Positions 1-64,000 of a stretch of DNA of 64,000 nucleotides are shown here, in pieces. How positions within the stretch are numbered: the first letter of the stretch is position 1; every line of letters starts with the position of its first letter. Below the pieces are notes generated by a model, which saw only the letters and a program-made list of their open reading frames with translations, searched no databases and was not told the origin of the DNA. Location of the stretch: assembly GCA_964463705.1 (NCBI GenBank), contig CAYXCH010000006.1, forward strand, positions 32,576 to 96,575, given 5' to 3'. The stretch is from an uncultured Pseudobdellovibrionaceae bacterium. Lineage in GTDB: Bacteria > Patescibacteriota > Minisyncoccia > Moranbacterales > GCA-2747515. The translations under genes and the position numbers were made by a program.

Positions 1-1555
1 TATAAAAAAGCGCATCGCACAGCGATTGCCGTTTGTACGGGATGAGATGTCGTTGGAGGAGGCGCGAGTACTGTTTGCAGAGCGAAATGAGCCGTACAAG
101 TTGGAACTTATTGATAAAATCGCCGATCGTGGGGCGGAGAGCGTATCCGTCTATCGTACCGGTGATTCCTTTGTGGATCTCTGTGAGGGACCGCATGTGG
201 AGCATAGTGGGGAGATTAACGCAAAGGCATTAAAACTTACCACCCTCTCCGGTGCCTACTGGCAAGCAGATGAACATAATGATCAGATGACCCGTATCTA
301 TGGAGTGTTATTCTCCACACCGGAAGAACTTGCCGAATATGAAGCAATGCTCCGAGAAGCGGCGCGACGGGATCACCGCAAGCTGGGAAAAGCATTGGAT
401 CTGTTTACATTCTCCGATCTCGTAGGACCGGGATTGCCGCTATGGACACCGCGCGGAGCACTGTTGCGACAATTACTGGATGATTATGTCTGGGAACTTC
501 GCGCAAACCATTCTTATACGCGAGTGGCCATTCCGCACATCACCAAAAAAGCATTGTATGAAACCTCCGGGCACTGGCAAAAATTTGCCGATGAATTGTT
601 CCGCATCACCAGTCGTGAAGGAAAGGATTACGCAATGAAGCCGATGAATTGCCCGCATCATACGCAAATCTTCGCACGTAAACCTCATTCGTACCGGGAG
701 CTTCCCCAGCGCTACGCCGAAACAACCATGGTCTACCGTGATGAGCAATCCGGAGAATTGGGAGGATTGACACGTGTACTGTCCATTACTCAGGATGATG
801 CGCACATCTTCTGTCGGCACAATCAACTGCGGGAGGAATTCTTCGGTGTTTGGGATATTATTGATACATTCTATACAACATTCGGCTTTACATTTAAGAC
901 AGTTCGTCTTTCCTTCCATGATCCCGATCATCCGGAAAAATACCTTGGCACGCCGGACACCTGGGCAAAGGCGGAGCAGACGCTGCGTGACATCGCCGCC
1001 GCACGAGGTGTTGATGCCGAGGAAGCTCCCGGAGAGGCGGCATTATATGGTCCGAAAGTGGATTTCATCGCCACGGACTCACTGGGACGCACACATCAAG
1101 TCGCCACCATTCAGCTGGACATGAATCTTCCGGAGCGCTTTGATTTAACATGTATCAATGAGGCGGGAGAAAAGGAGCGAATTGTTATGATTCACTGCGC
1201 AATCATGGGATCGCTGGAACGCTTTATCGCCGTTCTCCTTGAACACACCGCGGGCAAACTTCCGGTTCGCTTTGCTCCCGTACAAGCGGTTGTGTTACCG
1301 ATTTCCGATGCACATCGTGAGTATGCAATGCATGTTCGTGACAATCTTACCGCCACCGGTGCTCGCGTAGATGTGCGAGCGGACGGAACAACATTGGGCA
1401 AGCGCATCCGTGACGCACAAACAGAACAAATTCCTTACATGTTGATTGTGGGAGATCAAGAAGTCTCCACCAATACCGTTGCCGTTCGCAGCCGTGATGA
1501 TGGTGATTTGGGAACGATGGATTATGAGGCGGTGCGAACATACTTGGAATCTTAG
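1..1555 (+). CDS. thrS: Threonyl-tRNA synthetase, 5' end truncated by window edge. The reading frame is open to position 1 and the first in-frame start in the window is a TTG at 26.
   Basis: Class II aaRS core with the MKPMNCPHHTQIF motif, catalytic domain and C-terminal anticodon-binding domain. About 509 aa are visible out of an expected ~640. Confidence 0.9.
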   Translation, partial: IKKRIAQRLPFVRDEMSLEEARVLFAERNEPYKLELIDKIADRGAESVSVYRTGDSFVDLCEGPHVEHSGEINAKALKLTTLSGAYWQADEHNDQMTRIYGVLFSTPEELAEYEAMLREAARRDHRKLGKALDLFTFSDLVGPGLPLWTPRGALLRQLLDDYVWELRANHSYTRVAIPHITKKALYETSGHWQKFADELFRITSREGKDYAMKPMNCPHHTQIFARKPHSYRELPQRYAETTMVYRDEQSGELGGLTRVLSITQDDAHIFCRHNQLREEFFGVWDIIDTFYTTFGFTFKTVRLSFHDPDHPEKYLGTPDTWAKAEQTLRDIAAARGVDAEEAPGEAALYGPKVDFIATDSLGRTHQVATIQLDMNLPERFDLTCINEAGEKERIVMIHCAIMGSLERFIAVLLEHTAGKLPVRFAPVQAVVLPISDAHREYAMHVRDNLTATGARVDVRADGTTLGKRIRDAQTEQIPYMLIVGDQEVSTNTVAVRSRDDGDLGTMDYEAVRTYLES

Positions 1556-1587
1556 TTGTTTCGATTTCCCGCATTGGTTACTCTTGA

Positions 1588-2631
1588 ATGTGTTTAGTGT
1601 ATACTAAACACATGACTAGCACGCAACACAAACGTATTGTCATTATTGGACCCACGGCATCGGGAAAATCTGCCATTGCCATTGCGCTTGCTCATACATA
1701 TACCGGCGTGGTTATTGGTGCAGACAGTCGCCAAGTCTATCGCCATATGGATTTGGGAAGCGGAAAAGAGCCGGGAGCACGCTGTAACCTGCGTGCCCGC
1801 ACGTGCCGTGCTCTCCCCCGCACACTGCGAACCATTCTAGCTCGTACACCACACTTATGGCACCCCTATATTAGCGATGGTATTGCACACTATATGATTG
1901 ATATTGTGTCTCCGCGAACACCGTATAGCGTTGCGCAATTTGTTGCTCGTGCACAGTCTGTACTTCATGCGTGTCACACTCATTCCATTCTTCCCATTAT
2001 CTGTGGCGGAACACATTTCTGGGTCCAGGCATTGGTAGAACAGCAAATATTTGCCGCCGTACCACCGAATACGGCGCTGCGGACACGGTTATCCACTCGT
2101 CCCGCCACGGAACTGCTGGCACACCTTGCGGCACTGGATCCTATCCGCGCCGAAGCAATTCGTAAGAATGGCGAACATTTCAACCGCGTTCGTCTTATTC
2201 GCGCCATTGAAATCGCCACCGCTCTCGGATCGGTTCCGTCACCACCTGCACCCAATCCGCCGGACCCGAACACCACACTTATATTGGCGGTGCTGCCGGA
2301 CCAAGCGACATTACACAAAAATATTGAACATCGTCTCCCGCCGCGTCTTGCCGCAGGTATGCTTGATGAAGTTGCGGCTCTTCATGAAAAATACCATGTT
2401 CCGTGGACGCAACTGGAACGATTCGGATTGGAGTATAAATGGTGTGCACGGTACTTGCAGGGTCATTGCGACATGGAAACACTGATGAAAAACATTATCA
2501 GTGAAAGCAAAAAATTCGCAAAACGCCAGCGGACATGGATTCGTCGTTGGGAACGCAGCGGAGCACGCATCCACCCCATTACCACCGCGGCGGAAGCTCA
2601 TACACTTACACACGCATTTCTTTCATCATAA
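1588..2631 (+). CDS. miaA: tRNA dimethylallyltransferase (MiaA) with an internal insertion
   Basis: N-terminal P-loop IVIIGPTASGKSAIAIALA followed by VIGADSRQVYRHMDLGSGK, as in the MiaA family. Similarity continues after a ~45 aa insert (HYMIDIV...YSV). Confidence 0.75.
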   Translation: MCLVYTKHMTSTQHKRIVIIGPTASGKSAIAIALAHTYTGVVIGADSRQVYRHMDLGSGKEPGARCNLRARTCRALPRTLRTILARTPHLWHPYISDGIAHYMIDIVSPRTPYSVAQFVARAQSVLHACHTHSILPIICGGTHFWVQALVEQQIFAAVPPNTALRTRLSTRPATELLAHLAALDPIRAEAIRKNGEHFNRVRLIRAIEIATALGSVPSPPAPNPPDPNTTLILAVLPDQATLHKNIEHRLPPRLAAGMLDEVAALHEKYHVPWTQLERFGLEYKWCARYLQGHCDMETLMKNIISESKKFAKRQRTWIRRWERSGARIHPITTAAEAHTLTHAFLSS

Positions 2632-2637
2632 TTTATT

Positions 2638-3432
2638 ATGGAAATACTTCCCTCCACTCCGGATACTCAATCGGAGAAACCGAAAGAATGGTCCATTGGC
2701 AAAGGAACACTTATCCAACATGGAACATCATTTGAAATACGCTATGGCGAAATGGTCGCCCCTGTTCCACCAATAGTGGGAAAACATTTGCGATTTTGTG
2801 CACGATTGCAACAACGAGCACACCGACACGATACACCGAAAACAACATCACTATACAGAGATATAAACTGCCATCGCACAGCAATTGGACCATTGATGGA
2901 TTATGTTCATGCCACTCATCAGAAACCGGAAACGCTGACATTTGCTAATCACGTTCGTGCGGTCGGTGGCGGGATGCGTCGGTATCATGAGCGATCAACT
3001 GTTACTTCGGCAGATTTTGACTGGTGGCTTCAAAATCGTACAAAAGCATTGCCTCTTTCACCGGACGAATGTTTATTTATCACAATGGATACCCGCGATA
3101 CCGCAGAACATCACCTCTCACGCAATCTCCGAGACACTTATGGTGAAGAAACGGCATTTGTCGGACAGTTCATCAGAGGACGACAGACATTCTCCACATT
3201 ACCCCGCCCATTCCATAGTTTCTTTTTCTTCCGCTCGGATTGTGATGTATTCCTATGCTTTGATAAAAAAGGTGTAGATGATGCACCATTTCGTATTATT
3301 CCGCTAGCGACACTGATCCGGGAAAATATCTCACAAAAATACCTTCACCATGATACGATGTTCTTCGCAGCCATGCCGGTAAATCGTGTTATTGCTCACT
3401 TACGTGACGAGTCCTACCGCCCACGATTATAG
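2638..3432 (+). CDS. Hypothetical protein, 264 aa
   Basis: Long ORF packed between miaA and gatB. No family motif recognised. Confidence 0.4.
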   Translation: MEILPSTPDTQSEKPKEWSIGKGTLIQHGTSFEIRYGEMVAPVPPIVGKHLRFCARLQQRAHRHDTPKTTSLYRDINCHRTAIGPLMDYVHATHQKPETLTFANHVRAVGGGMRRYHERSTVTSADFDWWLQNRTKALPLSPDECLFITMDTRDTAEHHLSRNLRDTYGEETAFVGQFIRGRQTFSTLPRPFHSFFFFRSDCDVFLCFDKKGVDDAPFRIIPLATLIRENISQKYLHHDTMFFAAMPVNRVIAHLRDESYRPRL

Positions 3433-3435
3433 AAA

Positions 3436-4908
3436 TCACTGCAAGCGCTCTTTCAACAGTCGTGTCGCCGTTTGCGGATTGGCTTTACCACGCGTTTCCT
3501 TCATCACTTGCCCCATCAGATATTTCAGCGCATTATCCTTACCGGAACGATAGTCTGCAACGGACTGCGGATTTGCGGCAATCACCGAATCCACTACCGA
3601 TGACAATGCGTCCTCATCGTCCATTTGCGCCAATCCTCGCTCCTCAATAATGTGACTGGGATCATCATCGTCACCGGTATACATCAACTCCAATACGGTC
3701 TGTGCGGCGGAGGAATTAATTTTTCCATCCGCAACAATTCCAATCAATTCCGCAAAATTTTCCGGTGTAATCCGCACATCACGAATTGTCTTCTGATCCC
3801 GCACCAAATACTTTTGCAACTCGCTGACCAAATAATTTGCCGCCAATTTCGTCGTCTTCTCTTTTGGTGCGGAAACTTCTCCGCTGTCTCGCTTTGCATC
3901 CAATTCACTCAATACGTTTTCACAATACTCCGCAAGGTGCTTATCCGCAATCAATACATCCAGCACTTCATCACGCAACCCATACTCCTCCTTAAATCGT
4001 TCCCGCTTCTGCGCCGGAAGCTCCGGAAGTGTGCGACGCAACTCTTCCACATACTCCTCTGTAAACACCATCGGCGGAATGTCCGGCTCCGGAAAATACC
4101 GATAATCATGTGCAGACTCCTTGGCACGCTGACTGAATGTCTCCCCACGCGCATCGTCCCACCCGCGCGTTTCTTGAACAATCTCCTCTCCATCATCCAA
4201 CGCCACCGTTTGTCGTGCAATCTCATACACGATTGCACGCTCTACGCTGCGAAACGAGTTTAGGTTTTTGATTTCCACTTTGGTGCCGCTCAGCCGATCT
4301 TCTCCTTCCTTATGTAAGGAGATATTTACCTCACACCGCATCTGCCCTTTTTCCATATCGGCATCGGAAATCTCCAAATAGCGGATTATCTGCTGCAAAT
4401 GCTGACAAAACGCTCGCGCCTGTGCACCACTGGTAATATCCGGCTCGGTTACCAACTCCATCAACGGTACTCCCGCACGATTAAGATCCACCAGCGTATA
4501 CTCCGCCCCGCGCGGGTGACGGGATTTTCCGGTATCCTCCTCCATATGAATACGCGTAATTCCAATTGTCGTTCCATCGATTGTCAATGCACCCCCTTCA
4601 CACAACGGCTGATCATACTGCGAAATCTGATATCCTTTGGGTAAATCCGGATAAAAATAGTTTTTTCGATCAAACTTTGTCTCTCGCAAAATACTACATC
4701 CCAGCGCCAATCCGGCCCGCTGAACGGCACGAATCGCTTCTTTATTGGGCAACGGGAGCGTCCCGGGCTGCGCCGTAGTAACCGGATCAATATGCACATT
4801 CGGTTCCTTCTCCAATCCCAATCCGTTCACTTCCGAACAAAACATCTTACTCGCTGTGGTAAGCTCACAATGAATTTCCATTCCGATTACCGGGTGGTAC
4901 GTTGCCAT
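3436..4908 (-). CDS. gatB: Asp/Glu-tRNA amidotransferase subunit B
   Basis: N-terminus YHPVIGMEIHCEL and length match GatB. The start is probably the Met at 4908, not the ORF-track start at 4917. Confidence 0.9.
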   Translation of the reverse strand: MATYHPVIGMEIHCELTTASKMFCSEVNGLGLEKEPNVHIDPVTTAQPGTLPLPNKEAIRAVQRAGLALGCSILRETKFDRKNYFYPDLPKGYQISQYDQPLCEGGALTIDGTTIGITRIHMEEDTGKSRHPRGAEYTLVDLNRAGVPLMELVTEPDITSGAQARAFCQHLQQIIRYLEISDADMEKGQMRCEVNISLHKEGEDRLSGTKVEIKNLNSFRSVERAIVYEIARQTVALDDGEEIVQETRGWDDARGETFSQRAKESAHDYRYFPEPDIPPMVFTEEYVEELRRTLPELPAQKRERFKEEYGLRDEVLDVLIADKHLAEYCENVLSELDAKRDSGEVSAPKEKTTKLAANYLVSELQKYLVRDQKTIRDVRITPENFAELIGIVADGKINSSAAQTVLELMYTGDDDDPSHIIEERGLAQMDDEDALSSVVDSVIAANPQSVADYRSGKDNALKYLMGQVMKETRGKANPQTATRLLKERLQ

Positions 4909-4949
4909 ACAATACACCTTAACTATTTTCCGTATTCTATCACATTTTT

Positions 4950-4994
4950 CCGCAAAATAAAACGCGGCACACCCCTATGAGTGTACCGCGTTTT
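4950..4994 (-). terminator. Intrinsic terminator downstream of the FKBP gene
   Basis: On the minus strand: AAAACGCGGUACAC, an 8-nt loop, GUGUGCCGCGUUUU, then UAUUUUG. Confidence 0.5.
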
Positions 4995-5006
4995 GGCGGA
5001 GAAATA

Positions 5007-5891
5007 CTACTTACCCAGCTCTACCGCCTCCACTTCAAAAATCAACACACTGTTGGGCTCAATTCCTGCCGGTGGCACACCCTGCTCTCCATAGGCCTGA
5101 TCCGCAGGAACAACAATTTCCCATTGATCTCCGATACGCATCGCTTTGAGTGCCGTGGCAAATCCGGGGATTGTCATCTTGGCACTCATAACCACCGGCT
5201 CCGTGTTGCCATCACGACGAGAGCTATCAAACTCCGTTCCATCAATTAATGTTCCGCGATAGTGAAGCTTAACATCCTGTGTACCGATAATTGGACCCGT
5301 ACCGGTGGCAAGTACTCGGTATAACACACCGTTCTCCAGTTCCTTTACGCCATCTTTTTTCTTGTATTCCGCCAGAAACTTCTCTCCCGCTTCCTTATTT
5401 TTCTGTGCACGCTCTTCCGCCTTCTTTTGCTCCACTTCCATGCGCTTCTCCAATACCGCGCGAACCATATCTTCAGACATTAGCGGTGATGATGTTTCCG
5501 TAATGGCATCACGAAAGCCGCGTACCACCATTCCCACATCAATCATTCCCTCCTGCACACCCGGCGCCGTTTTATATGCCGGCAAATTCTGCTGACCCAG
5601 TGCAGAGCCTACCGCATATCCCCACTGTTTTGGATTCATTCCGTTTACCTCATCAACAGTGGTCGGCAATCCGCTAAGTGCAACCTGTGCATTCTGCATT
5701 GCTTTGGACACGCCGCCATTCTTTTGCGCAACACGAACACCGTAAATCACCGCCGCAATAATGGCGACAACGATCAGCCAATTTCTTACCGTCGTCGGCA
5801 CCGGACACCGACGAGAAGATTTCCGTCGTGATGATGCATTAGTATGCGGAGTTACATCTCGCGCCTCTGTAGATTCTTCTTTCTGTGTCAT
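5007..5891 (-). CDS. Membrane-anchored FKBP-type peptidyl-prolyl cis-trans isomerase
   Basis: N-terminal TM helix (LIVVAIIAAVIYGV). C-terminal FKBP domain (YRGTLIDGTEFDSS ... IFEVEAVELGK). Confidence 0.8.
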   Translation of the reverse strand: MTQKEESTEARDVTPHTNASSRRKSSRRCPVPTTVRNWLIVVAIIAAVIYGVRVAQKNGGVSKAMQNAQVALSGLPTTVDEVNGMNPKQWGYAVGSALGQQNLPAYKTAPGVQEGMIDVGMVVRGFRDAITETSSPLMSEDMVRAVLEKRMEVEQKKAEERAQKNKEAGEKFLAEYKKKDGVKELENGVLYRVLATGTGPIIGTQDVKLHYRGTLIDGTEFDSSRRDGNTEPVVMSAKMTIPGFATALKAMRIGDQWEIVVPADQAYGEQGVPPAGIEPNSVLIFEVEAVELGK

Positions 5892-5937
5892 ATCTATAAT
5901 ATTAGAAAACTTATCCCCCCGTAGTATACCATACTTT

Positions 5938-5966
5938 TTGACAGTCCCAAAAGAGAATGATAGACT
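5938..5966 (+). promoter_or_regulatory. Sigma70-like promoter for the 5986 gene
   Basis: TTGACA, a 17-nt spacer, then TAGACT. The -10 element ends about 20 nt before the ATG. Confidence 0.45.
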
Positions 5967-5985
5967 TCCGTGATACCATACGTCA

Positions 5986-7029
5986 ATGAAGCTCTCGACA
6001 TTTCACACTCCTCTAATCCTGGCAGATGACACGGAAAGTGCCCATGCTACCGCCTATGCATTGGCACACTACTACACGGCACGGCAGGCAACGCCACGTG
6101 TTGTTTGTACTCCTCACCATCGTATATCTCTTGCATTTTTGCCGCAACCGAAGCACTGCCATACCACTGTTGGTGCAACAGAACACTTTACTCTGCGCTT
6201 TGATACATCTACGCATCCCATTGAAGATGTACACGTACAACGAGAAGAGTCGGCGGTAACCATTACCGTTACTCCCAAACATGGCATGATTGATCCAAGG
6301 GACTTCTCCTTTGCAACGGGGGCGTCACATTATGATGTTGTAATTATTGTCGGCGCGGAGGCACTGCGGCGTTATGCGGAAGATATTGCATCCCTTCACG
6401 GACATATTCCATTTATCACTTTACCGACAACATCAGGACACTCTCTCGGTATGAATGTATATACACATATTCATGACAGCAACAATCTTACACCCTCTGC
6501 CGCTCAATGTCTACTTGCCGCCATTGTTATGGAAACCGATGCTCTGCGCACTGCTGACACCGATGTATACCGTGCCGGTGCGGATCTTATGGCGCGAGGT
6601 GCGGATTTGCAGGCAATCATGTCTGCACGATATAAAAACATCACTCTTGATTTTGCCCGATTTTGGGGAGGATTTTTAGAATCACTAACACCACATTGTA
6701 ACGGGAGATGTGCCCTCTCCATTGTTAGCGCTCCCTACGGAAATGATGCAGAAACTCTTGCCACCGCTCTATACAAAACCGCTCCCTACCAACAAAACAC
6801 CGCTATTCTCGGCGCACTGTGGTATTCACGAAAAACACTAAACGGAATGTTTCTTTGCACATCATACACACTGCATACCATTCTTCGGGATACGGTAACG
6901 GAGATTGATTTTCACAATGGTGAATACGGGACCCTGCGTTGCCAAACACAGCAACCCGTCTCTGATATTGTCACTATTCTTACCGACGCCATTACTGCAA
7001 TGGACCAACGCGACAAGAGCAACAAATAA
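5986..7029 (+). CDS. DHH-superfamily (NrnA-like) phosphoesterase-like protein. Catalytic DHH motif not evident.
   Basis: N-terminal ILADDTESAHATAYALAHYY resembles NrnA motif I. The mid-protein segment LLAAIVMETDALRTADTD resembles the NrnA linker. The assignment is tentative. Confidence 0.4.
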   Translation: MKLSTFHTPLILADDTESAHATAYALAHYYTARQATPRVVCTPHHRISLAFLPQPKHCHTTVGATEHFTLRFDTSTHPIEDVHVQREESAVTITVTPKHGMIDPRDFSFATGASHYDVVIIVGAEALRRYAEDIASLHGHIPFITLPTTSGHSLGMNVYTHIHDSNNLTPSAAQCLLAAIVMETDALRTADTDVYRAGADLMARGADLQAIMSARYKNITLDFARFWGGFLESLTPHCNGRCALSIVSAPYGNDAETLATALYKTAPYQQNTAILGALWYSRKTLNGMFLCTSYTLHTILRDTVTEIDFHNGEYGTLRCQTQQPVSDIVTILTDAITAMDQRDKSNK

Positions 7030-7056
7030 TGGTACAATGGGGACAAAAGACTCCCT

Positions 7057-10000
7057 ATGCCAAAAAAAATTACCGGACACACAGAACTCCAGGACAGTGC
7101 CTATATTAGACGCCAAAAAAAACACGTCTCTCAGACACTGTATAAACTGCGACACCAATCGGAAGAGCGTCAAGCGGCAAAAATTGCAAGGGATGCAAAG
7201 CTTCCCTATATTGATCTCAACCTCATGCCGGTGGACGATGCGGTCGTACGAAGTATTGATGAAGCGCAATCTCGCCGATACAATATTGCCATCTTTCATA
7301 AAGCGGGCCGCAATGTGCGAATCGCCATCGCAGATCCATCCAATGATGATGCACTGACCTTTATTAAAGATATTGCGACACAACAGCGGTGGCGTATCGC
7401 GCTTTATGTCGCCTCTCGTTCTTCTTTGGAAAAGGCGTGGCGCGCATATAAAAAGCCACTACTCGCCCAGGTAGATGCGTTCAACCTTGCACTGGATGAC
7501 GAACTTCTCTCCGGTGCCACACGAGCACTGGAAAACCTTCGCGCTCTGGTAGACGGTGAAGATGATGTCAGTACAACACAAGTGCTGCAAATTATCTTTG
7601 CGGGAGCGGTAGCGCTAAACGCCAGCGATATTCATATTGAACCCCAAGAAAATCGGTTGCGTCTACGGTACAGAATTGACGGAATTTTGCACGATGTCGG
7701 CGATTTGCCACGAAGACTGTATACCGGGGTTGTCAATCGCATCAAAATCATGTCGCACATGAAAGTAAATGTGCGCACCATTGCGCAGGACGGGCGATTG
7801 AGCATCGCGTTGGATGGAGAGATGGGGGGTGAAGTGGACATACGTGTCAGCACCATTCCCGGAAATTATGGCGAGAGTATCGTCATGCGCCTATTGATTA
7901 AAACCGGGAAACTTCTTGATCTTTCCGACATGGGACTGCGTGGATTGGCGGATGAAATTGTACGAAAAGAGGCGGACAAACCCAATGGAATGATTGTTAC
8001 AACGGGACCGACGGGAAGCGGAAAAACAACAACGTTATATGCTCTTTTGCAACGAGCAAATAAGCCCGGAGTAAAAATCATTACCATTGAGGATCCGATT
8101 GAGTATGAGATTGACGGTATTTCTCAGACACAAGTATCCAAAGATGGAAAGTATACATTTGCAAAAGGATTGCGCGCCATTGTCCGTCAAGATCCGGATA
8201 TTATTCTTGTTGGAGAGATTCGTGATGATGAGACAGCGGATATTGCCGTTAATGCGGCATTAACGGGTCACCTCGTATTTACAACAATTCATGCCAATAA
8301 TGCTGCCGCTACCATTCCGCGATTCTTGGAATTGGGGGTAAAACCGTCCATCCTCCCACCGGCAATGAATGCCATCATGGCGCAGCGCTTAGTACGACGT
8401 CTGTGCTCACACTGTAAAGAGGCCTATGAGCCGGCGCAGGAAACGTTAGATATGATTAAACGATTGCTGGCAATTATCTCTCCCAAGGCAAAGGTGGAAA
8501 TCCCCAAAGAAATTACAACACTATATCGGCCCAAAGGATGCCAACGATGCGGTGGTGTCGGATACAAGGGACGGATTGGTATTTTTGAAGTGTTTACCAT
8601 TACGGAAAATATTGAAAAAATCATTTCCGATCTTGGAAGTGAAGAAGACATCATGCGCGCCGCAATGGAAGATGGCATGATGACGATGACACAGGATGGG
8701 GTTCTTAAAGCGGTAGAGGGCATTACATCTATGGAAGAGGTGTGGCGCGTAACCGCGGAAGGAGAATTTTTGGAAGATGTTTACAATCGCGTCATGGAAC
8801 AGTCACTGGCGCGAGCGATTGTTGTAGAGCGAGATATTATCACCACTCTCCGATCACTGGTTAATGACCATGAGGCGTTGGCAACCCATATCCACACAAC
8901 AAACCAAAAAACAGTTATTAAGAGCATCCTCGGTGCAGGATTGCTGATGAATGCCGGCGATATTCACATTGAGCCCGCCGCACATGGTGTAGACGTCCGA
9001 TTTCGTATTGATGGAGTATTGCAGAAAATTGGAACACTTCCCATGAATGAATACCCTTCACTCCTTTCCAATCTTAAGCTTGTCAGCGGATTGAAAACGG
9101 AAGAGCGACATGGAGTTGCCGACAGCCGTTTCTCCATTGTCTTAGATGAACCGTTATCGGAAGAACATGACACAACGCGCATTGATGTTCGTATTTCGTT
9201 TATTGTCAGTGGATTCGGAGAAACAATTGTGATGCGTTTGCTAAATCAGAGTGCCACATCACTGGATATTACACAATTGGGAATTCGTGAACAAAACCTT
9301 CACCGTATTATGGACGTGGTGAAAAAACCCTATGGCATCCTCCTTAACACCGGTCCGACGGGAAGCGGAAAAACAACAACGTTGTACAGTTTACTTCGAC
9401 AACTTAATCGCCCTGACGTTAAAATTATCACCGTGGAGGATCCGATTGAGTATCAAATGGACGGCGTATTGCAAACACAAGTAGATGAAGACTCCGGATA
9501 CACATTTGCTACCGCCCTGCGCGCACTGCTGCGACAAAATCCGGATATTATGATGATTGGAGAAATCCGTGATGAAGAGACGGCGCAAATTGCTGTACAG
9601 GCCGCTCTTACAGGCCACCTTATTCTCTCCACGCTACATACAAATTCCAGTGCCGTGGCAATTCAACGCCTAATGAATATGGGAATTAGCACTGAAGATC
9701 TTGCAACCAGTATTAATGCCATGATGGCCCAACGATTGGTTCGTGTCTTGTGTTCGCACTGCAAAAAGAAAGTACGACCATCAGCGGAACAACAATCCGT
9801 ACTCCACAATGTTCTTGATACAATTTCAGATAAGAGTGGCTTAAAAGCTCCGCAGACAACATATATATATCAACCCGTCGGGTGTGAGCAATGCACACAT
9901 GGATACCGAGGCCGAACAACCATCAGTGAAGTTCTCGTTGTCACACCGGAAATTCAAGAGATGATCGGGAATGGAGAACTCGCCACTCATATCATTGACC

Positions 10001-10104
10001 ATGCCGTTTCCAATGGCATGATTACCATGACACAAGATGGTGCGGTAAAAGTCTTTGAGGGTATCACCTCGTTGGAAGAATTGGAGCGCGTTACGGAACT
10101 GTAA
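7057..10104 (+). CDS. Tandem-fused double PilB/GspE-family secretion/pilus ATPase, 1015 aa
   Basis: Two complete ATPase modules. Each has a Walker A (GPTGSGKTTTLYALL / GPTGSGKTTTLYSLL), an Asp box/Walker B (DPDIILVGEIRDDETA / NPDIMMIGEIRDEETA) and a His box (LTGHLVFTTIHAN / LTGHLILSTLHTN). Each also has a tetracysteine motif (CSHCKE...CQRCGG and CSHCKK...CEQCTHGY). A GspE N-terminal domain is present only at the N-terminus. Confidence 0.85.
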   Translation: MPKKITGHTELQDSAYIRRQKKHVSQTLYKLRHQSEERQAAKIARDAKLPYIDLNLMPVDDAVVRSIDEAQSRRYNIAIFHKAGRNVRIAIADPSNDDALTFIKDIATQQRWRIALYVASRSSLEKAWRAYKKPLLAQVDAFNLALDDELLSGATRALENLRALVDGEDDVSTTQVLQIIFAGAVALNASDIHIEPQENRLRLRYRIDGILHDVGDLPRRLYTGVVNRIKIMSHMKVNVRTIAQDGRLSIALDGEMGGEVDIRVSTIPGNYGESIVMRLLIKTGKLLDLSDMGLRGLADEIVRKEADKPNGMIVTTGPTGSGKTTTLYALLQRANKPGVKIITIEDPIEYEIDGISQTQVSKDGKYTFAKGLRAIVRQDPDIILVGEIRDDETADIAVNAALTGHLVFTTIHANNAAATIPRFLELGVKPSILPPAMNAIMAQRLVRRLCSHCKEAYEPAQETLDMIKRLLAIISPKAKVEIPKEITTLYRPKGCQRCGGVGYKGRIGIFEVFTITENIEKIISDLGSEEDIMRAAMEDGMMTMTQDGVLKAVEGITSMEEVWRVTAEGEFLEDVYNRVMEQSLARAIVVERDIITTLRSLVNDHEALATHIHTTNQKTVIKSILGAGLLMNAGDIHIEPAAHGVDVRFRIDGVLQKIGTLPMNEYPSLLSNLKLVSGLKTEERHGVADSRFSIVLDEPLSEEHDTTRIDVRISFIVSGFGETIVMRLLNQSATSLDITQLGIREQNLHRIMDVVKKPYGILLNTGPTGSGKTTTLYSLLRQLNRPDVKIITVEDPIEYQMDGVLQTQVDEDSGYTFATALRALLRQNPDIMMIGEIRDEETAQIAVQAALTGHLILSTLHTNSSAVAIQRLMNMGISTEDLATSINAMMAQRLVRVLCSHCKKKVRPSAEQQSVLHNVLDTISDKSGLKAPQTTYIYQPVGCEQCTHGYRGRTTISEVLVVTPEIQEMIGNGELATHIIDHAVSNGMITMTQDGAVKVFEGITSLEELERVTEL

Positions 10105-10126
10105 GCTTTGTCAATAGAAAGGAATC

Positions 10127-10152
10127 GGTGCAAACAATAACTTTCTTGCACC
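10127..10152. terminator. Hairpin between the convergent pilB-like gene and the minus-strand operon. Possible bidirectional terminator.
   Basis: GGTGCAA, a 12-nt loop, then TTGCACC. No strong U-tract follows. Confidence 0.3.
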
Positions 10153-10155
10153 CAC

Positions 10156-11361
10156 TTATAACTGAATTCGGTAGAGTTTTTGATCCAGCATGTTAATAAA
10201 GAACAGTGCATCTTCATCCGGAGATAAAAACGGTTGACTAACTTTATATCGCACTGCTGAAGAAACAACATCATCAACTGGAACAACACGATCTTTTTTA
10301 TTTGTTGTAACATTGATTTTCCAAAATGTATCCCGATCCGCCGTCGGAAATGCACAATAAATTGTCACACTGTCTTTACTCCATGCACACTTGCTTACAT
10401 TTGTAGGAATACGAAGTGGACGGTATTCTCCTCCGTTTGCATTGGCAACACCGAGCATCCTCTCATTACTTCCCTTTACCACCGTAGAGCTGATTAAAAT
10501 AATCTGACCGTTCGGTGAAAACAGGTAGTCCGCATTATAATGCCCTTGAAAAAGTGTTTTTGGTGACGGTGACGCATCCAGCAAATTTACCACTTGTAAC
10601 CGGGTTTTCTCAAAAGGATTTGGCGCTCGCCAAAACGCAACACGAGAGGACTGGGGAATATTTACAAAACGTGAACCTCGTGGAATATCTCGTGCAATAA
10701 CTCGCCACTGTGATCCATCCGGCTGTGCCACATTCAATGTCGTTCTTCGTGTCACAGAATCAAAGTATGTGTAGAGAATTCGATCCCCAACTGTTGTCCA
10801 GTCCACGCGATCCACACCCGGCTTTAATGGCACTCCCTTCTGAGTGCGATGATCAAAGAAATAGATTCGTGTACCACCTGATGGATCTACAAATTTTGTT
10901 AATACACGCTGACCATCCGGCGCCCATGCCGCATAAACAAAGTTCTTTAATGGAACGTCGGAAAACGAACGCGGTGATCCTCCCAACAGCGGCACCTCCC
11001 ACACCGTTCCATCTTCTGCCGCATAGTACCGAATCACCTGCTTCTCCTCATCAACATAAGGAGAAACTACAGCATGACGTGAAACCGGAATGATACGACT
11101 TTTTGTTACTGATGGCGCACGATCTTCTGTGTAGGGAGAGGGTGTTGATGATGATGTTGACGATGAAGTTTCTCCTGATGACTCTTCCGTTTGTTCCTTC
11201 CGATCCGTTTTTGATGACTTCTTATCATTGTCTCGTGACGAATCAGAGGTAGTTGTACGCATCACTGTCTGTGTTGGTGGCGTAAACGCAAACCGATAAA
11301 TGCCCAAAAACATCAGAATAACCACCAGTAGAATCGTTGAAACAATAAATACTTTCTTCAT
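10156..11361 (-). CDS. Secreted or membrane-anchored beta-propeller (TolB/PD40-like) protein
   Basis: N-terminal TM/signal anchor, then a Ser/Thr-rich linker, then repeated W/SPDGQ-type motifs (WAPDGQRV, SPNGQII, LSPDEDALFF). Confidence 0.55.
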   Translation of the reverse strand: MKKVFIVSTILLVVILMFLGIYRFAFTPPTQTVMRTTTSDSSRDNDKKSSKTDRKEQTEESSGETSSSTSSSTPSPYTEDRAPSVTKSRIIPVSRHAVVSPYVDEEKQVIRYYAAEDGTVWEVPLLGGSPRSFSDVPLKNFVYAAWAPDGQRVLTKFVDPSGGTRIYFFDHRTQKGVPLKPGVDRVDWTTVGDRILYTYFDSVTRRTTLNVAQPDGSQWRVIARDIPRGSRFVNIPQSSRVAFWRAPNPFEKTRLQVVNLLDASPSPKTLFQGHYNADYLFSPNGQIILISSTVVKGSNERMLGVANANGGEYRPLRIPTNVSKCAWSKDSVTIYCAFPTADRDTFWKINVTTNKKDRVVPVDDVVSSAVRYKVSQPFLSPDEDALFFINMLDQKLYRIQL

Positions 11362-11373
11362 GGTGCCTGAATA

Positions 11374-14300
11374 TTAGATTCGTGGTGTCTTTCGTACCGG
11401 ATACATGCGCCACAGCAACATCATCAGAACAACAACCACTGCCACCGAAACAAATATTCGGAATAAGAATAGGGTCATTCCCGGCGCTGCCGCTCCAATA
11501 GCTGCCATAAACGCCCCCGGTGCATCCCGACGAACGATGGGATTCTCCGTGTACTCAATCTGCATATTTCCCTCAAAGCGAATCGGGGCAAGGTCTTGAT
11601 CTGTCATTTGCCATGTCGTCCGAAGAACATCGCGAACCTCCGGTGTCGGCTGATAGAGCGCTTTTACTTTAATATTTGTGCTCTCACCGGCATTACGCTT
11701 TGTTCCATCTACCGTAATAGTATCTCCTGTTTCCGGCCGATAGACACTTTCCATAAACCACGCCACTGTCGTATCGGGAGCAATCCACCGTGGATGAACG
11801 GACTCAACGATATTCATTGTGGATTTCGGATATGCCAAGAATACCTGATCACTGTATAAGACACGGCCGGCATCCGAATCTCCGGTATATGACTGCGTCT
11901 TCTTCCGATAAACGCCCGTACACGCTCCAACAGATTTATCCGGATCTGTTGGAGATAGCTTGTCACAGAATGATACATAGGGCGCAACAACCTGGAATGT
12001 TCGTGATACATCCACCGCCGCACCGGAGCCATATCCACCACCGGCTTGTTGACCGATACTGTTTGCCGAAACCGATACCGTAAACTTTGTTCCCACATCA
12101 CCCTGTACGGGCAACACCAGGCACGCCCCCGAGGAAATATTTGTGCTTCCGTCCGCACTACACCCGATACCGTACGGATTTTGCACCGGTCGTCCGTTTA
12201 ATTTCCATCGATAGTTCGTGTACCGTGCAATTCCTCCACCACTCGTGGTTTCATTCAATACAATCTTTAATAACTGATTCTTTACCACCGGACATCGCAC
12301 CAATTGCGCATCATTATCTTCACAAATCCTCTGATCATCAGGACTGGATTGCGCTGTTCCGCCGGAGGTAACCACTTCTGCCGCCGATCGCACCGTATAC
12401 ACAAGCATACGATTAGATGCTCGGGTCACTCGAAAAATTACTTCTCCCAATCCGCGACTTACATCATATTGATGCAACTCTGCCGACCCCAGATCAAATG
12501 CCTCCTCAATCTCCACTCGTGCCCGAAGGTATGTTACATCCTTTCCCGGTGGGAAGATTTTATCATTATGTAAGTTTAATTTGAACCGGAGTGTGGACAG
12601 TCCATTCCCCTCCATTGGCGACAATTCCGCTTCGGGAAAATCAAAGACTCCGCGCCCTGCCGCCCCACCGGCGATCAACCCATCTCGCCAGTTTCGTGGA
12701 TCAAAATCTGCCGTTCCATCGGCGCTCTTGTATAGCCGCCACCGATATCGTAAACGATCACTGGGGTACTTGGCATTGAGAATTGTTGCCGTAATTGTTA
12801 CCGTATCTCCCATGTTAAGATGGTTGCCGGTAAGAGAGTTTACCTCATCATTTACCGGGTTATTGGGCTCTACCGTTAATTCAATATCCAGTTTTCGGGC
12901 CGCTCCACCGCGGGTAGGTGATACCAGTGCATGCGGAGAACTTGACAAACACCGATTAAATGCCTCTTCCGGTGATGTATCAGCAAATGCGATTGCGGGA
13001 ATACTTACATCGTATCCTTTGATTTTCACCTTGTATGCACCCGTTGTTGTCGGTACGGAATTATTAACCATTCCGGAGTAGTCACACGCATTATTGACGG
13101 TGGCAAACATGATCATATTTGACGAGTCCCGGTGCTTTGTCGGCAAAATGGACTCTCCTTCCACAACAACACCCACCTGATCTCCCGGTGTATAAATCCA
13201 TGAGAATACCATTTGTCCAAGACCTACGACCGTCGCCTCGTCCTTCACACCATTTTCCGAGGTGTCATTATCAAACGGGTCTGTGTAGTAAAAATCCTCA
13301 TCAATTTTTGGAAAGGCGCCGTCAACTCCTCCTACCTGTGCCGCATCATCGGTATAATCGCCGGTTCTCCGTGGGAAAAGGTGAAATCGCTCAATATCAT
13401 CCTGTGTAATCGGTTGCGGGTTACATGTATCAATCAGATCACTTTCATCAAAGATATCCTTCCCCGTACTTTCTACACCAAACTGCTCTACACCATAAAG
13501 CTCTGCCTCACAAGAATAATACCGATCCAGTACGAATGTATCGGAGCTTGTCATAATGGCATTCTCCTCCAAATTATCTAACTCCTCCGCGGTAATCGGA
13601 GTGGGAACACCATCAACGACAACGGCGGCGGCAAAGCGCGGAGGCGGCCAGAAAGACTGTAATGCGTTAATGTCTTCATCATTACACTGAAACGGAATGA
13701 ACTGCTCATTTGGCTCTACAACATAATTCCCTCCCTCAAGATCTCCCGGCTCACCGATAGGATCATTGCCCGCCTTAGGATCACCGGCAAGATCAGCACC
13801 ACGAGCAATATACAACCATCGCAGCTCTGCCAGTGCATCTTGTCGCTCTTTCTGTTCATCAATTGTATACTCTAACGACTCTTCCGGAACACAGACAGGT
13901 ATTGCGCCCCCATCACATTCCGGCTTTGCTATACTATTAGCAACCTCTTCAAATAATGAGCCTAGTAAACCTCCACTGGAGCGCTCCTCTACGATTGCCG
14001 GACATTCCGGTATACCAACGACACTGCAGATATTAAACGTATTCTCATCAGAAGTAATATTAACGGAAACAATTGTCGTAGACTCTTGCTCTCCGCGTGC
14101 ACTTCCACCATCGCCACCATCGCCACCGCCAGCGGTACCGGAAGATCCGGTAGCACTTGCATCACCACCTTTACCTCCTTTACCGCCCTCTGCCTCTATC
14201 TCCATACGACGATCTCGATCGATGCCACGTGTAATCTGTTTTGCCGGACATGTCAGCGTCTTGTTCGCCACACATACCGGCACCTTTCCCTCCGGACAAT

Positions 14301-15027
14301 TGAAAACCTCATCCGCATTTACACTCCTAACAATTTCATAGTTTTTTCCGGAATTAAAGTCATGAAGATAGTAAAAATATGGCTTTAAGTCACCCACGGA
14401 ACTCCGCGAACGATCACCACCGGGATAGGCAACATACCCATCTTGATCCGTATCACTATCATCCGCTGCATCATCCGCATACTGGATATCAAACCCCCCA
14501 CCGGCAAGTACACGAGCCGCTTCAATTTTCCAGTCCTGCACATCATAGACACCATCATCATTGTAGTCGCAGTCCTCTCCTTCCACTTCTTCTACCACAC
14601 CATTAATCTCCCGAATTGGCGCCGCACCCAAACCATCGCCACACCGGGCACGCTTTAAATACCATGTATAATACAATGTCTCCGGTTCACCTTTAAAAAA
14701 CTTCGCAAATGCTCGGGCGGTAATTTTTTGTCCCGGTTGCGGATCATTGGGAGCAAACAAAATTTGCACTTCCGGCGCTAATGTTTTATTACCACCAACA
14801 TTCGCCACCTCTCCAATATCCCGTACTGATTCCTGACTTACATGATAGCGCTTCTCCGCCCCGCCAAGAATATCATCAATATCCGGAACTCCCAATGCTT
14901 TCCCGGCAGCACCAAAAAGACCACCTAAGGCTTTACCGAATAGTCCCGCATCTACCGGCACCGCTGTCAATAAAAAAATCTGTACAATCACCGTAACAGT
15001 CATTGCAAATTTTCGTATTGTTTTCAT
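11374..15027 (-). CDS. Large cell-surface protein (~1217 aa) with signal peptide, Gly-rich segment and C-terminal TM anchor
   Basis: The probable start is the Met at 15027 (MKTIRKFAMTVTVIVQIFLLTAVPVDA). The ORF-track start at 15123 overlaps the upstream gene. It has a GGKGGKGGDASATGSSGTAGGGDGGDGG tract and a C-terminal hydrophobic helix followed by basic residues. Confidence 0.6.
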   Translation of the reverse strand: MKTIRKFAMTVTVIVQIFLLTAVPVDAGLFGKALGGLFGAAGKALGVPDIDDILGGAEKRYHVSQESVRDIGEVANVGGNKTLAPEVQILFAPNDPQPGQKITARAFAKFFKGEPETLYYTWYLKRARCGDGLGAAPIREINGVVEEVEGEDCDYNDDGVYDVQDWKIEAARVLAGGGFDIQYADDAADDSDTDQDGYVAYPGGDRSRSSVGDLKPYFYYLHDFNSGKNYEIVRSVNADEVFNCPEGKVPVCVANKTLTCPAKQITRGIDRDRRMEIEAEGGKGGKGGDASATGSSGTAGGGDGGDGGSARGEQESTTIVSVNITSDENTFNICSVVGIPECPAIVEERSSGGLLGSLFEEVANSIAKPECDGGAIPVCVPEESLEYTIDEQKERQDALAELRWLYIARGADLAGDPKAGNDPIGEPGDLEGGNYVVEPNEQFIPFQCNDEDINALQSFWPPPRFAAAVVVDGVPTPITAEELDNLEENAIMTSSDTFVLDRYYSCEAELYGVEQFGVESTGKDIFDESDLIDTCNPQPITQDDIERFHLFPRRTGDYTDDAAQVGGVDGAFPKIDEDFYYTDPFDNDTSENGVKDEATVVGLGQMVFSWIYTPGDQVGVVVEGESILPTKHRDSSNMIMFATVNNACDYSGMVNNSVPTTTGAYKVKIKGYDVSIPAIAFADTSPEEAFNRCLSSSPHALVSPTRGGAARKLDIELTVEPNNPVNDEVNSLTGNHLNMGDTVTITATILNAKYPSDRLRYRWRLYKSADGTADFDPRNWRDGLIAGGAAGRGVFDFPEAELSPMEGNGLSTLRFKLNLHNDKIFPPGKDVTYLRARVEIEEAFDLGSAELHQYDVSRGLGEVIFRVTRASNRMLVYTVRSAAEVVTSGGTAQSSPDDQRICEDNDAQLVRCPVVKNQLLKIVLNETTSGGGIARYTNYRWKLNGRPVQNPYGIGCSADGSTNISSGACLVLPVQGDVGTKFTVSVSANSIGQQAGGGYGSGAAVDVSRTFQVVAPYVSFCDKLSPTDPDKSVGACTGVYRKKTQSYTGDSDAGRVLYSDQVFLAYPKSTMNIVESVHPRWIAPDTTVAWFMESVYRPETGDTITVDGTKRNAGESTNIKVKALYQPTPEVRDVLRTTWQMTDQDLAPIRFEGNMQIEYTENPIVRRDAPGAFMAAIGAAAPGMTLFLFRIFVSVAVVVVLMMLLWRMYPVRKTPRI

Positions 15028-15040
15028 AATATATGTCCTG

Positions 15041-15676
15041 TTATACCGCATAGATTCGCACCATAAGAATAACCCCGCTTGTGAGGAAAAAAAATAACAT
15101 CGGTGAAGATAGTGCGCGTGCAAAGTACCCGATGAGCGCCGCCATCACCATTGCCACCGTTCCTCCGATAACCCCGACACCTATCTCTCCCGATGTTACC
15201 AACACTGAACATAGGGTAACAGCAAGTACTGTCATTATTCCCTGTCGCCATAAACCGCATCCAATCACTCCACCATAGAAAAACGCATGGACAATAGCGG
15301 AATACATTAACAATGCACTATACATTATCATTGATAATCCCTCCTGTGCAATTCCCGGAATCCGAATAACTTGTTCCAGTTCACGATTCATCGTAATCGC
15401 TACAAAAAATACCAGAGAGAGTGCCGCTGATGACAACAACGCCAATATCACTCCTCGCATTCCACCCCGACGACGAATACCATACGTGGAGAGCGGAAGC
15501 CGCGCTCCAAAATGGAGTGTAAATACCGGCAATGCCACAAAAAACGCAGTCAATACAATAACGTCCTGAATAACCGTTTCTCGAGGGAACACGCGATACA
15601 GCACCGCCGCACTCAGTGCCGTCATAATAATAATCATATCCCGACGATCAGGAAGAAATTTGTGGATTGCTTGCAT
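15041..15676 (-). CDS. Polytopic membrane protein. Possibly a CPBP/Abi-like intramembrane protease, but weak.
   Basis: Five to six predicted TM helices with NRELEQ and SAIVHAFFYG segments. These are reminiscent of CPBP motifs but not convincingly so. Confidence 0.45.
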   Translation of the reverse strand: MQAIHKFLPDRRDMIIIMTALSAAVLYRVFPRETVIQDVIVLTAFFVALPVFTLHFGARLPLSTYGIRRRGGMRGVILALLSSAALSLVFFVAITMNRELEQVIRIPGIAQEGLSMIMYSALLMYSAIVHAFFYGGVIGCGLWRQGIMTVLAVTLCSVLVTSGEIGVGVIGGTVAMVMAALIGYFARALSSPMLFFFLTSGVILMVRIYAV

Positions 15677-15683
15677 ATGTCCA

Positions 15684-17513
15684 TTATATCACATCCTGCC
15701 GTTGTGCTGATGCATTCCGCTGCGACTGTTTAATTTCCAATAACTGCCGCGGATCCGTTGTAATAATCTGATCCTCGCTATATGAAGCAACAACCTTGAT
15801 CGCTACATGTTTGGTACCGGCAAATAGGATCCCCTCTCCAACATTGCTCTCCAACAAAAGGTATTTCTCCTCATCGGTAAGATAGAATGTTTCCTGCACT
15901 GTCTGCGCCGATGCTGTTGATTGTTTTAACAACAGCTGCAATGATGAGTTTGTTACGATTGGCTTTCCATACCGCGATCCCATAAAATCGGAAATATCCT
16001 GAGTGATTGTTGTCAATCCCGTATAGTACTTACGACACCGCTTGGCGATCCCAAACAAAAAGCTTGCCGCATCTTCTTTCTGCATCATAACCCATGCCTC
16101 ATCCACAATTACCAAGCGGCGCCGTAATTCCGCCCGCATCTTATCCCAAATAAACTGTAACGCGATGTACATGGCAATCGGCCGCAACTCCTCTTCAAGA
16201 TCACGAATATTAAAGACGATAAGATCTGCATTTGTTTTAATATTCGTATGATTATTGAGAAATCCGGAAAAAATTCCTCGTGTATACTTCTCCAATCGTG
16301 CGGAAAGAGATTCCGCTCCCTCCATATTTTCCAGTACTTGCGCAAGATCTGTCATCGTTGGGAATGCTTCCGGCGGAAGATTGCTGAAATCTTTGTCTTC
16401 CGTAATGTCACGAATGGCATACGTCTCCCGTAATGCCGTATCCAAAATAGAATCCTCTTCCGGCGTGGTAGATCCCAACATAATCCTCAATAACCCAATC
16501 AGCATTGCAATATTGGAGCGCAATACCTCTGCGGGACTTTCATCTTCTCCGACACGCGGCAGATCAAAAGGATTAATAAACGACCGTGATTTCAATGACA
16601 ACTGAATAAATGTCCCATTAACCGTATTACACAAATGCCGGTATTCATTTTCCGGATCAATCACAAATACTTGCGTCCCAAACATCATGGAACGAAGAAT
16701 TTCCAGCTTCACGGCATAACTTTTTCCCGCACCGGATTTGGCAAAGATTACCATATTGGCATTAGGCATCGTAAACCGATCCAGAATTACCAATGAGTTA
16801 TTGTGTCGATTGATTCCGTATAAGATGCCATCATCAGATGAAAGTGTTGAAGATACAAACGGGAACGTTGTTGATAATGGCTGAGTGTTCAAATTGTTTC
16901 CAACATCAATTTCATCATTCGCCAGGGGCAACGTAGAGGCAAATCCCTGCTCCATGCGCAACACTGCCGATTTAACAAATACCAACTGCGCTTCCAGGAT
17001 AGCCTGCACTTCTTTCTCCGCTTTCGTTAAGTTTTCCGTACTGTCGGCGTAAATGGTAATATATAATCCAAAGCGAAAAAAGTGCTCTGTTCCCTGCAAT
17101 AACTTGTCGCGCAGTGCCTCAATGTCCTGCAACGCCGTTTCCAACATTGGATTACGTACTTTCCCCTCTTCGCGCTCAATAGCAATTTGCGACTCTACTT
17201 GTGTTACGCTCCGACGCAATTTTTTCAGAATATCATTCGTTCGGATAGGGTGAATGAAGTACGCAATATCCATCGGTAAATCAAGGTTGATAATGGGAGA
17301 AAACCAGTTTGTTTGCAAATATCGCGGATAAGCCGTTACAAACAATGTTTTTGCATATACCTCTCCAATTGCCAAATGCATCGGTGAAACACGAACGGCG
17401 CTAGGCGCAATAAGACCGCGAACTGTTGCCACACCTCGCTGAAAAATTTTCTCCGCCTCTACAATCGATGTTTCTTCCGGTGAAGATGCATGTTGTTTCA
17501 ATATTTGTACCAT
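15684..17513 (-). CDS. VirB4/TrbE-family conjugation ATPase, C-terminal ATPase portion
   Basis: Walker A AKSGAGKSYAVK and Walker B RRLVIVDEAWVMM. The upstream segment EVYAKTLFVTAYPRY is typical of the VirB4 middle region. Confidence 0.8.
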   Translation of the reverse strand: MVQILKQHASSPEETSIVEAEKIFQRGVATVRGLIAPSAVRVSPMHLAIGEVYAKTLFVTAYPRYLQTNWFSPIINLDLPMDIAYFIHPIRTNDILKKLRRSVTQVESQIAIEREEGKVRNPMLETALQDIEALRDKLLQGTEHFFRFGLYITIYADSTENLTKAEKEVQAILEAQLVFVKSAVLRMEQGFASTLPLANDEIDVGNNLNTQPLSTTFPFVSSTLSSDDGILYGINRHNNSLVILDRFTMPNANMVIFAKSGAGKSYAVKLEILRSMMFGTQVFVIDPENEYRHLCNTVNGTFIQLSLKSRSFINPFDLPRVGEDESPAEVLRSNIAMLIGLLRIMLGSTTPEEDSILDTALRETYAIRDITEDKDFSNLPPEAFPTMTDLAQVLENMEGAESLSARLEKYTRGIFSGFLNNHTNIKTNADLIVFNIRDLEEELRPIAMYIALQFIWDKMRAELRRRLVIVDEAWVMMQKEDAASFLFGIAKRCRKYYTGLTTITQDISDFMGSRYGKPIVTNSSLQLLLKQSTASAQTVQETFYLTDEEKYLLLESNVGEGILFAGTKHVAIKVVASYSEDQIITTDPRQLLEIKQSQRNASAQRQDVI

Positions 17514-17530
17514 GGAATATGGTGTTAATT

Positions 17531-18226
17531 CTATAACCCCTTCAAGTCCAGCGTATCAATATTCTCTGACAGCGATGTGCTGGTAAATAAGGAGGGATTA
17601 TATGCATTATACAACAGCTCCAATACTTCCTCCGTATTCAACATTCGTCCGCGCACTCCGGTTCCCCCGAGTGCCGCCGCCACATGATCTACTCGTTGAA
17701 ACAACTGATTTTTATATGTTTCAAATCTCTCTCGCTTACGTGCAATTTTGTGTGCCGGGTGTAGTGCATGAAACAATCGGAGAAATATACTCTCTCCCTC
17801 ACTTTCCACGGGAGAAAACGGCACAACGACATAAAAATATTTTGTCATAATGTTCCGTACCTCCGTTAATTCACTAATGTATGCGCGGTACTCCATAATT
17901 TGCATACGAAGCGCCTCATTCTCCGTCATCCGCTCTCGTTTATCAATTTTCTTCAAGTATGGGGCAATATTAAGACGACGAGAATTAATAACGATTTGTA
18001 CGGGAAAATCCAATGAGTTTAAAAAACTCTGATACTGAATAATAATCGCATCTTGCTCTTTTTCCGATTTCAACTCAAAATTAATGGAAGACATCATTAC
18101 AATAGCACGCAATGAACCGTTCCGTAAGACGATAACACCATCGTGTACCGACTCTACGTCCACATATTTCAATGTGCTGGATCCCGATGGCCCCGTACTC
18201 AGTGATGTAGAATGTAATCGCTCCAT
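17531..18226 (-). CDS. VirB4 N-terminal domain protein. The VirB4 gene is split into two ORFs.
   Basis: HDGVIVLRNGSLRAIVMMSSINFELKSEKE matches the VirB4 N-terminal pattern. It ends 17 nt before the start of the ATPase ORF, in a different frame. Confidence 0.65.
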   Translation of the reverse strand: MERLHSTSLSTGPSGSSTLKYVDVESVHDGVIVLRNGSLRAIVMMSSINFELKSEKEQDAIIIQYQSFLNSLDFPVQIVINSRRLNIAPYLKKIDKRERMTENEALRMQIMEYRAYISELTEVRNIMTKYFYVVVPFSPVESEGESIFLRLFHALHPAHKIARKRERFETYKNQLFQRVDHVAAALGGTGVRGRMLNTEEVLELLYNAYNPSLFTSTSLSENIDTLDLKGL

Positions 18227-18231
18227 AACTA

Positions 18232-18699
18232 CTACTTCTTCTTTGTTACCGTGTTGGCAGAAATTTCATCAAATCGCTCAGGGTGAACTGCTCCCTCCGT
18301 ATCCAGCACAGTGGAAAGTGTTGACAAATCTTCTTCGCTCAGTTTTGCTTGTTCCCGATAGAACTGAGATTTATACTGGGTCTTTGGCGGTGGAGCGGTA
18401 GGTGTAGCCGATGATGATTTTGGCACACGCTTCCACACATAAATTTTTGGCTGGAAAAGATATGTCAGTGCATATCCAATGAATACAACCAGCGGAACAC
18501 CCTGCGGACGATAAAATGCCAGCGCAACAAATATCAATACGACGGGAATCCCGATAATGTAAAATGCTTCCTGGCTAAATACATTCCATAGTATCAACAG
18601 TATCGCCCCCATCGCAAGAAACCACAAAAACTGTCGTGCCGTCAACGGACCGGCAATTTTATCTTCAACATTGATAAACTGCGGTACGCTGAAAATCAT
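18232..18699 (-). CDS. PrgI/VirB3-like small membrane protein
   Basis: N-terminal VPQFINVEDKIAGPLTARQFLWFLAMG followed by two TM helices. It sits immediately upstream of VirB4, as prgI/virB3 normally does. Confidence 0.5.
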   Translation of the reverse strand: MIFSVPQFINVEDKIAGPLTARQFLWFLAMGAILLILWNVFSQEAFYIIGIPVVLIFVALAFYRPQGVPLVVFIGYALTYLFQPKIYVWKRVPKSSSATPTAPPPKTQYKSQFYREQAKLSEEDLSTLSTVLDTEGAVHPERFDEISANTVTKKK

Positions 18700-19679
18700 A
18701 CGGTTGTATTATGTTTTGCGTCCGATGATCGTTCTCGCGCAAATACTTGTGGTGATGAGAACCTTACATATCCCATCGGAGTGGATGGTGATGCTGATTT
18801 TATTGTACCACGATTTCCGGTACGTGTCGCCCCGGTGGCAGTGGTAGATAGTTTATCAGGTGATGTACGAGAAGAATTCGCTGCTTTTCTCTCTGATGTG
18901 GGAGCAGGTGTATGCGCTACAGATGATGAAATACCTTCACGATGTGGAATATCCTGTGGAGCCGGAAATATAATAGCCGGCTGAGCGGTATTGATTACCA
19001 ATGGAATCTTCTCATCATAAGACTTTAAAATCATTGCAACACGCTGTCGTTCCTGCGGCGAAAGTGATTTTGTATTGCGATTATGAAATAGATACTTCCC
19101 CCGATCAATTGCATTATGTGTACGAGATCCCATCACTGATCGATAATTCTGCAGCCAATTCTCCACCGTCCCCGGAACGTGTTCCGGCATAATAATATCC
19201 TGCTGTGTAATACGCTGAATGGCAATATCGGGAAACTGTTTTAGTGCCGCTGTTAATGGCATACGAACATTAGCATTGACGATCTCCTTCCGAATAACAC
19301 GCCGTACCAATACTTGTGCAATCTGTGCCGCCACCGATGCCTCCACACCGGTGTGTTCTTGAATATATGCCGCAAACCGTTCCAATGGCAGTTCTTCAAA
19401 GTAGAACAGCCGCACCGCCCGTGAAAGATATGCCGCCTGTTCAACAGATAGTGAGTATTGCTTACTGATTTCTTTAATTTTCTTGTCCGTTTCCTCTGAT
19501 GCAAGAATGTCTTTAGCGCTGTCACTTAATGCAAAAAACTTCCTCCATCGCTCGGCATTTTCCTCCTCTGTTTCCCGCGGACTTGTCGGTACCCACATTG
19601 GCGAATAGCTTTGCACTATATATACATCATTTGGTGATATGACAGAAGAGGCGGTATGATGATGAGACTGATTAGGCAT
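18696..19679 (-). CDS. Hypothetical protein within the T4SS-like operon
   Basis: 327-aa ORF with a 4-nt overlap (ATGA-type coupling) with the downstream gene. No family motif recognised. Confidence 0.5.
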   Translation of the reverse strand: MPNQSHHHTASSVISPNDVYIVQSYSPMWVPTSPRETEEENAERWRKFFALSDSAKDILASEETDKKIKEISKQYSLSVEQAAYLSRAVRLFYFEELPLERFAAYIQEHTGVEASVAAQIAQVLVRRVIRKEIVNANVRMPLTAALKQFPDIAIQRITQQDIIMPEHVPGTVENWLQNYRSVMGSRTHNAIDRGKYLFHNRNTKSLSPQERQRVAMILKSYDEKIPLVINTAQPAIIFPAPQDIPHREGISSSVAHTPAPTSERKAANSSRTSPDKLSTTATGATRTGNRGTIKSASPSTPMGYVRFSSPQVFARERSSDAKHNTTV

Positions 19680-19695
19680 ACGTCATATTATTAAA

Positions 19696-21540
19696 CTATT
19701 TGTTGCCCGGACGGGGTTGATTATTCGAGTATTGCCTATATACATCCGACAATCGCTCCAATTGGTTGTGATTATCTTGTTCGGTATTACGAAACACTTC
19801 TCGCAATGCATCTTGATTATCAAAGAATTGCTCATCTAAGTATCTCTGCATTACTTTTGCGGAATTGCGAACTTCTCCAAGGCCTTGCTGCTTTGCCATC
19901 TCTTGAGGTGAAATATCCATATGCAGTGCCGCCGCATCTTCCGGTGCGACAACAATGATGTTATTTTCATCATCAAGCTCAAGGTCTTGTCCGGTATTGT
20001 ATGAATACTCTACCAATGTTCCGCGACGCTTTTGGCGATTTATCTCTCCCTTCAACTGAAATCGATATGCCGCCGTCTCTGCGCCATTACCAATTGCTCG
20101 CGTTGTTGTCGCAATATCAGTGGCGGTAAGTCGACCCCGTTTTGCCAACTCCATTGCCGCCGCCGCCCGCTCATGGCGGCTTTTTTTAGAATTTAAAACT
20201 CTTCTCAATTGACTTGGCGAAAGATGCTCCATTGACTTGGAAAATGAAGCCACCGCATTGGCAAACGCCTCTGCTTTTGCACGCTCTCTCTCCACAATGG
20301 CAAACTGTGCCGACAGTACCTGTGCATGACGATTCGCCTTTCGCTCAAATCGTTCACGACGGCGCTGCGCACTTACTTTGAATGATCGGGCGGTGCCGAC
20401 AACAAGAGCTGCTCCCGGTATCTTTCTCGCCATATTTGCAATAAGCTTTCGGTCCTTCGCCGCCATACCGCGGAGACGACGAACAGTGTTCCGAGCAGCA
20501 CCGGTAACCATTCCACTGGCAGCATCGGACATTGCTGATGATGTAATAATACCGGACCATAGGATAATTACCGGAATTGCCAAAAATGCGATATTGGCAA
20601 TATTTGATGTTTGTGCGGCATTGGTGGCGGCGGTATCAGCGGGAATTGTGATGCGAATATCACTATCTTTACTAAATGCAATATCATGATTATATGCCAT
20701 GAATGTCATGGAGAAGAACAATGTAAACACGAGAATTGGCCCCGCCATCGCATATTTAAACAAGTTATTCCAATATCGACTGGCAATACCCTGTGTAGAC
20801 GGAAGTATGGATGCAACAAACCCTATTGGTGACAGTACCATAAGAATTGCCAATGCAACCAATCGAATAACAAATAATACCCCGATAACCACCATGGATA
20901 TACTGTAGAAGAAAGAGAAGATAACGGCAAAAAATGTATATGTTACTGAGGATGTCTTGGCATCAAAGTTGGGAACAAATACATCCATAATATTAATACT
21001 CCTTCCGAAAATCTCTACCGGCTCATACCCCGTACCGTTCTGTGGAAACAGTGAATGAAGAAAAAAGTACATGACAATATTGAAGACATCAATAATCGCC
21101 TTAGTGATTGGAAGGGAAAAGTTTACCAATAGCGCCATAATCACCAAGCGCAATAATATTGATCGTAAATGAAACCGTTCTATATGGAAAATTGTTGCAA
21201 ATGCGCTAAATAATAGAATAAGAATGAATGATAAGTTTAATAGATCCCTTACCAATACCCACGTTACATCAATAACTTGCGCATCCAGAATTGCTCGTGT
21301 CGTATCGGCATCCACAATGTAAACAAATAACAGTGTCCCCGCAACACCCAATAATCCAAAGCCGACACCGATATAGTATAACACCCAGTTAAGTCCCGAC
21401 ACGATCGCGGAAGCATCAGCAATATGGATACCCAGAAATACGCCGATAATCGCCAGTAATCCGGCGCGCCTGCGTGTTCCGGTTGTCACATTCAACAATC
21501 TTTTCAAATATTGCCTCATAAAAATAATCATTTCTATCAT
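19696..21540 (-). CDS. VirB6/TrbL-like polytopic membrane protein with C-terminal coiled-coil/charged tail
   Basis: About 8 hydrophobic helices followed by a long Arg/Ala/Glu-rich tail. The start is set at the Met at 21540, because the ORF-track start (21666) would overlap yraN. Confidence 0.6.
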   Translation of the reverse strand: MIEMIIFMRQYLKRLLNVTTGTRRRAGLLAIIGVFLGIHIADASAIVSGLNWVLYYIGVGFGLLGVAGTLLFVYIVDADTTRAILDAQVIDVTWVLVRDLLNLSFILILLFSAFATIFHIERFHLRSILLRLVIMALLVNFSLPITKAIIDVFNIVMYFFLHSLFPQNGTGYEPVEIFGRSINIMDVFVPNFDAKTSSVTYTFFAVIFSFFYSISMVVIGVLFVIRLVALAILMVLSPIGFVASILPSTQGIASRYWNNLFKYAMAGPILVFTLFFSMTFMAYNHDIAFSKDSDIRITIPADTAATNAAQTSNIANIAFLAIPVIILWSGIITSSAMSDAASGMVTGAARNTVRRLRGMAAKDRKLIANMARKIPGAALVVGTARSFKVSAQRRRERFERKANRHAQVLSAQFAIVERERAKAEAFANAVASFSKSMEHLSPSQLRRVLNSKKSRHERAAAAMELAKRGRLTATDIATTTRAIGNGAETAAYRFQLKGEINRQKRRGTLVEYSYNTGQDLELDDENNIIVVAPEDAAALHMDISPQEMAKQQGLGEVRNSAKVMQRYLDEQFFDNQDALREVFRNTEQDNHNQLERLSDVYRQYSNNQPRPGNK

Positions 21541-21553
21541 TATATCATATATT

Positions 21554-21937
21554 TTATAAAAAGATATCTTGTAAAAATTGTACCTGCGCTTTTCGTGTAT
21601 GCACATTAATACACACACTGATTGCGCAGTATCGTATCGCCCCCGTCCGCTGATATGCCCGGACATAGTATGCCATTACTCGCTCCATCGCGTGCAACTT
21701 TGCACGCGTAATACGCAGCTGTGGTGGATCCACATTCTCCGAGCTATGACGAAGACACGTTGTTTTTACTTCCACACAATACAAAACTCCCGAACGCTCC
21801 GCAATAATATCCACCTCTCCTCGCTTGATGGGAATCTTTGGCATATAATTGCGCGCAACAATATCATACCCCCGCCGTTGCAGATATCGCGCGGCAATTT
21901 CTTCCCCAAGCCGTCCGCATTCCCATGCTGTTGACAT
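21554..21937 (-). CDS. yraN: YraN-family (UPF0102) endonuclease
   Basis: GRLGEEIAARYLQRRGYDIVARNY...GEVDIIAE matches the YraN/UPF0102 signature. Confidence 0.8.
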   Translation of the reverse strand: MSTAWECGRLGEEIAARYLQRRGYDIVARNYMPKIPIKRGEVDIIAERSGVLYCVEVKTTCLRHSSENVDPPQLRITRAKLHAMERVMAYYVRAYQRTGAIRYCAISVCINVHTRKAQVQFLQDIFL

Positions 21938-21940
21938 ATA

Positions 21941-21965
21941 TACAAAAAGGCGGGAAATCCCGCCT
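21941..21965 (-). terminator. Intrinsic terminator ending the intergenic transcript, 8 nt upstream of the yraN ATG
   Basis: On the minus strand: AGGCGGG, AUUU, CCCGCCU, followed by UUUUUGUAUAU. Confidence 0.55.
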
Positions 21966-22495
21966 ACATTCCGTTAAGATACCGACAATCCACTGTCAGT
22001 CAATTCCCGGTGTCTTCCCGTATGAGGTGTTGTCACCGGGGGCACTGCGCCCCTAAACAGATTCCTTGGGCCGTGCCGCCCGGCTGATGCAGACAACATG
22101 CTGCGCGCTTCTCGTACTCGGGTGAATGGATACAAGAAGAAACAGTGCATGTAATATATCTGCCTCACACACGTGATTCTATCACGCGCTGACATGGTGC
22201 GAGCATTGCTCGCCTACGCCTCCCCGTCCGCGGGTTTGCTCCCCTTTTTTTCTTCAAGGTACTCGGTACACTTTTGTTTTTATTTTTGTGTTTTTGTATT
22301 TATGCTTGATAAATACGACCGTTTTGTTTTTGTTTTTTGTGTGTTGTGTTGTTTGCCGGCATCATATGATGCTCAGACTAACAAACATACGGACAGTGGA
22401 GACGTTCCGATTGTGAATAGGGGGGCTTCACAATCGGAACGTCGCCACCGTCGGCGTCCATGTCATTTCTTGTTAATGTGCGTTTCGTTACTGAC
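21941..22495 (-). ncRNA. Candidate ~555-nt non-coding transcript of unknown class
   Basis: Bounded by a near-consensus sigma70 promoter (22502..22530) and an intrinsic terminator (21941..21965). No ORF of meaningful length. Contains a perfect 17-bp hairpin (22398..22440) and an A/C-rich tract. Confidence 0.3.
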
Positions 22496-22501
22496 AAGCT
22501 C

Positions 22502-22530
22502 AGTATATCATCCTCTAAAGGCCACGTCAA
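22502..22530 (-). promoter_or_regulatory. Near-consensus sigma70 promoter
   Basis: On the minus strand: TTGACG, a 17-nt spacer, then TATACT. Confidence 0.5.
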
Positions 22531-22653
22531 CGCATTTATAAAAAAATGCCGTAAATAAAGGGATTTTTAATATGCTTACATAAAAACAATATAGTTGTTA
22601 TAAAATTATGCCAAAAAAATACCGCCATTTTTATTTAAAGTACAATAAAAAAC

Positions 22654-22679
22654 TGTGGAAAACTTGGTAGTTTTCCACA
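22654..22679. promoter_or_regulatory. Inverted pair of DnaA-box-like 9-mers
   Basis: TGTGGAAAA, an 8-nt spacer, then TTTTCCACA. The same 9-mer family occurs in the oriC clusters near dnaA. Confidence 0.4.
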
Positions 22680-22700
22680 GTTTCATATCATTTTCCCAAC

Positions 22701-23981
22701 TTATGGAAGAATTACCGTATCCTGATTGCCGCTAGGTCGGTCATCTTCTATATCACCCTCTCCGGATTCCTTCATAGTCTTTTCCGAAACAACTGAAACG
22801 CTATTTACATCTTCCGAAGAAGTGTTAACCCCCTCTGTCTCACCGGATTGACCGGATGAATCCTCTTTTTTAGACATTTCTTCAACACGACGTTGCGCCT
22901 CAGATGTGTAATCAAATACCCGATCCATCATGCGATACATGGTCGCACGACTTGTTCCGAAAAATACATGGTCATAATGTGTCGCATAATCAATAGATGC
23001 CGCAGCATCCGGTGTAAAATTGTAGAAACGAATCGGAACACCACGATGATCACTATCTTCAAACTCCGCATTGACAACCGGTGGAATATCAAAGTTATAT
23101 AATGGAGCAAATCCTTTGATAAGGGTTGTTTCCATCGTGCGTAAGTTATTACGCAATGCCTCCGACATCTCTGTGTATGTATGGATACCGAAACGAACTC
23201 CATAGTCACTCGGCAAGATATATAACTGAAATGGCTGATTCATTGCATCTACAATATCATCGGGGATAACTGTTAAAAATCGGTGCGCAAAGACAGAGAA
23301 TGGCATCGGTTCTCCATCTGCAATAACATCAACAACCATTTCCGATTCGGATGTATCCACAATAGAACGCAACGTGTTCACGACATCAATTGTCGTTGCC
23401 TGCTGCGAAATCATCAGTGAGCCGTGAGAAGGCTCGAACTGAAGAAACTGTTCTTGTGTGTACGTATATGGAGTGTTACTAAATGTAACGGGAGAATCAG
23501 ATGACTCAACGGGCTCTTTTATGGTAGGAGCAACCTCTTGAATCACCGGCTGTTCACCTATGGGTACCAGCGTGCGCAAAATCCGCCCTCCAAACACCAA
23601 TAAAAACAACAGAGCCAGTAAGGCAATCATTGCTCCGATAATGACTCCCACCCACAATCGTGAACGTGAAGCAGAGCGTGATGTATGAATGCGACCGTTC
23701 GGTTCTGTAACAGAAACCGTTCCTTGTTGTGGTGTTGGTGTTGGTGCTGGTGCTGGTGCTGGTGATGTGGTAGATGCTTGAGGGACAGATATATTTCCCT
23801 CCCCTCCGACAGATGTATTTGAAGATAAAAACGGGCCGGAATCTGTTGTTGAAGACGGTGACGAAGCAGCGGTTGCTGTTGTTTCAACCGCGGGAGATTG
23901 TGCGGCGTGTATATCATCTGCCATGGTGTGCACGCGAACCTCTGCTTTTGATTGGGTGTTTTTTGTTTTTTTTGCAAACAT
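22701..23981 (-). CDS. Single-pass membrane protein with Pro/Ala/Thr-rich segment and a large extracytoplasmic domain, hypothetical
   Basis: PAPAPAPTPTP tract, a TM helix (LWVGVIIGAMIALLALLFLLVF) and a ~280-aa C-terminal domain with an acidic tail. Confidence 0.55.
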   Translation of the reverse strand: MFAKKTKNTQSKAEVRVHTMADDIHAAQSPAVETTATAASSPSSTTDSGPFLSSNTSVGGEGNISVPQASTTSPAPAPAPTPTPQQGTVSVTEPNGRIHTSRSASRSRLWVGVIIGAMIALLALLFLLVFGGRILRTLVPIGEQPVIQEVAPTIKEPVESSDSPVTFSNTPYTYTQEQFLQFEPSHGSLMISQQATTIDVVNTLRSIVDTSESEMVVDVIADGEPMPFSVFAHRFLTVIPDDIVDAMNQPFQLYILPSDYGVRFGIHTYTEMSEALRNNLRTMETTLIKGFAPLYNFDIPPVVNAEFEDSDHRGVPIRFYNFTPDAAASIDYATHYDHVFFGTSRATMYRMMDRVFDYTSEAQRRVEEMSKKEDSSGQSGETEGVNTSSEDVNSVSVVSEKTMKESGEGDIEDDRPSGNQDTVILP

Positions 23982-24002
23982 TGGTGTGTGATTGAAATGT
24001 TT

Positions 24003-24947
24003 TTATATGTCAGTATAACACAAATTTGCCACATCGTCAGGAATGGCGGCGGTATACACATGTCCCTCATACATCATTCGTAGTGCAACGGCACGCAATG
24101 CCAATCCCGCGTTCGTAGGTGTACGCCGACGATATACCGTATCTCCCACAATCGCATGCCCCAGTGCGGCGGCATGAACACGAATTTGATGTGTTCGTCC
24201 CGTCTGCGGATACACTACAACCTGCGTAACATTTGGATATCGGCGATGAACAACAAATGTTGTCATCGCCTCTCGCGCCGTCCCCCGATACGGTGTTCGC
24301 GTAGAGCGAATCGCCACCATCCGTCCACCTCGTGTACTGCGCGCAATCGGCCATGTCACCGTCCGTGTTGTCCATGGCACTCTTCCATGCAACAACGCAT
24401 GGTATGTTTTATGAACGCGTCGGCACTGAAATGCCTCCTGTAGACGCACCAACGCCGACGCAGAGCGCGCCACCACCATTACTCCGGCGGTTTCTCGATC
24501 CAGTCGGTGAACAATTCCACCACGCCGCGGGCCCTCTCCGACAACGGCAAGGTCGGGGTCTCGCGCCAACAATGCAGAGACCAGTGTCTCCCGAGAATCT
24601 ACAGACGGCGCACCGTGAGTTACCACACCGGCCGGCTTATACACAAAGTAGAAATCCTGATGAGTAAAAAGAATACGGACACTTGGATTGTCTTGCACCT
24701 CTATAATCGCCTCCTCATCGGGCGGCACGGTTCCCGTAATCCGAGAGTGCGGGCGAACATGCCGATGCGGAGCGACTTGCTGACCATCTACACGCAACGC
24801 CCCCGAGCGTAATGCTTGTGTTATGCGATGACGAGATATTGCGCCCTTGTAGACATTCGCGGCAATGTATGCGTCCAGTCGTTGCGATGGAACATTTTCC
24901 GGTACACTATGCTCACATTCCATATCACTAGAAGTCCCAGCTTCCAT
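24003..24947 (-). CDS. rluD: RluA-family 23S rRNA pseudouridine synthase (RluD-like) with N-terminal S4 domain
   Basis: Catalytic motif HRLDRETAGVMVVARS. The start may be the Met at 24923, which avoids the overlap with nrdB. Confidence 0.8.
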   Translation of the reverse strand: MEAGTSSDMECEHSVPENVPSQRLDAYIAANVYKGAISRHRITQALRSGALRVDGQQVAPHRHVRPHSRITGTVPPDEEAIIEVQDNPSVRILFTHQDFYFVYKPAGVVTHGAPSVDSRETLVSALLARDPDLAVVGEGPRRGGIVHRLDRETAGVMVVARSASALVRLQEAFQCRRVHKTYHALLHGRVPWTTRTVTWPIARSTRGGRMVAIRSTRTPYRGTAREAMTTFVVHRRYPNVTQVVVYPQTGRTHQIRVHAAALGHAIVGDTVYRRRTPTNAGLALRAVALRMMYEGHVYTAAIPDDVANLCYTDI

Positions 24948-25968
24948 TCATACTGGAGGACTGTGTATAATTGATCACCGTTGTTTCAAAGAAGTTTCCT
25001 TTGTCACTGTTTACATCTTGTAATCGCTCCAAGTGCTTATACGGATTCTCAATGGCATCCGGGTATAGCGGTGACAATCCCAACATCTCCAATCGCTGAT
25101 TTGCCAACCATTGTGTATACGCTGTTGTTGTTTCTCCGTTGATGCCCGGAATACGATCACCCAAAATATGTACACTCCACTCAATTTCCTGCTTTACCGC
25201 CGTCCGCATCATCTCCCGAATCATACGCTCACTGTAAACATCGGGAAACTCTTTCTGAATCTCGCGAATAATATTGGCGAAAATCGTTACATGCGTTAAC
25301 TCATCCCGACGAATGTATGCGATCATGCGCCCGGTTGCCGGCATTTTTCCACGATCCGCCAGCGTATCAAAAAACGCAAATCCGTTATAGAAGTATAGCG
25401 ATTCCAACAAGAAATTCGCTACAACTCCACGGAAAAAGTTTTTATCTGTCGGTGAATCCAAAAAATCCTGATAAATTTGCCCAATATACGTATTCCGCTC
25501 TAATAAGATTTTATCGGTTCGCCAAAAATAATAAATTTCTTCTCGTTCCCGCGCATCCACTACCGCCTCCAAAATTGTAGCGTATGACTGTGAATGAATT
25601 GCTTCCTGATATGCCTGAATGGAAAGAATAAGATTAACCTCCGGACTGGTAATATAATCATTAAAATGTGGAAGATTGACCGTTTGAATGGAATCCAAAA
25701 ATGTCAAAAACGAGATGATTCCTTTATATGCGCGCTGTTCCGCCGATGATAAATCGGAATGAAACATGCGCGCATCATCTTTGAGACCGGACACTTTCTC
25801 CGGTACCCAAAAATTTCCAATCATCACCTGATACATGGATTTTGCCCAAGGGTACTTTACGGCATTAAGGTTAAACAAACCCGTCGTATTTCCCTTGATA
25901 ATTGTTCGTACCGAGGTGTCGTCATTTCCCTTTGGGTTGAAAATCTTGTTTGCATGCATTGCTGTCAT
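24928..25968 (-). CDS. nrdB: Ribonucleotide reductase class I small subunit
   Basis: Di-iron/tyrosyl radical R2 signatures (FLTFLDSIQTVNL, EAIHSQSYATILEAV, FYFYNGFAFF). Confidence 0.85.
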   Translation of the reverse strand: MTAMHANKIFNPKGNDDTSVRTIIKGNTTGLFNLNAVKYPWAKSMYQVMIGNFWVPEKVSGLKDDARMFHSDLSSAEQRAYKGIISFLTFLDSIQTVNLPHFNDYITSPEVNLILSIQAYQEAIHSQSYATILEAVVDAREREEIYYFWRTDKILLERNTYIGQIYQDFLDSPTDKNFFRGVVANFLLESLYFYNGFAFFDTLADRGKMPATGRMIAYIRRDELTHVTIFANIIREIQKEFPDVYSERMIREMMRTAVKQEIEWSVHILGDRIPGINGETTTAYTQWLANQRLEMLGLSPLYPDAIENPYKHLERLQDVNSDKGNFFETTVINYTQSSSMNGSWDF

Positions 25969-26001
25969 AGGTGTATCGTTAATGATATTTTATTGATCAT
26001 C

Positions 26002-28629
26002 CTACCCGCTGCAACTGGTGCAGACATTTTGATCCACTTCACCGGACAGCGAGCGTACGTAGTAGACTGTTTTAATCCCCTTCTCCCATGCATACAGATA
26101 ATATCCATACAACTGAGATGGCGATGTGCGCGCGGGATCAATCATCCACTCAAAGCTGATAGACTGATCCACCCATGGATAAATTGTTGCAATCATATCA
26201 ATCACATCCTTCATATCCATGCTGATATACTCTTTGTAGTACCAGAAATTATCCTTGCCAAGCTTTGGTGCCACTCGGACAGTCGGCGAGGAAAGATTTG
26301 TCTCTACAAAGTAGCGCTTATAAATGGGCAGTAGTGCCGCTGTCGTACCAACAACCCCCGAAGTGGATGTATTTGGTGCCGGTGCGGTATGATAAGCAAA
26401 TCGCGTACCGTACAAACGCATATCATCAAAAAGCTTCTCCCATGCCTTTGCGCGGCGGGGATTTTTCTCCGTAAACCATGAAACATCTTTTCCTAAAAGA
26501 ATTCCCTTCTTATAATCACTGCCTTCGCATAGCTGATATGCTCCTCGCTCCTTTGCCAAATCCACACTGGCACGATATGTGTGGTATGTATATCGCTCAA
26601 ATAATGCATCCACTTTTGCCCGCGCTTCTTCGCTTTCATAAGAAAGCTTACGTGTCGCCAAATACTCCGCCAGTCCCAGATAACCCAATCCGACACTACG
26701 GTATCGCATGGCGGTGCGATGCGCCTCCTCAATCGGATAGTAATTTAACGTAATCACATTGTCCAGAACACGCATCACCACCGGAAAGACTGCCGCAATT
26801 GTCTTTTCATTGCAGACTTTTGCCACATTGATCGATGCGAGATTGCACACTACCAGATCTCCCGGCGCGTAGCGAATAACAATCTCTCCATCCTCCAGTG
26901 TCTCTCGCACAAACGTTGTGGGAGAAGTATTCTGACAAATCTCCGTACATAATTGTGTAGAGTAAATCGCACCGGCATGGGCATTGGGATTAAGACGATT
27001 GACCGTATCACGGAAAAAGACATATGGCATTCCGGTCTCCACTGTTGTACGCAGAAACTTCTTAAATAATTCCTTGGCAGCAACGGTCTTTCGCATCTTC
27101 AGTGAACGACTGCGCTCCAACTTCTCATAAAACGCCGTAAATTCCTCACCGAAGTGATCCTCCAATCGCTTACCGTATACCGTGTATACTTCATGTGGAT
27201 CAAACAATGTCCATTGTTCATCATTTTTTAATCGTTGCATAAAGAGATCCGGTATTGTTACCGCCGGAAAGACATCAAACGCCTTGGAGCGAATATCTCC
27301 CGTCTCCGTCTGCAAGTCCAAAAAGTCATGAATATCGTAGTGCCAAATATCCAGAGTTACACTGATCGCTCCCATGCGTGCACCAAGCTGATTAACAGCA
27401 ATCGCCGTATCGTTGATAACTTTAATCCATGGATTTACGCCGCCGGATGCACCGCTGACACCGCGAATCGCCGCACCACGGGCGCGAATATGACCCAAAT
27501 ACACCCCAACACCGCCGCCAAACTTTGAAATTTGCGCCATATTCTCCACACCGTGATAGATCGCGCGCAAATCATCATCAATACTCATTTTAAAGCAGCT
27601 GGACAACTGATGATAATTGGTCCGAGCATTTAACAACGTCGGTGTTGGCAATGAGATGTGTTGCTGAGAGCAGTGCTCATAAATCTTCAAGGCAAAATCC
27701 AACCGCGTCTCTTCCGGCTCCGGAATCGCCAAAAATAATGCCACTGCCATATACATTTCCTGCGGCAACTCCTTGAATTCCTCTCCATCCTTCAACAAGT
27801 ACCGCTTGGTTAGTGACAAAATGGTCGTATACTCGTAAGAATGATCCGTTGCGCGAGAAAGATGCCGCGCCGCCGTCATAATCTGCTCTTTTGTGTAGTA
27901 CTTATAAAAGTCTTTATAATACAGGCCTTTTTCAATATACTCATCAAACAACGCAACGAAGCTGCGCGGGGTATAAATCTCTCGCATAGATAATCCGCGA
28001 GCTCGCCGCGCTTTCTTGTAAATATCCCCCAACGCAATCCGTGCCGCGACATGTTGCCATGCCGTATTATTGACACTGACAAGATCAATGCACGTCTTGA
28101 CCATCAATTTGTTAATATCTTCGGTTTTGATTCCCTCAACAAGATTTTTCTTAAATGCGGCAATAAATTCCTTAAATGTACACTCCTCTTTATACTCGTC
28201 CGCACTGCGATCAAATACGCGCTTAATTTTCCGAATGTCAAAAACCTCTCGCTTTCCATCGGATTTTTGCACCGTCAATTCTTTATTTTCAAACTGTTGA
28301 ACCAACTCTTCATGACGCTCCTTTCGTTCTTGCTGTCGTTCACGACGATAAAGAATGTACGCTTTTGCCACATCATATTGATTGATGCGCACCAGATGAC
28401 GCTCCACACAATCTTGAATCTGTTCCACCGTCGGAATATGATGGTGGTCTGCCACCGGCTGCGTATCAAATGACTCCGCAAGATCCGCAATAATGTCATC
28501 GGTAAGTTGTGATGCAAAATCACACTGAACACCGGTAGCGGAACATGCCTTGCGAATCGCATGTTCAATTCGCGCCCGATTAAATGCCACAATATCCCCA
28601 TTTCGTTTTTTGATTTGCGAGAGTGTCAT
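26002..28629 (-). CDS. nrdA: Ribonucleotide reductase class I large subunit with N-terminal ATP-cone
   Basis: ATP-cone (KRNGDIVAFNRARIEHAIRKA), catalytic core, and C-terminal CTSCSG redox cysteines. Confidence 0.9.
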   Translation of the reverse strand: MTLSQIKKRNGDIVAFNRARIEHAIRKACSATGVQCDFASQLTDDIIADLAESFDTQPVADHHHIPTVEQIQDCVERHLVRINQYDVAKAYILYRRERQQERKERHEELVQQFENKELTVQKSDGKREVFDIRKIKRVFDRSADEYKEECTFKEFIAAFKKNLVEGIKTEDINKLMVKTCIDLVSVNNTAWQHVAARIALGDIYKKARRARGLSMREIYTPRSFVALFDEYIEKGLYYKDFYKYYTKEQIMTAARHLSRATDHSYEYTTILSLTKRYLLKDGEEFKELPQEMYMAVALFLAIPEPEETRLDFALKIYEHCSQQHISLPTPTLLNARTNYHQLSSCFKMSIDDDLRAIYHGVENMAQISKFGGGVGVYLGHIRARGAAIRGVSGASGGVNPWIKVINDTAIAVNQLGARMGAISVTLDIWHYDIHDFLDLQTETGDIRSKAFDVFPAVTIPDLFMQRLKNDEQWTLFDPHEVYTVYGKRLEDHFGEEFTAFYEKLERSRSLKMRKTVAAKELFKKFLRTTVETGMPYVFFRDTVNRLNPNAHAGAIYSTQLCTEICQNTSPTTFVRETLEDGEIVIRYAPGDLVVCNLASINVAKVCNEKTIAAVFPVVMRVLDNVITLNYYPIEEAHRTAMRYRSVGLGYLGLAEYLATRKLSYESEEARAKVDALFERYTYHTYRASVDLAKERGAYQLCEGSDYKKGILLGKDVSWFTEKNPRRAKAWEKLFDDMRLYGTRFAYHTAPAPNTSTSGVVGTTAALLPIYKRYFVETNLSSPTVRVAPKLGKDNFWYYKEYISMDMKDVIDMIATIYPWVDQSISFEWMIDPARTSPSQLYGYYLYAWEKGIKTVYYVRSLSGEVDQNVCTSCSG

Positions 28630-28719
28630 AGGTGTTGATTTAAGAGCAACAGAAAAGGGTGTCGGCGCCGTTATTCGTCACCGTATCACCCCTTTTGTGC
28701 AGAAAATTACCGTCCCCCA

Positions 28720-29304
28720 TTAGTGTGTTCCCCCGGCATGACGAGCAGCAACCACTCGCCAATCTATCGCCGCCATAAATCGCTCAATATAGGCGGCGCG
28801 ATCCAATCCGTATGCCGTAATATATGCATGCTCAAACACATCCATTACCAACAATGGTGTGCACTGCGAAAGATGTCCGAGGTCATGCTCATTGATCCAT
28901 GTGTTGTACACGGTATTTGCCATCGGATCATAGGCGAGAACCACCCATCCGATGCCGCGTATCGTACCGGTGGCACGAAAATCCTTCTCCCAATTCTCCA
29001 TGCTTCCATAGGATTCCGTGATCAACTCAACAACATTCGGCGCATCCTGCTCACCGGTCGTTGTATCCGCGGTCATATTCTCAAAGTACAACTCATGAAG
29101 CCGCATCCCTCCAAACTCCCATCCCAATCGTCGCTTCATTTCCGCATATTCCGGCGTACCGTGGCGAGCATTGCGCAACTGTTCAATCAGTGTATTCACC
29201 GCTGAAACATATCCCGCATACAACGTCAAATGCATATCCAACAACGCATCATCAAAGCCCGGAATATCGCGGAGGTGGGAAAATGTTTTTGTTTCGTAGC
29301 GCAT
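28720..29304 (-). CDS. sodA: Fe/Mn superoxide dismutase
   Basis: C-terminal DVFEHAYI (the DVWEHAYY motif) with a conserved upstream region. The start is set at MRYETKTF. Confidence 0.8.
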   Translation of the reverse strand: MRYETKTFSHLRDIPGFDDALLDMHLTLYAGYVSAVNTLIEQLRNARHGTPEYAEMKRRLGWEFGGMRLHELYFENMTADTTTGEQDAPNVVELITESYGSMENWEKDFRATGTIRGIGWVVLAYDPMANTVYNTWINEHDLGHLSQCTPLLVMDVFEHAYITAYGLDRAAYIERFMAAIDWRVVAARHAGGTH

Positions 29305-29315
29305 TATGAAATACT

Positions 29316-29939
29316 TTAAATCTTTCCAACCAAATCCACACCGGGTGTTAATGTTTCCGATCCCGGAGTCCAGCTTGCCGGACATACTTGCCCGGGATGC
29401 TCACGAACAAACTGCGCCGCTTCAATCTTTCGCAACAATTCCGCCGCACTGCGCCCAATATCATTGTTATTTACCTCATAAGCCGCCAACACTCCATCCG
29501 GATCAATGATAAATGTTCCGCGCAACGCCAATCCCTCTTCCTCAATATAAACACCGAAATACTTTGCCATACGCCCTGTCGGATCCGCCGCCATCGGATA
29601 GGTAATTTTCTGAATTGATGGCGATGCATCATGCCACGCCTTGTGCGTAAACGCCGTATCGGTGCTGACACTGATAATCTCCACATTCCGCTCCGTAAAC
29701 TTTTCGTAATTCTTGGCCAATTCCTCCAATTCCGTCGGACAAACAAATGTAAAATCTGCCGGATAGAAAAACACAACGGTCCATTTTCCGCGAAAATCAG
29801 AGAGCTTAACACCATCGGTAATGTTACCCTCATGATAAACGGAAAACGTCATATCTTCCACTTCCTCACCGATAACAACTCGGCGATTGCTGTGTTCACC
29901 GCACTCAAAACATGCATTAACTTCTCCGTATTTAGACAT
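29316..29939 (-). CDS. Peroxiredoxin (AhpC/TSA family)
   Basis: WTVVFFYPADFTFVCPTE peroxidatic-cysteine motif. The N-terminus may start at an internal Met. Confidence 0.85.
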   Translation of the reverse strand: MSKYGEVNACFECGEHSNRRVVIGEEVEDMTFSVYHEGNITDGVKLSDFRGKWTVVFFYPADFTFVCPTELEELAKNYEKFTERNVEIISVSTDTAFTHKAWHDASPSIQKITYPMAADPTGRMAKYFGVYIEEEGLALRGTFIIDPDGVLAAYEVNNNDIGRSAAELLRKIEAAQFVREHPGQVCPASWTPGSETLTPGVDLVGKI

Positions 29940-30035
29940 ATGTATATTATTATCAACTTAATCCTCTCTCATCATACCACCGCAAAAATTGCTCCGCAAG
30001 TAGACAAGTATTGGGAACTGTTGCGTTCCATATCT

Positions 30036-32345
30036 TTAATCAAAATCTGATGATTTGCACTTACGATCCGGCACCGGCGCAACAATAATCTTACGGTCCA
30101 TTTCCTCGTAATATTTTCGAACACCACGCTCCCACGCCGTATACTGCGGATCTCTTTCCGGATGTTTTGGCGGCGGACCGAGCGGATTTTCTCTATCAAC
30201 ATAGTGCAAAATGCTGTGCGCGTTAATAAACTTACGCCGCTTGACATCCCGATCCGCATCCTCGCACGCATCGGATTTAAGGCACCAAGTATTCTTTTTC
30301 TTAGAAATGCGACATACTTTTTCCTCCACCATTTCCGGTACAAATCCATCCCGCAGCGGGCGACGCTCCGTATCATCATCTGTCGTCTTCGCATCAGACC
30401 CTTCCGCCTCATCATCACCATAATCCGGAAAATGCTCAATGCGCGTCCCGTCCAACGATTGTTCCAAAAACGCTCGCCAAATCGGTGCCGCTACGACGCT
30501 TCCCGACGCACCATCTCGCATTGGCCGGTTATCATTATTCCCCACCCATACACCAACCGCCAATGAGGGTGTATATCCCATTGTCCACGCATCACGAAAA
30601 CTGTTTGTCGTTCCCGTCTTTGCTGCAACAGGACGATCATCAAACCGCAACGGATTATTTGCGGAAAACGCCGGAACGCGGTACTTGTTGGTGGATAGTG
30701 CCTCATCAAGCATTGCAACATATTCCTCCTCCACTACACGCACCCCCTCCGTATCATGCCACTGTTCCACCACTTCTCCCTCTTTATCCTCAATACGCAA
30801 AATCATTGTCAGCGGCTTACGCACTCCGCCGTTTGCAAGGGTTGCATAGGCATGAGTATGATTTAACAGTGTTACTTCTCCACCACCCAACACCAGTGAC
30901 AACCCGTATCGCCGCGGATGCTCCAATCCCGTCACCCCCAGCTCTCGCGCAAGACGTGCCGCCTCCGACACACCAACCAAATACAACGCCTTTACCGCCG
31001 GGATATTCAAGGACATCGCCAACGCGCGCTTTACCTTTACCGGACCGCGAAATGTCCCATCATAGTTTCGCGGCTCATACGGATCTTCCCCGTCATCAAA
31101 TCGTGTTCGCACATCATACAGAATTGTATCCGGTGAGTACCCCTTACGAAACAACCCCAAATATACATAGGGTTTAAACGAGCTTCCCGGCTGTCGAAAG
31201 CGCATGGCAACATTAACATTTCCATCAATCTCGCGACTAAAATAGTCTACACTTCCCACCATCGCCAATACCTGTGCCGTCCGAGGATCAATCGCTACCA
31301 ATGCGGCATTTTCGGCATTATACCGAGCATTACGCTCTACCCCTTCACGAACGACCGTCTCGGCCCGGCGCTGTGCCTCCATATCAATCGTCGTAATCAC
31401 TCGCATCCCCGCCTCCTCCAACTCTTGTTTTCCGTAGCGCTTCTCCAAATACTCACGGATCGCCATCACAAAATGTGGCGCCCGAATCTGTGTTCGTTGC
31501 GGTGTTATCTTTTCTAACGTATCAATCGCCTTTGCCTCATCGGCACGTTGACGAGTAATGTATCCCAACTCCGCCATCTGATCCAGCGCATAGTGCTGAC
31601 GTCGTACAAGACGCTCCAAACGAGCCGGAGATGTGTTATACGGAGAATAGCGGGACGGTTGTTGCGGAAGCGCCGCCAGCAATGCCGCCTCATCCAGCGT
31701 CAGCTCTCGTGCATGTTTACCGAAAAATGTCTGCGCCGCCGCTTCAATTCCATATGCGTTGGACCCATACGGAATTTCGTTAAGGTACATTGCCAAAATT
31801 TCATCTTTGGTAAACTTACGCTCCAACTCCATTGAAAGAATAACCTCCTTCAGTTTGCGCTCATATGTACGCTCACTGGTCAATAACGTATTCTTAATCA
31901 ACTGCTGTGTAATCGTTGACCCTCCACTGCTGCGACCACCAACCAACTGCGGAAACACTTGGGAAATTGCCGCACGAAGAATTGCGGTAATCTTAACACC
32001 GTGATGTTTGTAAAAATCTTGATCCTCCAATGCAAGTGTCGCATAGCGCACAACTGTTGGAATTTCTTCAAATGGAATAATTGTTCGCTTCTCCTCTCCG
32101 TGAATATCATACAATAGTACCGTCCCCGTCCGATCATAAATTTTCGTAGACTCCACCACCTTCAATGCGGTAATCTCATCAGCGGGCGGCAAGTCTTTTG
32201 CGTAATACCAAAACACTCCCGCCGCTCCCACAAGCGCAATCACGCCGAGTGTCAATATACCGTATGTCGCAATTCGCCCTATCGTTCGCCACATTGTCCG
32301 CCGCGATGCCCGCCGTCGCTTTCGCATATGATATCGTGCACCCAT
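30036..32345 (-). CDS. mrcA: Class A penicillin-binding protein (bifunctional glycosyltransferase/transpeptidase, PBP1A-like)
   Basis: N-terminal TM, GT51 motifs (LEDQDFYKHHGV, GGSTITQQLIKN), and transpeptidase motifs (PGSSFKP, SLN, KTGTT). Confidence 0.9.
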   Translation of the reverse strand: MGARYHMRKRRRASRRTMWRTIGRIATYGILTLGVIALVGAAGVFWYYAKDLPPADEITALKVVESTKIYDRTGTVLLYDIHGEEKRTIIPFEEIPTVVRYATLALEDQDFYKHHGVKITAILRAAISQVFPQLVGGRSSGGSTITQQLIKNTLLTSERTYERKLKEVILSMELERKFTKDEILAMYLNEIPYGSNAYGIEAAAQTFFGKHARELTLDEAALLAALPQQPSRYSPYNTSPARLERLVRRQHYALDQMAELGYITRQRADEAKAIDTLEKITPQRTQIRAPHFVMAIREYLEKRYGKQELEEAGMRVITTIDMEAQRRAETVVREGVERNARYNAENAALVAIDPRTAQVLAMVGSVDYFSREIDGNVNVAMRFRQPGSSFKPYVYLGLFRKGYSPDTILYDVRTRFDDGEDPYEPRNYDGTFRGPVKVKRALAMSLNIPAVKALYLVGVSEAARLARELGVTGLEHPRRYGLSLVLGGGEVTLLNHTHAYATLANGGVRKPLTMILRIEDKEGEVVEQWHDTEGVRVVEEEYVAMLDEALSTNKYRVPAFSANNPLRFDDRPVAAKTGTTNSFRDAWTMGYTPSLAVGVWVGNNDNRPMRDGASGSVVAAPIWRAFLEQSLDGTRIEHFPDYGDDEAEGSDAKTTDDDTERRPLRDGFVPEMVEEKVCRISKKKNTWCLKSDACEDADRDVKRRKFINAHSILHYVDRENPLGPPPKHPERDPQYTAWERGVRKYYEEMDRKIIVAPVPDRKCKSSDFD

Positions 32346-32504
32346 AAAAACACCTCGTTAACTTACACCCGTATTTTACCGCACTTAAAGTAATTGCGCC
32401 AATTATTCTCTTTCCGAAAAATTGTTATTTGCAAAGAGCAGAGTTCGGAAAATAAAACGCATTCTATTTATTGGCAATGTGCCACGACAAACAAAAATCC
32501 ATCG

Positions 32505-33338
32505 TTATTTCAAAACACTGTCAATGGCCTGCATATACTTTTCCGGCTGACCAATAAAATCAAAATGTCCGCCTTTTACTGAACAAAATCCATCCAAATA
32601 TCCATCTTCATACGCTTTCCCTAATTTCTTTTGAATTTTATCCATAAAAAAAGTAAGATCATCTGCGCCGGCAATGACTGAAATTTTAATTCCTTTTTCT
32701 TTAAGTTCTTTCATAATTTCCATAATGTCAAATTCGGCCAATTCGCTTACTTCATCATATGATCGGCGTGGATTTTTTTGAATATATTTAGCCGATTCTT
32801 TTATCATTCTATAGCCGTCAGCTGGATAATTAACAATAAATTTTAATAAATCCATCACAAATAAACCGAATAATTTAAATTTATTTTCCCATCCGGTTAA
32901 GCCGGCCGGATTTAATAAAACTATATTATTAAATTTTTCCGGATATTGTCTGGCTACCAGCAACAAATTTATAGCCCCTTCCGAATAACCGATTGCATCC
33001 GTCTTCTCAATCTGTTTTCTCTCCAATATTGAAAGTAAAGAAACCGCCTTACGGAGTTCCTCTGTTTCTTCCTTGCTTCCATCAATTCTAGCATGACTCA
33101 ACGATACCACTCGACGTTTTTGTTTAGCCAATTCTTTTAACGGTTTTTCTATAGAATCGATTGTTATTGACCAGCCGGGAGCAAAAAACACCGGAATATC
33201 CGTTTTCATTTCGTCGGGAACAATATCAATGGTGTCAATTGTTCCCCAGGTAAATTCTTCTTGTCCTTTAAATACCTTTAATTCAATTTCTTTTCGGCCC
33301 TTTTCCGAAAAATCAATATTATCCCTTGGTGAAAACAT
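32505..33338 (-). CDS. Alpha/beta-fold hydrolase
   Basis: GYSEGA nucleophile elbow (GxSxG) with downstream Asp/His candidates. The local GC is markedly lower than in neighbouring genes. Confidence 0.6.
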   Translation of the reverse strand: MFSPRDNIDFSEKGRKEIELKVFKGQEEFTWGTIDTIDIVPDEMKTDIPVFFAPGWSITIDSIEKPLKELAKQKRRVVSLSHARIDGSKEETEELRKAVSLLSILERKQIEKTDAIGYSEGAINLLLVARQYPEKFNNIVLLNPAGLTGWENKFKLFGLFVMDLLKFIVNYPADGYRMIKESAKYIQKNPRRSYDEVSELAEFDIMEIMKELKEKGIKISVIAGADDLTFFMDKIQKKLGKAYEDGYLDGFCSVKGGHFDFIGQPEKYMQAIDSVLK

Positions 33339-33774
33339 AATTAATAAAGTTATCTACAACTGTTTTAGAAATCTCTCTGCCTATTCTGTTACAGAATTTT
33401 TCATTTTAATGGTTAAGTCAATACTATCTTAAAAGCTGTTTATTCCCCCGCTTACAATAAGGGATTGGCATTTGAATTTGAGTGCAAGAGCACATCCGTT
33501 TACGAAATAAGTTTTCATAGCAAACTCAATCACAAAGCGATGACTGCTTTACAAAGTAAAATACTTATTTAGAGCTTGTCAACTATTTGTATTTTTGATG
33601 TGTCGCTTCTATCACAAAATACACTTTGGATAAAAACAAGTTGTACAGAATTCCACTACACTTTTGCTTCACTCTGTTGCCATCTTAGCGCATCATTAAA
33701 AACATATTATATTAAGCATTACAACCCCGTACGCATTTCGAAATCTGAACGAGTACTTTATTTGTTGCACTATA

Positions 33775-34260
33775 TTACCTTACATCAACAATCTCAATTT
33801 CTATAACATTAGAGGTCTCAATCTCTCCAGTTTGTGCATTTCTGGCGGTAATGAATACTTTGTGCGGTGATGATTTTTTCGGGAATTTACTGGCGTGTAT
33901 TTTTATATAGTTGCTTTCATTTTTTTGTATCAAGCGACCACTAATCGGTATTTTATTTCCATTATCATCAATAATGTACACGATAAAATCACTACCGCTC
34001 GGAAAAGATTTACTTGTTCTAAAGTAAACTGTTTCGGAGTTTGTATACTTGCTGCCGGCACGAATAAAAAACGTGCCTTCATTTTCTACTTCATGACTTG
34101 CGGAAACGTTATATTGTCGCTTAGGCTGCGCACTTTTCTCTGTTTGCTCTTCTATCCATTCTATTGCTACAGGAATAAGATTTAATACTCCGACAATAAC
34201 CATAGATAATATGATGAGTACTATAATTCCAACAATGTCGCCTTTATTGTTCGTAGTCAT
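33775..34260 (-). CDS. TM-anchored small protein with beta-rich extracytoplasmic domain, hypothetical
   Basis: N-terminal TM (IVGIIVLIILSMVIVGVL). AT-rich codon usage. The neighbouring gene is 13 nt downstream on the same strand. Confidence 0.4.
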   Translation of the reverse strand: MTTNNKGDIVGIIVLIILSMVIVGVLNLIPVAIEWIEEQTEKSAQPKRQYNVSASHEVENEGTFFIRAGSKYTNSETVYFRTSKSFPSGSDFIVYIIDDNGNKIPISGRLIQKNESNYIKIHASKFPKKSSPHKVFITARNAQTGEIETSNVIEIEIVDVR

Positions 34261-34272
34261 GGATGTTTGAAG

Positions 34273-35049
34273 TTAAGAAGAAATGATTGCGTAGGTAAAA
34301 TATGATATTGTAATACCTATGGCGAGCATTGAGACTATATAAAACCATGTAAGCCACTTCCTTTCAAGGAAAAATAATAATGTGTTTATTAGTCCGGACA
34401 CAATGGCAACAATAATTGCATATATGCCTATATATTCATCAGGAGTTCCAAATAAAAATATCAAGCCTATGCCAATACAAACAATTGGAAACAATGACAT
34501 GAGAATCAAAAAAGTGACACCCTCTTCGCCGATAAGTCCCTTAATGGTTTTATCTTTGGAAAGTAGAACAATAAGAAATTCTCTTAGAGAATACCGTATT
34601 GACGGCAATTGCCTTACCGGGTTGTTGTAGAATGGATGATATAGCAAATAAATAGAGAGAATTGTACTTATTATCATAGCAAGCTGTTCCAATATAAGTA
34701 CCGCCATGAAAATATCTTGCCCACCATTAAGTGAGTATTCCTCCTTAATCACAAAAAAGAACGGTATCATTAAAAAATTAAGCACTACCATTAAGATTAA
34801 TGCCAGCCTTTGTCCATAAAGAATGCCGTATATGGCATAAGTGTCCAAATACAACCAAACAGCTGAAAACGGAATATACAGTAAAAGTGCTATGAGGCAA
34901 CCAAAGTCTGTACACCCGTTATAAAACTTGAGTATTGACGGTACCACCTGCATAAAAACAACCAGACCCACACATGCTATCACCAACGCCTGCCAAGGAC
35001 GTCCCGACAGAAATTCTTGTCGTATAATATTGTTTACACCCATACCCAC
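34273..35049 (-). CDS. Polytopic membrane protein, hypothetical
   Basis: Seven to eight hydrophobic helices. No recognisable motif. Confidence 0.45.
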   Translation of the reverse strand: MGMGVNNIIRQEFLSGRPWQALVIACVGLVVFMQVVPSILKFYNGCTDFGCLIALLLYIPFSAVWLYLDTYAIYGILYGQRLALILMVVLNFLMIPFFFVIKEEYSLNGGQDIFMAVLILEQLAMIISTILSIYLLYHPFYNNPVRQLPSIRYSLREFLIVLLSKDKTIKGLIGEEGVTFLILMSLFPIVCIGIGLIFLFGTPDEYIGIYAIIVAIVSGLINTLLFFLERKWLTWFYIVSMLAIGITISYFTYAIISS

Positions 35050-35426
35050 AATACTATTTTAGTTATTCAATATTTTGGCTAACAAAATAACACAAGTCAT
35101 ATATCGTCTTTCACGCAATCCATTATACCATACTATTAAAGTATTCAGTTGGTGTGTTTGAGGTAAACATATTTTTTATTTTTTGTAAAAAATACGATTT
35201 ACATTGTATACGGCATGCTCTTTTAGAGAGCTTTACTGTGCAACGTTTAAAAAATTTTACATAACTTAAATCACCTAAAATCTTTATTCTATGATCTTCA
35301 TATACTGCCATTTTAAACATTTACGAAAGCCTTGGCATTTAATCTAAAACCAACATTAAAAACTATTTAAGTGCTCCTGTCGCCGCACTCATATTTTGCC
35401 ACACTTGCAGTAACGCGCCATTGTGT

Positions 35427-37145
35427 CTACAGTATGAAGCGAGATTTTACTTGCTCCCACACTTCCCGTGAGTAAAATTCTGGTCGCATAATTTTATCCT
35501 CATCCAACAATCCCCATTTTTTCAAAATCCGCGCGGAATCAATATTGACTCCTGATACATAAGCATACTTATCTGCCCCAAATTTTTCCAATTCCTTCAT
35601 CACACGCAATTGCTCCAAATACACCAAATCCTTGGAACTCGTAGGTTCTCCACCGGATAGTGAACGAGCTCCACGGAACAGTCGCAATGTACGATTAACC
35701 GCCAGGCGCATCAATCGATCTCGCTCTGCGCGTGCAGACGTTGCCGAAACCGCATTGGTGGACTCCTGTTTATCTATTGACTGAACAGCATTTTTATAGA
35801 ATGTCTCCACGCACTGCGCAAAATCTCCACCGGTACTGCGCACGGCAAGCGCTCGCACATAATTTGACGCCGGCAATTGACGATAACCAAACAACTCCCG
35901 AGAAATTTTATCCTGGTTGTACATTGCGCCCGCTTCGGCATACAGCTCCGATCTATCCCCGCGAATATCGCCAAATAACTTAAGAGGTAAATGCTTTCTA
36001 TTTTCACTTTGCAATACATGCCCCTCCACTTCATGCGCACACGCCACGGAAACCGCCTTGGCAATGGAAATTTTTCTGCACGGAATTTTAATAACTTTTT
36101 GCACACCATCTACAAACATTCCTCCACCATCGGTTACCACCACTTGCCACTTGTTATCCGATGCCGGCCCCGGACGATTTACGGTATAATACTTGGAATC
36201 CTCCATGCTCTTGACACCGTACTGTTCCAACACAAATTCCACCATACGCACCACCTCCTCACTATCAACAGTTTCCGCAAATAATTTTTCCGGATCAATA
36301 CCTCGCTGACGGATACGCTCTTCTCGCATGCTATCGTTTTGATACCGTTCGGCATCAATATAATCGGCAAAATCAAGAAGTTCTTTGGTTAAAGCCGAAT
36401 ATATGCCTGACACATCCGGAGAATCACTCGCCCCGAACACAAACCGATCGTATCGTGCGGTATTGCGATCTGATTGCTTGGGTGGTGATTGAGTAAAGCG
36501 CTTATCTGCAGCTATTGCCATTTGCGTCCGTGCAATCAATTCATTGACACGCTGTAGATACAGTATTAAAAAATCCTTCTTAATTGAATCGTTCTCTCCG
36601 GGCAATTGTGTCAATTCGTTTTTTATACGCTGCTTAAACGCCCGCAAGTCCCGCAATTTTTTCTCGGTTTCATCCGGATTAAGCACATAGTGCACCCGCT
36701 CTGTTACACCGGCATCCAGAGAAAACGTCTCTCCACGTTGCAACTGCTGCTGAAACCGCTCTACACTATCATTACAAAAGTATTGCATGGAACGATTTCC
36801 CAACTCCTTTATTTCCGTGATATCAGTCGTTGACATCTTCCCAATGCTGCGCGTGATTTCTTCCGTCACTGATTGCGGAGAATTGCCCAACAACTTCACT
36901 CCGGTTACCTCCGTGAAATCCTTCCGTCCGTGATCAGTTAAAAAGTACCCGGTATAAAAATCCGTCGTTACTACCGGGACTTTGTATATTTCATACAACT
37001 CATCGCCAAGTCTGTTTTCATACGCTATAAACTCTACGCGCTCAGACTCAGATAACCGATACACCTCTTGATTTTCCAATTTTTGAACCGACCCAGCAAT
37101 TGTTTCCGGTGGACGCCGCGGGTAGAGTGATTCTTTTTCGTACAT
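35427..37145 (-). CDS. Putative zinc metallopeptidase (HExxH) of a family often linked to ATP-grasp ligases
   Basis: CAHEVEGHV contains an HExxH motif with a downstream Glu (ELYAEAG). It lies head-to-tail with RimK-like genes on the same strand. Confidence 0.5.
   Translation of the reverse strand: MYEKESLYPRRPPETIAGSVQKLENQEVYRLSESERVEFIAYENRLGDELYEIYKVPVVTTDFYTGYFLTDHGRKDFTEVTGVKLLGNSPQSVTEEITRSIGKMSTTDITEIKELGNRSMQYFCNDSVERFQQQLQRGETFSLDAGVTERVHYVLNPDETEKKLRDLRAFKQRIKNELTQLPGENDSIKKDFLILYLQRVNELIARTQMAIAADKRFTQSPPKQSDRNTARYDRFVFGASDSPDVSGIYSALTKELLDFADYIDAERYQNDSMREERIRQRGIDPEKLFAETVDSEEVVRMVEFVLEQYGVKSMEDSKYYTVNRPGPASDNKWQVVVTDGGGMFVDGVQKVIKIPCRKISIAKAVSVACAHEVEGHVLQSENRKHLPLKLFGDIRGDRSELYAEAGAMYNQDKISRELFGYRQLPASNYVRALAVRSTGGDFAQCVETFYKNAVQSIDKQESTNAVSATSARAERDRLMRLAVNRTLRLFRGARSLSGGEPTSSKDLVYLEQLRVMKELEKFGADKYAYVSGVNIDSARILKKWGLLDEDKIMRPEFYSREVWEQVKSRFIL
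35631..35738. repeat. 108-nt direct repeat, copy A, inside the metallopeptidase-like gene
   Basis: About 96% identical to 38110..38217 (4 mismatches). Confidence 0.8.
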
Positions 37146-37158
37146 ACAACTTTAGTTA

Positions 37159-38049
37159 TCAACTGGAGAAGCTTTTATGAAAACCGGCAAGAATTTCTTG
37201 AACTATGTTTTTATTGCTATGTGCAATTTGAAATCCCTTGAAATTGGCTGATAGGTTAATTTCTATCACCCTGAACCGCTTATTGCTGTCAACGATAATA
37301 TCAACCCCCACATAATCACACAACAATTTTTGCGCAACGTTTTCGGCAAATTTAAACATTTTCACGTCATAATATGATTCAATTGAAGCGCCTTGCGAGA
37401 AGTTATGCTTCCAATCACTGGTTGTGCCCGACCTTTTAATGGCCCCAATGGTCTTTCCGGCACACACTATGACACGGTAATCACAAGTAGTTGGTATAAA
37501 CTCTTGTAAAATAATGCTCTTATCTGGATTTTTGGCAACATAGTCAACTAAATCTTGCTCGGTACTCATTTTATGTACGCTAAGACCGAAGCTTCCCTCA
37601 ACATCCTTTAAAATAATTGGAAACGACCAAGGAATAACCTTCAACAAGTATTTTGAATTTTGGCTTACAGGATGCAAGGTGTCAATTGTCGGTATATTAT
37701 ATTTCAAAAAAAGTTCATATTGTGAAAATTTATCAAAAAATGGATTTTTTGCAAAAAAATCACCATTTACCACCGGAACAGAATTTTCTCGTAAAAATAA
37801 TATCAAACGATATGTTGAAATTCTTTTTTTGATAAGTGTATTATCAACCACCTTGTCATGACAACGCACAATAGCGCCGTTAAATTGTGAAATATCCAGT
37901 AACCGCTGACGATAAATCAGTTTATTTTCATAAAAAAACAGGTTATCAACATTTATAAAAACAAACTCCCAATTCAACCTCAACGCCTCTTCTTTTATGG
38001 TTTTTACTGAGTGAAATTTTTCATTAAAACCAAAATATATAACTTTCAT
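37159..38049 (-). CDS. RimK-like ATP-grasp ligase
   Basis: DYRVIVCAGKTIGAIKRSGTTSDWKHNFSQGA matches the RimK DIR..VG...A..R....DFRSN...GG signature. Confidence 0.65.
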   Translation of the reverse strand: MKVIYFGFNEKFHSVKTIKEEALRLNWEFVFINVDNLFFYENKLIYRQRLLDISQFNGAIVRCHDKVVDNTLIKKRISTYRLILFLRENSVPVVNGDFFAKNPFFDKFSQYELFLKYNIPTIDTLHPVSQNSKYLLKVIPWSFPIILKDVEGSFGLSVHKMSTEQDLVDYVAKNPDKSIILQEFIPTTCDYRVIVCAGKTIGAIKRSGTTSDWKHNFSQGASIESYYDVKMFKFAENVAQKLLCDYVGVDIIVDSNKRFRVIEINLSANFKGFQIAHSNKNIVQEILAGFHKSFSS

Positions 38050-38058
38050 ATATTTTAC

Positions 38059-38316
38059 TTAATCCTCAAATCTAACCGAACACCTACCTATACTCACCAT
38101 TTTACAGTACTTGGAACTTGTAAGTTCTCCACCGGATAGTGAACGAGCTCCACGAAACAGTCGCAATGTACGATTAACCGCCAGGCGCATCAATCGATCT
38201 CGCTCCGCGCGTGCAGATTCTGAAAGTTCGCAAACGTCCTGATTTTTTAATTGTTCTACCGACTCCTTCACCATATCTGGCTGTCTTTGCGGATACAGTA
38301 ATAAGTTCTCTAGCAT
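38059..38316 (-). pseudogene. Internally deleted remnant of a paralog of the 35427..37145 gene
   Basis: The N-terminal ~37 aa are homologous to the N-terminus of the 572-aa protein (LYPqRqP...SVeqLkNQ...LSES). The sequence then jumps directly to a near-identical copy of its residues ~455-490 (ARAERDRLMRLAVNRTLRLFRGARSLSGGE). Confidence 0.5.
38110..38217. repeat. 108-nt direct repeat, copy B
   Basis: About 96% identical to 35631..35738. Confidence 0.8.
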
Positions 38317-38331
38317 AAATATTTCAACAGA

Positions 38332-39261
38332 TTATTTCAACTTGCTCTTGATAAGCTCTACAATTTCATCACTCATATCAACTCCAACAGCGTCAAGGCA
38401 ATGTTTGTACAATCCCGGACGTCCATTTTCATCAATAATCTTATATCCTTCATCGGTAGCGATAAAATCAAACCCTATAATATCTTTTCCGATCGCTTGT
38501 TGTGCTTTTACAGCAATATGTGCCAACTCTTCACTAACAGGTGCCGGTACCGTCTTTTGCCCGCGACCGTCCTGTTTAAGCGGATCATAAATTTTCCAAT
38601 CTACTTCATCTGATAATAACGGTTTGCGATACCCGAATAATGCCCGTCCGTTACACACCACCACCGAAATCCATCGTGACAAATCATTTTGATAGTACTT
38701 TTCTACCAAAAACTGCTGTTTAGCACCACTGAATCCCTGTACATATTCTATGCAACTTTGTAATTCATCAAATTTATCAAAACGCATAATACCAATTCCC
38801 CATCCACCGAAACGTGGCTTAAGCAACACATCACCGCCAAACGTATCAAAAACTTTGTGCAATCCGTCAATGTCACCACTGCGAATCAATGCAAAATCAC
38901 CTACCGGTAGACCTGCCTTTTTGAGCCTCGTATGTGCGAGAAACTTATCATTTGTTATACGCACACTCTCTCCTGTATTGATTACCGCTACATCAGCACC
39001 CATCACATCCAACATATGACAAAAGTAATTATCCGCTCTCCAATCAGACGGTCGTACCGTATCATGCCAAAAATAAACATCCAAATCATTTAAACACACA
39101 TCACCAACATACACTTTATTGTTGATAATGACTCCGTTGCGAAAGTCTGCCTCCACCAAATCACAATTCGTAGCGGCAACAATATCACGCTTTATGTGCT
39201 CAATATATTCGGGGGTAAAAATTCCCTGAACTGATTTATGAAATCCTATACGCTTTTTCAT
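38332..39261 (-). CDS. ATP-grasp superfamily ligase (RimK/GshB-like)
   Basis: LKPRFGGWGIGIMRFDKFDEL ... ISVVVCNGRALFGYRK pattern of the ATP-grasp fold. The start is probably MKKRIGF. Confidence 0.6.
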   Translation of the reverse strand: MKKRIGFHKSVQGIFTPEYIEHIKRDIVAATNCDLVEADFRNGVIINNKVYVGDVCLNDLDVYFWHDTVRPSDWRADNYFCHMLDVMGADVAVINTGESVRITNDKFLAHTRLKKAGLPVGDFALIRSGDIDGLHKVFDTFGGDVLLKPRFGGWGIGIMRFDKFDELQSCIEYVQGFSGAKQQFLVEKYYQNDLSRWISVVVCNGRALFGYRKPLLSDEVDWKIYDPLKQDGRGQKTVPAPVSEELAHIAVKAQQAIGKDIIGFDFIATDEGYKIIDENGRPGLYKHCLDAVGVDMSDEIVELIKSKLK

Positions 39262-40087
39262 ATCGTTTGAGTATATGATTAATAATATGGTTTGCAACAT
39301 TAATTCCGGTCGCCGACTGAAATGCTTCCCATTGCGGGGGAATATTTACTTCCAATACCAATGAATCACTACCACGTTTGATTAAGTCAACACCCGAAAT
39401 ATCATATCCAAACAACTTATGTGCTCGTAATGCCAGCGCCTTTTCCTCTTGTGATAAGTCATACTCCTCAACCTTTCCGCCGAGGGACGCATTGGTGCGA
39501 AAATCTCCTTCATTAGCATACCGCTTAATCGCCCCGAGTACCATATCACCAACCACAAACACACGGATATCGTAGCGAAGCGGAACATATTCCTGAGCCA
39601 AATACCCTATCGGATGTTCTCGCAAAAACTCTAAGGCCTGTTCTTTCGTTTCGTATTTGTTAACACCCTGTCCTTTCTGTGCTTGTTCTGGCTTCAAAAT
39701 AATTGGTGTATCTAACTTAGACAAAACTCGCTTCCACTGTTTCCAGCTTCTGGCATAAACAGTTTTCGGATGCGGAATATTATTTAACTTAAACTGTAAT
39801 GCTTCATAAACCTTCGTAGGAATATACGAACTGGCAAGCACCGTATCAATAACCAATTTATTCTTTATATGTAAATTATAAGCAAGTAACTGTGCAAAAA
39901 CAACAGATTGATTAAATCCCCTGAATATATAGATATCGTGTTGAAAAAATTCCTCCTCGTCCATCGTATCAACGGAAAATGCGATATCCGATATATTATA
40001 TACCACAACCGCAAACCCTCGGCGTGATATTTCTCGCACCAACGATTTTGTGTTAAATGTGTCCGGACCGATAATTGCGAATTTCAT
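39236..40087 (-). CDS. RimK-like ATP-grasp ligase
   Basis: ILKPEQAQKGQGV and YDIRVFVVGDMVLGAIKRYANEGDFRTNASLGG, the classic RimK signature. Confidence 0.75.
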   Translation of the reverse strand: MKFAIIGPDTFNTKSLVREISRRGFAVVVYNISDIAFSVDTMDEEEFFQHDIYIFRGFNQSVVFAQLLAYNLHIKNKLVIDTVLASSYIPTKVYEALQFKLNNIPHPKTVYARSWKQWKRVLSKLDTPIILKPEQAQKGQGVNKYETKEQALEFLREHPIGYLAQEYVPLRYDIRVFVVGDMVLGAIKRYANEGDFRTNASLGGKVEEYDLSQEEKALALRAHKLFGYDISGVDLIKRGSDSLVLEVNIPPQWEAFQSATGINVANHIINHILKRYEKAYRIS

Positions 40088-40096
40088 AAAATATTT

Positions 40097-41512
40097 TTAC
40101 TTACTCACATCAACCAAAAACTTGTAAAGGTTGCGTTTTCCGATAATCATCGGATATTTGAGCTTACTGCGGTCTACAATATTAACTTTTGCCACAATGC
40201 GTACTCCATCCATAATGAACGCCAGTTTTACAACCGGGCGAATCGTTGCGCCACTGGAAGAAAACACAACGGCAACATCTTCCAACTCCGGAATACACTG
40301 CCCGTATCGCTGCATAATACGCGACTTAATTTCACCCTCTCGTTCCGGCGATAACACACTATCGCCGTAATCAATACGATCAAATGCATCCAGTGTTTCA
40401 CCAAATCCCAACTCCCGTGCCAGCGCACGATCAATGGAGGTGGAGTATGCACCGGTGTCAATTTTTGCACTAACGGTGCGTTCGGTACCGTTTCGTCCAA
40501 TCAATGTTACCGTTTCTATGGATCCGATTACACGCTTTCCGGTTGTCTGCTCCACCGATTCCTCAACTTCTCCGCCAAAGAGGTCTTTACCGACACGAAC
40601 ACCGTGCGCAACACTCTTGATTGTTACACCGCTTACTCGTTCCAATCGCTCTTTTAACGGTGCCATATTGGCAATCTGAATAGACAACCCGGGTCGTGCA
40701 TTTAACTCCAAAAATACCGGTCCGCGCTCACGATCAATTACCACATCCGCTCCCAAAAATCCCAACCCGCTCGCCTCCTGCGCCTTCACCGCCAATGTCA
40801 AAATCTCATCCCATTGCGGAATTTTAATACCGGAAAGTAACATACGTGTCCCCGGCGCATATTCCACAATCCGCCCCTTTCCTTGAATTGCCGTAGTTGT
40901 TACTCCCGTTGCCATATCAATTCCGACACCAACACCTCCAAGCTGTAAATTCGCCTTCCCTCCACTCTCACGTGTAGGAAGCCGCAACATTGCCATTACC
41001 GGAACACGATTGTACACGATAATGCGCAGATCCGGAATTCCCCGATATGCATAGGGACGGAACAATTTCAACAGCGTTAACCGCTCTTCAATCAATACCG
41101 TGTCGGATACTCCGGATAACGCAAACGCTCCTTCCACAATATTGTAGCAGTGTGCGGCAATATCTTGTGCGGTAACAATACTCCCATCCGCCTTCACCCA
41201 AGCGTCATGCATTCCCTTCTTTCGCCCGAATACCACCACAATACCGCCACCGCCAAACCCGCGATTTGGCTTGATAACAAATGATTCCGGAAGACTGGAG
41301 TAATCAAATGTACGGACATCGTCATAAGTGCGCAGCGTGGCGATGCGTGTCGGCGTCGGCACACCGGCGCGCGATAATACGTCCTTGCTGAGAATTTTAT
41401 CATCGGCAATACTGCGTGCGGCGGATAAATTCAACGGTCGCACATACGTTAAGTTGCGCGCATTCATTCCCAGGATCCGGTGCGCGTTTCGCACCATCCG
41501 TAATATGTTCAT
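40097..41512 (-). CDS. RimK-related ATP-grasp ligase fused to a C-terminal retropepsin-like (DTG) domain
   Basis: ATP-grasp part: FVIKPNRGFGGGGIVVV ... DLRIIVYNRVPVMAMLRL...GGKANLQLGG. C-terminal part: TVSAKIDTGAYSTSIDRALARELG, with an aspartyl-protease D-T-G-A motif. Confidence 0.7.
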   Translation of the reverse strand: MNILRMVRNAHRILGMNARNLTYVRPLNLSAARSIADDKILSKDVLSRAGVPTPTRIATLRTYDDVRTFDYSSLPESFVIKPNRGFGGGGIVVVFGRKKGMHDAWVKADGSIVTAQDIAAHCYNIVEGAFALSGVSDTVLIEERLTLLKLFRPYAYRGIPDLRIIVYNRVPVMAMLRLPTRESGGKANLQLGGVGVGIDMATGVTTTAIQGKGRIVEYAPGTRMLLSGIKIPQWDEILTLAVKAQEASGLGFLGADVVIDRERGPVFLELNARPGLSIQIANMAPLKERLERVSGVTIKSVAHGVRVGKDLFGGEVEESVEQTTGKRVIGSIETVTLIGRNGTERTVSAKIDTGAYSTSIDRALARELGFGETLDAFDRIDYGDSVLSPEREGEIKSRIMQRYGQCIPELEDVAVVFSSSGATIRPVVKLAFIMDGVRIVAKVNIVDRSKLKYPMIIGKRNLYKFLVDVSK

Positions 41513-41516
41513 ACAC

Positions 41517-42209
41517 TTACTTCATGCGCATCAGTACATCGCGGAAGCGAATGTACTCGGAAAATCGCAATCCCGTCCATTTACCTACGATAATATTCAG
41601 CGGAATTACCAATAATACACTGTACGGGTGCGCAAATACAAACATTTGGATAGCGCGAGATGACAGCAATGCATGTCCCAACAGTGCCACCACCAACGTC
41701 TCCACCGCCAATAATATCGCCGTCTTTGTTCCTTTTTCAATTTGTACCGCCACAAACTTCTCCGCAATCATCACCAACACAATCAACGGAAACACGTAAA
41801 TGGTGGCAAACCCGGTTCGCTGAAAGTATGCTCCGATTACCAACACCGCCAAGGTTGTAAATGACAATAACGTCATGGTAATCGCTACGCGCGGAAGGTA
41901 CAAAATTCGCACATGGCGCAGAACGGCACGGGAGGCAATGCCCACAACAATCACCGCAATATAAATGGTAATCCCGTACCGCAAATCATATAACATGTCT
42001 CCCAACGCAAACCCGTCATAGCGTGCGTCACTGATCATATAAAACACCAGAGCAATAATGGAAGGGGTGTAAATTCCAAATGCCTTAATTCCAATCACCT
42101 GACGCAGAACAGCCACCAGTGTCGCCACCAGCGGAAACAATAACAAAAGCAGCACCGTTTGGTCCGGAATTCCCAAATAAACAATGATATTATTGATCAT
42201 CGGATGCAT
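41517..42209 (-). CDS. Polytopic membrane protein co-transcribed with the RimK-retropepsin gene
   Basis: Six to seven hydrophobic helices. Only 4 nt separate it from the downstream ATP-grasp gene. Confidence 0.5.
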   Translation of the reverse strand: MHPMINNIIVYLGIPDQTVLLLLLFPLVATLVAVLRQVIGIKAFGIYTPSIIALVFYMISDARYDGFALGDMLYDLRYGITIYIAVIVVGIASRAVLRHVRILYLPRVAITMTLLSFTTLAVLVIGAYFQRTGFATIYVFPLIVLVMIAEKFVAVQIEKGTKTAILLAVETLVVALLGHALLSSRAIQMFVFAHPYSVLLVIPLNIIVGKWTGLRFSEYIRFRDVLMRMK

Positions 42210-42230
42210 AATTGCAGTATACCAAAGAAA

Positions 42231-42716
42231 CTACATTTGCACACTGTTACGCATGGCTGCATGGCAAATAGCTACCGCCAATGCATCCGCCGCATCGTCC
42301 GGAGTCGGTAAATCGGAAAGGGTGCAAATTTTTTGCACCATCAGTTGCACTTGGTGTTTTTGCGCCCGCCCATGTCCCGTCACCGACTGCTTTACCTGCG
42401 AAGGAGTGTATGCGTCAATGGAAAGATTAGCATTGGCACACGCCGCCAGTAACACCCCGCGCGCCTGTGCAACGGGAATTACCGTTGTATGATTTTTCGC
42501 AAAAAACAACCGTTCCACCGCCGCTTCCTGCGGAGTGTACCGTGTAATAATCTGAGCAATATCTCGGGCGATTTCCGCCAACCGCTGCGCGTCGGATAAT
42601 ACGCTGTCCGTGGTAATACAACCATGCGCAACATGATGAATACGGGAACCATCCGCATCAATCACTCCCCAGCCGACAATCGCCGTCCCGGGATCAATAC
42701 CTAAAATTCTTGTCAT
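42231..42716 (-). CDS. ruvC: Holliday junction resolvase
   Basis: MTRILGIDPGTAIVGWGVID N-terminus with catalytic acidic residues. Confidence 0.9.
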   Translation of the reverse strand: MTRILGIDPGTAIVGWGVIDADGSRIHHVAHGCITTDSVLSDAQRLAEIARDIAQIITRYTPQEAAVERLFFAKNHTTVIPVAQARGVLLAACANANLSIDAYTPSQVKQSVTGHGRAQKHQVQLMVQKICTLSDLPTPDDAADALAVAICHAAMRNSVQM

Positions 42717-43426
42717 GATACTGTCGTAAACACCTCTTGCACATCATCACAATCTTCTATTGCCGCGCGCAATTTTTCATACGCCGCCGCATCAGCATCA
42801 TTTAACACAGTCTCTTGTGTCGGAACATACGCAATGCGTGCGTCCACCACCGTTGCTCCCTCCGCTTCCAACGCCTCTCGCACCCGATGCAAATCTGACA
42901 CCGCCGTTGTAACAATCATCGTCTCTCCTTCCATCTCAATATCCTGTGCCCCACTTTCAATCGCCGCCAATTCTATACGTTCCGTATCATCCGCCGTTAC
43001 CGCCAACTGTCCAACATGAGAAAATTGAAACAATACACCGCCACCGGACACAAATTTTCCACCATTTTTCTTCAATGCCGTTTTTACATCCGTCAGCGTA
43101 CGATTTGTATTATCCGTGGCACAGACGATAACAAACGCACTTCCTCCCGGTCCCATTGCCTCATACACAACCTCCTCAATCCGCGCACCATCACCACCCT
43201 CACCGGTTCCGCGCGCAATCGCCCGCGCAATATTATCCTTGGGCATATTAATTGCTCGCGCCTTCTCAATCGCCATTTTCAATGATGCGTTCATTTCCGG
43301 ATCTCCGCCGCCATGTTGAGCCGCCAGCGTAATCGCTTTTGCTGCAACAGTAAACAACTTCGCGCGCTTTGCGTCTTGCGCTCCTTTACGATGCTTAATA
43401 TTCGCCCATTTACTGTGTCCCGCCAT
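42713..43426 (-). CDS. yebC: YebC/PmpR-family transcriptional regulator
   Basis: MAGHSKWANIKHRKGAQDAKR N-terminus. Confidence 0.9.
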   Translation of the reverse strand: MAGHSKWANIKHRKGAQDAKRAKLFTVAAKAITLAAQHGGGDPEMNASLKMAIEKARAINMPKDNIARAIARGTGEGGDGARIEEVVYEAMGPGGSAFVIVCATDNTNRTLTDVKTALKKNGGKFVSGGGVLFQFSHVGQLAVTADDTERIELAAIESGAQDIEMEGETMIVTTAVSDLHRVREALEAEGATVVDARIAYVPTQETVLNDADAAAYEKLRAAIEDCDDVQEVFTTVS

Positions 43427-46079
43427 ACAATTCTTTCTTACGTTGATTCTGTGTATTCATCATACCATGATTTCTTAATATCGCTGCCGCATAAAGTGCT
43501 GCGGGGTCCGGCATTTGTGCGGGAAGTACCGCCGCTCTCCCCGTTCGCGGAATTAGCTCTGTTGTTGGGTATGATATCGGGCGGGGTGATAGGGTGGGTA
43601 CAATTCGCGTCATTATCACTCGTATGTTCTCCCATACCGTGGGAACAACAACACCCGCATCATGCACTGTTACCACCTTCGCTCCCGCCACACGCGGCGC
43701 GTTGGGAACACCAAACTCATTATCCCATGCACGGGCAATTATCGCTGATACATCGGGGGTGGCTATGGCACGTGCGAATTTCCGAGATGCAGATGATTGT
43801 ACGGTGTTTACTGCAGAAATATCCCAATACCACCCGCTGTCATGAGCTCGCCGGCGATACACCGCTCCCGACGGAATTGTTGTGGTATTAGCGGGCGGCA
43901 TGTACCGCACCGTATACGCCACACTGTCATCCGGACGACGCAATTGAACAATTCCACCGGCATTGGGAAGTGTAAATGCACTGTGACGCGAAACGATGTG
44001 CTTCTCTTCCCCATCATGAAGAACGATACGGCGACGAAACGGGTGGCGTGTCAATTGTTTCATTGTTGTGCCGGTTGCGATACTCCATCCGCGTAAATCC
44101 ACACGCGCATCAGAAGTATTTTTAATGACAATATATTCCGTTCCCGTATCGGCACCCGGTGGATTTGGCGCTACAGCGCGAATCTTTACAGCATGACGCG
44201 GATAGGTACGTACACGCACCACCTCCGTTTGTACCGTCTCCTCACTACCGTCTTGAATGCGAAGATGTACCGTATACGTACCGGTGCGTTTATAGAGATG
44301 AGACGTTTTTGCGCGATAGCTACGATGACCATCTCCAAAGTCCCAGCGATATCGCAATGCATCTCCATCATCATCTGTCGCCCGAACGGAAAATGATGCA
44401 CGAACATTGCGATAGATCGTGTCCGGAATATTCACCGACACGATCTGCGGGCGCGCATTAAACATGTTTGCCGCACCCGGTGTGCGCTTCTTGCTCCACC
44501 GATACGCTCCCTCTGTTGTACGGTTAAGCGATGCACCTTCGGGGGCACTGCGGGAAAACTCCACCGTATCCACTATCGTTTCCCCGCCGTCTTCCGTTGG
44601 AGCGGATAGTGTCACACGCTCTGCAGAGTTATTTAACGCAAAGCCGAATGTACGGCGTGAAACAACCATCAATGACTGTGGCATAAGCGTTGTGTGATCA
44701 TCAAACACATAACGTGCGCCGGACACATCACTCAATACCCAGGCATGCAACGATACGGCACGGTTCTCCATATTGTACAACTCAATATATTCTTCCGCCT
44801 GCTCATCACCGGACGGATTGGGATACAATTCATTGATAACAACGCGCGCTCCATCATAAGATGGTGGGCATTGCACTGTTCGTAAGATTGGATGTGTACA
44901 TCGCCGAGCTATTGTTGTAGTACCGTTTTCATGCGCAACGTATTCCTCGTTCCCGGGGTTTCGCACCGGTGTCGCACCAAACGGATCACGCAATGCATCG
45001 CCCCATGCCACTGCATCCACTACCACTCGTTTATCATCCAGTAGTGCAATACTGTTGTTGGGAGAAAGTCGAGCGGACACACTTGTATTAACACCGTCGG
45101 CACGGGAAGCATAGCGGCTGTCAGCGGGAGCATAGATAAATTGTTCCCCGGAATGTAACACCGTATCTCCGAATGTATACACTTTCGTACTGGTGCTCAA
45201 ACGAGTTACTTCACCGTGTTGCGATCGGGTACGCTTACGCAAATACCAGCCATGTAATGACACATCACACTCCGTAATATTTCTTATTATTACCGAATCA
45301 TTTTTTGTGCTATCCGCATCTCCGATTGTCACTGCGACAATGCGAACAGCGTGATCATCACAAGATGATTCCTCACTCTTCACGTTATCAGGTGAACTAT
45401 TATCCCCTACATTATTGGGTAAATTATTATCCTTTGTATTGGTATTTATTTCATCAGACGTTGTGGATGATGACTCCACAGTATTCATTGGTGATGAGTC
45501 TGATGGTGTATTCTGTTTTGGCTGATTTGATGGTGCGGTATCAGGTGGTGACACATCATTACTGAGTGATGCATCATCAGTGGATGACGTGGCAGAAGAT
45601 TGTGTAGACACAGTGTTATCTTCCGCTAAATTATTTTCTACATCAGAAACAACAGCAGTATCGGATACCGTTTCCGAACTTACCGCATTAGATGAGGTGT
45701 CGGATGAGGAGGATGGTGATTGTTCAAGAGGTGCAGATATTGCCGCTCGATCGTCGGAGTGCTCCGTGGTGGAAGAAGTGGTGCCGGATGTATTGGAAAT
45801 ATTCGTTTCGTGATATGAGGAAGGATTATCCGGTGATATATCAAGTTCCTTTTCCGTAGATGATGATTGTATGGATTGATTAGTGGGTATTTCCTCCGAT
45901 GCAACATCATCAGAAGGTGATACCTCACCGTCGGAAGATAACTCTGATGGAACAGGAGTATCTTCGGACAACTCCTGCGCTTTTACATACAGGGTACTAC
46001 CGCCAAATATTACCACCCCATATAACACACCAAGCCATAACAATCGCCCATACCCTCTCTCACTGTCGCGTCGTTTCAT
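43410..46079 (-). CDS. Large secreted/anchored protein with Ser/Thr-rich region, three lamin-tail-like (LTD) domains and a PKD-like domain
   Basis: Signal anchor (LLWLGVLYGVVIFGG). LTD-like motifs (NELYPNPSGDEQAEEYIELYNMENRAVSLHAW; VAPNPPGADTGTEYIVIKNTSDARVDLRGW; TIGDADSTKNDSVIIRNITECDVSLHGW). PKD-like motif (RYRWDFGDGH). The start is probably MKRRDSERG at 46079. Confidence 0.6.
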   Translation of the reverse strand: MKRRDSERGYGRLLWLGVLYGVVIFGGSTLYVKAQELSEDTPVPSELSSDGEVSPSDDVASEEIPTNQSIQSSSTEKELDISPDNPSSYHETNISNTSGTTSSTTEHSDDRAAISAPLEQSPSSSSDTSSNAVSSETVSDTAVVSDVENNLAEDNTVSTQSSATSSTDDASLSNDVSPPDTAPSNQPKQNTPSDSSPMNTVESSSTTSDEINTNTKDNNLPNNVGDNSSPDNVKSEESSCDDHAVRIVAVTIGDADSTKNDSVIIRNITECDVSLHGWYLRKRTRSQHGEVTRLSTSTKVYTFGDTVLHSGEQFIYAPADSRYASRADGVNTSVSARLSPNNSIALLDDKRVVVDAVAWGDALRDPFGATPVRNPGNEEYVAHENGTTTIARRCTHPILRTVQCPPSYDGARVVINELYPNPSGDEQAEEYIELYNMENRAVSLHAWVLSDVSGARYVFDDHTTLMPQSLMVVSRRTFGFALNNSAERVTLSAPTEDGGETIVDTVEFSRSAPEGASLNRTTEGAYRWSKKRTPGAANMFNARPQIVSVNIPDTIYRNVRASFSVRATDDDGDALRYRWDFGDGHRSYRAKTSHLYKRTGTYTVHLRIQDGSEETVQTEVVRVRTYPRHAVKIRAVAPNPPGADTGTEYIVIKNTSDARVDLRGWSIATGTTMKQLTRHPFRRRIVLHDGEEKHIVSRHSAFTLPNAGGIVQLRRPDDSVAYTVRYMPPANTTTIPSGAVYRRRAHDSGWYWDISAVNTVQSSASRKFARAIATPDVSAIIARAWDNEFGVPNAPRVAGAKVVTVHDAGVVVPTVWENIRVIMTRIVPTLSPRPISYPTTELIPRTGRAAVLPAQMPDPAALYAAAILRNHGMMNTQNQRKKELYGGTQ

Positions 46080-46680
46080 CACTCTTTTGTCCCACCTCTT
46101 TGCCGATTGATTCCTGATACGCCTCTCGCTGGCGCTGTACAAGCATTGCCTTAATTGCGTACGGATCGGGAACACGACGAAATAAAAATCGGGAGTGTTC
46201 CGCTGCCGTTTGTACTTCCACATCTCCAAAATTCAATAATGTCGGAATAAATCCGCGTACTTTTGTTGTTACATCCTGTACCGTATGAAAATGCAATTCA
46301 CTGACATGACGAGAAAATAATCCTTTTTGTTCAATATTAATCACTCGCTGATCCGTTACCACCCATACGTCCAGCCAGTAATCAATCCAGATAATAAATC
46401 CATAAAACCATAGCCATATCAGTATGACACTGTTAACAAACAATACTGTCCACAATGACAGTCCATTTAACTCAAATACGCGAATGATTTCTTCCGCCAT
46501 TATAATGCTGATTAATTGCAATATCACAACCACCGCAATCAGCGCATAGTGCATCGTAATATCAAACCAGTGCCGATGAATCACCCAAAGAATCTTCTCA
46601 TCATCTCGCTGACCCGAAAAATGATAATGAGAAAAGTCCTCAAAGTCATGTGTTACAATACCGCGAAATTTATGTGTCAT
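46060..46680 (-). CDS. Membrane protein with bacterial PH (bPH_2/YdbT-like) domain
   Basis: Two TM helices followed by WVVTDQRVINIEQKGLFSRHVSELHFHTVQDV, typical of membrane-flanked bPH domains. Confidence 0.55.
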   Translation of the reverse strand: MTHKFRGIVTHDFEDFSHYHFSGQRDDEKILWVIHRHWFDITMHYALIAVVVILQLISIIMAEEIIRVFELNGLSLWTVLFVNSVILIWLWFYGFIIWIDYWLDVWVVTDQRVINIEQKGLFSRHVSELHFHTVQDVTTKVRGFIPTLLNFGDVEVQTAAEHSRFLFRRVPDPYAIKAMLVQRQREAYQESIGKEVGQKSDETTRQ

Positions 46681-46685
46681 AGGAT

Positions 46686-46946
46686 TTAAAATTTCGTATC
46701 AAATACACCGGGCGCGCGATTATACTCTTCTCGCAACATTTGCACACCCTCTCGTGCCGATGATATCGCAAATACAAACAATACAATTTGAATCACCACC
46801 AACACTACCGTTATCATCGAAAAAAAACGAATCGCTGTCCGTGCCAAGTCTTTATTGATTGTGTATGTTTTCAAGTGGTAAATAATTACCCATACAATCA
46901 CCCCATACACAACAAGAAGAAATGGAAATGCCAAAAATATCATCAT
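46686..46946 (-). CDS. Small two-TM membrane protein
   Basis: 86 aa with two hydrophobic helices. It overlaps the ruvB stop by 4 nt. Confidence 0.35.
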   Translation of the reverse strand: MMIFLAFPFLLVVYGVIVWVIIYHLKTYTINKDLARTAIRFFSMITVVLVVIQIVLFVFAISSAREGVQMLREEYNRAPGVFDTKF

Positions 46947-48001
46947 AGACGTAATCGTGTTCGCATTTCATGATACCGTGGAGGAATCGATTTGTCCAAA
47001 TGTGAAAATGCTCGTTCCAATACAACGCGCCCGCGCGGTGTTCGCATTAAAAATCCACATTGGATCAGATACGGTTCATATACTTCCTCCAACGTGTACA
47101 CTTCCTCTCCCAATGCCGCCGCCAATGTTTTTACTCCCACCGGCCCCCCACCAAAATCATCAATGATTTTTGACAATAACGCCCGATCCATCGCTTCCAA
47201 ACCACTGTGATCAATTTCCATTAACTCCAATGCAGCATCCACCACATCCTCTGTTACCGATGTTGCATTGTGCGCTTGCGCAAAATCCCGCACTCGCCGC
47301 ATTAGCCGATTAGCAACACGTGGCGTCCGACGAACACGCTGTGATAGCGCCCGTATCGCCGCCGCCTCCATCTTCACTTCCAATAATCGCGCACTTCTGG
47401 CAATAATCTGTTCCATTTCCTCCTCCTCATAAAATGCCAGCCGGTACACACTCCCGAACCGATTGCGTAACGGATTGGATAATGCGCCCATCTGTGTTGT
47501 CGCACCAATTAACGTAAACCGTGGCAACTCCAACTGCACACTGCGCGCTCCCGGACCCTTACCGACAATCAAATCAATCACTCCATCCTCCATTGCCGGA
47601 TACAACACCTCCTCCACTGTCTTACGAAGACGGTGAATTTCATCAATAAACAACACATCACCATCGGAGAGATTGGTTAATAATGCTCCCAAATCTCCCA
47701 CACGCTCAATCGCCGGACCACTTGTTACCGTAATTCCCACATTCATCTCCCGAGCGATAATATGCGACAGTGTTGTTTTTCCCAGCCCGGCACTTCCGTA
47801 AAACAACATATGATCAATAACATCTCCACGGGACTTTGCGGCGTCAATAACAATCTTAATATTGCGCTTAATGGATTGCTGCCCGATATAATCTCGCAAG
47901 TACTGCGGGCGCAGTGCGCGATCAATATCATCGCGCTTTGTCGCATCCACCGCTCTCGTTCCTGTATTATGTGATGTTTGATGTCCGATATCAATGGCCA
48001 T
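46943..48001 (-). CDS. ruvB: Holliday junction branch-migration ATPase
   Basis: AAA+ Walker A GSAGLGKTTLS, Walker B VLFIDEIHRL, sensor and winged-helix regions. Confidence 0.9.
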   Translation of the reverse strand: MAIDIGHQTSHNTGTRAVDATKRDDIDRALRPQYLRDYIGQQSIKRNIKIVIDAAKSRGDVIDHMLFYGSAGLGKTTLSHIIAREMNVGITVTSGPAIERVGDLGALLTNLSDGDVLFIDEIHRLRKTVEEVLYPAMEDGVIDLIVGKGPGARSVQLELPRFTLIGATTQMGALSNPLRNRFGSVYRLAFYEEEEMEQIIARSARLLEVKMEAAAIRALSQRVRRTPRVANRLMRRVRDFAQAHNATSVTEDVVDAALELMEIDHSGLEAMDRALLSKIIDDFGGGPVGVKTLAAALGEEVYTLEEVYEPYLIQCGFLMRTPRGRVVLERAFSHLDKSIPPRYHEMRTRLRL

Positions 48002-48059
48002 AAACTTGACAAAAAATCATTGATGTGTTATTTTACTACGTTGTACCTTGAGGTTGGAA

Positions 48060-48240
48060 GCGATGGGAATTCTGCAGAGGCGTTGACTGCCCTATCTTTT
48101 CAGTCAACGTCGCGGTCACTTGACTGTCCAGATCGGGTGGGGTGGGCAACACAATCGTGTTGTGCTGCGCCATACCTCGACTCAGTGACCCCGTGTTCGG
48201 TAACGCGACACATTCATCTGCAGAATTCTCATCGCTTTTT
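48060..48240 (+). ncRNA. Candidate ~180-nt structured RNA (6S-like architecture?) antisense to the dciA-ruvB intergenic spacer
   Basis: A 21-nt closing stem (GCGATGGGAATTCTGCAGAGG pairs with CATCTGCAGAATTCTCATCGC, 2 mismatches) encloses internal hairpins (CGTTGACTG/CAGTCAACG and CAACAC/GTGTTG). TTTTT follows. An upstream TTGACA, 17 nt, TATTTT promoter-like site lies at 48006..48034. Confidence 0.3.
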
Positions 48241-48241
48241 A

Positions 48242-48550
48242 TTATACACCAGTTTGCGCGACAACGCGGCGCACAACGGTTGCGTGACATGTCGTATTGA
48301 CATGCTCACACAACGCCGCCCGCGCCATCCATAATTCTTGCGCCCATAGCGCATCCGATACCGATACAATCAATACACCCGTTCGCAACGCTGTTACTCG
48401 CATCGCCGCCGCACCGCGACGACCATACTCTCGCTCAATATACCGTTGCGCAATATATATAACCGTCTTTTCATCCGGTACGCTACCGGACTCCGACGCA
48501 GTGGAGCGCCGTGACGCAAAGCGATCGGAAGAAATCGTTAGCTTTTTCAT
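48242..48550 (-). CDS. DUF721/DciA-like protein (putative replicative helicase loader)
   Basis: GVLIVSVSDALWAQELWMARAALCEHVN matches the DUF721 pattern (L.V.V.SS.WAQEL......L...N). It lies immediately downstream of dnaN. Confidence 0.55.
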   Translation of the reverse strand: MKKLTISSDRFASRRSTASESGSVPDEKTVIYIAQRYIEREYGRRGAAAMRVTALRTGVLIVSVSDALWAQELWMARAALCEHVNTTCHATVVRRVVAQTGV

Positions 48551-49653
48551 GTGCGAATCGGCATCACGACATAACGATACGCCGTTGCGCCATCATGTGG
48601 CACAATCAGCACCGGAGCGGCGGGCTGCGTAATATGGATTTCCACCGAATCACTGCCACATCGCGATACACCATCCAACACATACCGAGGATTAAGACGC
48701 AATGTTTGCGATCCTCCTTCCACCGTTGCCGAAAGCGTTGTTGTGTGTGTACCGCTTTCCTGTGACGCCGCGGACAGCGTTAGTGTATCTTTTTCCACCG
48801 CCATTTCCATATCACTGTTAATGCGATGAGCGAATGTTTGCGCCACTCGTAAGGCCTTCTCCATATCTCCACGAGATACTACCGCCACTGTTTCACCACG
48901 AGAAGGAATGATTTGCGCATAATCCGGATATGTCGCCGCAATCAATCGTGACACAATCGTAACATCACCGCAACGAACAAACATCTGCCCATCACCTACC
49001 ATCATCCGCACCCCATCATCCGGTACATCCGTCAACACGGAAAGAAGTTCCGCAACAGCGGATGCCGGAACGATAACACTATCGGTAAACCCTCCTTCGG
49101 TACGAGTACACCGCACCTCCGCCAAACGAAATCCATCCGTTGCGGCAAGAACAATATCTTCTCCGTCCGATGCAATAAATACCCCACCCAATTCCGGACG
49201 CGCTTCCGTCTTTGCAACACAGGGAATCACGCGAGACAGTGCATCACGAAATGACGCCACCGGCACTACAACCGCCGTCTCCGCCGACTCCGCAGATGGC
49301 AATGGGGGGAAATCCGCCGCATCCAACATTGGAAGCGTCGCCTGACTCCTCTTTGCACGAATCAATACCGAGCGATCTTGTGTTTCAATTGTTACCACAT
49401 CATCATCTTGCAGTGGCGCGATAAAGCTCCCTAATAAATGCGGCGCACATACCACCTGCCCATCGCGTTCCGCTTTCGCCGACAACTGCACCCGCACACC
49501 GACATCCAAATTTGTCGCTACACAAGATGCAATACCATCACCGACGGATAATAAAACATTTCGCACAATGGGCAATGTACCATCTCGTGCCACCGCCTTT
49601 GCGCTCAACCGAAGCGCGCGATCCAAATGTTGTTTTGTAATGGTAATCTTCAT
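48547..49653 (-). CDS. dnaN: DNA polymerase III beta sliding clamp
   Basis: MKITITKQHLDRALRLSAKAV N-terminus and a three-domain length, directly downstream of dnaA. Confidence 0.85.
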   Translation of the reverse strand: MKITITKQHLDRALRLSAKAVARDGTLPIVRNVLLSVGDGIASCVATNLDVGVRVQLSAKAERDGQVVCAPHLLGSFIAPLQDDDVVTIETQDRSVLIRAKRSQATLPMLDAADFPPLPSAESAETAVVVPVASFRDALSRVIPCVAKTEARPELGGVFIASDGEDIVLAATDGFRLAEVRCTRTEGGFTDSVIVPASAVAELLSVLTDVPDDGVRMMVGDGQMFVRCGDVTIVSRLIAATYPDYAQIIPSRGETVAVVSRGDMEKALRVAQTFAHRINSDMEMAVEKDTLTLSAASQESGTHTTTLSATVEGGSQTLRLNPRYVLDGVSRCGSDSVEIHITQPAAPVLIVPHDGATAYRYVVMPIRT

Positions 49654-49863
49654 AAGAATATAAATCTTATTATTATTAGCGATGTGGAAAGTGTGGAAAA
49701 GACGGGAAATCCGCAGAAGAATAGCATATGTTCAGAGGATAATCTTGTGCGGAATTGTACAAACAGTGTGGATGATTCTGTTATGTGGAGTTTTCCAGAG
49801 GGTTGTCCCATCCACATCCACAACGGTTATACACAGTGTCTCGGGAGGTGTTCACAGTAGTTT
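49654..49863. promoter_or_regulatory. dnaA-dnaN intergenic DnaA-box cluster
   Basis: GTGGAAAGTGTGGAAAAG, TGTGGATGA, TTATGTGGAG, TTTTCCAGA and ATCCACATCCACAAC variants of the TTATCCACA / TTTTCCACA box. Confidence 0.5.
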
Positions 49864-51276
49864 CTACAGGTTACGCAACTTCTTTCTCAATGTGTCAAGA
49901 TCCGAACGCAATGTCGCATCTTGAGTACTGTTTTTTCTTACCTTACGATACCCATGCATAACGGTGGAATGATCTCGTCCGCCCAATTGCGATCCAATTT
50001 CCGGAAACGAGAGATTGAGCTCTTCTCTTAGCAGGTACATGGCGGCATGACGCGCTCCGGCAATTGCTTTTTTTCGTGATGTGCCGCGTAAATCGTCCGG
50101 GGATACACCAAAGTGCTCCGCTACAAGTTCAAGTACCGAGGAGGCGGTATTTGCCGGTGTGTTTCGCGTCACGTGCGGAGCAAGGATTTCCTCTACAACG
50201 GCACGAGACGGAATACGATTATGGAATGTACACAGAGCGGCGATTTTATTTAATGCTCCCTCTAACTCACGGACATTTTGCGCCACATGTTTGGCGATAA
50301 ACTGTGCGGCATCTTCCGGGAGAATAAGATCTTTTTCATCCGCTTTTTTTTGCAGAATCGCTACCCGAGTTTCAAAGTCCGGTGGGCTAATGTCCGCAAT
50401 CATACCACCTTCAAAGCGAGAGCGCAGGCGATCTTCCAGTGTGGCGATTTCGTGAGGTGGACGATCGGAGGAAATGATAATTTGCTTGTTTTGTTGGTAC
50501 AGATGGTTAAAGATATGGAAAAATTCATCTTGTGTTTTCTCTTTTCCCGCCAAAAATTGTACATCATCAATAATCAGTAGATCAATTTCTCTATAGAGGC
50601 GCTTAAAATCGGAGATGGTGTTATTGTGAATGGCATCAATCAATTCACTGGTAAATCGCTCCGAAGAGGTGTAAAGTACGCGTTTAGTGGGATCATTTTT
50701 GACAATAGCATTTCCAATCGCTTGCAGGAGGTGCGTTTTTCCCAGTCCGACATCGCCATAAATAAATAAAGGGTTGTAGGCGCTTCCCGGAGTGGCGGCA
50801 ACTGTTCGTCCCGCAGCATGTGCCAATTCGTTATGAGAGCCGACGATAAAATTGTCAAAAGTATATCGTGTGTTGAGATAGGTATTTGTTTGCGGTGTCG
50901 GTTTCGTGCGAGGAGTGGTAATCGGAGGTGTGGTTGGTGTGGATGATGTTGGACGAAGTGTTGGGCGCTTTGGTTTTGAGGGTAGGGTGGATGGTGCTCC
51001 AACACGGACGGCATCTACACTTCGTGGAGGTGCGGCAACAAGATTGCACCGGATTCGTGTAACATTCGGTGCATGTTTTTTTAGTGCGCGAACTACAATA
51101 TCGGCACACTTGGTTTCAATCCAACTTTTAGCAAACCCGTTTGGTGTACGGATGACCGCACAATCTCCTTCAATGGACTCCAGGGCGGTATTTTTGAACC
51201 ATGTAATAAAATTTGCGCGAGAAATGGATAACTCAATTTCCCCCAGCGCCGCTGTGTACAATTTTTGTAGATCCAT
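49864..51276 (-). CDS. dnaA: Chromosomal replication initiator protein
   Basis: AAA+ Walker A GDVGLGKTHLLQAIGN, Walker B LLIIDDVQFL, and C-terminal DnaA-box-binding helix-turn-helix. Confidence 0.9.
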   Translation of the reverse strand: MDLQKLYTAALGEIELSISRANFITWFKNTALESIEGDCAVIRTPNGFAKSWIETKCADIVVRALKKHAPNVTRIRCNLVAAPPRSVDAVRVGAPSTLPSKPKRPTLRPTSSTPTTPPITTPRTKPTPQTNTYLNTRYTFDNFIVGSHNELAHAAGRTVAATPGSAYNPLFIYGDVGLGKTHLLQAIGNAIVKNDPTKRVLYTSSERFTSELIDAIHNNTISDFKRLYREIDLLIIDDVQFLAGKEKTQDEFFHIFNHLYQQNKQIIISSDRPPHEIATLEDRLRSRFEGGMIADISPPDFETRVAILQKKADEKDLILPEDAAQFIAKHVAQNVRELEGALNKIAALCTFHNRIPSRAVVEEILAPHVTRNTPANTASSVLELVAEHFGVSPDDLRGTSRKKAIAGARHAAMYLLREELNLSFPEIGSQLGGRDHSTVMHGYRKVRKNSTQDATLRSDLDTLRKKLRNL

Positions 51277-51515
51277 AGGAAAAATGTATTGCGTTTGGTT
51301 TTAGTTTACCACATGACAATAGTTGTTGTGGAAAACTGTGGAAAAAATAGTGGAAAACATGATACTTTTTCACAGTGTTATAAAAAAACGTTGGAAATAA
51401 AAGAAAACTTCTGTACATATAGTACAAAAGTTTTCCACAGTTTGATAATAATTAAGATGAAAAAACTGTAGGAGAATTAATATAATTTCCCATTATGAAA
51501 GTGATTTTTCCACAG
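51277..51515. promoter_or_regulatory. Probable oriC. A DnaA-box array flanks AT-rich unwinding segments.
   Basis: Three TGTGGAAAA-type boxes at 51327..51357 and three TTTTyCACA boxes at 51366..51374, 51431..51439 and 51506..51514. AT-rich stretches lie at 51380..51430 and 51442..51505. Confidence 0.55.
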
Positions 51516-53244
51516 TTTCTTGTGTATAAACATGTAAAACATCACCTTTTTTAATTCGCACCGGTGTTGTGATTTGTATTCCACACTCTTTTCCGCTCGT
51601 AATCACATCCGTATCCATTGCACCCTCTTTAATTCCCGTAATTTCTCCCACTGCCAACTCTGTTCCGTCTCGCATGATACGAGCAAAGGTGTTGGGCCGC
51701 AATTCTCCCGTATCCACAATACCCCCGATAATCATGCGCTGTTGTTCTTTGTGGAAAATTGCCAGCACATCAACGGTCCCAATATCGGTGCGGATAACTT
51801 CATCGGGAAGGTTGTCCAACAATGTTGCTGTAATGGCGTCCACCACTTCATAGATAATGGAATATGTTTCAATCGTAACACCACGATCCTCTGCCATTCG
51901 TCGCGCAACAGAGGTGGCGTGAATATTAAACCCGTAAATGCGTGCTCCGGCACTTTGTGCAAGTTTAACATCGGACTCCGTAATATTTCCCACTCCGGTG
52001 GATACAATATCCAATGCGATTTTTTTCTTCGGAATAGTGTCCAAAATTTGTATGATTGCTTCAATAGATCCTTGAACATCCGCTTTAATGAGAATGGGAA
52101 GATGTGGAATATCATCCTCGGTTTTCTTTGTAGTGACTTCTCCCTCTGCGCGGCGCGCTTTGGCACGGGCGATTTGTTTTCCACTCACGACTTGTACAAC
52201 ATCATTGACATCCGGAGCATCGTTGAGTCCGTAAATTGTAACAGCGCTACTGGGTGGTGCACTGGAAACACTGCGTCCCGTATGATCTTCCATGCGACGA
52301 ATGCGCCCATGAGTGGATCCAACAGTAACATCATGTCCCACTTTTAGTGTTCCCGTTTTTACAACAACAGTTGCGGTCGCTCCCTTTTTTGGATCTCTGT
52401 GGGATTCCAATACCACCGCCAACCCATCACGTTCCTCATCGGCACGGTAATCTTCCACTTCCGCCAGCAATAGAATATTTTCCAATAAATCACCGATTCC
52501 GATATTGTTTTTCGCACTGATTTCATTGCAAATGATATCACCGCCCCACTCTTCAATCATCAATCCATGCTCCGCAAGCTCTTGTTTTACTTTTGCAACA
52601 TTGGCGGTGGGTTTATCAATTTTATTGATGGCAACAATTGTTTTGATATTGCGCTCTTTAATATATGCAATCACTTCCTCTGTTTGCGGACGAATACCAT
52701 CATCGGCGGCGACGATAAGAATTGCAATATCGGCAAGTGACGCTCCGCGCTCACGCATGGCGGCAAATGCCGCGTGTCCCGGAGTATCAATAAAAGTAAT
52801 GAATTTCCCTCGTTTTTTGACTTGATACGCACTGATATGTTGCGTAATGCCCCCCGCTTCACTTGCTGCAACACTGGCGGCGCGAATTGTGTCCAATAGT
52901 GTTGTTTTTCCATGATCAACATGTCCGAGAATTGTGACAACCGGCGGACGGCTGCGGAGATTTTTTCCACTTTCTCGCTCTTTTTCGCAAATTGTCAAGA
53001 CATCTTCCAGCGTCAGTGTATCATCATCGCCAACGGTAACATCAGGATGTGGAGAAAATCCCAAATCTTCCGCGATAATCACCGCCGTTTCATAATCAAT
53101 ATCTTCATTGATGGTTGCCATGATGCCGTTTTTCATCAACTCACCGATAACGGTGGTAACCGGCAATTCCATAATTTCCGCCAATCGTTTAACGGTTACG
53201 CGATCGGGAATGGCGATTTCGCGAAGTGAAGAAGATGTTGTCAT
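51493..53244 (-). CDS. infB: Translation initiation factor IF-2 (short form, 583 aa)
   Basis: G-domain ILGHVDHGKTTLLDTIR, DTPGHAAF and NKID motifs. C-terminal beta-barrel domains. Confidence 0.9.
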   Translation of the reverse strand: MTTSSSLREIAIPDRVTVKRLAEIMELPVTTVIGELMKNGIMATINEDIDYETAVIIAEDLGFSPHPDVTVGDDDTLTLEDVLTICEKERESGKNLRSRPPVVTILGHVDHGKTTLLDTIRAASVAASEAGGITQHISAYQVKKRGKFITFIDTPGHAAFAAMRERGASLADIAILIVAADDGIRPQTEEVIAYIKERNIKTIVAINKIDKPTANVAKVKQELAEHGLMIEEWGGDIICNEISAKNNIGIGDLLENILLLAEVEDYRADEERDGLAVVLESHRDPKKGATATVVVKTGTLKVGHDVTVGSTHGRIRRMEDHTGRSVSSAPPSSAVTIYGLNDAPDVNDVVQVVSGKQIARAKARRAEGEVTTKKTEDDIPHLPILIKADVQGSIEAIIQILDTIPKKKIALDIVSTGVGNITESDVKLAQSAGARIYGFNIHATSVARRMAEDRGVTIETYSIIYEVVDAITATLLDNLPDEVIRTDIGTVDVLAIFHKEQQRMIIGGIVDTGELRPNTFARIMRDGTELAVGEITGIKEGAMDTDVITSGKECGIQITTPVRIKKGDVLHVYTQETVEKSLS

Positions 53245-53254
53245 AGGTGTCAGT

Positions 53255-53749
53255 TTAATTCTGTTCAGTAGTGGCGCGTGTTAGCGCCTCCCGCTCTTCA
53301 TCGGAAAGAGTGTAGGGAGAAGTATGATTGGTTAATGGTTTCGCATAAATTCGCGTTCCATCTCTTGTATGCAGAGAAGAAACGATAACACCGTCCCCGT
53401 GAGCATTAAGGAGTGCAAGAGCGAAACTTTGATCTCCACCCAAATCTTTGAACGGATTATACCGCACAACATGAACATGATGAATACTGCGATGGGCAAT
53501 GGCGCGTGTAGCGTCATGCTCCTCTCGTAAAGCGGAAATCTCCGCACGGAGCGCATCCAATTCTTTGTTATGGGCGTGAATTGTGTCTTCCAGAGTGGCG
53601 CCACGCTTTCCTCGTGTCAAATGCGCCACCGTTTGTGTCAGTTGTCGATAACGAAACCAAAGGAATACCAGTGCGCCAATAACAATACACAGCGCACAGG
53701 CAAGTGCGACCACAGCCCAAATGAGTTCATGTGGTGAAAGCGGTATCAT
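53255..53749 (-). CDS. DUF4446-like protein (N-terminal TM, coiled coil, conserved C-terminal domain)
   Basis: VVRYNPFKDLGGDQSFALALLNAHGDGVIVSSLHTRDGTRIYAKPL matches the DUF4446 core. Confidence 0.5.
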   Translation of the reverse strand: MIPLSPHELIWAVVALACALCIVIGALVFLWFRYRQLTQTVAHLTRGKRGATLEDTIHAHNKELDALRAEISALREEHDATRAIAHRSIHHVHVVRYNPFKDLGGDQSFALALLNAHGDGVIVSSLHTRDGTRIYAKPLTNHTSPYTLSDEEREALTRATTEQN

Positions 53750-53768
53750 GTCTTTACGCTATCACTTC

Positions 53769-53797
53769 TTTGCGATATTGTAAATGTTCGGTATACT
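53769..53797 (+). promoter_or_regulatory. Sigma70-like promoter for the FNR-like gene
   Basis: TTGCGA, a 17-nt spacer, then TATACT. Confidence 0.45.
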
Positions 53798-53823
53798 AAA
53801 ATCATGGAATTAACAGCACACGG

Positions 53824-54522
53824 ATGACCCCGCGTTCGTATACGATTACACTTCGGGAGAAGCGAGAAATTGCGGAACAGACGATTGCCGCATCCTTTGT
53901 TGCTGATCAAGAAGTTGTGTTTCGTCCCGGACAGTTTGCCACATTGCGTAATCCCTCATTAAGCCCGCAAGAGGCAACACGAGTGTTTTCTTTTGCGTCC
54001 GCCCCATCAGATACGGAGCTATTGTTTGTATGGCGACACAGTGACAGTGTGTGGAAACGTGCCGCCGCCGAAATGGCACCGGGAGAAACGCTCACAATGA
54101 TTGCTCCCGCCGGACACGCAACGATTCCGGAGGGGTTACCGGTGGTATTTTTGGTGGCGGGTATTGGAATTACACCGGTACGTAGCATCGTGCGTGATGC
54201 CCGATACACCGGGGTGAAAACGGATTTTGTTTTACTATACTCCAATCGGTCTCGTGCATCAACTGCATTTTTTGACGAATTTTCCCGTTATAATTCGGAG
54301 GGGGTGTGCCGAACGGTATTTACGATGACAGACGATAATCAATGGAATGGAGAGCGTTCCATGATCGATGTGGAATGTGTCCGCCGCCATGTTCCCGATA
54401 TTGCAAGGCGGCATATATACATTGTCGGCGCCGGCGGGTTTGTTCGTGCAATGGAAGGAGTGGTGGCGCAGCTGGGTATTGCCAAAGATCGCATTATTTG
54501 CGATAATTTTGGCGGTGCGTAA
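53824..54522 (+). CDS. Ferredoxin-NADP reductase-like FAD/NAD(P)-binding oxidoreductase
   Basis: FAD-binding RPGQFATL...RVFSFAS (the R-x-Y-S motif) and NAD-binding VAGIGITP, with LLYSNRS. Confidence 0.65.
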   Translation: MTPRSYTITLREKREIAEQTIAASFVADQEVVFRPGQFATLRNPSLSPQEATRVFSFASAPSDTELLFVWRHSDSVWKRAAAEMAPGETLTMIAPAGHATIPEGLPVVFLVAGIGITPVRSIVRDARYTGVKTDFVLLYSNRSRASTAFFDEFSRYNSEGVCRTVFTMTDDNQWNGERSMIDVECVRRHVPDIARRHIYIVGAGGFVRAMEGVVAQLGIAKDRIICDNFGGA

Positions 54523-54564
54523 AAGAGTTGCATAGTTTAAGGTTTTCTGTTACCATAGCGGTAT

Positions 54565-54636
<72 letters not shown>

Positions 54637-54650
54637 CAAAGAATTGCAAC

Positions 54651-54932
54651 ATGAATATTACAGTGGCGGTACAAGAGAATGACGCGGTAGTGGCGTTATG
54701 TGACGGCGCGCGCGTTATTGCGGTTGGTGATGTTGTGCCGGTACGGGATGTGTCGGCACAGTTGTTCGGGGTGATTGATTCACTGTGTGAGGGTGCGGGA
54801 GTGTCTCGGGATGATATTGAGCGAATCACCGTAACATCGCCACTGTCAAACAGTGCGATTACGCAACGAGCGTTGCGGACGGTGGAGCGTGTTGTGGAGC
54901 ATGAGCGAAATCGGACACGACGCTCTTCCTAA
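54651..54932 (+). CDS. Short TsaB/YeaZ-like N-terminal domain protein (~93 aa)
   Basis: MNITVAVQENDAVVALCDG...VSAQLFGVIDSLCEGAGVSRDDIERITVTSP resembles the TsaB N-terminal half. The ORF-track N-terminus (54528 onward) overlaps tRNA-Gly and was trimmed. Confidence 0.35.
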   Translation: MNITVAVQENDAVVALCDGARVIAVGDVVPVRDVSAQLFGVIDSLCEGAGVSRDDIERITVTSPLSNSAITQRALRTVERVVEHERNRTRRSS

Positions 54933-55025
54933 TGCACCCGTTGACGATTTCAATATTTTGCGGTAAGATAAAGCAAGTTTGGCGTTGGTAACGCGTTTTT
55001 GTTATTGTTTGATGCAGATACTGTT

Positions 55026-55727
55026 ATGCACACAACACTGATAGAATTTAATCGTACTCAGCGGGATGCGGATGCTACAACATTTCGTGCCGGAGATGTT
55101 GTCCGTGTTCATCGGAAAATCGTTGAGGGAAACAAGGAGCGTATACAGGTTTTTGAGGGTATGGTGATTGTTATGCGCGGTGGACAGAGTTCGTCACCGA
55201 TGATGACGGTGCGAAAGGTTTCCAATGGTGTCGGAGTGGAAATTGTTGTTCCGATATATTCTCCAAATATTGTAAAGATTGAGCGTGTAAAGCGTGCAAA
55301 GGTTCGTCGAGCAAATATTCGCTTTATCCGCACCAAGCCGGTGAAAAAATTGCGATTTTCCTTTACCGACGCAAAGACGGTGGAAGAGAAAGAGGCGGCA
55401 TATCGTGCGCGAACAGCGAATGATAATACGGATGATGCCGCTGCGGCTGATACCACCACCTCCGCATCAACAGACACTCCCACCGATGATTTGACAAAGA
55501 TTGAAGGAATCGGTCCCAAAATCGCCCAAACACTTGCCGATGCCGGAATCACCACCTTTGCCGCATTGGCGGATGCAGACACGGACACAATTGAACAAAT
55601 CATCTCTTCTGTTCGCGGCTCTCACTCTCCCGCAACATGGAGCAAGCAAGCCGCCCTTGCCCGAGACGGAAAGTGGGAAGAGCTCTCCGCATGGCAAGAG
55701 GAGTTGGTTGGCGGAAAAGAAGCGTAG
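55026..55727 (+). CDS. rplS: Ribosomal protein L19 with ~130-aa C-terminal extension containing a helix-hairpin-helix motif
   Basis: The L19 core is RAGDVVRVHRKIVEGNKERIQVFEGMVI...VRKVSNGVGVEIVVPIYSPNIVKIERV. The extension has an acidic/Thr-rich linker, then IEGIGPKIAQTLADAGITTFAALA (HhH). Confidence 0.8.
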   Translation: MHTTLIEFNRTQRDADATTFRAGDVVRVHRKIVEGNKERIQVFEGMVIVMRGGQSSSPMMTVRKVSNGVGVEIVVPIYSPNIVKIERVKRAKVRRANIRFIRTKPVKKLRFSFTDAKTVEEKEAAYRARTANDNTDDAAAADTTTSASTDTPTDDLTKIEGIGPKIAQTLADAGITTFAALADADTDTIEQIISSVRGSHSPATWSKQAALARDGKWEELSAWQEELVGGKEA

Positions 55728-55748
55728 TACGACATTTATACGTGATAT

Positions 55749-55780
55749 AAAAAGACAAGCGAACTCGCTTGTCTTTTTAT
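55749..55780 (+). terminator. Intrinsic terminator after rplS
   Basis: AAAAAGACAAGCGA, ACT, CGCTTGTCTTTTT, then ATTAT. Confidence 0.55.
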
Positions 55781-55808
55781 TATACTTCCTGTATGATTGC
55801 AGATGTAT

Positions 55809-55893
55809 GCCGTGGTGCTGGAATTGGTAGACAGGCCAGGTTGAGGGCCTGGTGTCCATTGCGGGCGTGCGGGTTCAAGTCCCGCCCACGGCA
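55809..55893 (+). tRNA. tRNA-Leu (anticodon GAG), class II with long variable arm
   Basis: Anticodon loop UUGAGGG, a long variable arm, and T-arm CGGGUUCAAGUCCCG. Confidence 0.85.
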
Positions 55894-55899
55894 CAAAAA

Positions 55900-55923
55900 C
55901 ACCTCTATTGCGAGGTGTTTTTT
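55900..55923 (+). terminator. Intrinsic terminator after tRNA-Leu
   Basis: CACCTC, TATTGC, GAGGTG, then TTTTTT. Confidence 0.5.
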
Positions 55924-56077
55924 AGTGTGATTAATTATCGGAGCAATAAGAGTGAGAAGTTTTAAGAAGGATATGAGAGCATATGTCATATCGCGTACTT
56001 ACGGTCGGTTGTATTAAATTGAATTCGGATCAATAAATACGGCACATTCAGAAGGACGTTTTATGTTATCATGAAGT

Positions 56078-58675
56078 ATGACACAGAAACTCTTACGCCT
56101 AATTGCGAGAATTTACGGATTTTTCTTGCATCGCCGATATACGGTGACGGTACGCGGTGCTGATGTGATACGTCCCGATACCGCATCGCTAATTCTTCCC
56201 AATCACCAGGCAATGGTAGATCCGCAATTATTACTGTGTGATCTTGCATCGCGTGGTGTCATGCCGGCGCCGGTAGTGGCACGGTATATTTATGAAATTC
56301 CCGGTTTGCATACACTGTTGCGATGGATATCCGCACTCCCCATTGGAATGGAAGACGGGGAACAAAGTGTTTCGGAAACACATGCGGCAATCATATCTCA
56401 TATACGAAATGGTGGTCATGTAGTGGTGTACCCATCCGGGCAAACGCAGTCCCAAGGATATGAAATCATTGGAGCAAAGCGAACGGCGTATGAGGTGGCA
56501 AGCGCATTGCCGAATACTCGGCTAATCGGTGTACGAATTTCCGGATTATGGGGGAGTGTGTGGAGTCGGGCATATACCGGTCGTGTACCAAAATTGGAAC
56601 GCGTACTCCCCTACTCCGTTCTGATGATGATATTGAACGGTATTATATTTACACCGCGACGAACGGTTTGTATAGAATATGAGGATCTTACGGAAACATT
56701 GAGGTCCTGTACAACACGTGCGGAATTCAATGCCGCATTGGAACATTTTTACAATATAAATGGAGAAGAGACAGCACGATTTATTCCACATCATTGGTTG
56801 TTTCGCAAAACGTCCCGTTCGCTTCCGCAACACATTGAAGGAGCGAGAAATCGGCGGCTGTTTACATCGGCACAAGTTTCCGATGAGGTTCGTGCAATAG
56901 TGGATGAGGCGATTGCAACGGTGACGGACGGAGCAATTCAGTCTCCGAACGCATCCTGGCGATTGGATAAGGAGTGTGATTTGGATTCATTACAGCGTGC
57001 CGAAGTGGTAACGATGGTATGTCAGCGCTTCGAGCGACCGGTTGTGTCAGATATTTCTCGTATTCAAGTGGTGGAAGATCTTTATGCGCTGGCACGAGAA
57101 CACGAAGAAGAATCACCACTGCCACCATACGATGCAATACATACGGGAGAGTCGTCACGTCGGAAGATATCACGGAGCGCAACGATTCTGGATGCATTTT
57201 TTTCCGCCATTCAATCCTCTCCCGCATCACCATGGGTCTTTGACATCATTCGCGGCGGCGCAAGCGCGCGAAATGTGTTAATGCGAGCAATGATTGTATC
57301 AGACATTATTCGTCGGGCAACATCGCGAGAGCGAGTAGGGATTTTATTACCGGCATCACAAGGGGCGGCGATCGCTATTTTGGCATGCTATTTGTGTGGG
57401 AAGATTCCGGTGATGATAAACTGGACGGCCGGGCATCGAGCGTTGCGCCATATGGTTCGTTGCGGAATGATTGATACGATTATTACGGCGCGATCATTTT
57501 TTTCACGCATAGAGCAAGACATGCCGAAATCATTGGTGTCGCGTTATGTTTATTTGGATGTGGAGGCGTCTCGTTTGTCCCGGTGGCGAATATTGCGAGG
57601 AGTAGTGATGAGTATGATGCCGACGATACTTCATCGTCGCAATATTCCAGAAACGGCGGTTGTATTATTTACCAGTGGGAGTGAATCTCTTCCCAAGGCC
57701 GTTCCCCTGACACATCAAAATATTTTACATAATATTCAGGCGGCGTTACGTGTAGTGGACGTACGCAGTGATGATATTTTATTGGGAATCCTTCCCCCGT
57801 TTCACAGCTTTGGATTTACGGTAACGACGATTTTGCCGCTAGTGGCTGCGGTGCGTGTCGTCTATGTTCCGGATCCGACGGATGCGCGGAGTATTGTGCG
57901 AGCAATCGCACATACGAATGCCACGCTGTTCCCCACTGCCCCGACGTTTTTGCGTTCCGTGGTATCTGCATCGGCGGACGGTGCGTTATCATCGTTGAGA
58001 ATTATTTTGACCGGTGCGGAAGCTTGTGATACGGCACTGCGCCATGCTTGTCAGCGAGTTGCTCCCGGAGCGCAAATTTATGAAGGATATGGAGTAACGG
58101 AGTGTTCGCCGGTAGTAACTCTTGCCACTACTCCACATACCGGTGTCGGTGCGCCGTTACCGGGAGTGCACGTCAGCGTGCGAGATATTCAAACTCATGA
58201 AGAATGTCCACCGTCACAGTTGGGAATGATTTGGGTCCATGGCCCCAACGTATTTAACGGTTATGAGTGCGTGAAGAATACGGATACCTTTCGGATGTTT
58301 GATCATCGGCGATACTATAAAACGGGAGATCTTGGAGTGTTAGATAAGGAAGGAAATCTTTTCCTGCGCGGTCGTCTTAAGCGGTTTGTTAAGGTGGGAG
58401 GAGAAATGGTTAGCTTACCGATGATTGAGGAGATGATTTCAGACATATTTCCCGACAACGAAGATGGTCCACAGTATGCAGTGGTATCCGATGCCTCGGA
58501 TCACATACTATGTGTAACCGTTTGTCGTGATATTACGCGGGAGCATATCAATGATGCATTAGTGCGGCACGGTGCTCCGCGTGTTGCACGCGTGGCGGCG
58601 ATCCGGTATGTGGAACGTATTCCACTATTAGGGAGTGGAAAAGTGGATTATCGCACTCTGCAAAAAAATGTATGA
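56078..58675 (+). CDS. aas: Aas-like tri-domain protein: lysophospholipid acyltransferase, acyl-carrier-like domain, and acyl-ACP/acyl-CoA synthetase (AMP-binding)
   Basis: N-terminal HQAMVDP (HxxxxD acyltransferase motif). Mid-region LDSLQRAEVVTMV with a DSL carrier-protein serine context. C-terminal AMP-binding motifs (LFTSGSESLPKAV, GYGVTE, YKTGDLG, RLKRFVKVGGEMV). Confidence 0.8.
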   Translation: MTQKLLRLIARIYGFFLHRRYTVTVRGADVIRPDTASLILPNHQAMVDPQLLLCDLASRGVMPAPVVARYIYEIPGLHTLLRWISALPIGMEDGEQSVSETHAAIISHIRNGGHVVVYPSGQTQSQGYEIIGAKRTAYEVASALPNTRLIGVRISGLWGSVWSRAYTGRVPKLERVLPYSVLMMILNGIIFTPRRTVCIEYEDLTETLRSCTTRAEFNAALEHFYNINGEETARFIPHHWLFRKTSRSLPQHIEGARNRRLFTSAQVSDEVRAIVDEAIATVTDGAIQSPNASWRLDKECDLDSLQRAEVVTMVCQRFERPVVSDISRIQVVEDLYALAREHEEESPLPPYDAIHTGESSRRKISRSATILDAFFSAIQSSPASPWVFDIIRGGASARNVLMRAMIVSDIIRRATSRERVGILLPASQGAAIAILACYLCGKIPVMINWTAGHRALRHMVRCGMIDTIITARSFFSRIEQDMPKSLVSRYVYLDVEASRLSRWRILRGVVMSMMPTILHRRNIPETAVVLFTSGSESLPKAVPLTHQNILHNIQAALRVVDVRSDDILLGILPPFHSFGFTVTTILPLVAAVRVVYVPDPTDARSIVRAIAHTNATLFPTAPTFLRSVVSASADGALSSLRIILTGAEACDTALRHACQRVAPGAQIYEGYGVTECSPVVTLATTPHTGVGAPLPGVHVSVRDIQTHEECPPSQLGMIWVHGPNVFNGYECVKNTDTFRMFDHRRYYKTGDLGVLDKEGNLFLRGRLKRFVKVGGEMVSLPMIEEMISDIFPDNEDGPQYAVVSDASDHILCVTVCRDITREHINDALVRHGAPRVARVAAIRYVERIPLLGSGKVDYRTLQKNV

Positions 58676-59229
58676 TTGCCGTAGAAGTGATGTATGCTCG
58701 CGGATCGTGTCGGTGGAATATGATGCAACAACGAGTACGAGCACGACAGTGTTGTCGTCGTGTGGCGAAGCGATGCGGCACAGTTATTAATTGTACATCT
58801 CGGGAGTATCGTTGCGGCAATTTATGGTGGAGCACATCTCATGTATGTCGTAAAACCGATGCTGCCGTAGCGGCGGCAATTTCATCACTTGCACCGGTCG
58901 GTGTTGATGTGGAAGTCATTACTCCTCGCGACCCATCATTGCAATTACTGTTTTCTTTAGAGGAATATAATCGTGTCGGCGGACGGTCATGGGAAGCGTT
59001 TTTCCGTCTTTGGTGCGCGCGCGAGGCGGTAATAAAAGCGAGATCGCTAACATTATCCGCATTAACAACACTATGCTGTACAGACTATCGTCACAGTACA
59101 CTATGGATATCCGGTATGGGAGTAAGTATGAAAGTGTTTATGGATGTGCGGGAAGGAGTATGTATGGCGGTAACGGTTCCGCCCTCTTGTCAAAATGTGC
59201 AAGTTTGGTATACTTGTGATTGTACATAG
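58672..59229 (+). CDS. 4'-phosphopantetheinyl transferase (AcpS/Sfp-like)
   Basis: PVGVDVEVI and WCAREAVIKA motifs. It overlaps the stop of the aas-like gene by 4 nt. The true start may be an internal Met. Confidence 0.6.
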   Translation: MIAVEVMYARGSCRWNMMQQRVRARQCCRRVAKRCGTVINCTSREYRCGNLWWSTSHVCRKTDAAVAAAISSLAPVGVDVEVITPRDPSLQLLFSLEEYNRVGGRSWEAFFRLWCAREAVIKARSLTLSALTTLCCTDYRHSTLWISGMGVSMKVFMDVREGVCMAVTVPPSCQNVQVWYTCDCT

Positions 59230-59235
59230 ATGTCG

Positions 59236-59309
59236 GGGCGATTAGCTCAGTTGGTTAGAGCACTTCTCTTACAAAGAAGGGGTCAGTGGTTCGAGTCCAC
59301 TATCGCCCA
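59236..59309 (+). tRNA. tRNA-Val (anticodon UAC)
   Basis: Acceptor GGGCGAU/AUCGCCC, anticodon loop CUUACAA, T-loop UUCGAGU. Confidence 0.85.
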
Positions 59310-59327
59310 CTGGGTAGGCATGGAGAT

Positions 59328-59399
59328 GCCGGGGTAGCTCAGTGGTAGAGCAAAGGACTGAAAATCCTTGTGTCGGCAGTTCGATTCTGCCTCCCGGCA
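59328..59399 (+). tRNA. tRNA-Phe (anticodon GAA)
   Basis: GCCGGGGUAGCUCAGUGGUAGAGC 5' half, anticodon loop CUGAAAA, T-loop UUCGAUU. Confidence 0.85.
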
Positions 59400-59416
59400 C
59401 CTACTCGTTGCAAGCG

Positions 59417-59489
59417 GGGACCGTAGCTCAGGGGTGAGAGCAGGCGGCTCATAACCGCTTGGTCGCGGGTTCAAATCCTGCCGGTCCCA
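59417..59489 (+). tRNA. tRNA with CAU anticodon (Met, or Ile if lysidine-modified)
   Basis: Acceptor GGGACCG/CGGUCCC, anticodon loop CUCAUAA, T-loop UUCAAAU. Confidence 0.8.
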
Positions 59490-59494
59490 CAATC

Positions 59495-59566
59495 GCGAGT
59501 GTCGTATAATGGTTATTATATCACCTTGCCAAGGTGGGGATGGCGGTTCGATTCCGCTCACTCGCT
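59495..59566 (+). tRNA. tRNA-Gly (anticodon GCC)
   Basis: Its 5' half is near-identical to the tRNA-Gly(UCC) at 54565. Anticodon loop UUGCCAA. Confidence 0.85.
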
Positions 59567-59573
59567 CAGAGAA

Positions 59574-59597
59574 GCACCGTATTGTCGGTGTTTTTTT
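59574..59597 (+). terminator. Intrinsic terminator after the tRNA cluster
   Basis: GCACCG, TATTGT, CGGTG, then TTTTTTT. Confidence 0.55.
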
Positions 59598-59613
59598 ATG
59601 TTAGGATAAGGAT

Positions 59614-60846
59614 ATGAAACGGATGAGGATAACACGATGGCAACGCAATCATACCATGGTATTTTTAGCATGTGTTATGAGTGTGTCAATCATCGCCATT
59701 GTCTTCATCCGCTTATCTATGAATCAATTTAATGATACTGTTGCGGATTTTGAGGAGGAGATGTTCCGGCGGCAACTTTCACAACTTGCTCATATACAGC
59801 AATCTCGCTACCGTGATGTTCGCGATGAGTCACCACCCGTGCTACGCGCAATTCATGTTGCCGCGCTGGATCGGGAGCGCATGAAAACACAAGGATGTGT
59901 AGCAGATGGCTTACTTTCCGGATATGGAAATGAAGAGCGGAATATTGCGTTAATTAACCGTTTGGGGTGTTATTATTTGCACAGAGCGGTGGAGACATGG
60001 TTACGTGTTCCGGATTGGGAGATGGTGGAATTGTTAATGGCAAAGATTACACGCCCCAATATGGTATACGGAATGTTTATTGCAGAAGCGATTGATACAA
60101 CATCTCGGTATAAAAATACATTAACCGGAAAGAGGTTTTCTTTTAAGCGTATGTGTAAACCGGGGACGCGGAATCGTTGGGGAAAGCGAACCTGCGTTCC
60201 GGATTTTGACCGATCGGAATATCGGGCGTATGTAACACAAATTATGCGTGAAGCCATTGATCATGGAATTCAAGTATTTTTAATCGGACAGGTAGCGGTG
60301 CAAGATGCTCGTCGTGTAGAGCGTTCCGATATTGAGTCGGTATTGACTGCGGTTCGCAAGTATGCCGATGCGCGCGGTGTGGAGATTATGATCGGGGCTC
60401 AAACTAATGATATTACGGATAAAGATTATCTTCGCCTGTTTGATTTTATTGAGGGTGGCGTGGGACTTCATCCCGATGGAAGTATTGAGGATGGACCGTG
60501 TTTTTCCCGATATTTGGCACAAAATTGGTGTTGGGCGTTGGTATGGCATGAGCGCTATGCACGAAAAGCGCCGGCGGTATTCGTGCATTTGGACTGGAGC
60601 GGAATTCGTGATGATGATATGGCAACATTTGTTCAAATGTCACCCGACAAGAGATCACAAACCTTGCGATATCTGCATTCATTTTTTACCGAGCGGGGAG
60701 TCGGATTTTTATTGCCGGTATTTGCGGCACTTCCCCAAGAACACCCCGGGTGTTATGGAAATAAAAAACGTTACTATAGTGCGGATAAGCGATATGGATG
60801 TGCCGATGAGGACACGATCCGCAGTATATTATTGACAAATCAATGA
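59614..60846 (+). CDS. Membrane-anchored hypothetical protein, 410 aa
   Basis: N-terminal TM (MVFLACVMSVSIIAIVFI). No family motif recognised. Confidence 0.45.
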   Translation: MKRMRITRWQRNHTMVFLACVMSVSIIAIVFIRLSMNQFNDTVADFEEEMFRRQLSQLAHIQQSRYRDVRDESPPVLRAIHVAALDRERMKTQGCVADGLLSGYGNEERNIALINRLGCYYLHRAVETWLRVPDWEMVELLMAKITRPNMVYGMFIAEAIDTTSRYKNTLTGKRFSFKRMCKPGTRNRWGKRTCVPDFDRSEYRAYVTQIMREAIDHGIQVFLIGQVAVQDARRVERSDIESVLTAVRKYADARGVEIMIGAQTNDITDKDYLRLFDFIEGGVGLHPDGSIEDGPCFSRYLAQNWCWALVWHERYARKAPAVFVHLDWSGIRDDDMATFVQMSPDKRSQTLRYLHSFFTERGVGFLLPVFAALPQEHPGCYGNKKRYYSADKRYGCADEDTIRSILLTNQ

Positions 60847-60872
60847 TTATATTGTATTATACTATGTCACTT

Positions 60873-60945
60873 TGTGGATATGGATGTTGTGAAAAAGTGA
60901 CCGCGGTAAGTGTCTCTGGAGCAGTTATCCACAGTGTTTCCACAG
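60873..60945. promoter_or_regulatory. DnaA-box cluster upstream of the 3D-domain gene
   Basis: TGTGGATA at 60873..60880, a perfect consensus TTATCCACA at 60925..60933, and TTTCCACAG at 60937..60945. Confidence 0.5.
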
Positions 60946-60975
60946 CACTTTCGTGGTAATCATTGACAATATTTT

Positions 60976-61452
60976 ATGAGTATTATCACAGCGCTCCTGG
61001 GTATATGGAGTGTTTCCGATACGGCATCGCCCTCACCGGAAGCGGTGCGGCAGCCCGTATCGGCGGAGGTGCGCACACAGGATGATGTGTTGCGCGACAC
61101 TGCTCGGGATCGCATATTGGCGCGATGGAAGTCACGCCAACGTGATAAATGGCATGCATTGCGTTCCAAATCATTTGTCGCAAATGTTTCTGCGTATACG
61201 GCGGCGGCGGATGAGTGTGGAAAAAGTGATGGAATTACCGCCAGTGGTGTAACGGTGATGGAGCGGCGTACGCTCGCCTGTCCCCCGGAGTATCCCTTCG
61301 GCGCACAGATTGAGATTGAAGGTGTCGGAACATTTGTCTGTGAAGATCGTGGAGGTGCCATTAAGGGAAATCGTTTTGATATCTATGTCAAAACAAAAGC
61401 AGAGGCATTTGCATTTGGTCGCCGGTATCTTGCAGTGCGTGTTATTCCATAA
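60976..61452 (+). CDS. 3D-domain protein (MltA/YuiC-like cell-wall-binding or lytic domain)
   Basis: GITASGVTVMERRTLACPPEYPFGAQIEIEGVGTFVCEDRGGAIKGNRFDIYV matches the 3D domain with its conserved Asp residues. Confidence 0.65.
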   Translation: MSIITALLGIWSVSDTASPSPEAVRQPVSAEVRTQDDVLRDTARDRILARWKSRQRDKWHALRSKSFVANVSAYTAAADECGKSDGITASGVTVMERRTLACPPEYPFGAQIEIEGVGTFVCEDRGGAIKGNRFDIYVKTKAEAFAFGRRYLAVRVIP

Positions 61453-61455
61453 TAA

Positions 61456-61479
61456 AACTCCCCTATTGGGGAGTTTTTT
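61456..61479 (+). terminator. Intrinsic terminator after the 3D-domain gene, abutting the tRNA-Pro 3' end
   Basis: ACTCCCC, TATT, GGGGAGT, then TTTTTTG. Confidence 0.55.
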
Positions 61480-61480
61480 G

Positions 61481-61551
61481 TCGGGCCGCCGAGAATTGAA
61501 CTCGGGCCACACGCACCCGAAGCGTGCGTACTACCGTTATACTACGGCCCG
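61481..61551 (-). tRNA. tRNA-Pro (anticodon CGG)
   Basis: On the minus strand: CGGGCCG acceptor, anticodon loop UUCGGGU, T-arm CCGAGUUCAAUUCUCGG. No encoded CCA. Confidence 0.8.
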
Positions 61552-61859
61552 TACAGCATTACGGTACCACACTATCTATAACTTGTCTATATTTTACCTA
61601 AACTTACCTGTTCCTGACTTAATATCAATCAAACATCACAAAAATTCACTGAGACAGTATCGGAGTCAAAAGGGTATGTTGGGTTGTTTTAGTACTCTAT
61701 TCTGGTGCGTTTATTTTACCAAGCTCGGACTTGATTTCAAAACAATTAAGTAGCGGTGCGGGTAAAGCCCGCGCTTTTATCTCGCGCGTCCTAACGGTAT
61801 GCGCGAAACAACTCAGCCACACCCATCGCCTCCACTATCGCTCCGGCGAGCCACAAAAA

Positions 61860-62066
61860 TTACAACGGACTTTTAATATTCTTCAACTTCGGATTTGTCA
61901 CTTGTGTATAGATTTGTGTTGTCCATATATTGCTGTGTCCCAGCAATTCTTGTACATATCGCACACCTGTTCCATTTTCTAATAAATGAGTAGCAAATGA
62001 ATGTCTCAAAGAGTGAAAAGTTGCAGGTTTGATCACCTTCGCTTTTGCTAAACTTTTCCGAAACAT
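61860..62066 (-). pseudogene. C-terminal fragment of a tyrosine recombinase/integrase (XerC/D/integron-integrase-like)
   Basis: Only 68 aa, carrying the catalytic box [39 protein letters not shown] (HxxR...H...Y). The N-terminal ~250 aa are missing. Confidence 0.65.
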
Positions 62067-62453
62067 TTTTTGGAGTGATGTTGTTGTGAGATTTCCTCCA
62101 TGATTGGAAGCAAAAATTTAATCGCATTTAATGCAAGATTAATTGTTTGGGAAGACTGCTTTCGTCTGTGTTTATCAAGCAAAAAATCTTCAATTGCTTT
62201 TTGTTTATTTTTGATTCCAGCTTTTTAGAAAATCTGATATACTCTTTTATGTAAAGTAAATATGCTTTGCGAGTTTTTGGAGAATAGTTGCAAAGTCGCA
62301 ACAGTCGGTTGGTTTTCTTTAAAATTTTATCCGTATTAAAATGGTATTAAGAGTTTGTATAACATACAAATTTTTGTTATAACTACAGTATAAAGTTCGG
62401 ATAGAAACTAGTTATATGCCATATTACTCGGGCAAAATTAATCAATTCAAATT

Positions 62454-62954
62454 ATGTCAGTAGAAAATTCATCAGGTTCATTTGAACAAGAACCACAACA
62501 AGATCCTATAATTCAAGAAATCTTGGGTGATTTATACAAGCCAGAAAAAATTCTCGCTAAAAAAGTTGAGCAAGTCAGTGAAGGTGAATTTAAAATTACT
62601 TTTGAGTTTCCTCCCTACGATCGCACTATTGAACCATTAGATCACGTTTCAATGTCTCAAATGCACGAGGCGGTTTTGGATGGTGCCCTATGTGCTATTG
62701 GACAAGTACTAAAAAATCAATCTATTAAGACAAATCTCGATTACCAAGAGTTCATGGATAGGCGACAAGATATAATCTACTATCGTGAGAATTTTTCCTT
62801 TCGTAAAATGTTAAAAGCAAATGAGTCTACTGAATTGATATTTCAAATAGTAAATGTAGAAGAAAAGAAATTACGTCGCACTTTTTACTCAGCTACAATC
62901 AAAATTGACGGGTTTATGCGTGGTGAAATAGAAGCATTACTCGAAAAAGTCTAA
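62454..62954 (+). CDS. Hypothetical protein (166 aa) in low-GC island
   Basis: Isolated ORF with AT-rich codon usage. No motif recognised. Confidence 0.4.
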   Translation: MSVENSSGSFEQEPQQDPIIQEILGDLYKPEKILAKKVEQVSEGEFKITFEFPPYDRTIEPLDHVSMSQMHEAVLDGALCAIGQVLKNQSIKTNLDYQEFMDRRQDIIYYRENFSFRKMLKANESTELIFQIVNVEEKKLRRTFYSATIKIDGFMRGEIEALLEKV

Positions 62955-63178
62955 TAAATTTTCCTAAATAAAACGCTAAAGGCACATTGCACTCTCACTC
63001 CGCTATCGCTCTGTTCGGCTCGCCTAACAAGCATATGCGGTTCACTCGTTGCACTTCACTTTCCTATATTCTTCTTCACTAAAACTACGAAGAACATCGC
63101 CCATACTGAAACATTATGTGGGGAGACTGCAAGTCAACTGACCGAAGGGGCAGTTTTAAAACAATCTTTCATGTCTAT

Positions 63179-63738
63179 TTAGGACAGGATTTCGTCTAAC
63201 AATTCAGGAATTTCTTGCTTAGGCAATTGACTTCCAAAGTGACCTCTATCTTCAAATATTAAGAATTTAGCATTTAATCCTTTTGCATTTTCTTCACCAG
63301 ATGCAAACGGAACCCAATTATCATCTTTGGAATGTAGAACGACAAATTTATCACAATGATTTTTAATTTTCTGAAAATCATATGGTCCTTCTTCATAAAA
63401 ACCATTCGTATTGGCTTTCCTGTTTTTTTCAGAAACAGATGGATTATTTGCAGCAATGAGAATTACCTTTTTACTTTTTTGTCTTGTGGTTGTTTTTGTA
63501 GCCAACGTAAAATAGCAACTCCTCCTCTGGAATGACCGATAAGAATACTATCTTTATCTGGATTAAGTTTATCAATTTCATTAATCCATTCACTCAATAC
63601 GGGATCACTAGGTTTTGGTAATTCGGGTGCAAGACATTTTATCCCTCTGTTTTTCATTTCACTAATAAGCCAAGGATACCATTTTTGTGATGGGTTTGTG
63701 TCTTTGCCGTGTATCAAAATTACATTTAATTCGTTCAT
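63179..63738 (-). pseudogene. Frameshifted alpha/beta serine hydrolase (YdeN/RBBP9-like)
   Basis: Two overlapping ORFs, 63463..63738 and 63179..63505. The first has the LIGHSRGG nucleophile elbow. The second carries the Asp and His of the triad (HSKDDNWVP, RGHF). Confidence 0.55.
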
Positions 63739-63919
63739 AAGATATGATAAATTGGTTTATGTAAAGTTAATTTAAGAAATTCTATCCTCCTATTTTTTAG
63801 GAGGATCGTTTTAACATTGCGTGTGTATAGTATAACATCAGGATTGTGAGAAATTTTCGACTGAAAGGAGAAAATTTGGGAGAGTGCCTCGGTCCGGCGT
63901 CCGCATCGCCAAAAGAAAA

Positions 63920-63937
63920 GTCGGCAAAATACCGACA
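63920..63937 (-). terminator. Hairpin plus U-tract downstream of the edge tRNA
   Basis: On the minus strand: GUCGG, UAUUUUG, CCGAC, then UUUUCUUUUGG. Confidence 0.4.
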
Positions 63938-63947
63938 AGTCAAATTC

Positions 63948-64000
63948 TGGTGCCGCGGGCGGGACTTGAACCCGCACAGCGCGTGGGCGCCAGAGGATTT
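63948..64000 (-). tRNA. 3' portion of a class II tRNA (Leu or Ser) with encoded CCA. Continues beyond the window.
   Basis: On the minus strand: ...CUCUGGCGCCCACGCGCUGUGCGGGUUCAAGUCCCGCCCGCGGCACCA. It shows a long variable arm, the T-arm and an acceptor 3' strand. The anticodon lies outside the window. Confidence 0.6.

Follow-up and report, generated by a model that had tools for sequence, protein, structure and literature searches.

The motors of type IV filaments (PilB, GspE and their relatives) are treated as homohexamers, and the locus described here raises the question of what becomes of such a ring when one gene encodes two complete motor modules in a single chain. The gene lies in the window, that is, the whole 64-kb stretch of DNA that was analysed. 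It is a natural two-module PilB/GspE-type fusion and, as such, a variation on the known PilB/GspE motor ATPases. We consider it reasonably probable that it represents a tandem PilB-type extension ATPase of Patescibacteria, evolutionarily fixed and of single origin, which is likely to assemble as a ring of three chains and six modules. The ultrasmall CPR bacteria (Patescibacteria) live as episymbionts, a way of life in which type IV pili play a central part, and it is through these pili that a fused PilB bears on CPR biology.

Two motor modules in one chain

The features of the locus, with the residues assigned to each module, are as follows.

5986..7029, plus strand: degenerate NrnA-type DHH-fold gene (347 aa), 27 nt before the fused gene and on the same strand
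7057..10104, plus strand: fused PilB/GspE-type ATPase gene (ATG start; 1015 aa; 112.4 kDa)
7198..7455, plus strand: N1D / GSPII-type domain (Pfam MshEN), residues 48-133 (PF05157, E=6e-11; single copy)
7558..7944, plus strand: module 1 N2D, residues 168-296, with Arg fingers R263 and R278 (mapped to R271/R286 of Geobacter metallireducens PilB)
7945..8757, plus strand: module 1 CTD, residues 297-567, by motif and residue mapping; Walker A K323, Asp-box E349, catalytic E387, T403, H405/H412 and R447; pore-loop D390/E392; Zn cysteines C450/C453/C495/C498
8758..8910, plus strand: inter-module junction, residues 568-618, a conserved linker helix followed by helices matching those before the N2D in module 1
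8911..9291, plus strand: module 2 N2D, residues 619-745, with R691 and Arg fingers R712 and R727
9292..10101, plus strand: module 2 CTD, residues 746-1015, by motif and residue mapping; Walker A K772, Asp-box E798, catalytic E836, T852, H854/H861 and R896; pore-loop D839/E841; Zn cysteines C899/C902/C943/C946
10156..23981, minus strand: T4SS-like cluster encoding VirB4-like, TraC-like, PrgI and TrbL_3/VirB6-like proteins

On the 1015-aa chain, Pfam places two full-length T2SSE domains, at residues 168-564 and about 619-1011 (combined E=6e-229), and the resulting layout is N1D(MshEN)–[N2D–CTD]–linker–[N2D–CTD]. This bears out the head-to-tail fusion of two complete PilB/GspE modules that an earlier note on this DNA had read from the open reading frame. 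The same note had assigned a GspE-N domain to the first half only, and indeed Pfam finds no N1D/MshEN in the second half. Its further claim, that both halves keep the catalytic and tetracysteine motifs, also holds, as all of them were located in each half and are conserved in the fused proteins: GPTGSGKT is found at residue 317 in the first half and at 766 in the second, EDPIE at 345 and 794, GEIRD at 386 and 835, and TGH at 403 and 852, while two CxxC pairs are found in each half (at 450 and 495, and at 899 and 943). The two halves share 44% protein identity over about 420 residues (E=8e-128), which places the internal duplication far beyond chance. At the DNA level their identity reaches at most 71% (the peak, over 300 nt), and the duplication is therefore neither a recent nor a collapsed tandem repeat. 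No further T2SSE-type ATPase was found in the 64-kb window, in agreement with the description of this gene as its only extension/secretion ATPase.

Scored against family profiles, each half falls in the PilB/GspE clade, the assignment made in the earlier note, with the PilT and VirB11 models below their cut-offs. The PilB model TIGR02538 (cut-off 675.65) gives 486.4 for the first half, 418.2 for the second and 892 for the full chain, and the GspE model TIGR02533 (cut-off 630.25) gives 483.7, 424.4 and 896, respectively. The full chain passes both cut-offs because the scores of the two modules add up; since single modules stay below the NCBIfam cut-offs for PilB and GspE, we describe the product as a PilB/GspE-family protein and not as a named equivalog. 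For PilT (TIGR01420, cut-off 319.1) the modules score 176.7 and 177.7. In the PDB, both modules match PilB, PilF and GspE with 290-382 bits, whereas PilT structures reach about 110 bits, and the comparison of folds to PilB/PilF gives TM-scores of up to 0.90 at about 43% identity. A PilT/PilU retraction ATPase is not indicated, given the sub-cut-off PilT scores and the presence in both modules of the tetracysteine motif, a Zn-binding motif that separates the PilB/GspE clade from PilT/PilU (PMC5424180). A VirB11-type ATPase is not indicated either: TIGR02788 reaches 100.7 bits summed over both modules (cut-off 249.95), the VirB11-type model PRK13851 scores 66.6 against a cut-off of 461, and the linkage to T4SS genes is not conserved. 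By these comparisons, both modules class as extension-type ATPases of the PilB/GspE clade.

The canonical members of this clade with known structures are G. metallireducens PilB (5TSG/5TSH), Thermus thermophilus PilF (5OIU) and Vibrio GspE (4PHT). Each fused module has their fold and N2D-CTD organisation and the same catalytic, Arg-finger, His-box, pore-loop and Zn-binding residues, and module 1 also carries the N1D/GSPII-type domain. However, canonical proteins have one motor module per chain, whereas the fused family has two and one relative (P0002) has three; the fused protein has a single N1D for two modules; and, unlike its canonical counterparts, its gene has no adjoining pilC, pilM, pilT or pilin genes. 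We also considered MshE-type control by c-di-GMP through the MshEN domain. The c-di-GMP motif of MshE spans 24 residues of the N-terminal domain (RLGxx(L/V/I)(L/V/I)xxG...LxxxLxxQ), and neither this strict form nor the loose RLGxxLL occurs within the first 200 residues of any of the 120 family members examined, so this candidate was rejected.

An orphan pilB locus of Patescibacteria

The fusion is not unique to the source genome. It belongs to a conserved family, already present in databases under generic names, with at least 130 homologs of 978-1047 aa that share the fused architecture, and all those with reliable names come from Patescibacteria. The best 120 matches (clustered at 90%) are 1005-1047 aa long and 54-100% identical, save for one triple of 1460 aa; at the 50% identity level there are about 13 full-length fused clusters, down to 39% identity, and among the matches listed from GTDB genomes are single-ORF doubles at 40-53% identity. 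The junction is homologous across doubles down to 40% identity, and the same junction is reused in the triple fusion, P0002, a single case on one contig, whose three modules are all complete and diverged. Within the linker helix, the alignment columns of F571, L572, E573, Y576 and M580 are invariant. Long tblastn matches outside the CPR (in Planctomycetota, Verrucomicrobiota, Omnitrophota and similar groups) were rejected as fusions, as they consist of separate adjacent genes, arranged pilB-pilT-pilB or pilB-pilB. No PDB chain spans more than one module, and in the literature searched, which lay mostly outside subscription journals, natural tandem fusions of PilB/GspE were not found described.

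Both single and fused forms occur among the relatives, a comparison that the earlier note had suggested, and the fusion is a conserved family in a subset of Patescibacteria. In a neighbour-joining distance tree of the modules, built without support values, all second modules form one clade, in which the sample places no single-domain protein, and the first modules are intermixed with single-domain CPR PilBs. It follows closely from what is shown that the fusion would have had a single origin, via internal duplication and fusion of an orphan single-domain CPR PilB. An apparent stand-alone module-2 gene (P0223) turned out to be a fragment ending at a contig edge.

The neighbourhood of the fused gene is itself conserved, in the order tsaE / DHH-like / pilB / ruvB–yebC–ruvC. 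Markers of this arrangement (tsaE, DHH-like, ruvB, ruvC or yebC) are found at 36 of 73 single-domain PilB loci and at 7 of 14 fused loci, and Pfam confirms it at two single-domain loci, L016 and L041. The orphan PilBs of these loci (L016:5965-7626 and L041:5974-7650) share with the fused gene its position, its neighbours and an MshEN+T2SSE start, and such proteins interleave in the tree with module 1 of the fused proteins; they differ in having one module, in their length of about 555 aa and in lacking the module-2 lineage, which is confined to fused proteins in our sample. To judge by this synteny, the ordinary single-domain orphan CPR PilB has its positional ortholog in the fused gene, and it follows closely that the fused gene would have replaced the single-domain one at the same position in some lineages. 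Single or fused, the orphan PilB locus is a conserved CPR feature that seems to have had no description so far.

The DHH-like protein encoded just upstream matches, at E of about 1e-25, the DHH-family genes that immediately precede the fused gene at two other loci (L004 and L005); by profile, 4 fused and 8 single-domain PilB loci have such a gene upstream. Its relatives match Pfam DHH and NrnA structures; the copy in the window has lost the catalytic DHH triad. Genes for PilC, PilM, PilT or pilins were found neither in the 64-kb window nor, at any annotated fused locus, within 10 kb. The linkage to ruvB, ruvC and yebC could suggest a role in DNA uptake. We did not adopt it, because the recAX-linked T4P-2 of TM7x is dispensable for competence (PMC12206443), and the neighbourhood resembles conserved housekeeping synteny.

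That the fused gene is an artefact, either a collapsed tandem duplicate or two neighbouring genes merged through a sequencing error, is extremely improbable: the halves are too divergent in protein and DNA, the same 3048-nt ORF recurs on contigs from ENA, Logan and JGI with 0-1 mismatches, and more than 130 full-length homologs carry a homologous, conserved junction. The assembly error that the earlier note had named as a danger to its reading is excluded on these grounds, the ORF being intact in three other, independent assemblies. Another reading, very unlikely in our view, takes its cue from the T4SS-like cluster on which the fused gene converges. According to it, the ATPase energises this cluster in place of the missing VirB11 or VirD4, and the window does fit in one respect, since neither a VirB11 nor a coupling protein (VirD4) was detected in it, as the earlier note had remarked. 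However, the fused gene lies on the strand opposite to the cluster, tblastn finds a VirB4 homolog in 0 of 11 other fused loci, and the annotated contexts of fused relatives are devoid of T4SS genes. Moreover, the VirB11 scores are far under their cut-offs, and the tetracysteine motif of both modules and the N1D of module 1 are typical of the PilB/GspE clade (PMC5424180). The adjacency is lineage-specific, so the tie to the convergent operon that had been implied is not supported, and we rejected this role on synteny and family-model scores.

Conservation of both modules

The residues named by McCallum 2017 (PMC5424180) were transferred to both modules through the 5TSG alignment and followed across 138 fused proteins of 39-100% identity, 119 of them close and 19 distant. 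The residues defined as essential to the mechanism in Geobacter PilB, among them the Walker A Lys, Asp-box Glu, catalytic Glu and His-box histidines, are invariant in both modules of all 138; the G. metallireducens PilB counterparts mapped are T327, E357, E395, T411, H413 and H420. Similarly, the N2D Arg fingers (R263/R278 and R712/R727) are conserved in 138 of 138. The Zn cysteines of both modules are invariant in the close homologs and kept in 17-19 of the 19 distant ones, and the module 2 pore-loop residues D839 and E841 are conserved in 119 and 118 of the 119 close homologs. Both ATP sites are under strict purifying selection, together with the Arg fingers, the Zn site and the acidic pore loop of each module, and this conservation suggests that both modules are most likely catalytically active and facing the substrate pore.

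The modules also differ. Each has 10-16 invariant residues of its own, partly within the N2Ds; in the N2D of module 2, for example, E665, P667, I694, S714 and N730 are invariant in this module specifically. One position is systematically asymmetric: the equivalent of R257 of G. metallireducens PilB, the partner of the Asp-box Glu in an open-state salt bridge (PMC5424180), is His in module 1 of 90 of the 119 close homologs and Arg in module 2 of all 119, and the copy in the window retains Arg.

A probable ring of three chains and six modules

How would such chains form a ring? The most likely arrangement, we infer, is that three chains build one planar pseudo-hexamer of six modules, and indirect evidence favours this trimer of dimers over a pseudo-dodecamer. 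One argument comes from the triple fusion: three chains of two modules and two chains of three both give six. In addition, the PilB ring is held together by packing units made of the N2D of one subunit and the CTD of the next (PMC5424180), and the partner of the ring has a matching count, as the platform trimer has six cytoplasmic domains, each predicted or shown to contact one ATPase NTD (PMC10191384). That some of the module-specific invariant residues fall within the N2Ds also speaks for this arrangement. Within the ring, the modules would alternate as A-B-A-B-A-B, with three N1D anchors only, and it would work as an ordinary PilB hexamer, in which the N2D/CTD packing units open and close as driven by ATP and so turn and lift the platform protein. 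The complex would then comprise three ATPase chains and three platform (PilC/GspF) chains, each motor module serving one of two non-identical platform domains, and the cognate pilus genes would be located outside the window. A counterpoint is that the A-B-A-B-A-B order sets unlike modules opposite each other, whereas the PilB cycle is believed to be C2-symmetric (PMC5424180). AlphaFold2 models reach a pTM of 0.44 for the full chain and of 0.56 for a sub-construct of CTD-1, linker and N2D-2, and they scatter widely, with a linker of low confidence; the pLDDT is below 50 over about residues 568-585.

Stacked tandem ATPases such as KaiC, p97/NSF and ClpB carry two modules per chain and form two coaxial rings. 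Like them, the fused PilB has more than one P-loop ATPase module per chain, although they belong to other ATPase families and their modules form separate rings. By analogy, six chains could form a ring of first modules and a coaxial ring of second modules, with 12 ATP sites and with contact to the platform limited to the ring next to the N1D. We regard both this double ring and its restricted platform contact as unlikely. At about 50 residues the linker is long, and its prediction has low confidence, so stacking is sterically possible, but the head-to-tail fusion can satisfy the packing of N2D(n) on CTD(n+1) within one plane (PMC5424180). Moreover, the ortholog at the same locus is a single-domain protein that forms homohexamers, from which a planar trimer is the minimal change, and the triple fusion would need three stacked rings. 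The pore-loop acids and N2D surface of module 2 are conserved like those of module 1, even though a distal ring would lie beyond the reach of PilC; the conservation of D839 and E841 is hard to reconcile with a ring that never meets the platform. The module-specific invariant residues and the asymmetry at the R257-equivalent position could instead point to an asymmetric motor, in which productive ATP hydrolysis falls to one module alone, its partner being a nucleotide-sensing or structural pseudo-subunit. Degenerate pseudo-ATPase modules, however, usually lose catalytic residues, whereas here the catalytic, Arg-finger and His-box residues are invariant in both modules of the 138 proteins, and the mean column conservation of the two CTDs is similar (0.85 for CTD 1 and 0.80 for CTD 2). 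Such an asymmetric motor is quite improbable.

The fused motor bears on a mechanistic question, namely how six motor sites are coupled to a platform now regarded as trimeric and internally duplicated. We could speculate, tentatively, that the double and triple CPR PilBs are natural covalent heteromers whose sub-functionalised modules each engage one of the two non-identical PilC cytoplasmic domains, in a 3:3 or 2:3 complex. If true, nature would here for the first time offer a type IV filament motor ring with independently mutable alternating sites, in which the rotary C2 model could be tested directly against a C3 mechanism, as could the hexamer-to-trimer stoichiometry model. In other ring ATPases, the separate mutation of alternating sites needed engineered concatemers; a fixed two-module motor with a three-module cousin, both of its modules catalytically intact yet bearing invariant residues of their own, would be a ready-made asymmetric ring.

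The architecture has parallels elsewhere. PilC/GspF follows a like logic, with a duplicated unit per chain and three chains giving six-fold pseudo-symmetry, and is predicted to bind the ATPase ring directly (PMC10191384; PMC10790770 describes the PulF platform as a trimer), but it is an unrelated membrane protein, and its resemblance to the fused PilB is architectural and not homologous. Single-chain ClpX and the GspE-Hcp1 fusions (4KSR/4KSS), the latter among the structure matches of the fused ATPase, also place a covalent constraint on a hexameric ring; they are man-made, whereas the fusion described here is natural and ancient. Sliding clamps build six-domain rings in both ways, PCNA as a trimer of two-domain chains and the bacterial beta clamp as a dimer of three-domain chains. 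The PilBs with two modules (1015 aa) and with three (1460 aa), whose ring stoichiometry is deduced, would parallel these two solutions with an unrelated fold and function.

Two motor modules in one protein

The ORF at 7057..10104 (+) had been read in the earlier note as a head-to-tail fusion of two complete PilB/GspE ATPases in 1015 aa, with a GspE-N-type domain in the first half only and the catalytic motifs and two Cys pairs kept in each half, and this description holds throughout.

Domains and motifs of the fused protein (residues)
48-133, MshEN/GSPII-type N-terminal domain (Pfam)
168-564, T2SSE domain 1, full-length (Pfam)
~619-1011, T2SSE domain 2, full-length (Pfam)
317 and 766, Walker A GPTGSGKT
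345 and 794, Asp box EDPIE
386 and 835, GEIRD
403 and 852, His box TGH

The halves align with 44% identity over ~420 residues (E=8e-128), while their DNA reaches 71% identity at best, over 300 nt. The near-identical DNA expected of a recent or collapsed tandem duplication is therefore absent, and such an artefact was rejected. The same 3048-nt gene is present on contigs of three other assemblies (ENA, Logan, JGI) with 0-1 mismatches. Both halves match solved PilB, PilF and GspE chains at 290-382 bits (PilT ~110 bits). In the proposed profile check, each half alone falls far below the cut-offs of the PilT, VirB11, TrbB, DotB and FlaI family models and also misses those that NCBIfam sets for PilB and GspE equivalogs. 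In an AF2 full-chain model (mean pLDDT 79.4) the modules superpose singly on PilB/PilF (target TM up to 0.90), and structure comparison with this model found no PDB chain covering more than one module (TMq <=0.36).

Using the functional residues defined for G. metallireducens PilB (McCallum et al. 2017, PMC5424180), we mapped R257, R271, R286, E357, E395, D398/E400, T411, H413/H420 and R455 onto both modules by alignment to 5TSG (chain index = residue number in the paper + 20). Among 138 fused proteins (39-100% identity), neither module shows any substitution at T411, the catalytic Glu, the Asp-box Glu, the two universal Arg fingers or the two His-box histidines, and there is little or no variation in the eight cysteines, R455 and the acidic pair of the pore loop. 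The R257 position is the only one of known mechanistic role where a systematic difference between the modules was found: residue 691 of module 2 is Arg in 119/119 close homologs, whereas residue 247 of module 1 (nt 7795..7797) is His in 90/119, Gln in 13/119 and Arg in 11/119, with Arg in the window copy. Mean column conservation is 0.85 vs 0.80 for the CTDs and 0.81 vs 0.80 for the N2Ds (module 1 vs 2). The N-terminal domain (N1D) lacks the MshE c-di-GMP motif in 120/120 family proteins checked. By these sequence comparisons, the protein consists of two complete extension-type motor modules and one N1D, with both modules under strict purifying selection at known functional residues, the R257 position varying in module 1.

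Predicted assembly of the fused motor

KaiC, p97 and ClpB are stacked double-ring ATPases, and the main rival to the arrangement that we favour is a similar double ring. Single-module PilB is a hexamer in all studied cases, assembled through N2D(n)-CTD(n+1) packing units (PMC5424180; PMC10191384). Because the ancestor at this locus would have been such a hexamer-forming PilB, duplication and fusion would disturb it least if three two-module chains came together and kept the six-site ring. This ring is also favoured by the existence of a three-module variant, as 2x3 and 3x2 both give six, and by the pore-loop acidic residues kept in module 2, which only make sense if module 2 faces the platform. 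The platform protein is internally duplicated and works as a trimer, with six cytoplasmic domains predicted for the six ATPase NTDs (PMC10191384; PMC10790770); three fused chains of two modules would mirror it, which again argues for the six-site ring. AF2 gave a pTM of 0.44 for the full chain and 0.56 for a CTD-1+linker+N2D-2 construct with linker pLDDT <50, values that favour neither arrangement. Residues invariant in one module only (R228 and Q244 in N2D-1; Y576, E665, P667, I694, S714 and N730 in the linker and N2D-2) could mark a specialisation of the modules for the two platform domains.

A full-text literature search, including PMC6744442 and PMC12206443 (CPR pili), PMC10191384 (T4F review) and PMC5424180 (PilB mechanism), turned up no account of naturally occurring tandem PilB/GspE fusions, and the fused sequences are already public under generic names. 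The fused PilB is a real architectural variant of a well-known motor and not a new kind of system, and a specific structural arrangement is predicted for it, three chains in a six-site ring.

Genomic neighbourhood

The statement that the gene converges on a T4SS-like operon is right as to the cluster, which is of Gram-positive/CPR style and also holds several no-Pfam genes. The adjacency, however, is not conserved: a VirB4 homolog occurs in 0/11 other fused loci, and where the surroundings of fused genes are annotated they show housekeeping genes. Neither VirB11 nor a coupling protein was detected at the cluster and no second T2SSE-type ATPase across the 64 kb, as had been noted.

T4SS-like cluster and other genes of the window
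5986..7029 (+), NrnA-type DHH-fold gene directly upstream of the fused gene
10156..23981 (-), T4SS-like cluster
11374..15123 (-), 1249-aa protein, no Pfam, C-terminal hydrophobic anchor
15684..17513 (-), VirB4-like
17531..18226 (-), TraC-like
18232..18699 (-), PrgI
19696..21666 (-), TrbL_3/VirB6-like
41517..42209, 7TM-transglutaminase gene, adjoining a RimK/ATP-grasp run
43410..46229, LTD/PKD protein
46943..48001, ruvB
48547..49653 (-), dnaN
49864..51276 (-), dnaA

Fused loci recurrently neighbour tsaE, a DHH-family gene (~375 aa, directly upstream, same strand), ruvB, yebC and ruvC. These markers occur at 7/14 non-redundant fused loci and, among the matches listed, at 36/73 single-domain PilB loci and at none with several separate T2SSE genes. 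In two single-domain loci (L016, L041) the Pfam order is polA ... [382-aa DHH-like] - pilB - ruvB - bPH_2, with a pilB of 554-559 aa (MshEN+T2SSE). The window carries the same block (ruvB, the LTD/PKD protein, yebC, ruvC, 7TM-transglutaminase and ATP-grasp genes, plus dnaA and dnaN). Intervening DNA, the T4SS cluster included, has displaced this block, and the cluster stands between the fused gene and the ruv genes that flank it in relatives. Given this shared neighbourhood, the fused gene is, by position, an ortholog of the widespread orphan single-domain CPR PilB, outside any new system. The 64-kb window has neither pilus genes nor a type IV pilin signal motif, and the annotated fused loci have no pilus gene within 10 kb; the machine that the ATPase serves would therefore be encoded elsewhere.

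The upstream gene is common to fused and single orphan loci (L004:8782-9906, L005:8792-9916, L008:4660-5796, L051:4841-5968, L016:4732-5877). Its relatives match Pfam DHH, and also structures of NrnA/Rv2837c (E ~1e-13); the window copy no longer has a Pfam match. Most of its catalytic motifs have decayed: an intact DHH triad is found only in L008, with DCH (L004), DNK (L005), DNN (L051) and PTT (window) in its place. The protein may work with the ATPase as a pseudo-enzyme, or its position may be just conserved synteny.

Elsewhere, an intein carrying a LAGLIDADG homing-endonuclease domain splits the RuvB gene (L016:8707-10890, 728-aa product) that lies downstream of a single-domain CPR PilB, and in L005 and L089, too, an ATP-grasp/7TM pair is close to the fused gene. 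The window probably spans the replication origin; the cumulative GC skew is lowest, and begins to rise again, at ~50-54 kb, the dnaN/dnaA position. GC is low at 32001..40000 (0.37-0.41; several no-Pfam ORFs and part of the RimK/ATP-grasp paralog run, 37159..41512) and at 62001..64000 (0.35), vs 0.44-0.51 elsewhere.

Origin and distribution of the fusion

A distance tree (150 modules, no support values) groups every second module in a single clade free of single-domain proteins, whereas first modules intermix there with ordinary CPR PilBs of one domain. All doubles, down to 40% identity, share a homologous inter-module junction (...EEVWRV-G-(D/E)FL-E-Y-...-M-Q-L-R...). A triple fusion (P0002, JGI 3300022698, L004:10001-14383; 1460 aa, 162 kDa), known from a single contig with tsaE/DHH-like context as at other fused loci, has three complete PilB modules, 43-58% identical to one another, and the same junction; its modules 2 and 3 are sisters within the module-2 clade of that support-free tree. 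This pattern fits one ancient duplication and fusion, with later re-duplication in the triple. The sole candidate for a stand-alone module 2 (P0223) is a fragment beginning 26 nt from a contig end.

The best 120 matches among 5.8 billion protein clusters are 1005-1047 aa long (one exception, 1460 aa), 54-100% identical at full coverage, and include 2012 and 2015 MAGs named Moranbacteria, Parcubacteria or Patescibacteria, with no annotation beyond 'GspE/PulE family protein' or 'PilB'. Exhaustive scanning of 1.84 billion cluster representatives at 50% identity gave ~13 full-length fused clusters (P0121-P0133, 978-1018 aa, 39-51% identity) against 15,761 representatives at E<=1e-30, and GTDB genomes hold single-ORF doubles at 40-53% identity (L008-L013, L051) among the matches listed. 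The suggested survey of related genomes thus finds both forms, the fused one conserved but rare and single-domain CPR PilBs widespread.

Fusions outside CPR were rejected, as the long GTDB matches among those listed are separate adjacent genes, pilB-pilT-pilB or pilB-pilB. The former arrangement occurs, unfused, in Planctomycetota, Verrucomicrobiota and Kiritimatiellae MAGs. Loci outside CPR with unfused pairs of extension ATPases are L020, L046, L053, L059, L085 and, from an Omnitrophota MAG, L076, where two full-length pilB genes lie head-to-tail with a 17-nt overlap (L076:5503-7170 and 7154-8872).

What the first reader, a model, noticed from the sequence alone, without database searches (positions are those of the whole stretch)
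10156..15123. Giant anchored surface protein and secreted beta-propeller encoded at the distal end of the T4SS-like operon
A ~1217-aa protein with a signal peptide, a Gly-rich flexible tract and a C-terminal TM anchor directly follows the VirB4-membrane protein genes. A secreted PD40-like propeller protein follows it. Their position suggests they are the surface-exposed component of the T4SS-like apparatus, or its cargo or adhesin. No recognisable domain explains the ~1000-aa ectodomain.
Basis: inference. Interest (0 to 1): 0.5.

Follow-up and report, generated by a model that had tools for sequence, protein, structure and literature searches.

The report
Surface protein family tied to T4SS
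In this ultra-small Moranbacteria (Patescibacteria) genome, the last genes of the type IV secretion operon encode an unnamed, membrane-anchored stalk-like surface protein and a tethered beta-propeller, which are the best current candidates for the secretion machine's outward, host-facing parts.

Summary
The large gene most likely starts at ATG 15027 (stop 11374), giving 1217 aa. It has a cleavable signal peptide, a Gly-rich tract, 20 Cys and a C-terminal TM anchor. A 211-aa polytopic membrane gene (15041-15676) lies between VirB4 and this gene. The 401-aa protein is a confident 7-bladed TolB-like propeller, but it looks tethered by an uncleaved N-terminal helix rather than secreted.

The large protein ('BIG') founds an unnamed family: 511 representatives at 50% identity, no Pfam/NCBIfam/PDB sequence match, nearly all from Moranbacteria. 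The family shares a conserved N-module, a hypervariable segment (7-365 aa), a highly conserved core with a TSP3-like Asp motif, an Ig-like array and a conserved TM.

In 56 of 66 species-level genomes BIG sits directly after VirB4. In 9 it is unlinked from VirB4, yet 7 of those 9 loci still carry VirB2-like pilin genes next to it. A catalytically degenerate CPBP/Rce1-like protein almost always precedes it.

Best reading (0.5): a Sec-exported, PrgB-like host-contact arm of the T4SS. A role as T4SS cargo is unlikely. All function is inferred from synteny and predicted folds.

A structured ~550-nt unknown RNA was found in passing at 21948-22510.

The parts
11374..15027 (-). BIG: 1217-aa Sec-exported, C-terminally anchored surface protein (type I topology). 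Founding member of an unnamed family found almost only in Moranbacteria.
   Evidence: ORF and start codon. No Pfam, NCBIfam, PHROG or PDB sequence hit. 511 representatives in 1.84 billion proteins. Synteny.
14947..15027 (-). BIG signal peptide, aa 1-27, with cleavage motif VDA|G.
   Evidence: Hydropathy scan and sequence. Family consensus PAxA.
14323..14877 (-). BIG conserved N-terminal module, aa 51-235, with motifs YYTWYLK, DWKIEA and DxDxDGY. Predicted to be the membrane-distal head.
   Evidence: Column conservation across 48 diverse members. Beta-sandwich plus helices in the AF2 model at pLDDT 74-82.
13423..14322 (-). BIG hypervariable Cys-rich segment, aa 236-535. Includes the Gly-rich tract (aa 287-310, nt 14098-14169) and a ~270-aa insert specific to this subclade.
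   Evidence: Segment length ranges from 7 to 365 aa across the family, with occupancy 0.13-0.44. The model is disordered here. One member carries a Laminin_G_3 lectin insert.
13078..13383 (-). BIG most conserved core, aa 549-650: HLFP...TDPxDxDTxxNGxxDEAxVVGLGQ...GDxVGVxVEG. Carries a TSP3-like Asp-rich putative Ca2+ motif.
   Evidence: Highest column identity in the family, 0.6-0.7. The divergent member P0017 has the canonical-looking DPNNPDTDGDGINDEAD. The TSP3 Pfam model itself does not hit.
11548..13077 (-). BIG array of about 4-5 Ig-like beta-sandwich domains, aa 651-1160. Predicted membrane-proximal stalk.
11392..11493 (-). BIG C-terminal TM anchor, aa 1179-1212, followed by the basic tail RMYPVRKTPRI. 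No LPXTG motif.
   Evidence: Hydropathy scan. Conserved A1175, P1182 and F1187. LPXTG absent in 47 of 48 members.
15041..15676 (-). 211-aa polytopic membrane protein with a CPBP/Rce1-like fold and degenerate catalytic motifs. Near-constant upstream partner of BIG.
   Evidence: Family HMM E=4e-19. Relatives hit PF02517. Directly upstream of BIG in 68 of 80 loci. 59 of 83 members have 0-1 His. The window copy has also lost the conserved E and R.
10156..11361 (-). 401-aa protein: N-terminal TM helix (aa 2-25, nt 11287-11358), disordered Ser/Thr/Glu/Lys-rich linker (aa 26-88), and 7-bladed TolB/PD40-like beta-propeller (aa 89-401, nt 10159-11097).
   Evidence: AF2 mean pLDDT 89.5. Foldseek vs PDB. 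52 homologues. Terminal gene of the cluster in 22 of 54 loci.
15684..21516 (-). Upstream T4SS core of the same operon: VirB6-like (from ~21516), 327-aa unknown, PrgI/VirB3, TrsD-like VirB4 N-domain, and VirB4 ATPase.
   Evidence: Pfam and NCBIfam hits. Conserved order in 33+ loci. Intergenic gaps 4-17 nt.

Best explanation
BIG is a lineage-specific accessory subunit of the chromosomal, monoderm-type (MPF-FATA-like) T4SS of Moranbacteria.

Proposed working:
1. It is exported by Sec and its signal peptide is cut.
2. It stays in the cytoplasmic membrane through its C-terminal helix, with the basic tail inside.
3. A chain of Ig-like domains acts as a stalk. The stalk carries the conserved core, a hypervariable Cys-rich or lectin-bearing segment and a conserved N-terminal head away from the cell, across wall and surface layer.
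4. There it makes or stabilises contact with the host cell for the T4SS and its VirB2-like pilus. This is the job PrgB-type adhesins do for Gram-positive conjugation systems.
5. The CPBP-like protein encoded just upstream has lost its protease residues. It most likely acts as a membrane partner that holds or positions BIG's conserved TM segment at the T4SS platform.
6. The 401-aa protein is a membrane-tethered propeller that some clades add as an extracytoplasmic binding module.

Shown: topology signals, fold classes, family distribution and synteny. Inferred: host contact, the partnership with the CPBP-like protein, and any physical link to the T4SS.
For: T4SS identity of the operon: VirB4 of the CD1110 family (6.8e-103), PrgI, TrsD and a weak VirB6 match.

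Tight operon spacing without terminators.

Synteny:
- BIG directly follows VirB4-(192 aa)-CPBP in 56 of 66 species-level genomes.
- A member with only 15% BLAST coverage (P0017) keeps the same context.
- In the 9 loci unlinked from VirB4, PF18895 T4SS-pilin genes were found next to BIG in 7.
- Three of the four such genomes listed in Table S1 of PMC12102498 carry VirB4 elsewhere.

Protein features:
- Sec signal, C-terminal TM, 20 Cys and an acidic ectodomain.
- Ig-like array at fold level.
- A hypervariable segment flanked by conserved modules, and a lectin insert in one member.

Literature: PrgB has the same overall plan, namely signal peptide, adhesin head, four Ig-like stalk domains and a C-terminal anchor (PMC10588982). 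The published Patescibacteria T4SS survey found no adhesins with existing HMMs (PMC12102498).
Against: - No experiment, expression data or interaction prediction supports a physical link to the T4SS.
- The BIG model is only moderately confident (pLDDT 62.6, pTM 0.39, 17-sequence alignment). Ig-like folds are generic.
- The N-terminal head is conserved while the variable part is internal, which is not the classic 'variable tip' of an adhesin.
- Conserved residues inside the TM helix would also fit a structural subunit.
- One draft genome with BIG is listed as lacking VirB4 (GWC2_37_8).
- The window itself has no VirB2-like pilin gene and no 192-aa gene within 64 kb.
Confidence: 0.5

Rival explanations
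1. BIG is a structural, envelope-spanning part of the machine itself, such as a stalk, ring or pilus platform. It would stand in for the missing VirB8/9/10-type parts rather than acting as an adhesin. Multiple copies would surround the VirB6/VirB3/VirB4 platform and guide the pilus through wall and surface layer.
For: - Invariant or near-invariant residues lie in and before the TM helix (A1175, P1182, F1187).
- BIG has a near-constant membrane partner and a fixed gene position right after VirB4.
- The family keeps a conserved N-module and core.
- VirB8 homologues are rarely detected in Patescibacteria (PMC12102498).
Against: - The internal segment varies from 7 to 365 aa and can carry a lectin insert, which is unusual for a symmetric channel part.
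- No fold match to VirB8, VirB9 or VirB10.
- The family is confined to one order although the T4SS is phylum-wide.
Confidence: 0.2
2. BIG is a general envelope or S-layer-type protein. Acidic, Ig-rich and C-terminally anchored, it resembles archaeal S-layer glycoproteins. On this view its place next to the T4SS genes reflects co-regulation or history, not shared function.
For: - Net charge -64, Ig-like array, Sec signal and C-terminal TM anchor.
- In 9 of 66 genomes it is unlinked from VirB4 and sits after DksA-LspA housekeeping genes.
- Convergent Wzy_C and glycosyltransferase genes often lie next to the cluster.
Against: - Pilin genes were found next to BIG in 7 of the 9 loci unlinked from VirB4.
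- BIG lies 13 nt downstream in a long operon, with no strong promoter of its own.
- The position after VirB4 is kept down to about 25% identity.
Confidence: 0.15
3. The C-terminal helix plus basic tail is a sorting signal. The neighbouring CPBP-family protein would cleave it, as myxosortase or archaeosortase-type systems do (comparison from general knowledge). BIG would then be released or re-anchored to the wall or a lipid.
For: - CPBP/Rce1-like identity of the partner (PF02517 hits in relatives).
- Near-constant adjacency.
- A conserved motif precedes the TM (F-L-A-A-L-x-S-Y-x-P).
Against: - The partner family lacks the FxxxH and HxxxN/D motifs, and 59 of 83 members have 0-1 His.
- Only the second Glu and the Arg of motif 1 are kept.
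- The window copy has lost even those.
Confidence: 0.08
4. BIG and/or the propeller are substrates (cargo or effectors) delivered by the T4SS into the host.
For: Only their position at the distal end of the operon.
Against: - Both carry N-terminal hydrophobic export or anchor signals, and BIG has a C-terminal TM anchor. By established knowledge, T4SS substrates are normally recruited from the cytoplasm.
- No T4CP was examined here.
- No toxin or enzyme fold was found.
Confidence: 0.03

Closest known systems
PrgB (aggregation substance) and antigen I/II-type adhesins of Gram-positive conjugative T4SS (pCF10)
   Same: Size is about 1200-1300 aa. Both have an N-terminal Sec signal, a disordered or variable region, a binding head, a stalk of tandem Ig-like domains and a C-terminal anchor. 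Both are encoded in the operon of a monoderm T4SS (PMC10588982).
   Different: - No sequence similarity and no adhesin Pfam domain.
- A TM helix replaces the LPXTG sortase anchor.
- The gene lies after virB4, not before the T4SS genes.
- It is chromosomal, not plasmid-borne (no tblastn hit in 72,556 plasmids).
- It is paired with a CPBP-like protein.
Patescibacteria T4SS as described in Southlakia epibionticum and the phylum-wide survey (Wang 2023, PMC10633639; Quinonero-Coronel 2025, PMC12102498)
   Same: The core matches: split TrsD + VirB4, PrgI/VirB3, VirB6, VirB2-like pilins in relatives, and no relaxase nearby. The locus is chromosomal and near dnaA (dnaA at 49864-51276, about 35 kb away).
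   Different: Those studies report peptidase and lysozyme genes after virB4 in Saccharimonadia and found no adhesins. The CPBP-like/BIG/propeller module is not described there.
CPBP / Rce1-like intramembrane proteases (PF02517)
   Same: The 211-aa partner family aligns to PF02517 in relatives. It keeps a polytopic layout and the xExxxR-G part of motif 1.
   Different: The His-containing motifs 2 and 3 are absent family-wide. The window copy also lost the Glu and Arg. It is best viewed as a pseudo-protease.
TolB / PD40-type beta-propellers (also the propellers of tricorn, trilobed and prolyl-oligopeptidase proteases)
   Same: A seven four-stranded blades fold with top Foldseek matches at E~1e-10 and TM 0.5-0.65. 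One homologue is labelled 'Tol biopolymer transport system component' by its source.
   Different: - No TolB N-terminal domain and no attached peptidase domain.
- Anchored by an N-terminal TM helix and a long disordered linker.
- The Pfam PD40 match is below threshold.
- Patescibacteria are monoderm by general knowledge, so there is no Tol-Pal system to join.

Membership tests
PrgB / antigen I/II-type T4SS adhesins | N-terminal Sec signal peptide | tested here: met
   Hydrophobic aa 4-31 with a VDA|G site. Conserved in the family.
PrgB / antigen I/II-type T4SS adhesins | Stalk of tandem Ig-like domains | tested here: met
PrgB / antigen I/II-type T4SS adhesins | C-terminal LPXTG sortase motif | tested here: not met
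   No LPXTG-like motif in BIG, and it is absent in 47 of 48 family members.
PrgB / antigen I/II-type T4SS adhesins | Sequence homology to the polymer-adhesin or CSA/CSC domains | tested here: not met
   No Pfam or NCBIfam hit for BIG or for 48 members. No plasmid tblastn hit.
Component of an MPF-FATA-like (monoderm) T4SS locus | Encoded in one gene cluster with VirB4, VirB3/PrgI and VirB6 | tested here: met
   Window operon. VirB4 lies directly upstream in 56 of 66 genomes.
Component of an MPF-FATA-like (monoderm) T4SS locus | Co-occurrence with the T4SS genome-wide (never without it) | tested here: inconclusive
   Three of the four VirB4-unlinked genomes listed in Table S1 of PMC12102498 have VirB4 elsewhere. 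One draft is listed as 'No'. No complete-genome census was possible.
Component of an MPF-FATA-like (monoderm) T4SS locus | Physical association with, or requirement for, T4SS function | not testable with these tools
   Needs genetics, cryo-ET or interaction data.
CPBP / Rce1-like intramembrane protease (the 211-aa partner) | Match to PF02517 at or above the gathering score | tested here: inconclusive
   The window copy has no Pfam hit. Relatives: L062 at 22.7 bits against a cutoff of 22.4, L002 at 19.6 bits, and a precomputed hit in L091. The window copy matches the family HMM at 4e-19.
CPBP / Rce1-like intramembrane protease (the 211-aa partner) | Catalytic motifs EExxxR, FxxxH and HxxxN/D | tested here: not met
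   Family consensus is Y-E-x-F-F-R-G only. Only 1 of 83 members has EExxxR, and 59 of 83 have 0-1 His. The window copy has S, A and G at the conserved E, E and R positions.
TolB / PD40 beta-propeller (the 401-aa protein) | Six- to eight-bladed propeller of four-stranded blades | tested here: met
   28 strands at aa 90-401 with pLDDT ~97. Propeller matches at E~1e-10.
TolB / PD40 beta-propeller (the 401-aa protein) | PD40 repeat above the Pfam threshold | tested here: not met
   PF07676 scores 14.5 bits against a cutoff of 20.9.
TolB / PD40 beta-propeller (the 401-aa protein) | TolB N-terminal domain and a Pal/TolA partner | tested here: not met
   Only a TM helix and a disordered linker precede the propeller. 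No Tol-Pal genes were seen among the neighbours examined.
Thrombospondin type-3 (TSP3) Ca2+-binding repeat (BIG core motif) | DxDxDGxxDxxD-type repeat recognised by a TSP3 model | tested here: not met
   No PF02412 or PF18884 hit. Only motif resemblance: TDPFDNDTSENGVKDEA in the window and DPNNPDTDGDGINDEAD in P0017.

The most novel reading that the evidence does not exclude
CPBP-like protein, BIG, the VirB2-like pilin-domain proteins and the tethered propeller (plus the 192-aa membrane protein missing from this window) may together form a previously unrecognised extracellular module of the Patescibacteria T4SS. This module would build the wall- and S-layer-crossing, host-touching end of the machine in Moranbacteria. 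It can be encoded apart from the VirB4 core. BIG's hypervariable segment would set host range.
Probability: 0.25. Interest if true: 0.7.

Novelty: new variant of a known kind. Interest (0 to 1): 0.45.

Why it matters
The T4SS is essential for epibiotic growth in the only genetically tractable Patescibacteria (PMC10633639). Tubular structures that the authors suggest may be T4SS pili have been seen reaching toward host cells (10.64898/2026.06.21.733656). The parts that cross the envelope and touch the host are still unknown, and the phylum-wide survey found no adhesins.

A large, conserved, exported protein fixed next to virB4 in one major order gives a concrete candidate for that role. Its variable middle segment and near-constant pseudo-protease partner add detail to the candidate. 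It also provides sequence markers (YYTWYLK, DWKIEA, GDQVGVxVEG) to trace it, and a variable region whose diversity could be compared with host range.

It does not yet change what is known about how these systems work. Moranbacteria are uncultured, so tests will be indirect for now.

Tried and rejected
- Sequence libraries gave nothing for BIG: Pfam, NCBIfam and PHROGs; PDB phmmer and profile search, which returned only E~0.1 antibody light chains; and tblastn against plasmids and phages.
- A second word-indexed homologue search with the alignment added no new proteins.
- Pfam on 48 diverse members found no shared domain.
- The afdb50 fold library was unavailable.
- An active CPBP sorting protease was considered and rejected on motif loss.
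- LPXTG/sortase anchoring was rejected.
- T4SS cargo was rejected on topology.
- HMMs for the 192-aa protein, VirB2-like pilin, LspA and DksA found no copy in the window.
- Literature searches for Moranbacteria + T4SS and for CPBP + Patescibacteria pili found no prior description.
- Rfam found nothing in the 21.9-22.7 kb gap.


Full report
**1. What is there**

On the minus strand the window carries one tightly packed gene string:
- VirB6-like (19696 to about 21516);
- a 327-aa unknown (18696-19679);
- PrgI/VirB3 (18232-18699);
- a TrsD-like protein equal to the VirB4 N-domain (17531-18226);
- the VirB4 ATPase (15684-17513);
- a 211-aa polytopic membrane protein (15041-15676);
- the large protein, called BIG here (ATG 15027, stop 11374, 1217 aa);
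- a 401-aa protein (10156-11361).

Pfam and NCBIfam identify the core as a monoderm-type T4SS. VirB4 matches the CD1110 family at 6.8e-103, PrgI at 5e-10 and TrsD at 3e-8, and VirB6/TrbL only weakly. Gaps between genes are 4-17 nt or overlaps, with no terminator-like hairpin between them. The ATG at 15027 has an AGGA 9 nt upstream, and homologues align from it. An independent ENA assembly has the same order.

The locus is chromosomal. dnaN and dnaA lie at 48.5-51.3 kb, where the GC skew changes sign. This fits the reported origin-proximal position of Patescibacteria T4SS genes (PMC12102498).

**2. The large protein**

Direct sequence features:
- a signal peptide ending VDA|G;
- a Gly/Ser/Asp tract at aa 287-310;
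- 20 Cys and net charge -64;
- a TM helix at aa 1179-1212 followed by a basic tail, giving type I topology with an ectodomain of about 1150 aa.

No sequence library recognises it. The word-indexed search found 18 relatives. An exhaustive profile search of 1.84 billion representatives found 511 at E<=1e-3 and 375 at E<=1e-30; the 150 best listed are 461-1301 aa long, most of them 800-1300 aa. A scan of species-representative genomes found 118 relatives. Nearly all are labelled Moranbacteria/Moraniibacteriota or unspecific Parcubacteria/Patescibacteria names. Many TPA assemblies are labelled 'Bdellovibrionales' but carry the same Patescibacteria-type locus.

Across 48 diverse members the layout is as follows:
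- a conserved N-module (aa 51-235);
- a hypervariable, Cys-rich segment whose length ranges from 7 to 365 aa (aa 236-535 here, including a ~270-aa insert shared only with the four closest relatives);
- the most conserved stretch (aa 549-650);
- a moderately conserved C-terminal half;
- a TM helix with near-invariant A, P and F residues.

The conserved stretch holds an Asp-rich motif. In the divergent member P0017 it reads DPNNPDTDGDGINDEAD, which is TSP3-like, although no TSP3 model hits.

**3. The propeller**

The AlphaFold2 model has pLDDT 89.5. It shows a TM helix at aa 2-25, a disordered Ser/Thr/Glu/Lys-rich linker to aa 88, then 28 strands forming seven blades. Fold matches are oligogalacturonate lyase, the trilobed/tricorn protease propellers, TolB and prolyl-oligopeptidase propellers. 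There is no catalytic domain. The N-terminal helix lacks a signal-peptidase site in the window and in the family consensus, so the protein is probably tethered, not secreted. Its 52 detected homologues sit at the end of the same cluster even at 27-32% identity, often next to convergent Wzy_C genes.

**4. Context across genomes**

ORFs of the 85 related loci held at that point were labelled with family HMMs.
- Of 66 species-level loci with at least 3.5 kb upstream, 56 have VirB4 directly upstream. The typical order is VirB6-327aa-PrgI-TrsD-VirB4-192aa-CPBP-BIG.
- Nine have PNPase-426aa-UPF0102-DksA-LspA-CPBP-BIG, with no T4SS core genes in between.
- In 7 of those nine loci, proteins with a PF18895 T4SS-pilin domain were found next to BIG.
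- Three of the four such genomes listed in Table S1 of PMC12102498 do have VirB4 elsewhere. The fourth is a draft.

BIG therefore belongs to a module that can be separated from the VirB4 core but usually stays with T4SS parts. The propeller follows BIG in 22 of 54 loci and pilin genes in 11 of 54. In 32 of 54 loci neither lies within 6 kb downstream, and where examined (L002) BIG is then the last gene of the string. The window lacks both the 192-aa membrane gene and any pilin gene.

**5. The near-constant partner**

The gene just upstream of BIG is homologous in 68 of 80 loci. Relatives match PF02517 (Rce1-like/CPBP) at or near threshold. The family keeps only Y-E-x-F-F-R-G of motif 1 and lacks the two His motifs. 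59 of 83 members have 0-1 His in the whole protein, and the window copy has also lost the Glu and Arg. It is best read as a pseudo-protease membrane partner, not a sorting protease.

**6. Interpretation**

The evidence fits an exported, membrane-anchored stalk protein that serves the T4SS on the outside of the cell. The closest working analogue is PrgB of pCF10, which has a signal peptide, an adhesin head, four Ig-like stalk domains and a C-terminal anchor (PMC10588982). Membership in that family fails on homology and on LPXTG. Structural-subunit and S-layer readings remain open. Cargo is unlikely. Published work on Patescibacteria T4SS does not describe this module and reports no adhesins. 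All functional statements are inference from topology, fold class and synteny.

**7. Seen in passing**

The 760-nt gene-free gap between the 426-aa gene and UPF0102 holds a conserved, structured RNA candidate.
- The gap is present in all 11 relatives that carry both flanking genes.
- In most of the 12 aligned sequences it starts after a TTGAC-N17-TGnTATAAT promoter; where the alignment reaches the 3' end, it ends in a hairpin plus T-run.
- 30 of 47 predicted pairs show compensatory changes, against 15.4+-2.3 in shuffles and 7-10 in slid controls.
- Rfam has no match.

Noticed in passing
window 21948-22510 (minus strand), inside the gene-free gap 21938-22700: Candidate ~550-nt structured non-coding RNA with no Rfam match. 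It starts after a strong promoter-like site (TTGACG-17-TG-TATACT, 22530-22502) and ends at a GC hairpin plus T-run (21965-21948). The gap is present in all 11 relatives that carry the flanking genes, with 75% DNA identity over 531 nt to L001. 30 of 47 predicted pairs show compensatory changes, against 15.4+-2.3 in shuffles and 7-10 in slid controls. It has long CA/A-rich linkers and a hairpin loop CCCCCUAUU.
   Followed up: partly
window 15676-15684 (junction of VirB4 and the 211-aa gene): The ~192-aa membrane protein found between VirB4 and the CPBP-like gene in most relatives, including the close relatives L001 and L008, is cleanly absent here and has no copy elsewhere in the 64 kb. An independent assembly shows the same absence.
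   Followed up: yes
window 7057-10104 (+), convergent with the propeller gene: A 1015-aa protein made of two tandem PilB/T2SSE-type ATPase units (MshEN + T2SSE + T2SSE in the precomputed Pfam of the same gene and of its L001 homologue), followed by a conserved 347-aa unknown. The pair is found only in the closest relatives.
   Followed up: partly
window 48547-51276 (-) and GC-skew minimum near 50-53 kb: dnaN and dnaA lie here, and the cumulative GC skew turns from falling to rising. The replication origin is therefore about 30-40 kb from the T4SS operon, which runs co-directionally with replication.
   Followed up: partly
window 32000-40000: G+C drops to 0.37-0.41 against 0.44-0.51 on both sides. 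This may be a foreign island.
   Followed up: no
loci L009-L011, L015, L017 and many others: Dozens of TPA metagenome bins titled 'uncultured Bdellovibrionales bacterium' carry the same Patescibacteria-type VirB6-PrgI-TrsD-VirB4-CPBP-BIG locus as bins titled Moraniibacteriota. The taxonomic labels of those records look wrong.
   Followed up: no
L013, L057, L062, L063, L067, L075, L078, L080, L081: A divergent Moranbacteria clade has the CPBP-BIG-(pilin)-propeller module after PNPase-426aa-UPF0102-DksA/TraR zinc finger-signal peptidase II, with the VirB4 core elsewhere in the genome.
   Followed up: partly
window 17531-18226 and 15684-17513 (-): VirB4 is split. A separate 231-aa TrsD/TraC-like ORF matches the N-terminal ~120-200 residues of VirB4 models, and the 609-aa ATPase matches the rest. 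This agrees with the published Patescibacteria pattern.
   Followed up: yes

Follow-up and report, generated by a model that had tools for sequence, protein, structure and literature searches.

We put at about 90% the probability that the locus described here encodes, on the chromosome, the core of a type IV secretion system (T4SS) of the Patescibacteria type (monoderm, MPF_FATA-related), in which VirB4 is naturally encoded by two adjacent genes. Our verdict on the Moranbacteria (CPR) T4SS is that of a non-conjugative, monoderm-type core with a two-subunit VirB4. The sequence-only reading of this DNA had proposed a Gram-positive/CPR-type T4SS-like operon with a two-piece VirB4, and both the family matches and the comparative data support it. 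The layout of a TrsD-like gene followed by virB4 is already known in Patescibacteria and in some Gram-positive T4SSs; it is real but ordinary.

Gene content of the locus

The analysed window is a stretch of 64 kb. An ORF check recovered all seven minus-strand ORFs of the earlier reading, from yraN to the membrane protein, at their coordinates (Table 1). The position of yraN is the same in the related loci L001, L004 and L006. The operon probably runs past 15041 on to 10156, through two further co-directional and tightly spaced genes that encode a 1249-aa surface protein and a 401-aa protein. The order PrgI (VirB3), N piece (the 231-aa protein), VirB4 is present in 82 of 84 related loci. In the Moranbacteria sub-clade the layout is VirB6-like, 327-aa protein, PrgI, N piece, C piece (the 609-aa ATPase), with the large surface protein further downstream. 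dnaA and dnaN lie at 48.5-51.3 kb of the window, which places dnaA ~30 kb from the T4SS locus. The neighbouring T2SSE-family ATPase is no VirB11; it carries an MshEN domain and is PilB-like.

Table 1. Features of the T4SS locus and its surroundings (window coordinates).
Feature	Position	Strand	Remarks
yraN / UPF0102	21554..21937	-	first ORF of co-directional string; Pfam UPF0102 E 3.3e-17
VirB6-like polytopic membrane protein (656-aa ORF)	19696..21666	-	hydrophilic C-terminal extension
327-aa ORF	18696..19679	-	conserved cluster protein; 300 aa in another annotation
PrgI / VirB3-like membrane protein (155 aa)	18232..18699	-	Pfam PrgI
N piece, TrsD-like / 'TraC-like' (231 aa)	17531..18226	-	~ first 200-230 residues of single-chain VirB4
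Intergenic spacer, 17 nt	17514..17530	-	N-piece TAG to C-piece ATG, frame change
C piece, VirB4/TrsE-type ATPase (609 aa)	15684..17513	-	second half of N-domain + RecA-like ATPase domain
211-aa multi-pass membrane protein	15041..15676	-	7 nt downstream of C piece
1249-aa large surface protein	11374..15123	-	signal-like N-terminus, C-terminal transmembrane anchor
401-aa protein	10156..11361	-	last gene of co-directional string; convergent with PilB-like gene
Tandem T2SSE-family ATPase, PilB-like, MshEN domain	7057-10104	opposite to T4SS genes

HMM searches recovered the PrgI/VirB3-like protein (Pfam PrgI, PF12666, E 5e-10, 40.2 bits against a gathering threshold of 27); its gene shares 4 nt with the one upstream, and 5 nt separate its end from the N piece. 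The 656-aa ORF is weakly TrbL/VirB6 (PF04610, 16.7 bits, E 0.006, below the threshold of 25.9) and in NCBIfam matches the mobilome membrane protein CD3337/EF1877 (1e-4). Among 30 orthologues, eight reach E <= 0.01 with Pfam TrbL (best 1e-8) and no other family competes; the profile aligns with the TrbL-family protein of pSK41 (hhalign, E 1.7e-4); against PDB sequences the orthologue profile gave nothing meaningful. The listed ORF overlaps yraN, which makes an ATG inside it, near 21522, the probable true start of this gene. No transmembrane segment is present in the 327-aa protein; its 300-aa form is helical over residues 1-218 and ends in a disordered tail. It gave no VirB8-like structural match, and the search for the VirB8 family came out negative, with no VirB8 or PrgL-like match in Pfam or NCBIfam for any cluster ORF.

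The 211-aa membrane protein and the 1249-aa surface protein match no family in Pfam or NCBIfam. The former has a homologue with 28% identity in L001; in 41 of the 84 loci tblastn locates homologues of the latter a few kb beyond virB4, on its downstream side. The probable start of the surface protein is MKTIRKF at about 15027, and we regard it as a candidate contact or adhesin component. The 401-aa protein, conserved in L001, shows weak surface-protein matches only.

Directly upstream of yraN, on the minus strand (21940-22500), lies a candidate structured RNA of ~540 nt. It has its own conserved predicted promoter (TTGAC...TATACT) and a predicted intrinsic terminator that ends within ~10 nt of the yraN ATG. 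The fold z-score is -8.9, and 21 of the 80 predicted pairs show compensatory changes across four homologues. Rfam returned no family at the gathering threshold or at E <= 1, and ARAGORN no tmRNA. A metagenome scan yielded only two contigs, duplicates of L004 and L006, and 832 kb of related loci, searched with a covariance model of the 3' domain, contained no additional copy. That this is a previously undescribed RNA, a leader/attenuator or a co-transcribed ncRNA that gates entry to the yraN/T4SS string and secretion-gene expression, is conceivable and, in our estimate, rather doubtful. The candidate may be more novel than the two-gene VirB4.

VirB4 as two adjacent genes

The C piece is a recognizable VirB4. 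It matches Pfam P-loop_TraG (E 5e-28) and the NCBIfam VirB4-like CD1110 family (NF045971, 345.3 bits, E 6.8e-103, above the cut-off of 325), the C-terminal domain of TpsVirB4 (4AG5, E 2.1e-48, residues 223-585) and TrwK (E 2.5e-5, residues 253-552). It retains ~220 N-domain residues ahead of the ATPase domain and is colinear with TrsE of pSK41 from residue 38. Alone, the C piece does not fill the 752-position CD1110 model: it covers positions 168-734 only and leaves the first ~170 uncovered.

As judged from sequence comparison, the N piece accounts for no more than the first half of the VirB4 N-terminal domain. Its top NCBIfam match is TrsD/TraD (NF041427, 33.6 bits, E 3.3e-8), well under the 200-bit cut-off, so that the protein is a remote relative of TrsD/TraD and not a member of NF041427 in NCBI's sense. 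It also stands where TrsD stands, as a stand-alone protein of ~200-230 aa whose gene is flanked by a VirB3-like gene on one side and a shortened VirB4 gene on the other. The precomputed Pfam match for the identical protein, and for all 120 homologues, is PF26593 ('TraC-like'); our local copy of Pfam-A, presumably without that model, gave no match at E <= 0.1. The N piece matches N-terminal positions of NCBIfam VirB4 models as well. The N-piece profile is colinear with pSK41 TrsD (E 3e-3), hhalign probabilities against single sequences being modest (10-67%). PDB sequences returned only a chance-level match to TrwJ, and the top structural match of the AF2 model, which is of medium confidence (pLDDT 62), is TrwK.

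Taken together the two pieces tile one VirB4. On the CD1110 model the N piece occupies positions 11-117 and the C piece 168-734; on TIGR00929 the respective positions are 18-195 and 239-724, with no overlap in either case. On an 818-aa VirB4 of Lacticaseibacillus the N piece falls on residues 56-228 and the C piece on 229-772. Since the two match complementary, non-overlapping parts of the VirB4 models, the N piece supplies a part that is missing from the C piece. Their summed length (231 + 609 = 840 aa, versus 818-823 aa in single-chain VirB4s) bears out the earlier estimate that they amount to one canonical VirB4.

The junction was as the sequence-only reading described it, with the pieces parted by a stop and a frame change. 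On the minus strand the N piece ends TTG AAG GGG TTA TAG, with the stop at 17533-17531; this TAG is followed by AATTAACACCATATTCC (17 nt) and then by the C-piece ATG at 17513, in a different frame. The C-piece frame is open upstream only to '*YAGLEGVIELTPYSM', which confines any single indel that could fuse the two ORFs to ~24 nt. Over these ~24 nt, around the G4 run, both frames are co-open and one indel could join them, as expected if the split were an artefact, either a sequencing or assembly frameshift (e.g. in the AAGGGG run) or a recent mutation that turned a single virB4 into a pseudogene. The earlier reading had kept the error alternative standing; the comparative data reject it. In all 77 species-level Moraniibacteriota genomes the locus is split and the N ORF ends in a stop (TAA 54, TAG 13, TGA 10), the distance from its end to the first aligned C residue ranges from 8 to 706 nt, and all three relative frames occur (0/1/2 = 22/31/24). 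There are thousands of stand-alone homologues of the N piece: a word-indexed search gave 2,834, the top 120 of which measure 217-261 aa at 55-77% identity, and an exhaustive search gave 2,331 cluster representatives, the best 150 of which (130-443 aa) are all stand-alone, with no fused full-length VirB4 among them. The C piece is likewise highly conserved (68-86% identity), nearly all of its best 120 homologues having 593-644 aa. Three C-piece homologues of 861-874 aa were inspected as N+C fusions and ruled out; their extension is Pro-rich and is not the N piece. The nearest homologues of both pieces are all from Moranbacteria or Patescibacteria. The junction sequence is, moreover, identical in a second public assembly record (ENA k141_355117, 44.8 kb, versus the NCBI/JGI contig, 114.9 kb). 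We consider the artefact effectively refuted, its residual probability being negligible.

Programmed ribosomal frameshifting or stop-codon readthrough, by which both ORFs would yield one VirB4 polypeptide, might be suggested by the short spacer and overlapping frames in this genome. Readthrough of the N-piece TAG, however, meets a TAA two codons on, and no slippery motif is conserved. In relatives the spacer reaches hundreds of nt, the C frame is closed just 5' of its start in many loci, and those loci in which N and C share a frame are nonetheless separated by a stop; we find this explanation scarcely credible. A different proposal takes the two genes as genuine and denies that they form one protein, the 231-aa product being an accessory factor in its own right (for example a regulator or chaperone, paralogous to the VirB4 N-terminus) and the 609-aa product a complete, self-sufficient short VirB4. 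TrsD has no assigned function in the literature and the TrsD homologues of Gracilibacteria mostly do not adjoin virB4 (PMC12102498); some N-piece homologues also carry long extra tails (up to 443 aa). Against this proposal stand the complementary model matches, the adjacency of VirB3, N and C, which mirrors the domain order of fused VirB4, and the listing of the Southlakia epibionticum TrsD homologue as essential (PMC12102498). We judge it very unlikely and retain the reading of one VirB4 encoded by two genes.

Relation to known systems

Quinonero-Coronel et al. 2025 (PMC12102498) counted 2,272 TrsD homologues in Patescibacteria, 1,664 of them adjoining virB4. In the same study most Patescibacteria T4SS clusters are without a relaxase and clusters lie near dnaA, VirB2-like pilin gene(s) occur near virB4 in many, not all, of the systems, and the VirB4 proteins form a monophyletic clade in the phylogeny. 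The window locus shows the corresponding gene features, namely a chromosomal VirB4 with adjacent TrsD and VirB3 homologues, no nearby relaxase and proximity to dnaA; it shares the PrgI/VirB3 and VirB6-like genes and the closeness to the replication origin with the clade, and best-hit taxonomy suggests that its VirB4 belongs there. It differs in showing no recognisable array of VirB2-like pilins in the window, whereas the related locus L002 has two T4SS_pilin genes upstream of PrgI. Instead, this sub-clade has the VirB6-like gene and the 327-aa cytoplasmic protein upstream and the 1249-aa surface protein downstream.

The absence of a coupling protein and a relaxase from the window, claimed by the earlier reading, was confirmed by a scan of ORFs >= 130 aa, in which no T4CP or relaxase domain was found; the relaxase and VirD4/TcpA-type coupling protein that mark a conjugative MPF_FATA system are thus not seen within the 64 kb. 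In the window, where the HMM scan covered ORFs >= 130 aa, we recognised neither a VirB2-like pilin nor a VirB1-like hydrolase nor a VirB8-like protein, so the machine is either incomplete in composition or divergent. A tblastn search of the window with both T4SS_pilin proteins of L002 gave no match, and the genes of 146 aa and 292 aa located after virB4 in L001 are absent from it.

A closely similar layout on a plasmid is that of pSK41 (Staphylococcus aureus pGO1/pSK41, MPF_FATA, pGO1 subclass), in which a VirB3-like TrsC is followed by TrsD (227 aa), 14 nt and TrsE (672 aa). The order is the same as in the window and VirB4 is broken at the same residue, although in sequence the N piece resembles TrsD only remotely, below the family cut-off. 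The pSK41 genes belong to a conjugative plasmid, and their cluster also includes a relaxase, a VirD4-like T4CP, a CHAP hydrolase and a topoisomerase, whereas the window locus lies on a chromosome and none of these occurs within the 64 kb. Single-chain VirB4s (TrwK of R388, PDB 7O41/7O42; the Gram-positive CD1110 family) have the same ATPase domain and are covered in full by the two pieces; the window version differs in being two polypeptides, with the N-terminal domain interrupted near residue 228 of the 818-aa VirB4. Split PrgI / N-piece / VirB4 clusters are also found on plasmids of Bacillota, Actinomycetota and haloarchaea. In Pontibacillus (NZ_CP062975) and Miltoncostaea (NZ_CP064357) a stand-alone N-piece homologue (E 5e-21 and 1e-16) sits between PrgI-like and 620-660-aa VirB4/DUF87 genes. 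Unlike the window locus, clusters of this type are on megaplasmids of cultivated monoderms and have a pilin-like gene and a peptidoglycan hydrolase among their neighbours.

Working model and significance

The comparisons above show that the TrsD-like 231-aa product is homologous to the first half of the VirB4 N-terminal domain and the TrsE-like 609-aa product to its second half together with the ATPase, and that the split is conserved. From homology and gene order we propose that the two polypeptides associate non-covalently and rebuild a VirB4 protomer, and that the N piece may be the docking module for PrgI/VirB3 at the membrane, the part played by the VirB4 N-domain in the R388 structure. 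The hexameric ATPase would then power assembly or transport via the VirB6-like channel. Because a relaxase and a coupling protein are not nearby, the machine most likely serves host interaction (transfer of protein or another macromolecule at an epibiont-host interface) and not conjugation. The same mode of action has already been proposed for the homologous system of Southlakia epibionticum, whose T4SS is essential (Wang et al. 2023, PMC10633639).

The current picture of the T4SS is unchanged by this locus, which is a further case of the Patescibacteria T4SS on which the epibiotic lifestyle is thought to rest. Those members of the Moranbacteria sub-clade layout that match no family are candidate lineage-specific components. 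In CPR genomes and Gram-positive elements, a short VirB4 gene preceded by a ~230-aa "hypothetical" should not be annotated as a pseudogene or an assembly error; the two genes should be read together as a single functional VirB4.

Two adjacent genes for consecutive segments of VirB4

The minus strand between 10 and 22 kb carries a tight gene string in which spacers are short or genes overlap. Two of these genes, encoding proteins of 231 aa and 609 aa (the N piece and the C piece), specify homologues of consecutive VirB4 segments, in the order VirB3-like protein, N piece, C piece.

Positions of the gene string and of other features in the window
Feature	Position	Strand
yraN	21554-21937	-
656-aa polytopic membrane protein	19696-21666	-
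327-aa protein	18696-19679	-
155-aa protein	18232-18699	-
231-aa protein (N piece)	17531-18226	-
609-aa protein (C piece)	15684-17513	-
211-aa membrane protein	15041-15676	-
1249-aa protein	11374-15123	-
401-aa protein	10156-11361	-
1015-aa protein	7057-10104	+
Candidate structured RNA	21940-22530	-
Promoter of RNA candidate	22530-22502	-
Terminator of RNA candidate	21965-21948	
Low-GC stretch	32000-40100	
939-aa protein	43410-46229	-
dnaN and dnaA	48547-51276	-

Judged by its profile matches, the C piece is a VirB4-type ATPase [Pfam P-loop_TraG, 5e-28, and CagE_TrbE_VirB, 1.6e-6; NCBIfam 'VirB4-like conjugal transfer ATPase, CD1110 family', 345 bits (cut-off 325)], and its residues 223-585 match the solved C-terminal domain of Thermoanaerobacter VirB4 (4AG5, 2e-48). 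The N piece has no match in the Pfam copy searched; PF26593 ('TraC-like') is on record for its identical database entry and for all its homologues. In NCBIfam it comes closest to 'TrsD/TraD family conjugative transfer protein' (E 3e-8), and next to the N-terminal positions of several models for full-length VirB4. The sequence-only reading had also named PrgI/VirB3- and VirB6/TrbL-like proteins. The former is borne out, the 155-aa protein scoring 40 bits against the Pfam PrgI/VirB3 cut-off of 27. The latter stands less firmly: the 656-aa protein alone gives a weak TrbL/VirB6 match, 8/30 of its orthologues match Pfam TrbL, the best at 1e-8, and no other family competes, and the family profile aligns with a TrbL-family protein of the Staphylococcus conjugative plasmid pSK41 (E 1.7e-4). 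No VirB8-like protein was recognised in the cluster.

On single-chain VirB4 models the two pieces match complementary parts without overlap (N and C pieces at positions 11-117 and 168-734 of CD1110, 18-195 and 239-724 of TIGR00929). The same holds for an 818-aa CD1110-family VirB4 from a Lacticaseibacillus plasmid, whose gene comes after a PrgI gene: N-piece residues 29-231 correspond to its residues 56-228 (core hhalign E 5e-5) and C-piece residues 30-566 to its residues 229-772 (E 1e-54). Walker-A alignment with TrwK (253 to 446) leaves about 220 N-domain residues in the C piece; thus the break lies within the N-terminal domain and not at the boundary with the ATPase domain. In the R388 structure the VirB4 N-domain reportedly has a role in VirB3 binding. 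We suggest that the N piece would bind PrgI/VirB3 at the membrane and pack onto what the C piece retains of the N-domain; the two would reconstitute a VirB4 protomer, which would hexamerise and energise a VirB6-like channel.

Origin of the split

The N-piece ORF ends in ...DLKGL-TAG, and the C-piece ATG follows after 17 nt (AATTAACACCATATTCC) in another frame, with a TAA two codons past the TAG; the earlier description of pieces parted by TAG, TAA and a frame change is therefore accurate. It had left two explanations, a tolerated two-piece VirB4 of a CPR/Gram-positive-type T4SS or a frameshift or sequencing error. The junction is identical base for base in a second public assembly record, whose contig differs in length and which perhaps derives from the same reads as the first. 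The comparative data decide against error. Among 80 loci, each from a different species-level Moraniibacteriota genome, both genes are present in 77, and the N ORF is closed by a stop in all 77 (TAA 54, TAG 13, TGA 10). The distance from this stop to the first aligned C-piece residue varies from 8 to 706 nt, and the relative frame is 0, 1 or 2 in 22, 31 and 24 genomes respectively. This pattern rules out a sequencing frameshift, a recent pseudogene and a programmed frameshift; the reading of a tolerated two-piece VirB4 in such a T4SS is right.

A word-indexed search returned 2,834 N-piece homologues; the best 120, from Moranbacteria or Patescibacteria, are 217-261 aa long and share 55-77% identity with the query. 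An exhaustive HMMER search gave 2,331 matches among 1.84 billion cluster representatives; the best 150 of these (33-57% identity, 130-443 aa) include no 800-aa VirB4. Nearly all of the best 120 C-piece homologues have about 600-625 aa (68-86% identity). Three C-piece homologues of 861-874 aa were considered as fusions and rejected, the extension being proline-rich and disordered and not an N piece. An N-terminal extension of ~260 aa, proline-rich and of low complexity, is present in the Moranbacteria C pieces P0217, P0232 and P0237, and about 20 species loci have a C ORF of 650-835 aa; the C piece can evidently accommodate long disordered additions at its free N-terminus.

Extent of the cluster and its surroundings

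The order PrgI, N piece, C piece is kept in 82 of 84 loci. In the same set, upstream homologues of the VirB6-like gene occur in 39 loci and of the 327-aa gene in 49, and homologues of the 1249-aa surface protein lie a few kb 3' of virB4 in 41. The 327-aa protein lacks a transmembrane segment and has a confidently predicted helical core; a structural-neighbour search with it gave nothing informative. The ORFs earlier described at 15041-21937 are present, but the unit probably runs on to 10156. Cluster content differs among Moranbacteria: L001, the closest large contig, has two additional genes after virB4 (146 aa, membrane, and 292 aa; 12562-13882), and in L002, another related locus, a pair of T4SS_pilin genes precedes PrgI and a gene for a 151-aa membrane protein follows virB4 (8211-9477, 12562-13017). 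None of these was detectable in the window.

The 765-nt gene-free stretch between a 426-aa gene and yraN shows several RNA-gene signals, with a candidate structured RNA of ~540 nt directly upstream of yraN. Its promoter (TTGACG-17-TATACT with a TG extension) is the best sigma70-like one in a 13-kb scan, and a strong intrinsic terminator stops some 10 nt short of the yraN ATG. The 561 nt from promoter to terminator fold at -217.8 kcal/mol (shuffles -155.9 +/- 6.9; z = -8.9). In the three closest relatives, too, a homologous stretch that has this promoter and a terminator lies upstream of yraN. RNAalifold on four distinct sequences (window, L001, L004/L091, L006/L090) predicts 80 pairs, 21 with compensatory changes versus 0-8 in slid-partner controls, the structure being derived from the same sequences. 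A/C-rich single-stranded tracts are conserved. No Rfam family matches, and no further copies were found in the related loci searched or by pattern scan of metagenome contigs. The candidate may be an ncRNA in its own right or else the leader of the secretion operon.

Encoded convergently with the last gene of the T4SS string is a 1015-aa protein with an MshEN domain and two complete tandem T2SSE (PilB/PilT-type) ATPase domains (residues 168-564 and about 620-1011, a P-loop in each); L001 has a 1008-aa counterpart in the same position. Further away, the low-GC stretch (0.37-0.40 versus about 0.46-0.50 elsewhere) holds three RimK-type ATP-grasp genes and several ORFs without family matches; just past it, where GC is normal (40.1-42.2 kb), are an ATPgrasp_ST gene and the gene of a 7TM_transglut membrane protein. 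This region may have been acquired as an island that serves peptide or polyglutamate-type modification. A probable surface protein of 939 aa has three Lamin-tail domains and one PKD domain.

Relation to known systems and likely role

In pSK41 the order is TrsC (VirB3-like), TrsD (227 aa) and TrsE (672 aa, DUF87/VirB4), with 14 nt separating the last two. TrsE and the C piece are colinear from the same point on (35 to 38; E 5e-48), as are TrsD and the N-piece profile end to end (E 3e-3). Pontibacillus and Miltoncostaea plasmids have a stand-alone N-piece homologue flanked by a PrgI-like gene and a VirB4 gene of about 620-660 aa; in a haloarchaeal plasmid the homologue lies within a larger 'hypothetical' gene with unannotated neighbours. 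The Patescibacteria T4SS is a relative of MPF_FATA, with 2,272 TrsD homologues, 1,664 of them adjoining virB4, and Southlakia epibionticum has one that is listed as essential (Quinonero-Coronel et al., 2025; PMC12102498). The finding itself is thus of low novelty, because the two-gene VirB4 architecture is already in the literature.

Most Patescibacteria T4SS clusters lack a relaxase, and they are often close to dnaA (PMC12102498). The window agrees: as the sequence-only reading had noted, none of the ORFs of at least 130 aa in the 64 kb has a T4CP (coupling protein) or relaxase domain, and dnaN/dnaA together with a cumulative GC skew minimum near 50 kb place the replication origin about 30 kb from the cluster, in line with reports on many Patescibacteria. 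Southlakia needs its T4SS for epibiotic growth, and neither a coupling protein nor a relaxase is recognisable in that system (Wang et al., 2023; PMC10633639). Since neither a relaxase nor a T4CP lies nearby, a host-interaction role for this T4SS is more likely than conjugation.

Follow-up and report, generated by a model that had tools for sequence, protein, structure and literature searches.

The window, i.e., the whole 64-kb stretch of DNA that was analyzed, contains between positions 21938 and 22700 a spacer that an earlier note, made from the letters alone, had described as free of genes. No credible gene was found there, and the gene calls of two public assemblies on this contig place none in it. 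The gap lies between two genes of the minus strand, a 426-amino acid open reading frame (22701-23981) upstream and yraN (21554-21937) downstream. The yraN product is a UPF0102 protein (Pfam, E = 3e-17); the gene is the downstream neighbour of the gap in 8 of the 8 genomes described below, and the window leaves it no space for a separate promoter. The genes farther downstream form a monoderm-type T4SS cluster (TrbL_3, PrgI, TraC-like and VirB4-like). In the 426-amino acid protein, an MF...TMADD motif at the N-terminus is accompanied by a disordered region, a single TM helix and a C-domain of ~200 amino acids that is conserved. No Pfam domain was found in it, and the AlphaFold model of its C-terminal domain (pLDDT 74) gave no significant fold match in the PDB (best E = 0.018, TM 0.29-0.41). 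In the word-index search, in which this protein served as the query both singly and as a profile, the count was at least 4-5 proteins. The proteins that neighbour the RNA gave no informative Pfam matches.

Reading along the minus strand, the 426-amino acid gene is terminated by a hairpin (22649..22684) whose arms are DnaA-box-like 9-mers (TTTTCCACA). This hairpin is the window's copy of a DnaA-box array, with 2-3 boxes at a fixed 31/17-bp spacing, that is conserved upstream of the promoter described next. An AT-rich spacer (22531..22648, ~28% GC) separates the two. The promoter proposed in the earlier note is present as claimed (22502..22530, minus strand), with a -35 box TTGACG (22530-22525), 17 nt, and a -10 box TATACT (22507-22502) that carries an extended TG at 22510-22509 (TGaTATACT). 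It is the best promoter match on the minus strand within 14 kb, and no start codon lies at a leaderless-type distance after it. If the start site is inferred from the -10 box and the 3′ end from the terminator, a transcript of ~552 nt is predicted (~22495 to 21944, minus strand), in agreement with the ~555 nt suggested earlier. The intrinsic terminator (AGGCGGGA-UUU-CCCGCCU and then a U-run; 21965-21944, minus strand) has a GC-rich stem of 7 bp. Its presence had been correctly recognized, but it ends 6 nt before yraN (GTATAT, then the ATG at 21937) and not 8 nt before it. Inside the operon, few terminator-like sites are found on the minus strand.

Two sources supplied the orthologs: one metagenome pattern scan, and the loci that hold the eight nearest homologues of TrbL. 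The TrbL homologues are Patescibacterial; among named contigs, the nearest belongs to a Candidatus Moraniibacteriota MAG. Seven further metagenomic Moraniibacteriota genomes (8 in total) carry the same unit at the equivalent position: L003, L004 (identical to L006), L024 (close to L029), L025 (close to L028), L026, L027, and L030/L031 with L035/L034, which are one genome split by a contig break within hairpin H1 (see below). In all 8 genomes the gene order is a membrane protein of 4xx amino acids, DnaA boxes, promoter, RNA, terminator, yraN and trbL, and in the further genomes the gap between the 4xx-amino acid gene and yraN measures 720-950 nt. TrbL identity among the RNA-bearing genomes is only 33-55%. 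The gap aligns end to end across them, with many invariant blocks of 8-16 nt, and between these blocks lie hairpins that differ in sequence and length and retain their pairing. Every ortholog has TTGAC, a spacer of 17-18 nt, TGnTATACT, a length of 554-603 nt and a hairpin followed by a U-run; TTGAC and TGnTATACT are invariant. A region unconserved and variable in length among relatives would have refuted the earlier proposal of a non-coding RNA (ncRNA), and the opposite was found: the 8 genomes keep the promoter, the length, the terminator and the blocks.

An nhmmer profile of the RNA detected exactly one copy per locus (250-490 bits), and no copy elsewhere in the window nor in the L005, L032 and L033 loci. 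On a neighbour-joining tree of TrbL, L005 falls inside the clade, and its yraN locus lacks the RNA; dnaA and a DnaA-box-rich spacer lie there directly before yraN. The RNA is therefore either dispensable in that genome or relocated within it. Searches beyond the TrbL loci added little. No match was obtained when genome contigs were scanned with YraN as the query. A scan of genome contigs with an 18-mer gave 18 matches, of which one, from the same MAG as L004, is real; by our own estimate chance alone would produce ~17 exact matches in so large a collection, and none of the other matches lies inside a known RNA. The metagenome pattern scan yielded only three extra contigs, two of them near-duplicates of known orthologs, and L036 holds only 200 nt upstream of trbL and is hence uninformative. 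So far, the family is restricted to one Candidatus Moraniibacteriota clade (8 MAGs/contigs), which limits both the power of covariation analysis and the general impact of the finding.

The predicted transcript begins with a 5′ leader whose length varies and in which the semi-conserved sequence GCACAUURACAA occurs (22453..22495; this and all following features are on the minus strand). Hairpin H1 (22401..22452) has an inner stem of 17 bp, formed by 22443-22427 and 22417-22401, and its loop is the conserved GCCCCCCUA (22426-22418), with the ortholog consensus GYCCCCCUA (C6 loop). It corresponds to the inverted repeat listed in the earlier note, whose perfect 17 bp and 9-nt loop stand, whereas its coordinates were 3 nt off (22401-22443, not 22398-22440). 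The repeat extends imperfectly to 26 nt per arm, and an outer extension of H1, in which GACGGUGG (22452-22445) would pair with CCACUGUC, is possible. Strand B (UCCACUGUCCGU, 22389..22400) pairs either with the distant strand C or with the 5′ outer strand of H1. The following junction (22272..22388) is composed of a variable hairpin (V1), the conserved AAAAACAAAAACAAAA (22337-22322), a second variable hairpin (V2) and the conserved ACAAAAAC... (22297-22272). The tract reported at 22262-22352 is indeed A/C-rich on the minus strand (79% A+C, 59% A), but rather than a single unbroken stretch of low complexity it is a pair of conserved motifs, AAAAACAAAAACAAAA and ACAAAAAC..., with a small hairpin between them. 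An invariant single-stranded block, AGUACCUU(GAAG), occupies 22252..22263, and hairpin H3 (GGGGAGCAAACCC) and then strand C (GCGGACGGGGAGGC) occupy 22218..22244. Read in order, the transcript up to this point comprises the leader, H1, strand B, V1, AAAAACAAAAACAAAA, V2, ACAAAAACAAA, AGUACCUUGAAG, H3 and strand C.

The pairing of B with C closes the 5′ domain, in the form of a helix that bounds a junction holding the two conserved ACAAAAAC-type single strands, AGUACCUUGAAG and H3. In 7 of 7 orthologs no segment of the RNA forms a more stable duplex with B than strand C does (-14.2 to -17.5 kcal/mol). Both strands of this helix are changed in L024 (GUCCC/GGGAC, plus a G/C at the other end) and likewise in L026 and L027, where they read GUCUAU/AUAGAC, with the bulged A now paired. 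The latter two had been scored as unpaired for B:C because they lie four columns out of register in the MAFFT and CM alignments. The misregister persisted after realignment with the covariance model R1, and in these two the helix was read in their own register. In the inner stem of H1, 8 of the 17 pairs are changed on both sides and 97.5% of the cells are paired, compared with 33-49% in a control in which the 3′ partners were shifted by 1-3 columns. The alternative partner of B, the 5′ outer strand of H1, ranks second or third. The pairing of B with GACGGUGG is compatible in most sequences; it contains three mismatches, and its covariation is wobble-mediated only. Since the two pairings of B are mutually exclusive, we infer that the 5′ domain may switch conformation.

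After strand C the order is V3, V4, helix D:D′ with V5, Pa/Pb, GACAACACCU, a variable hairpin, YCGGG, a variable tail and the terminator. Hairpins V3 (22213-22199) and V4 (22188-22170) vary in sequence among the orthologs and retain their pairing. The 3′ domain (22089..22163) is built of helix D:D′ (22163-22147 with 22101-22089) around hairpin V5, in whose loop lies the invariant UUCACCCGAG (22126-22117). At 22025..22084 follow hairpin Pa/Pb (GCCGGGCG...CCCGGU), neither end of which varies, and then the invariant GACAAC. The sole conserved element of the variable 3′ tail (21966..22024) is YCGGG (CACCGGG, 22012-22006), which could pair with the invariant CCCGGUG. The latter would then have two alternative partners, GCCGGG of hairpin Pa or the YCGGG of the tail; compensatory changes occur higher in the Pa stem, and the YCGGG pairing shows one-sided changes only. 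Over the 3′ domain 81% of the cells are paired versus 36-47% in the slid controls, a count that is affected by an indel register problem in upper Pa.

The sense strand folds with a minimum free energy of -214.7 kcal/mol (z = -9.1 relative to shuffled sequences; antisense, z = -6.4). RNAalifold, run on nine sequences, predicted 59 pairs, and in 13 of these both partners have changed. When each ortholog was folded alone, V1, H3, V3, V4, D:V5:D′ and Pa/Pb showed the same architecture despite differing stem sequences, and the GC-rich local hairpins that had been said to follow the A/C tract are among the features observed. The compensatory base changes that the earlier note had suggested looking for in related genomes were found to maintain the helices, and H1, B:C and the V hairpins clearly covary. 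With only ~6 independent lineages in the sample, covariation cannot test the invariant helices or any pseudoknot, and the shuffle control of the structure-pair counts ignores phylogeny. The bracket of conserved promoter and terminator, together with G-U pairs that are compatible with the minus strand only, identifies the minus strand as the transcribed one.

Searches against known RNA families were negative. The covariance models of Rfam 15, another check that had been recommended, gave no family match in the window or in the orthologs, either at the gathering score (whole window and three relatives) or at relaxed thresholds (E≤10 for the region, E≤5 for four orthologs); in E-value mode only chance-level, miRNA-like hairpin matches appeared. 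The assignment to an unknown class therefore stands. The statements that the region lacks RNase P, tmRNA and SRP signatures, and that none of these RNAs lies elsewhere in the 64-kb window, also held (Rfam, ARAGORN): 6S RNA likewise gave no match, and ARAGORN reported tRNAs only and no tmRNA. For RNase P RNA, the invariant blocks contain neither GAGGAAAGUCC (CR-I) nor ACAGAA..GGCUUA (CR-V), the two elements that form the P4 pseudoknot. For tmRNA, there are no tRNA-like 5′ and 3′ ends and no T-arm; the transcript ends are the least conserved parts, and by eye the candidate tag frames differ between the window and L003. 6S RNA is a rod of ~190 nt with a central bubble, and the domain IV motif of SRP RNA has a GNAR loop; the architecture here is multi-domain and not a rod, no SRP domain IV motif was found, and neither family matched in Rfam. 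The OLE, ROOL, GOLLD, raiA and HEARO models gave no match at the relaxed thresholds (E≤10 for the window, E≤5 for the orthologs). Plasmids and phages gave no match in blastn, two pattern scans of viral contigs returned 0 matches, and no description of such an RNA was found in the literature.

Other candidates were also discarded. A protein-coding gene or pseudogene is not supported, because similarities among stop-free segments are short and occur in all six frames, and there are no consistent gene calls. Several resemblances noted by eye are not conserved across the orthologs. The A/C tract contains a tag frame like that of tmRNA, an SD-like GGAGG with a small ORF lies behind strand C, and a start codon follows the second A/C tract. 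The others are GUCCG/CGGAC, similar to P4 of RNase P, CCGUAUG, similar to group II domain V, and potential pairings between other blocks and either AGUACCUU or the C6 loop. A riboswitch or attenuator was rejected because the 30-110 nt that separate the conserved core from the terminator are unconserved and no riboswitch family matched. The only complementarity that could provide a terminator-competing strand, repeat I3 of the window, is not conserved in L003.

We are highly confident that the region specifies a real, structured RNA, in the absence of expression data and with both transcript ends predicted. The proposal of an ncRNA of unknown class is thereby supported by a conserved transcript unit, compensatory helices and the lack of an Rfam family, with transcription itself inferred. 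We conclude that it is a previously undescribed, large, structured, multi-domain ncRNA of ~550 nt that belongs to no Rfam family. Its size and its strong, apparently constitutive promoter resemble those of a housekeeping RNA, and none of the RNase P, tmRNA, SRP and 6S RNAs was found elsewhere in the 64-kb window, so that a divergent member of one of these universal families, missed by the covariance models, could be imagined. We consider this extremely unlikely, given that Rfam remained empty even at the relaxed thresholds, that the signature motifs are absent and the tag frames unconserved between the window and L003, and that the family is confined to a tiny clade and missing at the L005 locus. 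Nor is it probable, in our judgement, that the conserved unit acts as DNA, be it as a DnaA-binding or secondary replication locus or as the oriT of the neighbouring T4SS, with its repeats functioning at the DNA level. The conserved DnaA-box array and the AT-rich stretch just upstream, the presence of dnaA and oriC at the corresponding position in L005 and the adjoining T4SS genes would fit such an element, a reading to which we give very little weight: the DnaA boxes lie outside the conserved ~550-nt unit, which is bracketed by an invariant promoter and a terminator; more than 10 helices are maintained, with G-U pairs compatible with one strand only; and no relaxase is found among the Pfam assignments of the neighbouring genes. 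The origin of the window was placed elsewhere, at ~51.3 kb, where the main DnaA-box cluster (five TTTTCCACA boxes) and the GC-skew minimum lie by dnaA and dnaN. A variant of the trans-acting reading, that of a sponge of the CrcZ/CsrB type, proposes that the single-stranded, A/C-rich ACAAAAAC motifs titrate an RNA-binding regulator. Two to four motifs of this type, whose bases rank with the best conserved ones in the RNA, occur between the variable hairpins, and there is a weak local match to CrcZ at 22316-22341; that match (10.6 bits, E = 3.1, against a gathering score of 95) is at chance level, the motif copies number only 2-4, and a non-repetitive 3′ domain, which would be superfluous in a sponge, makes up over half of the conserved sequence. 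This variant appears improbable to us.

Whether the RNA is instead a cis-acting leader deserves closer attention. Monoderm conjugation operons begin with long leaders that contain attenuators and a large antitermination RNA (PMC8191782, PMC13401043), and the Patescibacterial T4SS belongs to the monoderm type (PMC12102498). By analogy, the RNA could be the long structured 5′ leader of a yraN(-T4SS) transcript, controlling read-through at the terminator (21965-21944) either by attenuation through alternative pairings or by processive antitermination like that of put, EAR or conAn2. It lies directly upstream of yraN-trbL and co-oriented with them in 8 of 8 genomes, and it has two sets of mutually exclusive pairings (B with A-outer or C; CCCGG with GCCGGG or YCGGG). 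The gene yraN follows the terminator at a distance of 6-14 nt in the window and in L003 and lacks its own promoter in both; any yraN mRNA there physically carries the RNA as its 5′ leader. In the window the next good minus-strand promoter match lies well inside the operon. Terminator read-through is thus the only visible route to yraN transcription in the window, and the RNA probably acts on yraN in cis as well. For the T4SS genes the situation differs. No use of Shine-Dalgarno sites is apparent in this genome: an SD-like 4-mer precedes 4 of 41 genes (3.6 expected from shuffles), whereas -10-like boxes lie 5-8 nt before the start codon in 13 of the 41 (5.9 ± 2.1 expected); many mRNAs of this genome therefore look leaderless. 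trbL itself has TGATATAAT, an extended -10 box, 7 nt before its ATG, so that the T4SS genes need not depend on the RNA promoter. In L024 and L004, -10-like boxes were also seen by eye between the terminator and yraN, and L005 and L032 operate yraN and/or T4SS genes without the RNA. The spacer between core and terminator is conserved in neither length nor sequence, which fits poorly with an expression platform of the riboswitch type; no anti-terminator pairing with the terminator arms was seen to be conserved, the window's repeat I3 being absent from L003; and the conserved complex fold of ~480 nt exceeds by far what any known attenuator needs. Control in cis as the function of the RNA remains the main rival reading, one that is still live but that we hold to be unlikely. 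The promoter of trbL, the absence of a start codon near the RNA promoter and the unconserved spacer favour an independent RNA gene.

The most likely interpretation is, accordingly, an independent, trans-acting, protein-binding RNA; this is inferred, and its biochemical function has not been established. The RNA would be transcribed independently from its own promoter and act in trans, as the probable scaffold or partner of one or more proteins in a ribonucleoprotein, for which no partner has been identified. Binding or active surfaces would be provided by those unpaired blocks that are invariant (the C6 loop, both A/C tracts, AGUACCUUGAAG, GACAAC and the UUCACCCGAG loop), the 5′ domain may toggle between the B-A and B-C conformations, and leaky termination would supply yraN transcription. 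For this mechanism as a whole (independent action in trans, binding surfaces, a possible switch and a leaky terminator that feeds yraN) we see about an even chance, perhaps slightly better. A bolder extension, which we put forward only as a speculation with a small chance of being right, is that the RNA is the first of a new 'ornate' class specific to CPR/Patescibacteria, a ribonucleoprotein scaffold or ribozyme with a B-A/B-C switch that works with the flanking membrane protein and the T4SS and yraN, and whose synthesis is coupled to the state of replication through the conserved DnaA boxes upstream.

Few bacterial RNAs are both large and intricately folded, and where the function is known it is a fundamental one. 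The CPR/Patescibacteria are ultra-small epibionts whose genomes are reduced and most of which have not been cultivated. In such a genome, an RNA of ~550 nt that is under strong selection and fixed in position next to T4SS genes and a DnaA-box array is likely to be important for the cell. The alignments A1-A3 and A7 and the model R1 define the family well enough for searches of metatranscriptomes and assemblies, for probing and for the design of pull-down experiments.

Among known systems, RNase P RNA and tmRNA share with this RNA their length class, a strong promoter and a long-range helix that closes a multi-helix domain, but it has none of their signature motifs, and the CM and ARAGORN searches were negative. 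The CrcZ/CsrB RNAs likewise display conserved, A-rich, single-stranded motifs between sequence-variable hairpins; the RNA described here differs from them in having only 2-4 such motifs and a large, non-repetitive 3′ domain. The leaders with the processive-antitermination RNA conAn2 and the zipper-type attenuator cATT of pLS20 (PMC8191782, PMC13401043) are also large structured RNAs placed before monoderm-type T4SS genes and followed by a terminator, and they too contain a long hairpin whose stem may be lengthened by complementary strands on its flanks or compete with them. In contrast, our RNA resembles no plasmid in sequence, has a much larger conserved core and leaves the terminator out of its competing pairings, and trbL has a separate promoter. 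In size (~550-600 nt), and in having many conserved helices amid invariant unpaired nucleotides, the RNA resembles OLE and also the large orphan RNAs ROOL, GOLLD and raiA of bacteria. OLE is an ornate, large, extremophilic RNA with the partners OapA, OapB and OapC. As with RNAs of this type, the RNA is encoded by a single-copy gene adjoining the gene of a membrane-anchored protein whose function is unknown, and the function of the RNA cannot be deduced from its sequence. It differs from them in that it has no match in Rfam, belongs to a CPR phylum, has a tiny distribution (8 MAGs), and forms a transcription unit separate from that of the neighbouring protein gene, with no demonstrated link between the two. 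The resemblance to OLE, ROOL, GOLLD and raiA is thus one of size and complexity only.

The promoter assigned to the predicted RNA was compared with other start signals of the window. The TATACT -10 hexamer with an upstream TG was found again at other window promoters, such as CTGACG-17-TGnTATACT (24012-24040, minus strand) before the gene for the 426-amino acid protein, and TGGTATACT, 6 nt ahead of the ATG start codon of the gene at 41517-42209 (start 42209). Hence, the RNA promoter uses the ordinary strong -10 form of this organism. A Shine-Dalgarno-like 4-mer preceded only 4 of 41 genes across the window, which is the number expected from shuffled sequences. Boxes of the -10 type were located 5-8 nt before the start codon in 13 of 41 (5.9 expected). 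The trbL gene of the type IV secretion system (T4SS), which starts at 21531, carries such a box as TGATATAAT-N7-ATG, and the open reading frames starting at 15676 and 42209 are further examples of the pattern. The absence of a Shine-Dalgarno signal, together with the excess of -10-like boxes, suggests that leaderless mRNAs are widespread in this Moranbacterium.

The gene upstream of the RNA (22701-23981, minus strand) and its orthologs (alignment A4) code for a clade-specific membrane protein, with an N-terminus of the form MF...(V/I)(H/R)TMADD, a disordered Q/S/T/P-rich linker, one transmembrane helix and a conserved C-terminal domain of ∼200 amino acids. No Pfam match and no significant PDB fold match were obtained. 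Since in locus L026 of a relative the ortholog comes after a series of T4SS pilin genes, the 426-amino acid protein may belong to the secretion system.

In two independent assemblies of one genome (GCA_054013435.1, L030 1-60 and L035 2944-3026; SRR33956865, L031 and L034), the contigs break exactly inside H1, the 5′ hairpin of the RNA. The sequence of L030 looks garbled over its first ∼60 nt, which show no complementarity to the 5′ strand of H1 as present in L035. It is probable that the long perfect inverted repeat of H1 disrupted the assembly. In two relatives, L003 (5549-6001, 150 amino acids) and L024 (4095-4592, 165 amino acids), N-terminally extended yraN calls overlap the 3′ tail and terminator of the RNA. 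The conserved YraN start (...RGDFGE) lies after the terminator, so that the gene caller has probably placed the start too far upstream in both cases.

The probable chromosomal origin is at 51277-51760, where five TTTTCCACA boxes and the minimum of the cumulative GC skew are found next to the genes dnaA (49864-51276, minus strand) and dnaN (48547-49653, minus strand); gene orientation diverges near 53.8 kb. A conserved DnaA-box array also precedes the RNA start by 140-210 bp (window 22649-22684; L003 4827-4882; L004 4699-4755; L024 3392-3417; L025 4734-4790; L035 2754-2810; L026 4641). Three boxes (TGTGGATAA, TGTGGATAA and TTATCCACA) with a fixed spacing of 31 and 17 bp make up the array in most relatives, and the second and third together give the hairpin that terminates the upstream gene. 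The copy in the window is a weaker TTTTCCACA pair. The array could act as a DnaA-dependent roadblock or regulator, or as a DnaA-titrating site. In L005, a relative placed inside the clade by the TrbL tree, the RNA is absent from this locus; dnaA and a 282-nt spacer rich in DnaA boxes (5297-5579), probably oriC, lie immediately upstream of yraN-trbL. The theme common to the clade is thus the presence of DnaA boxes upstream of yraN.
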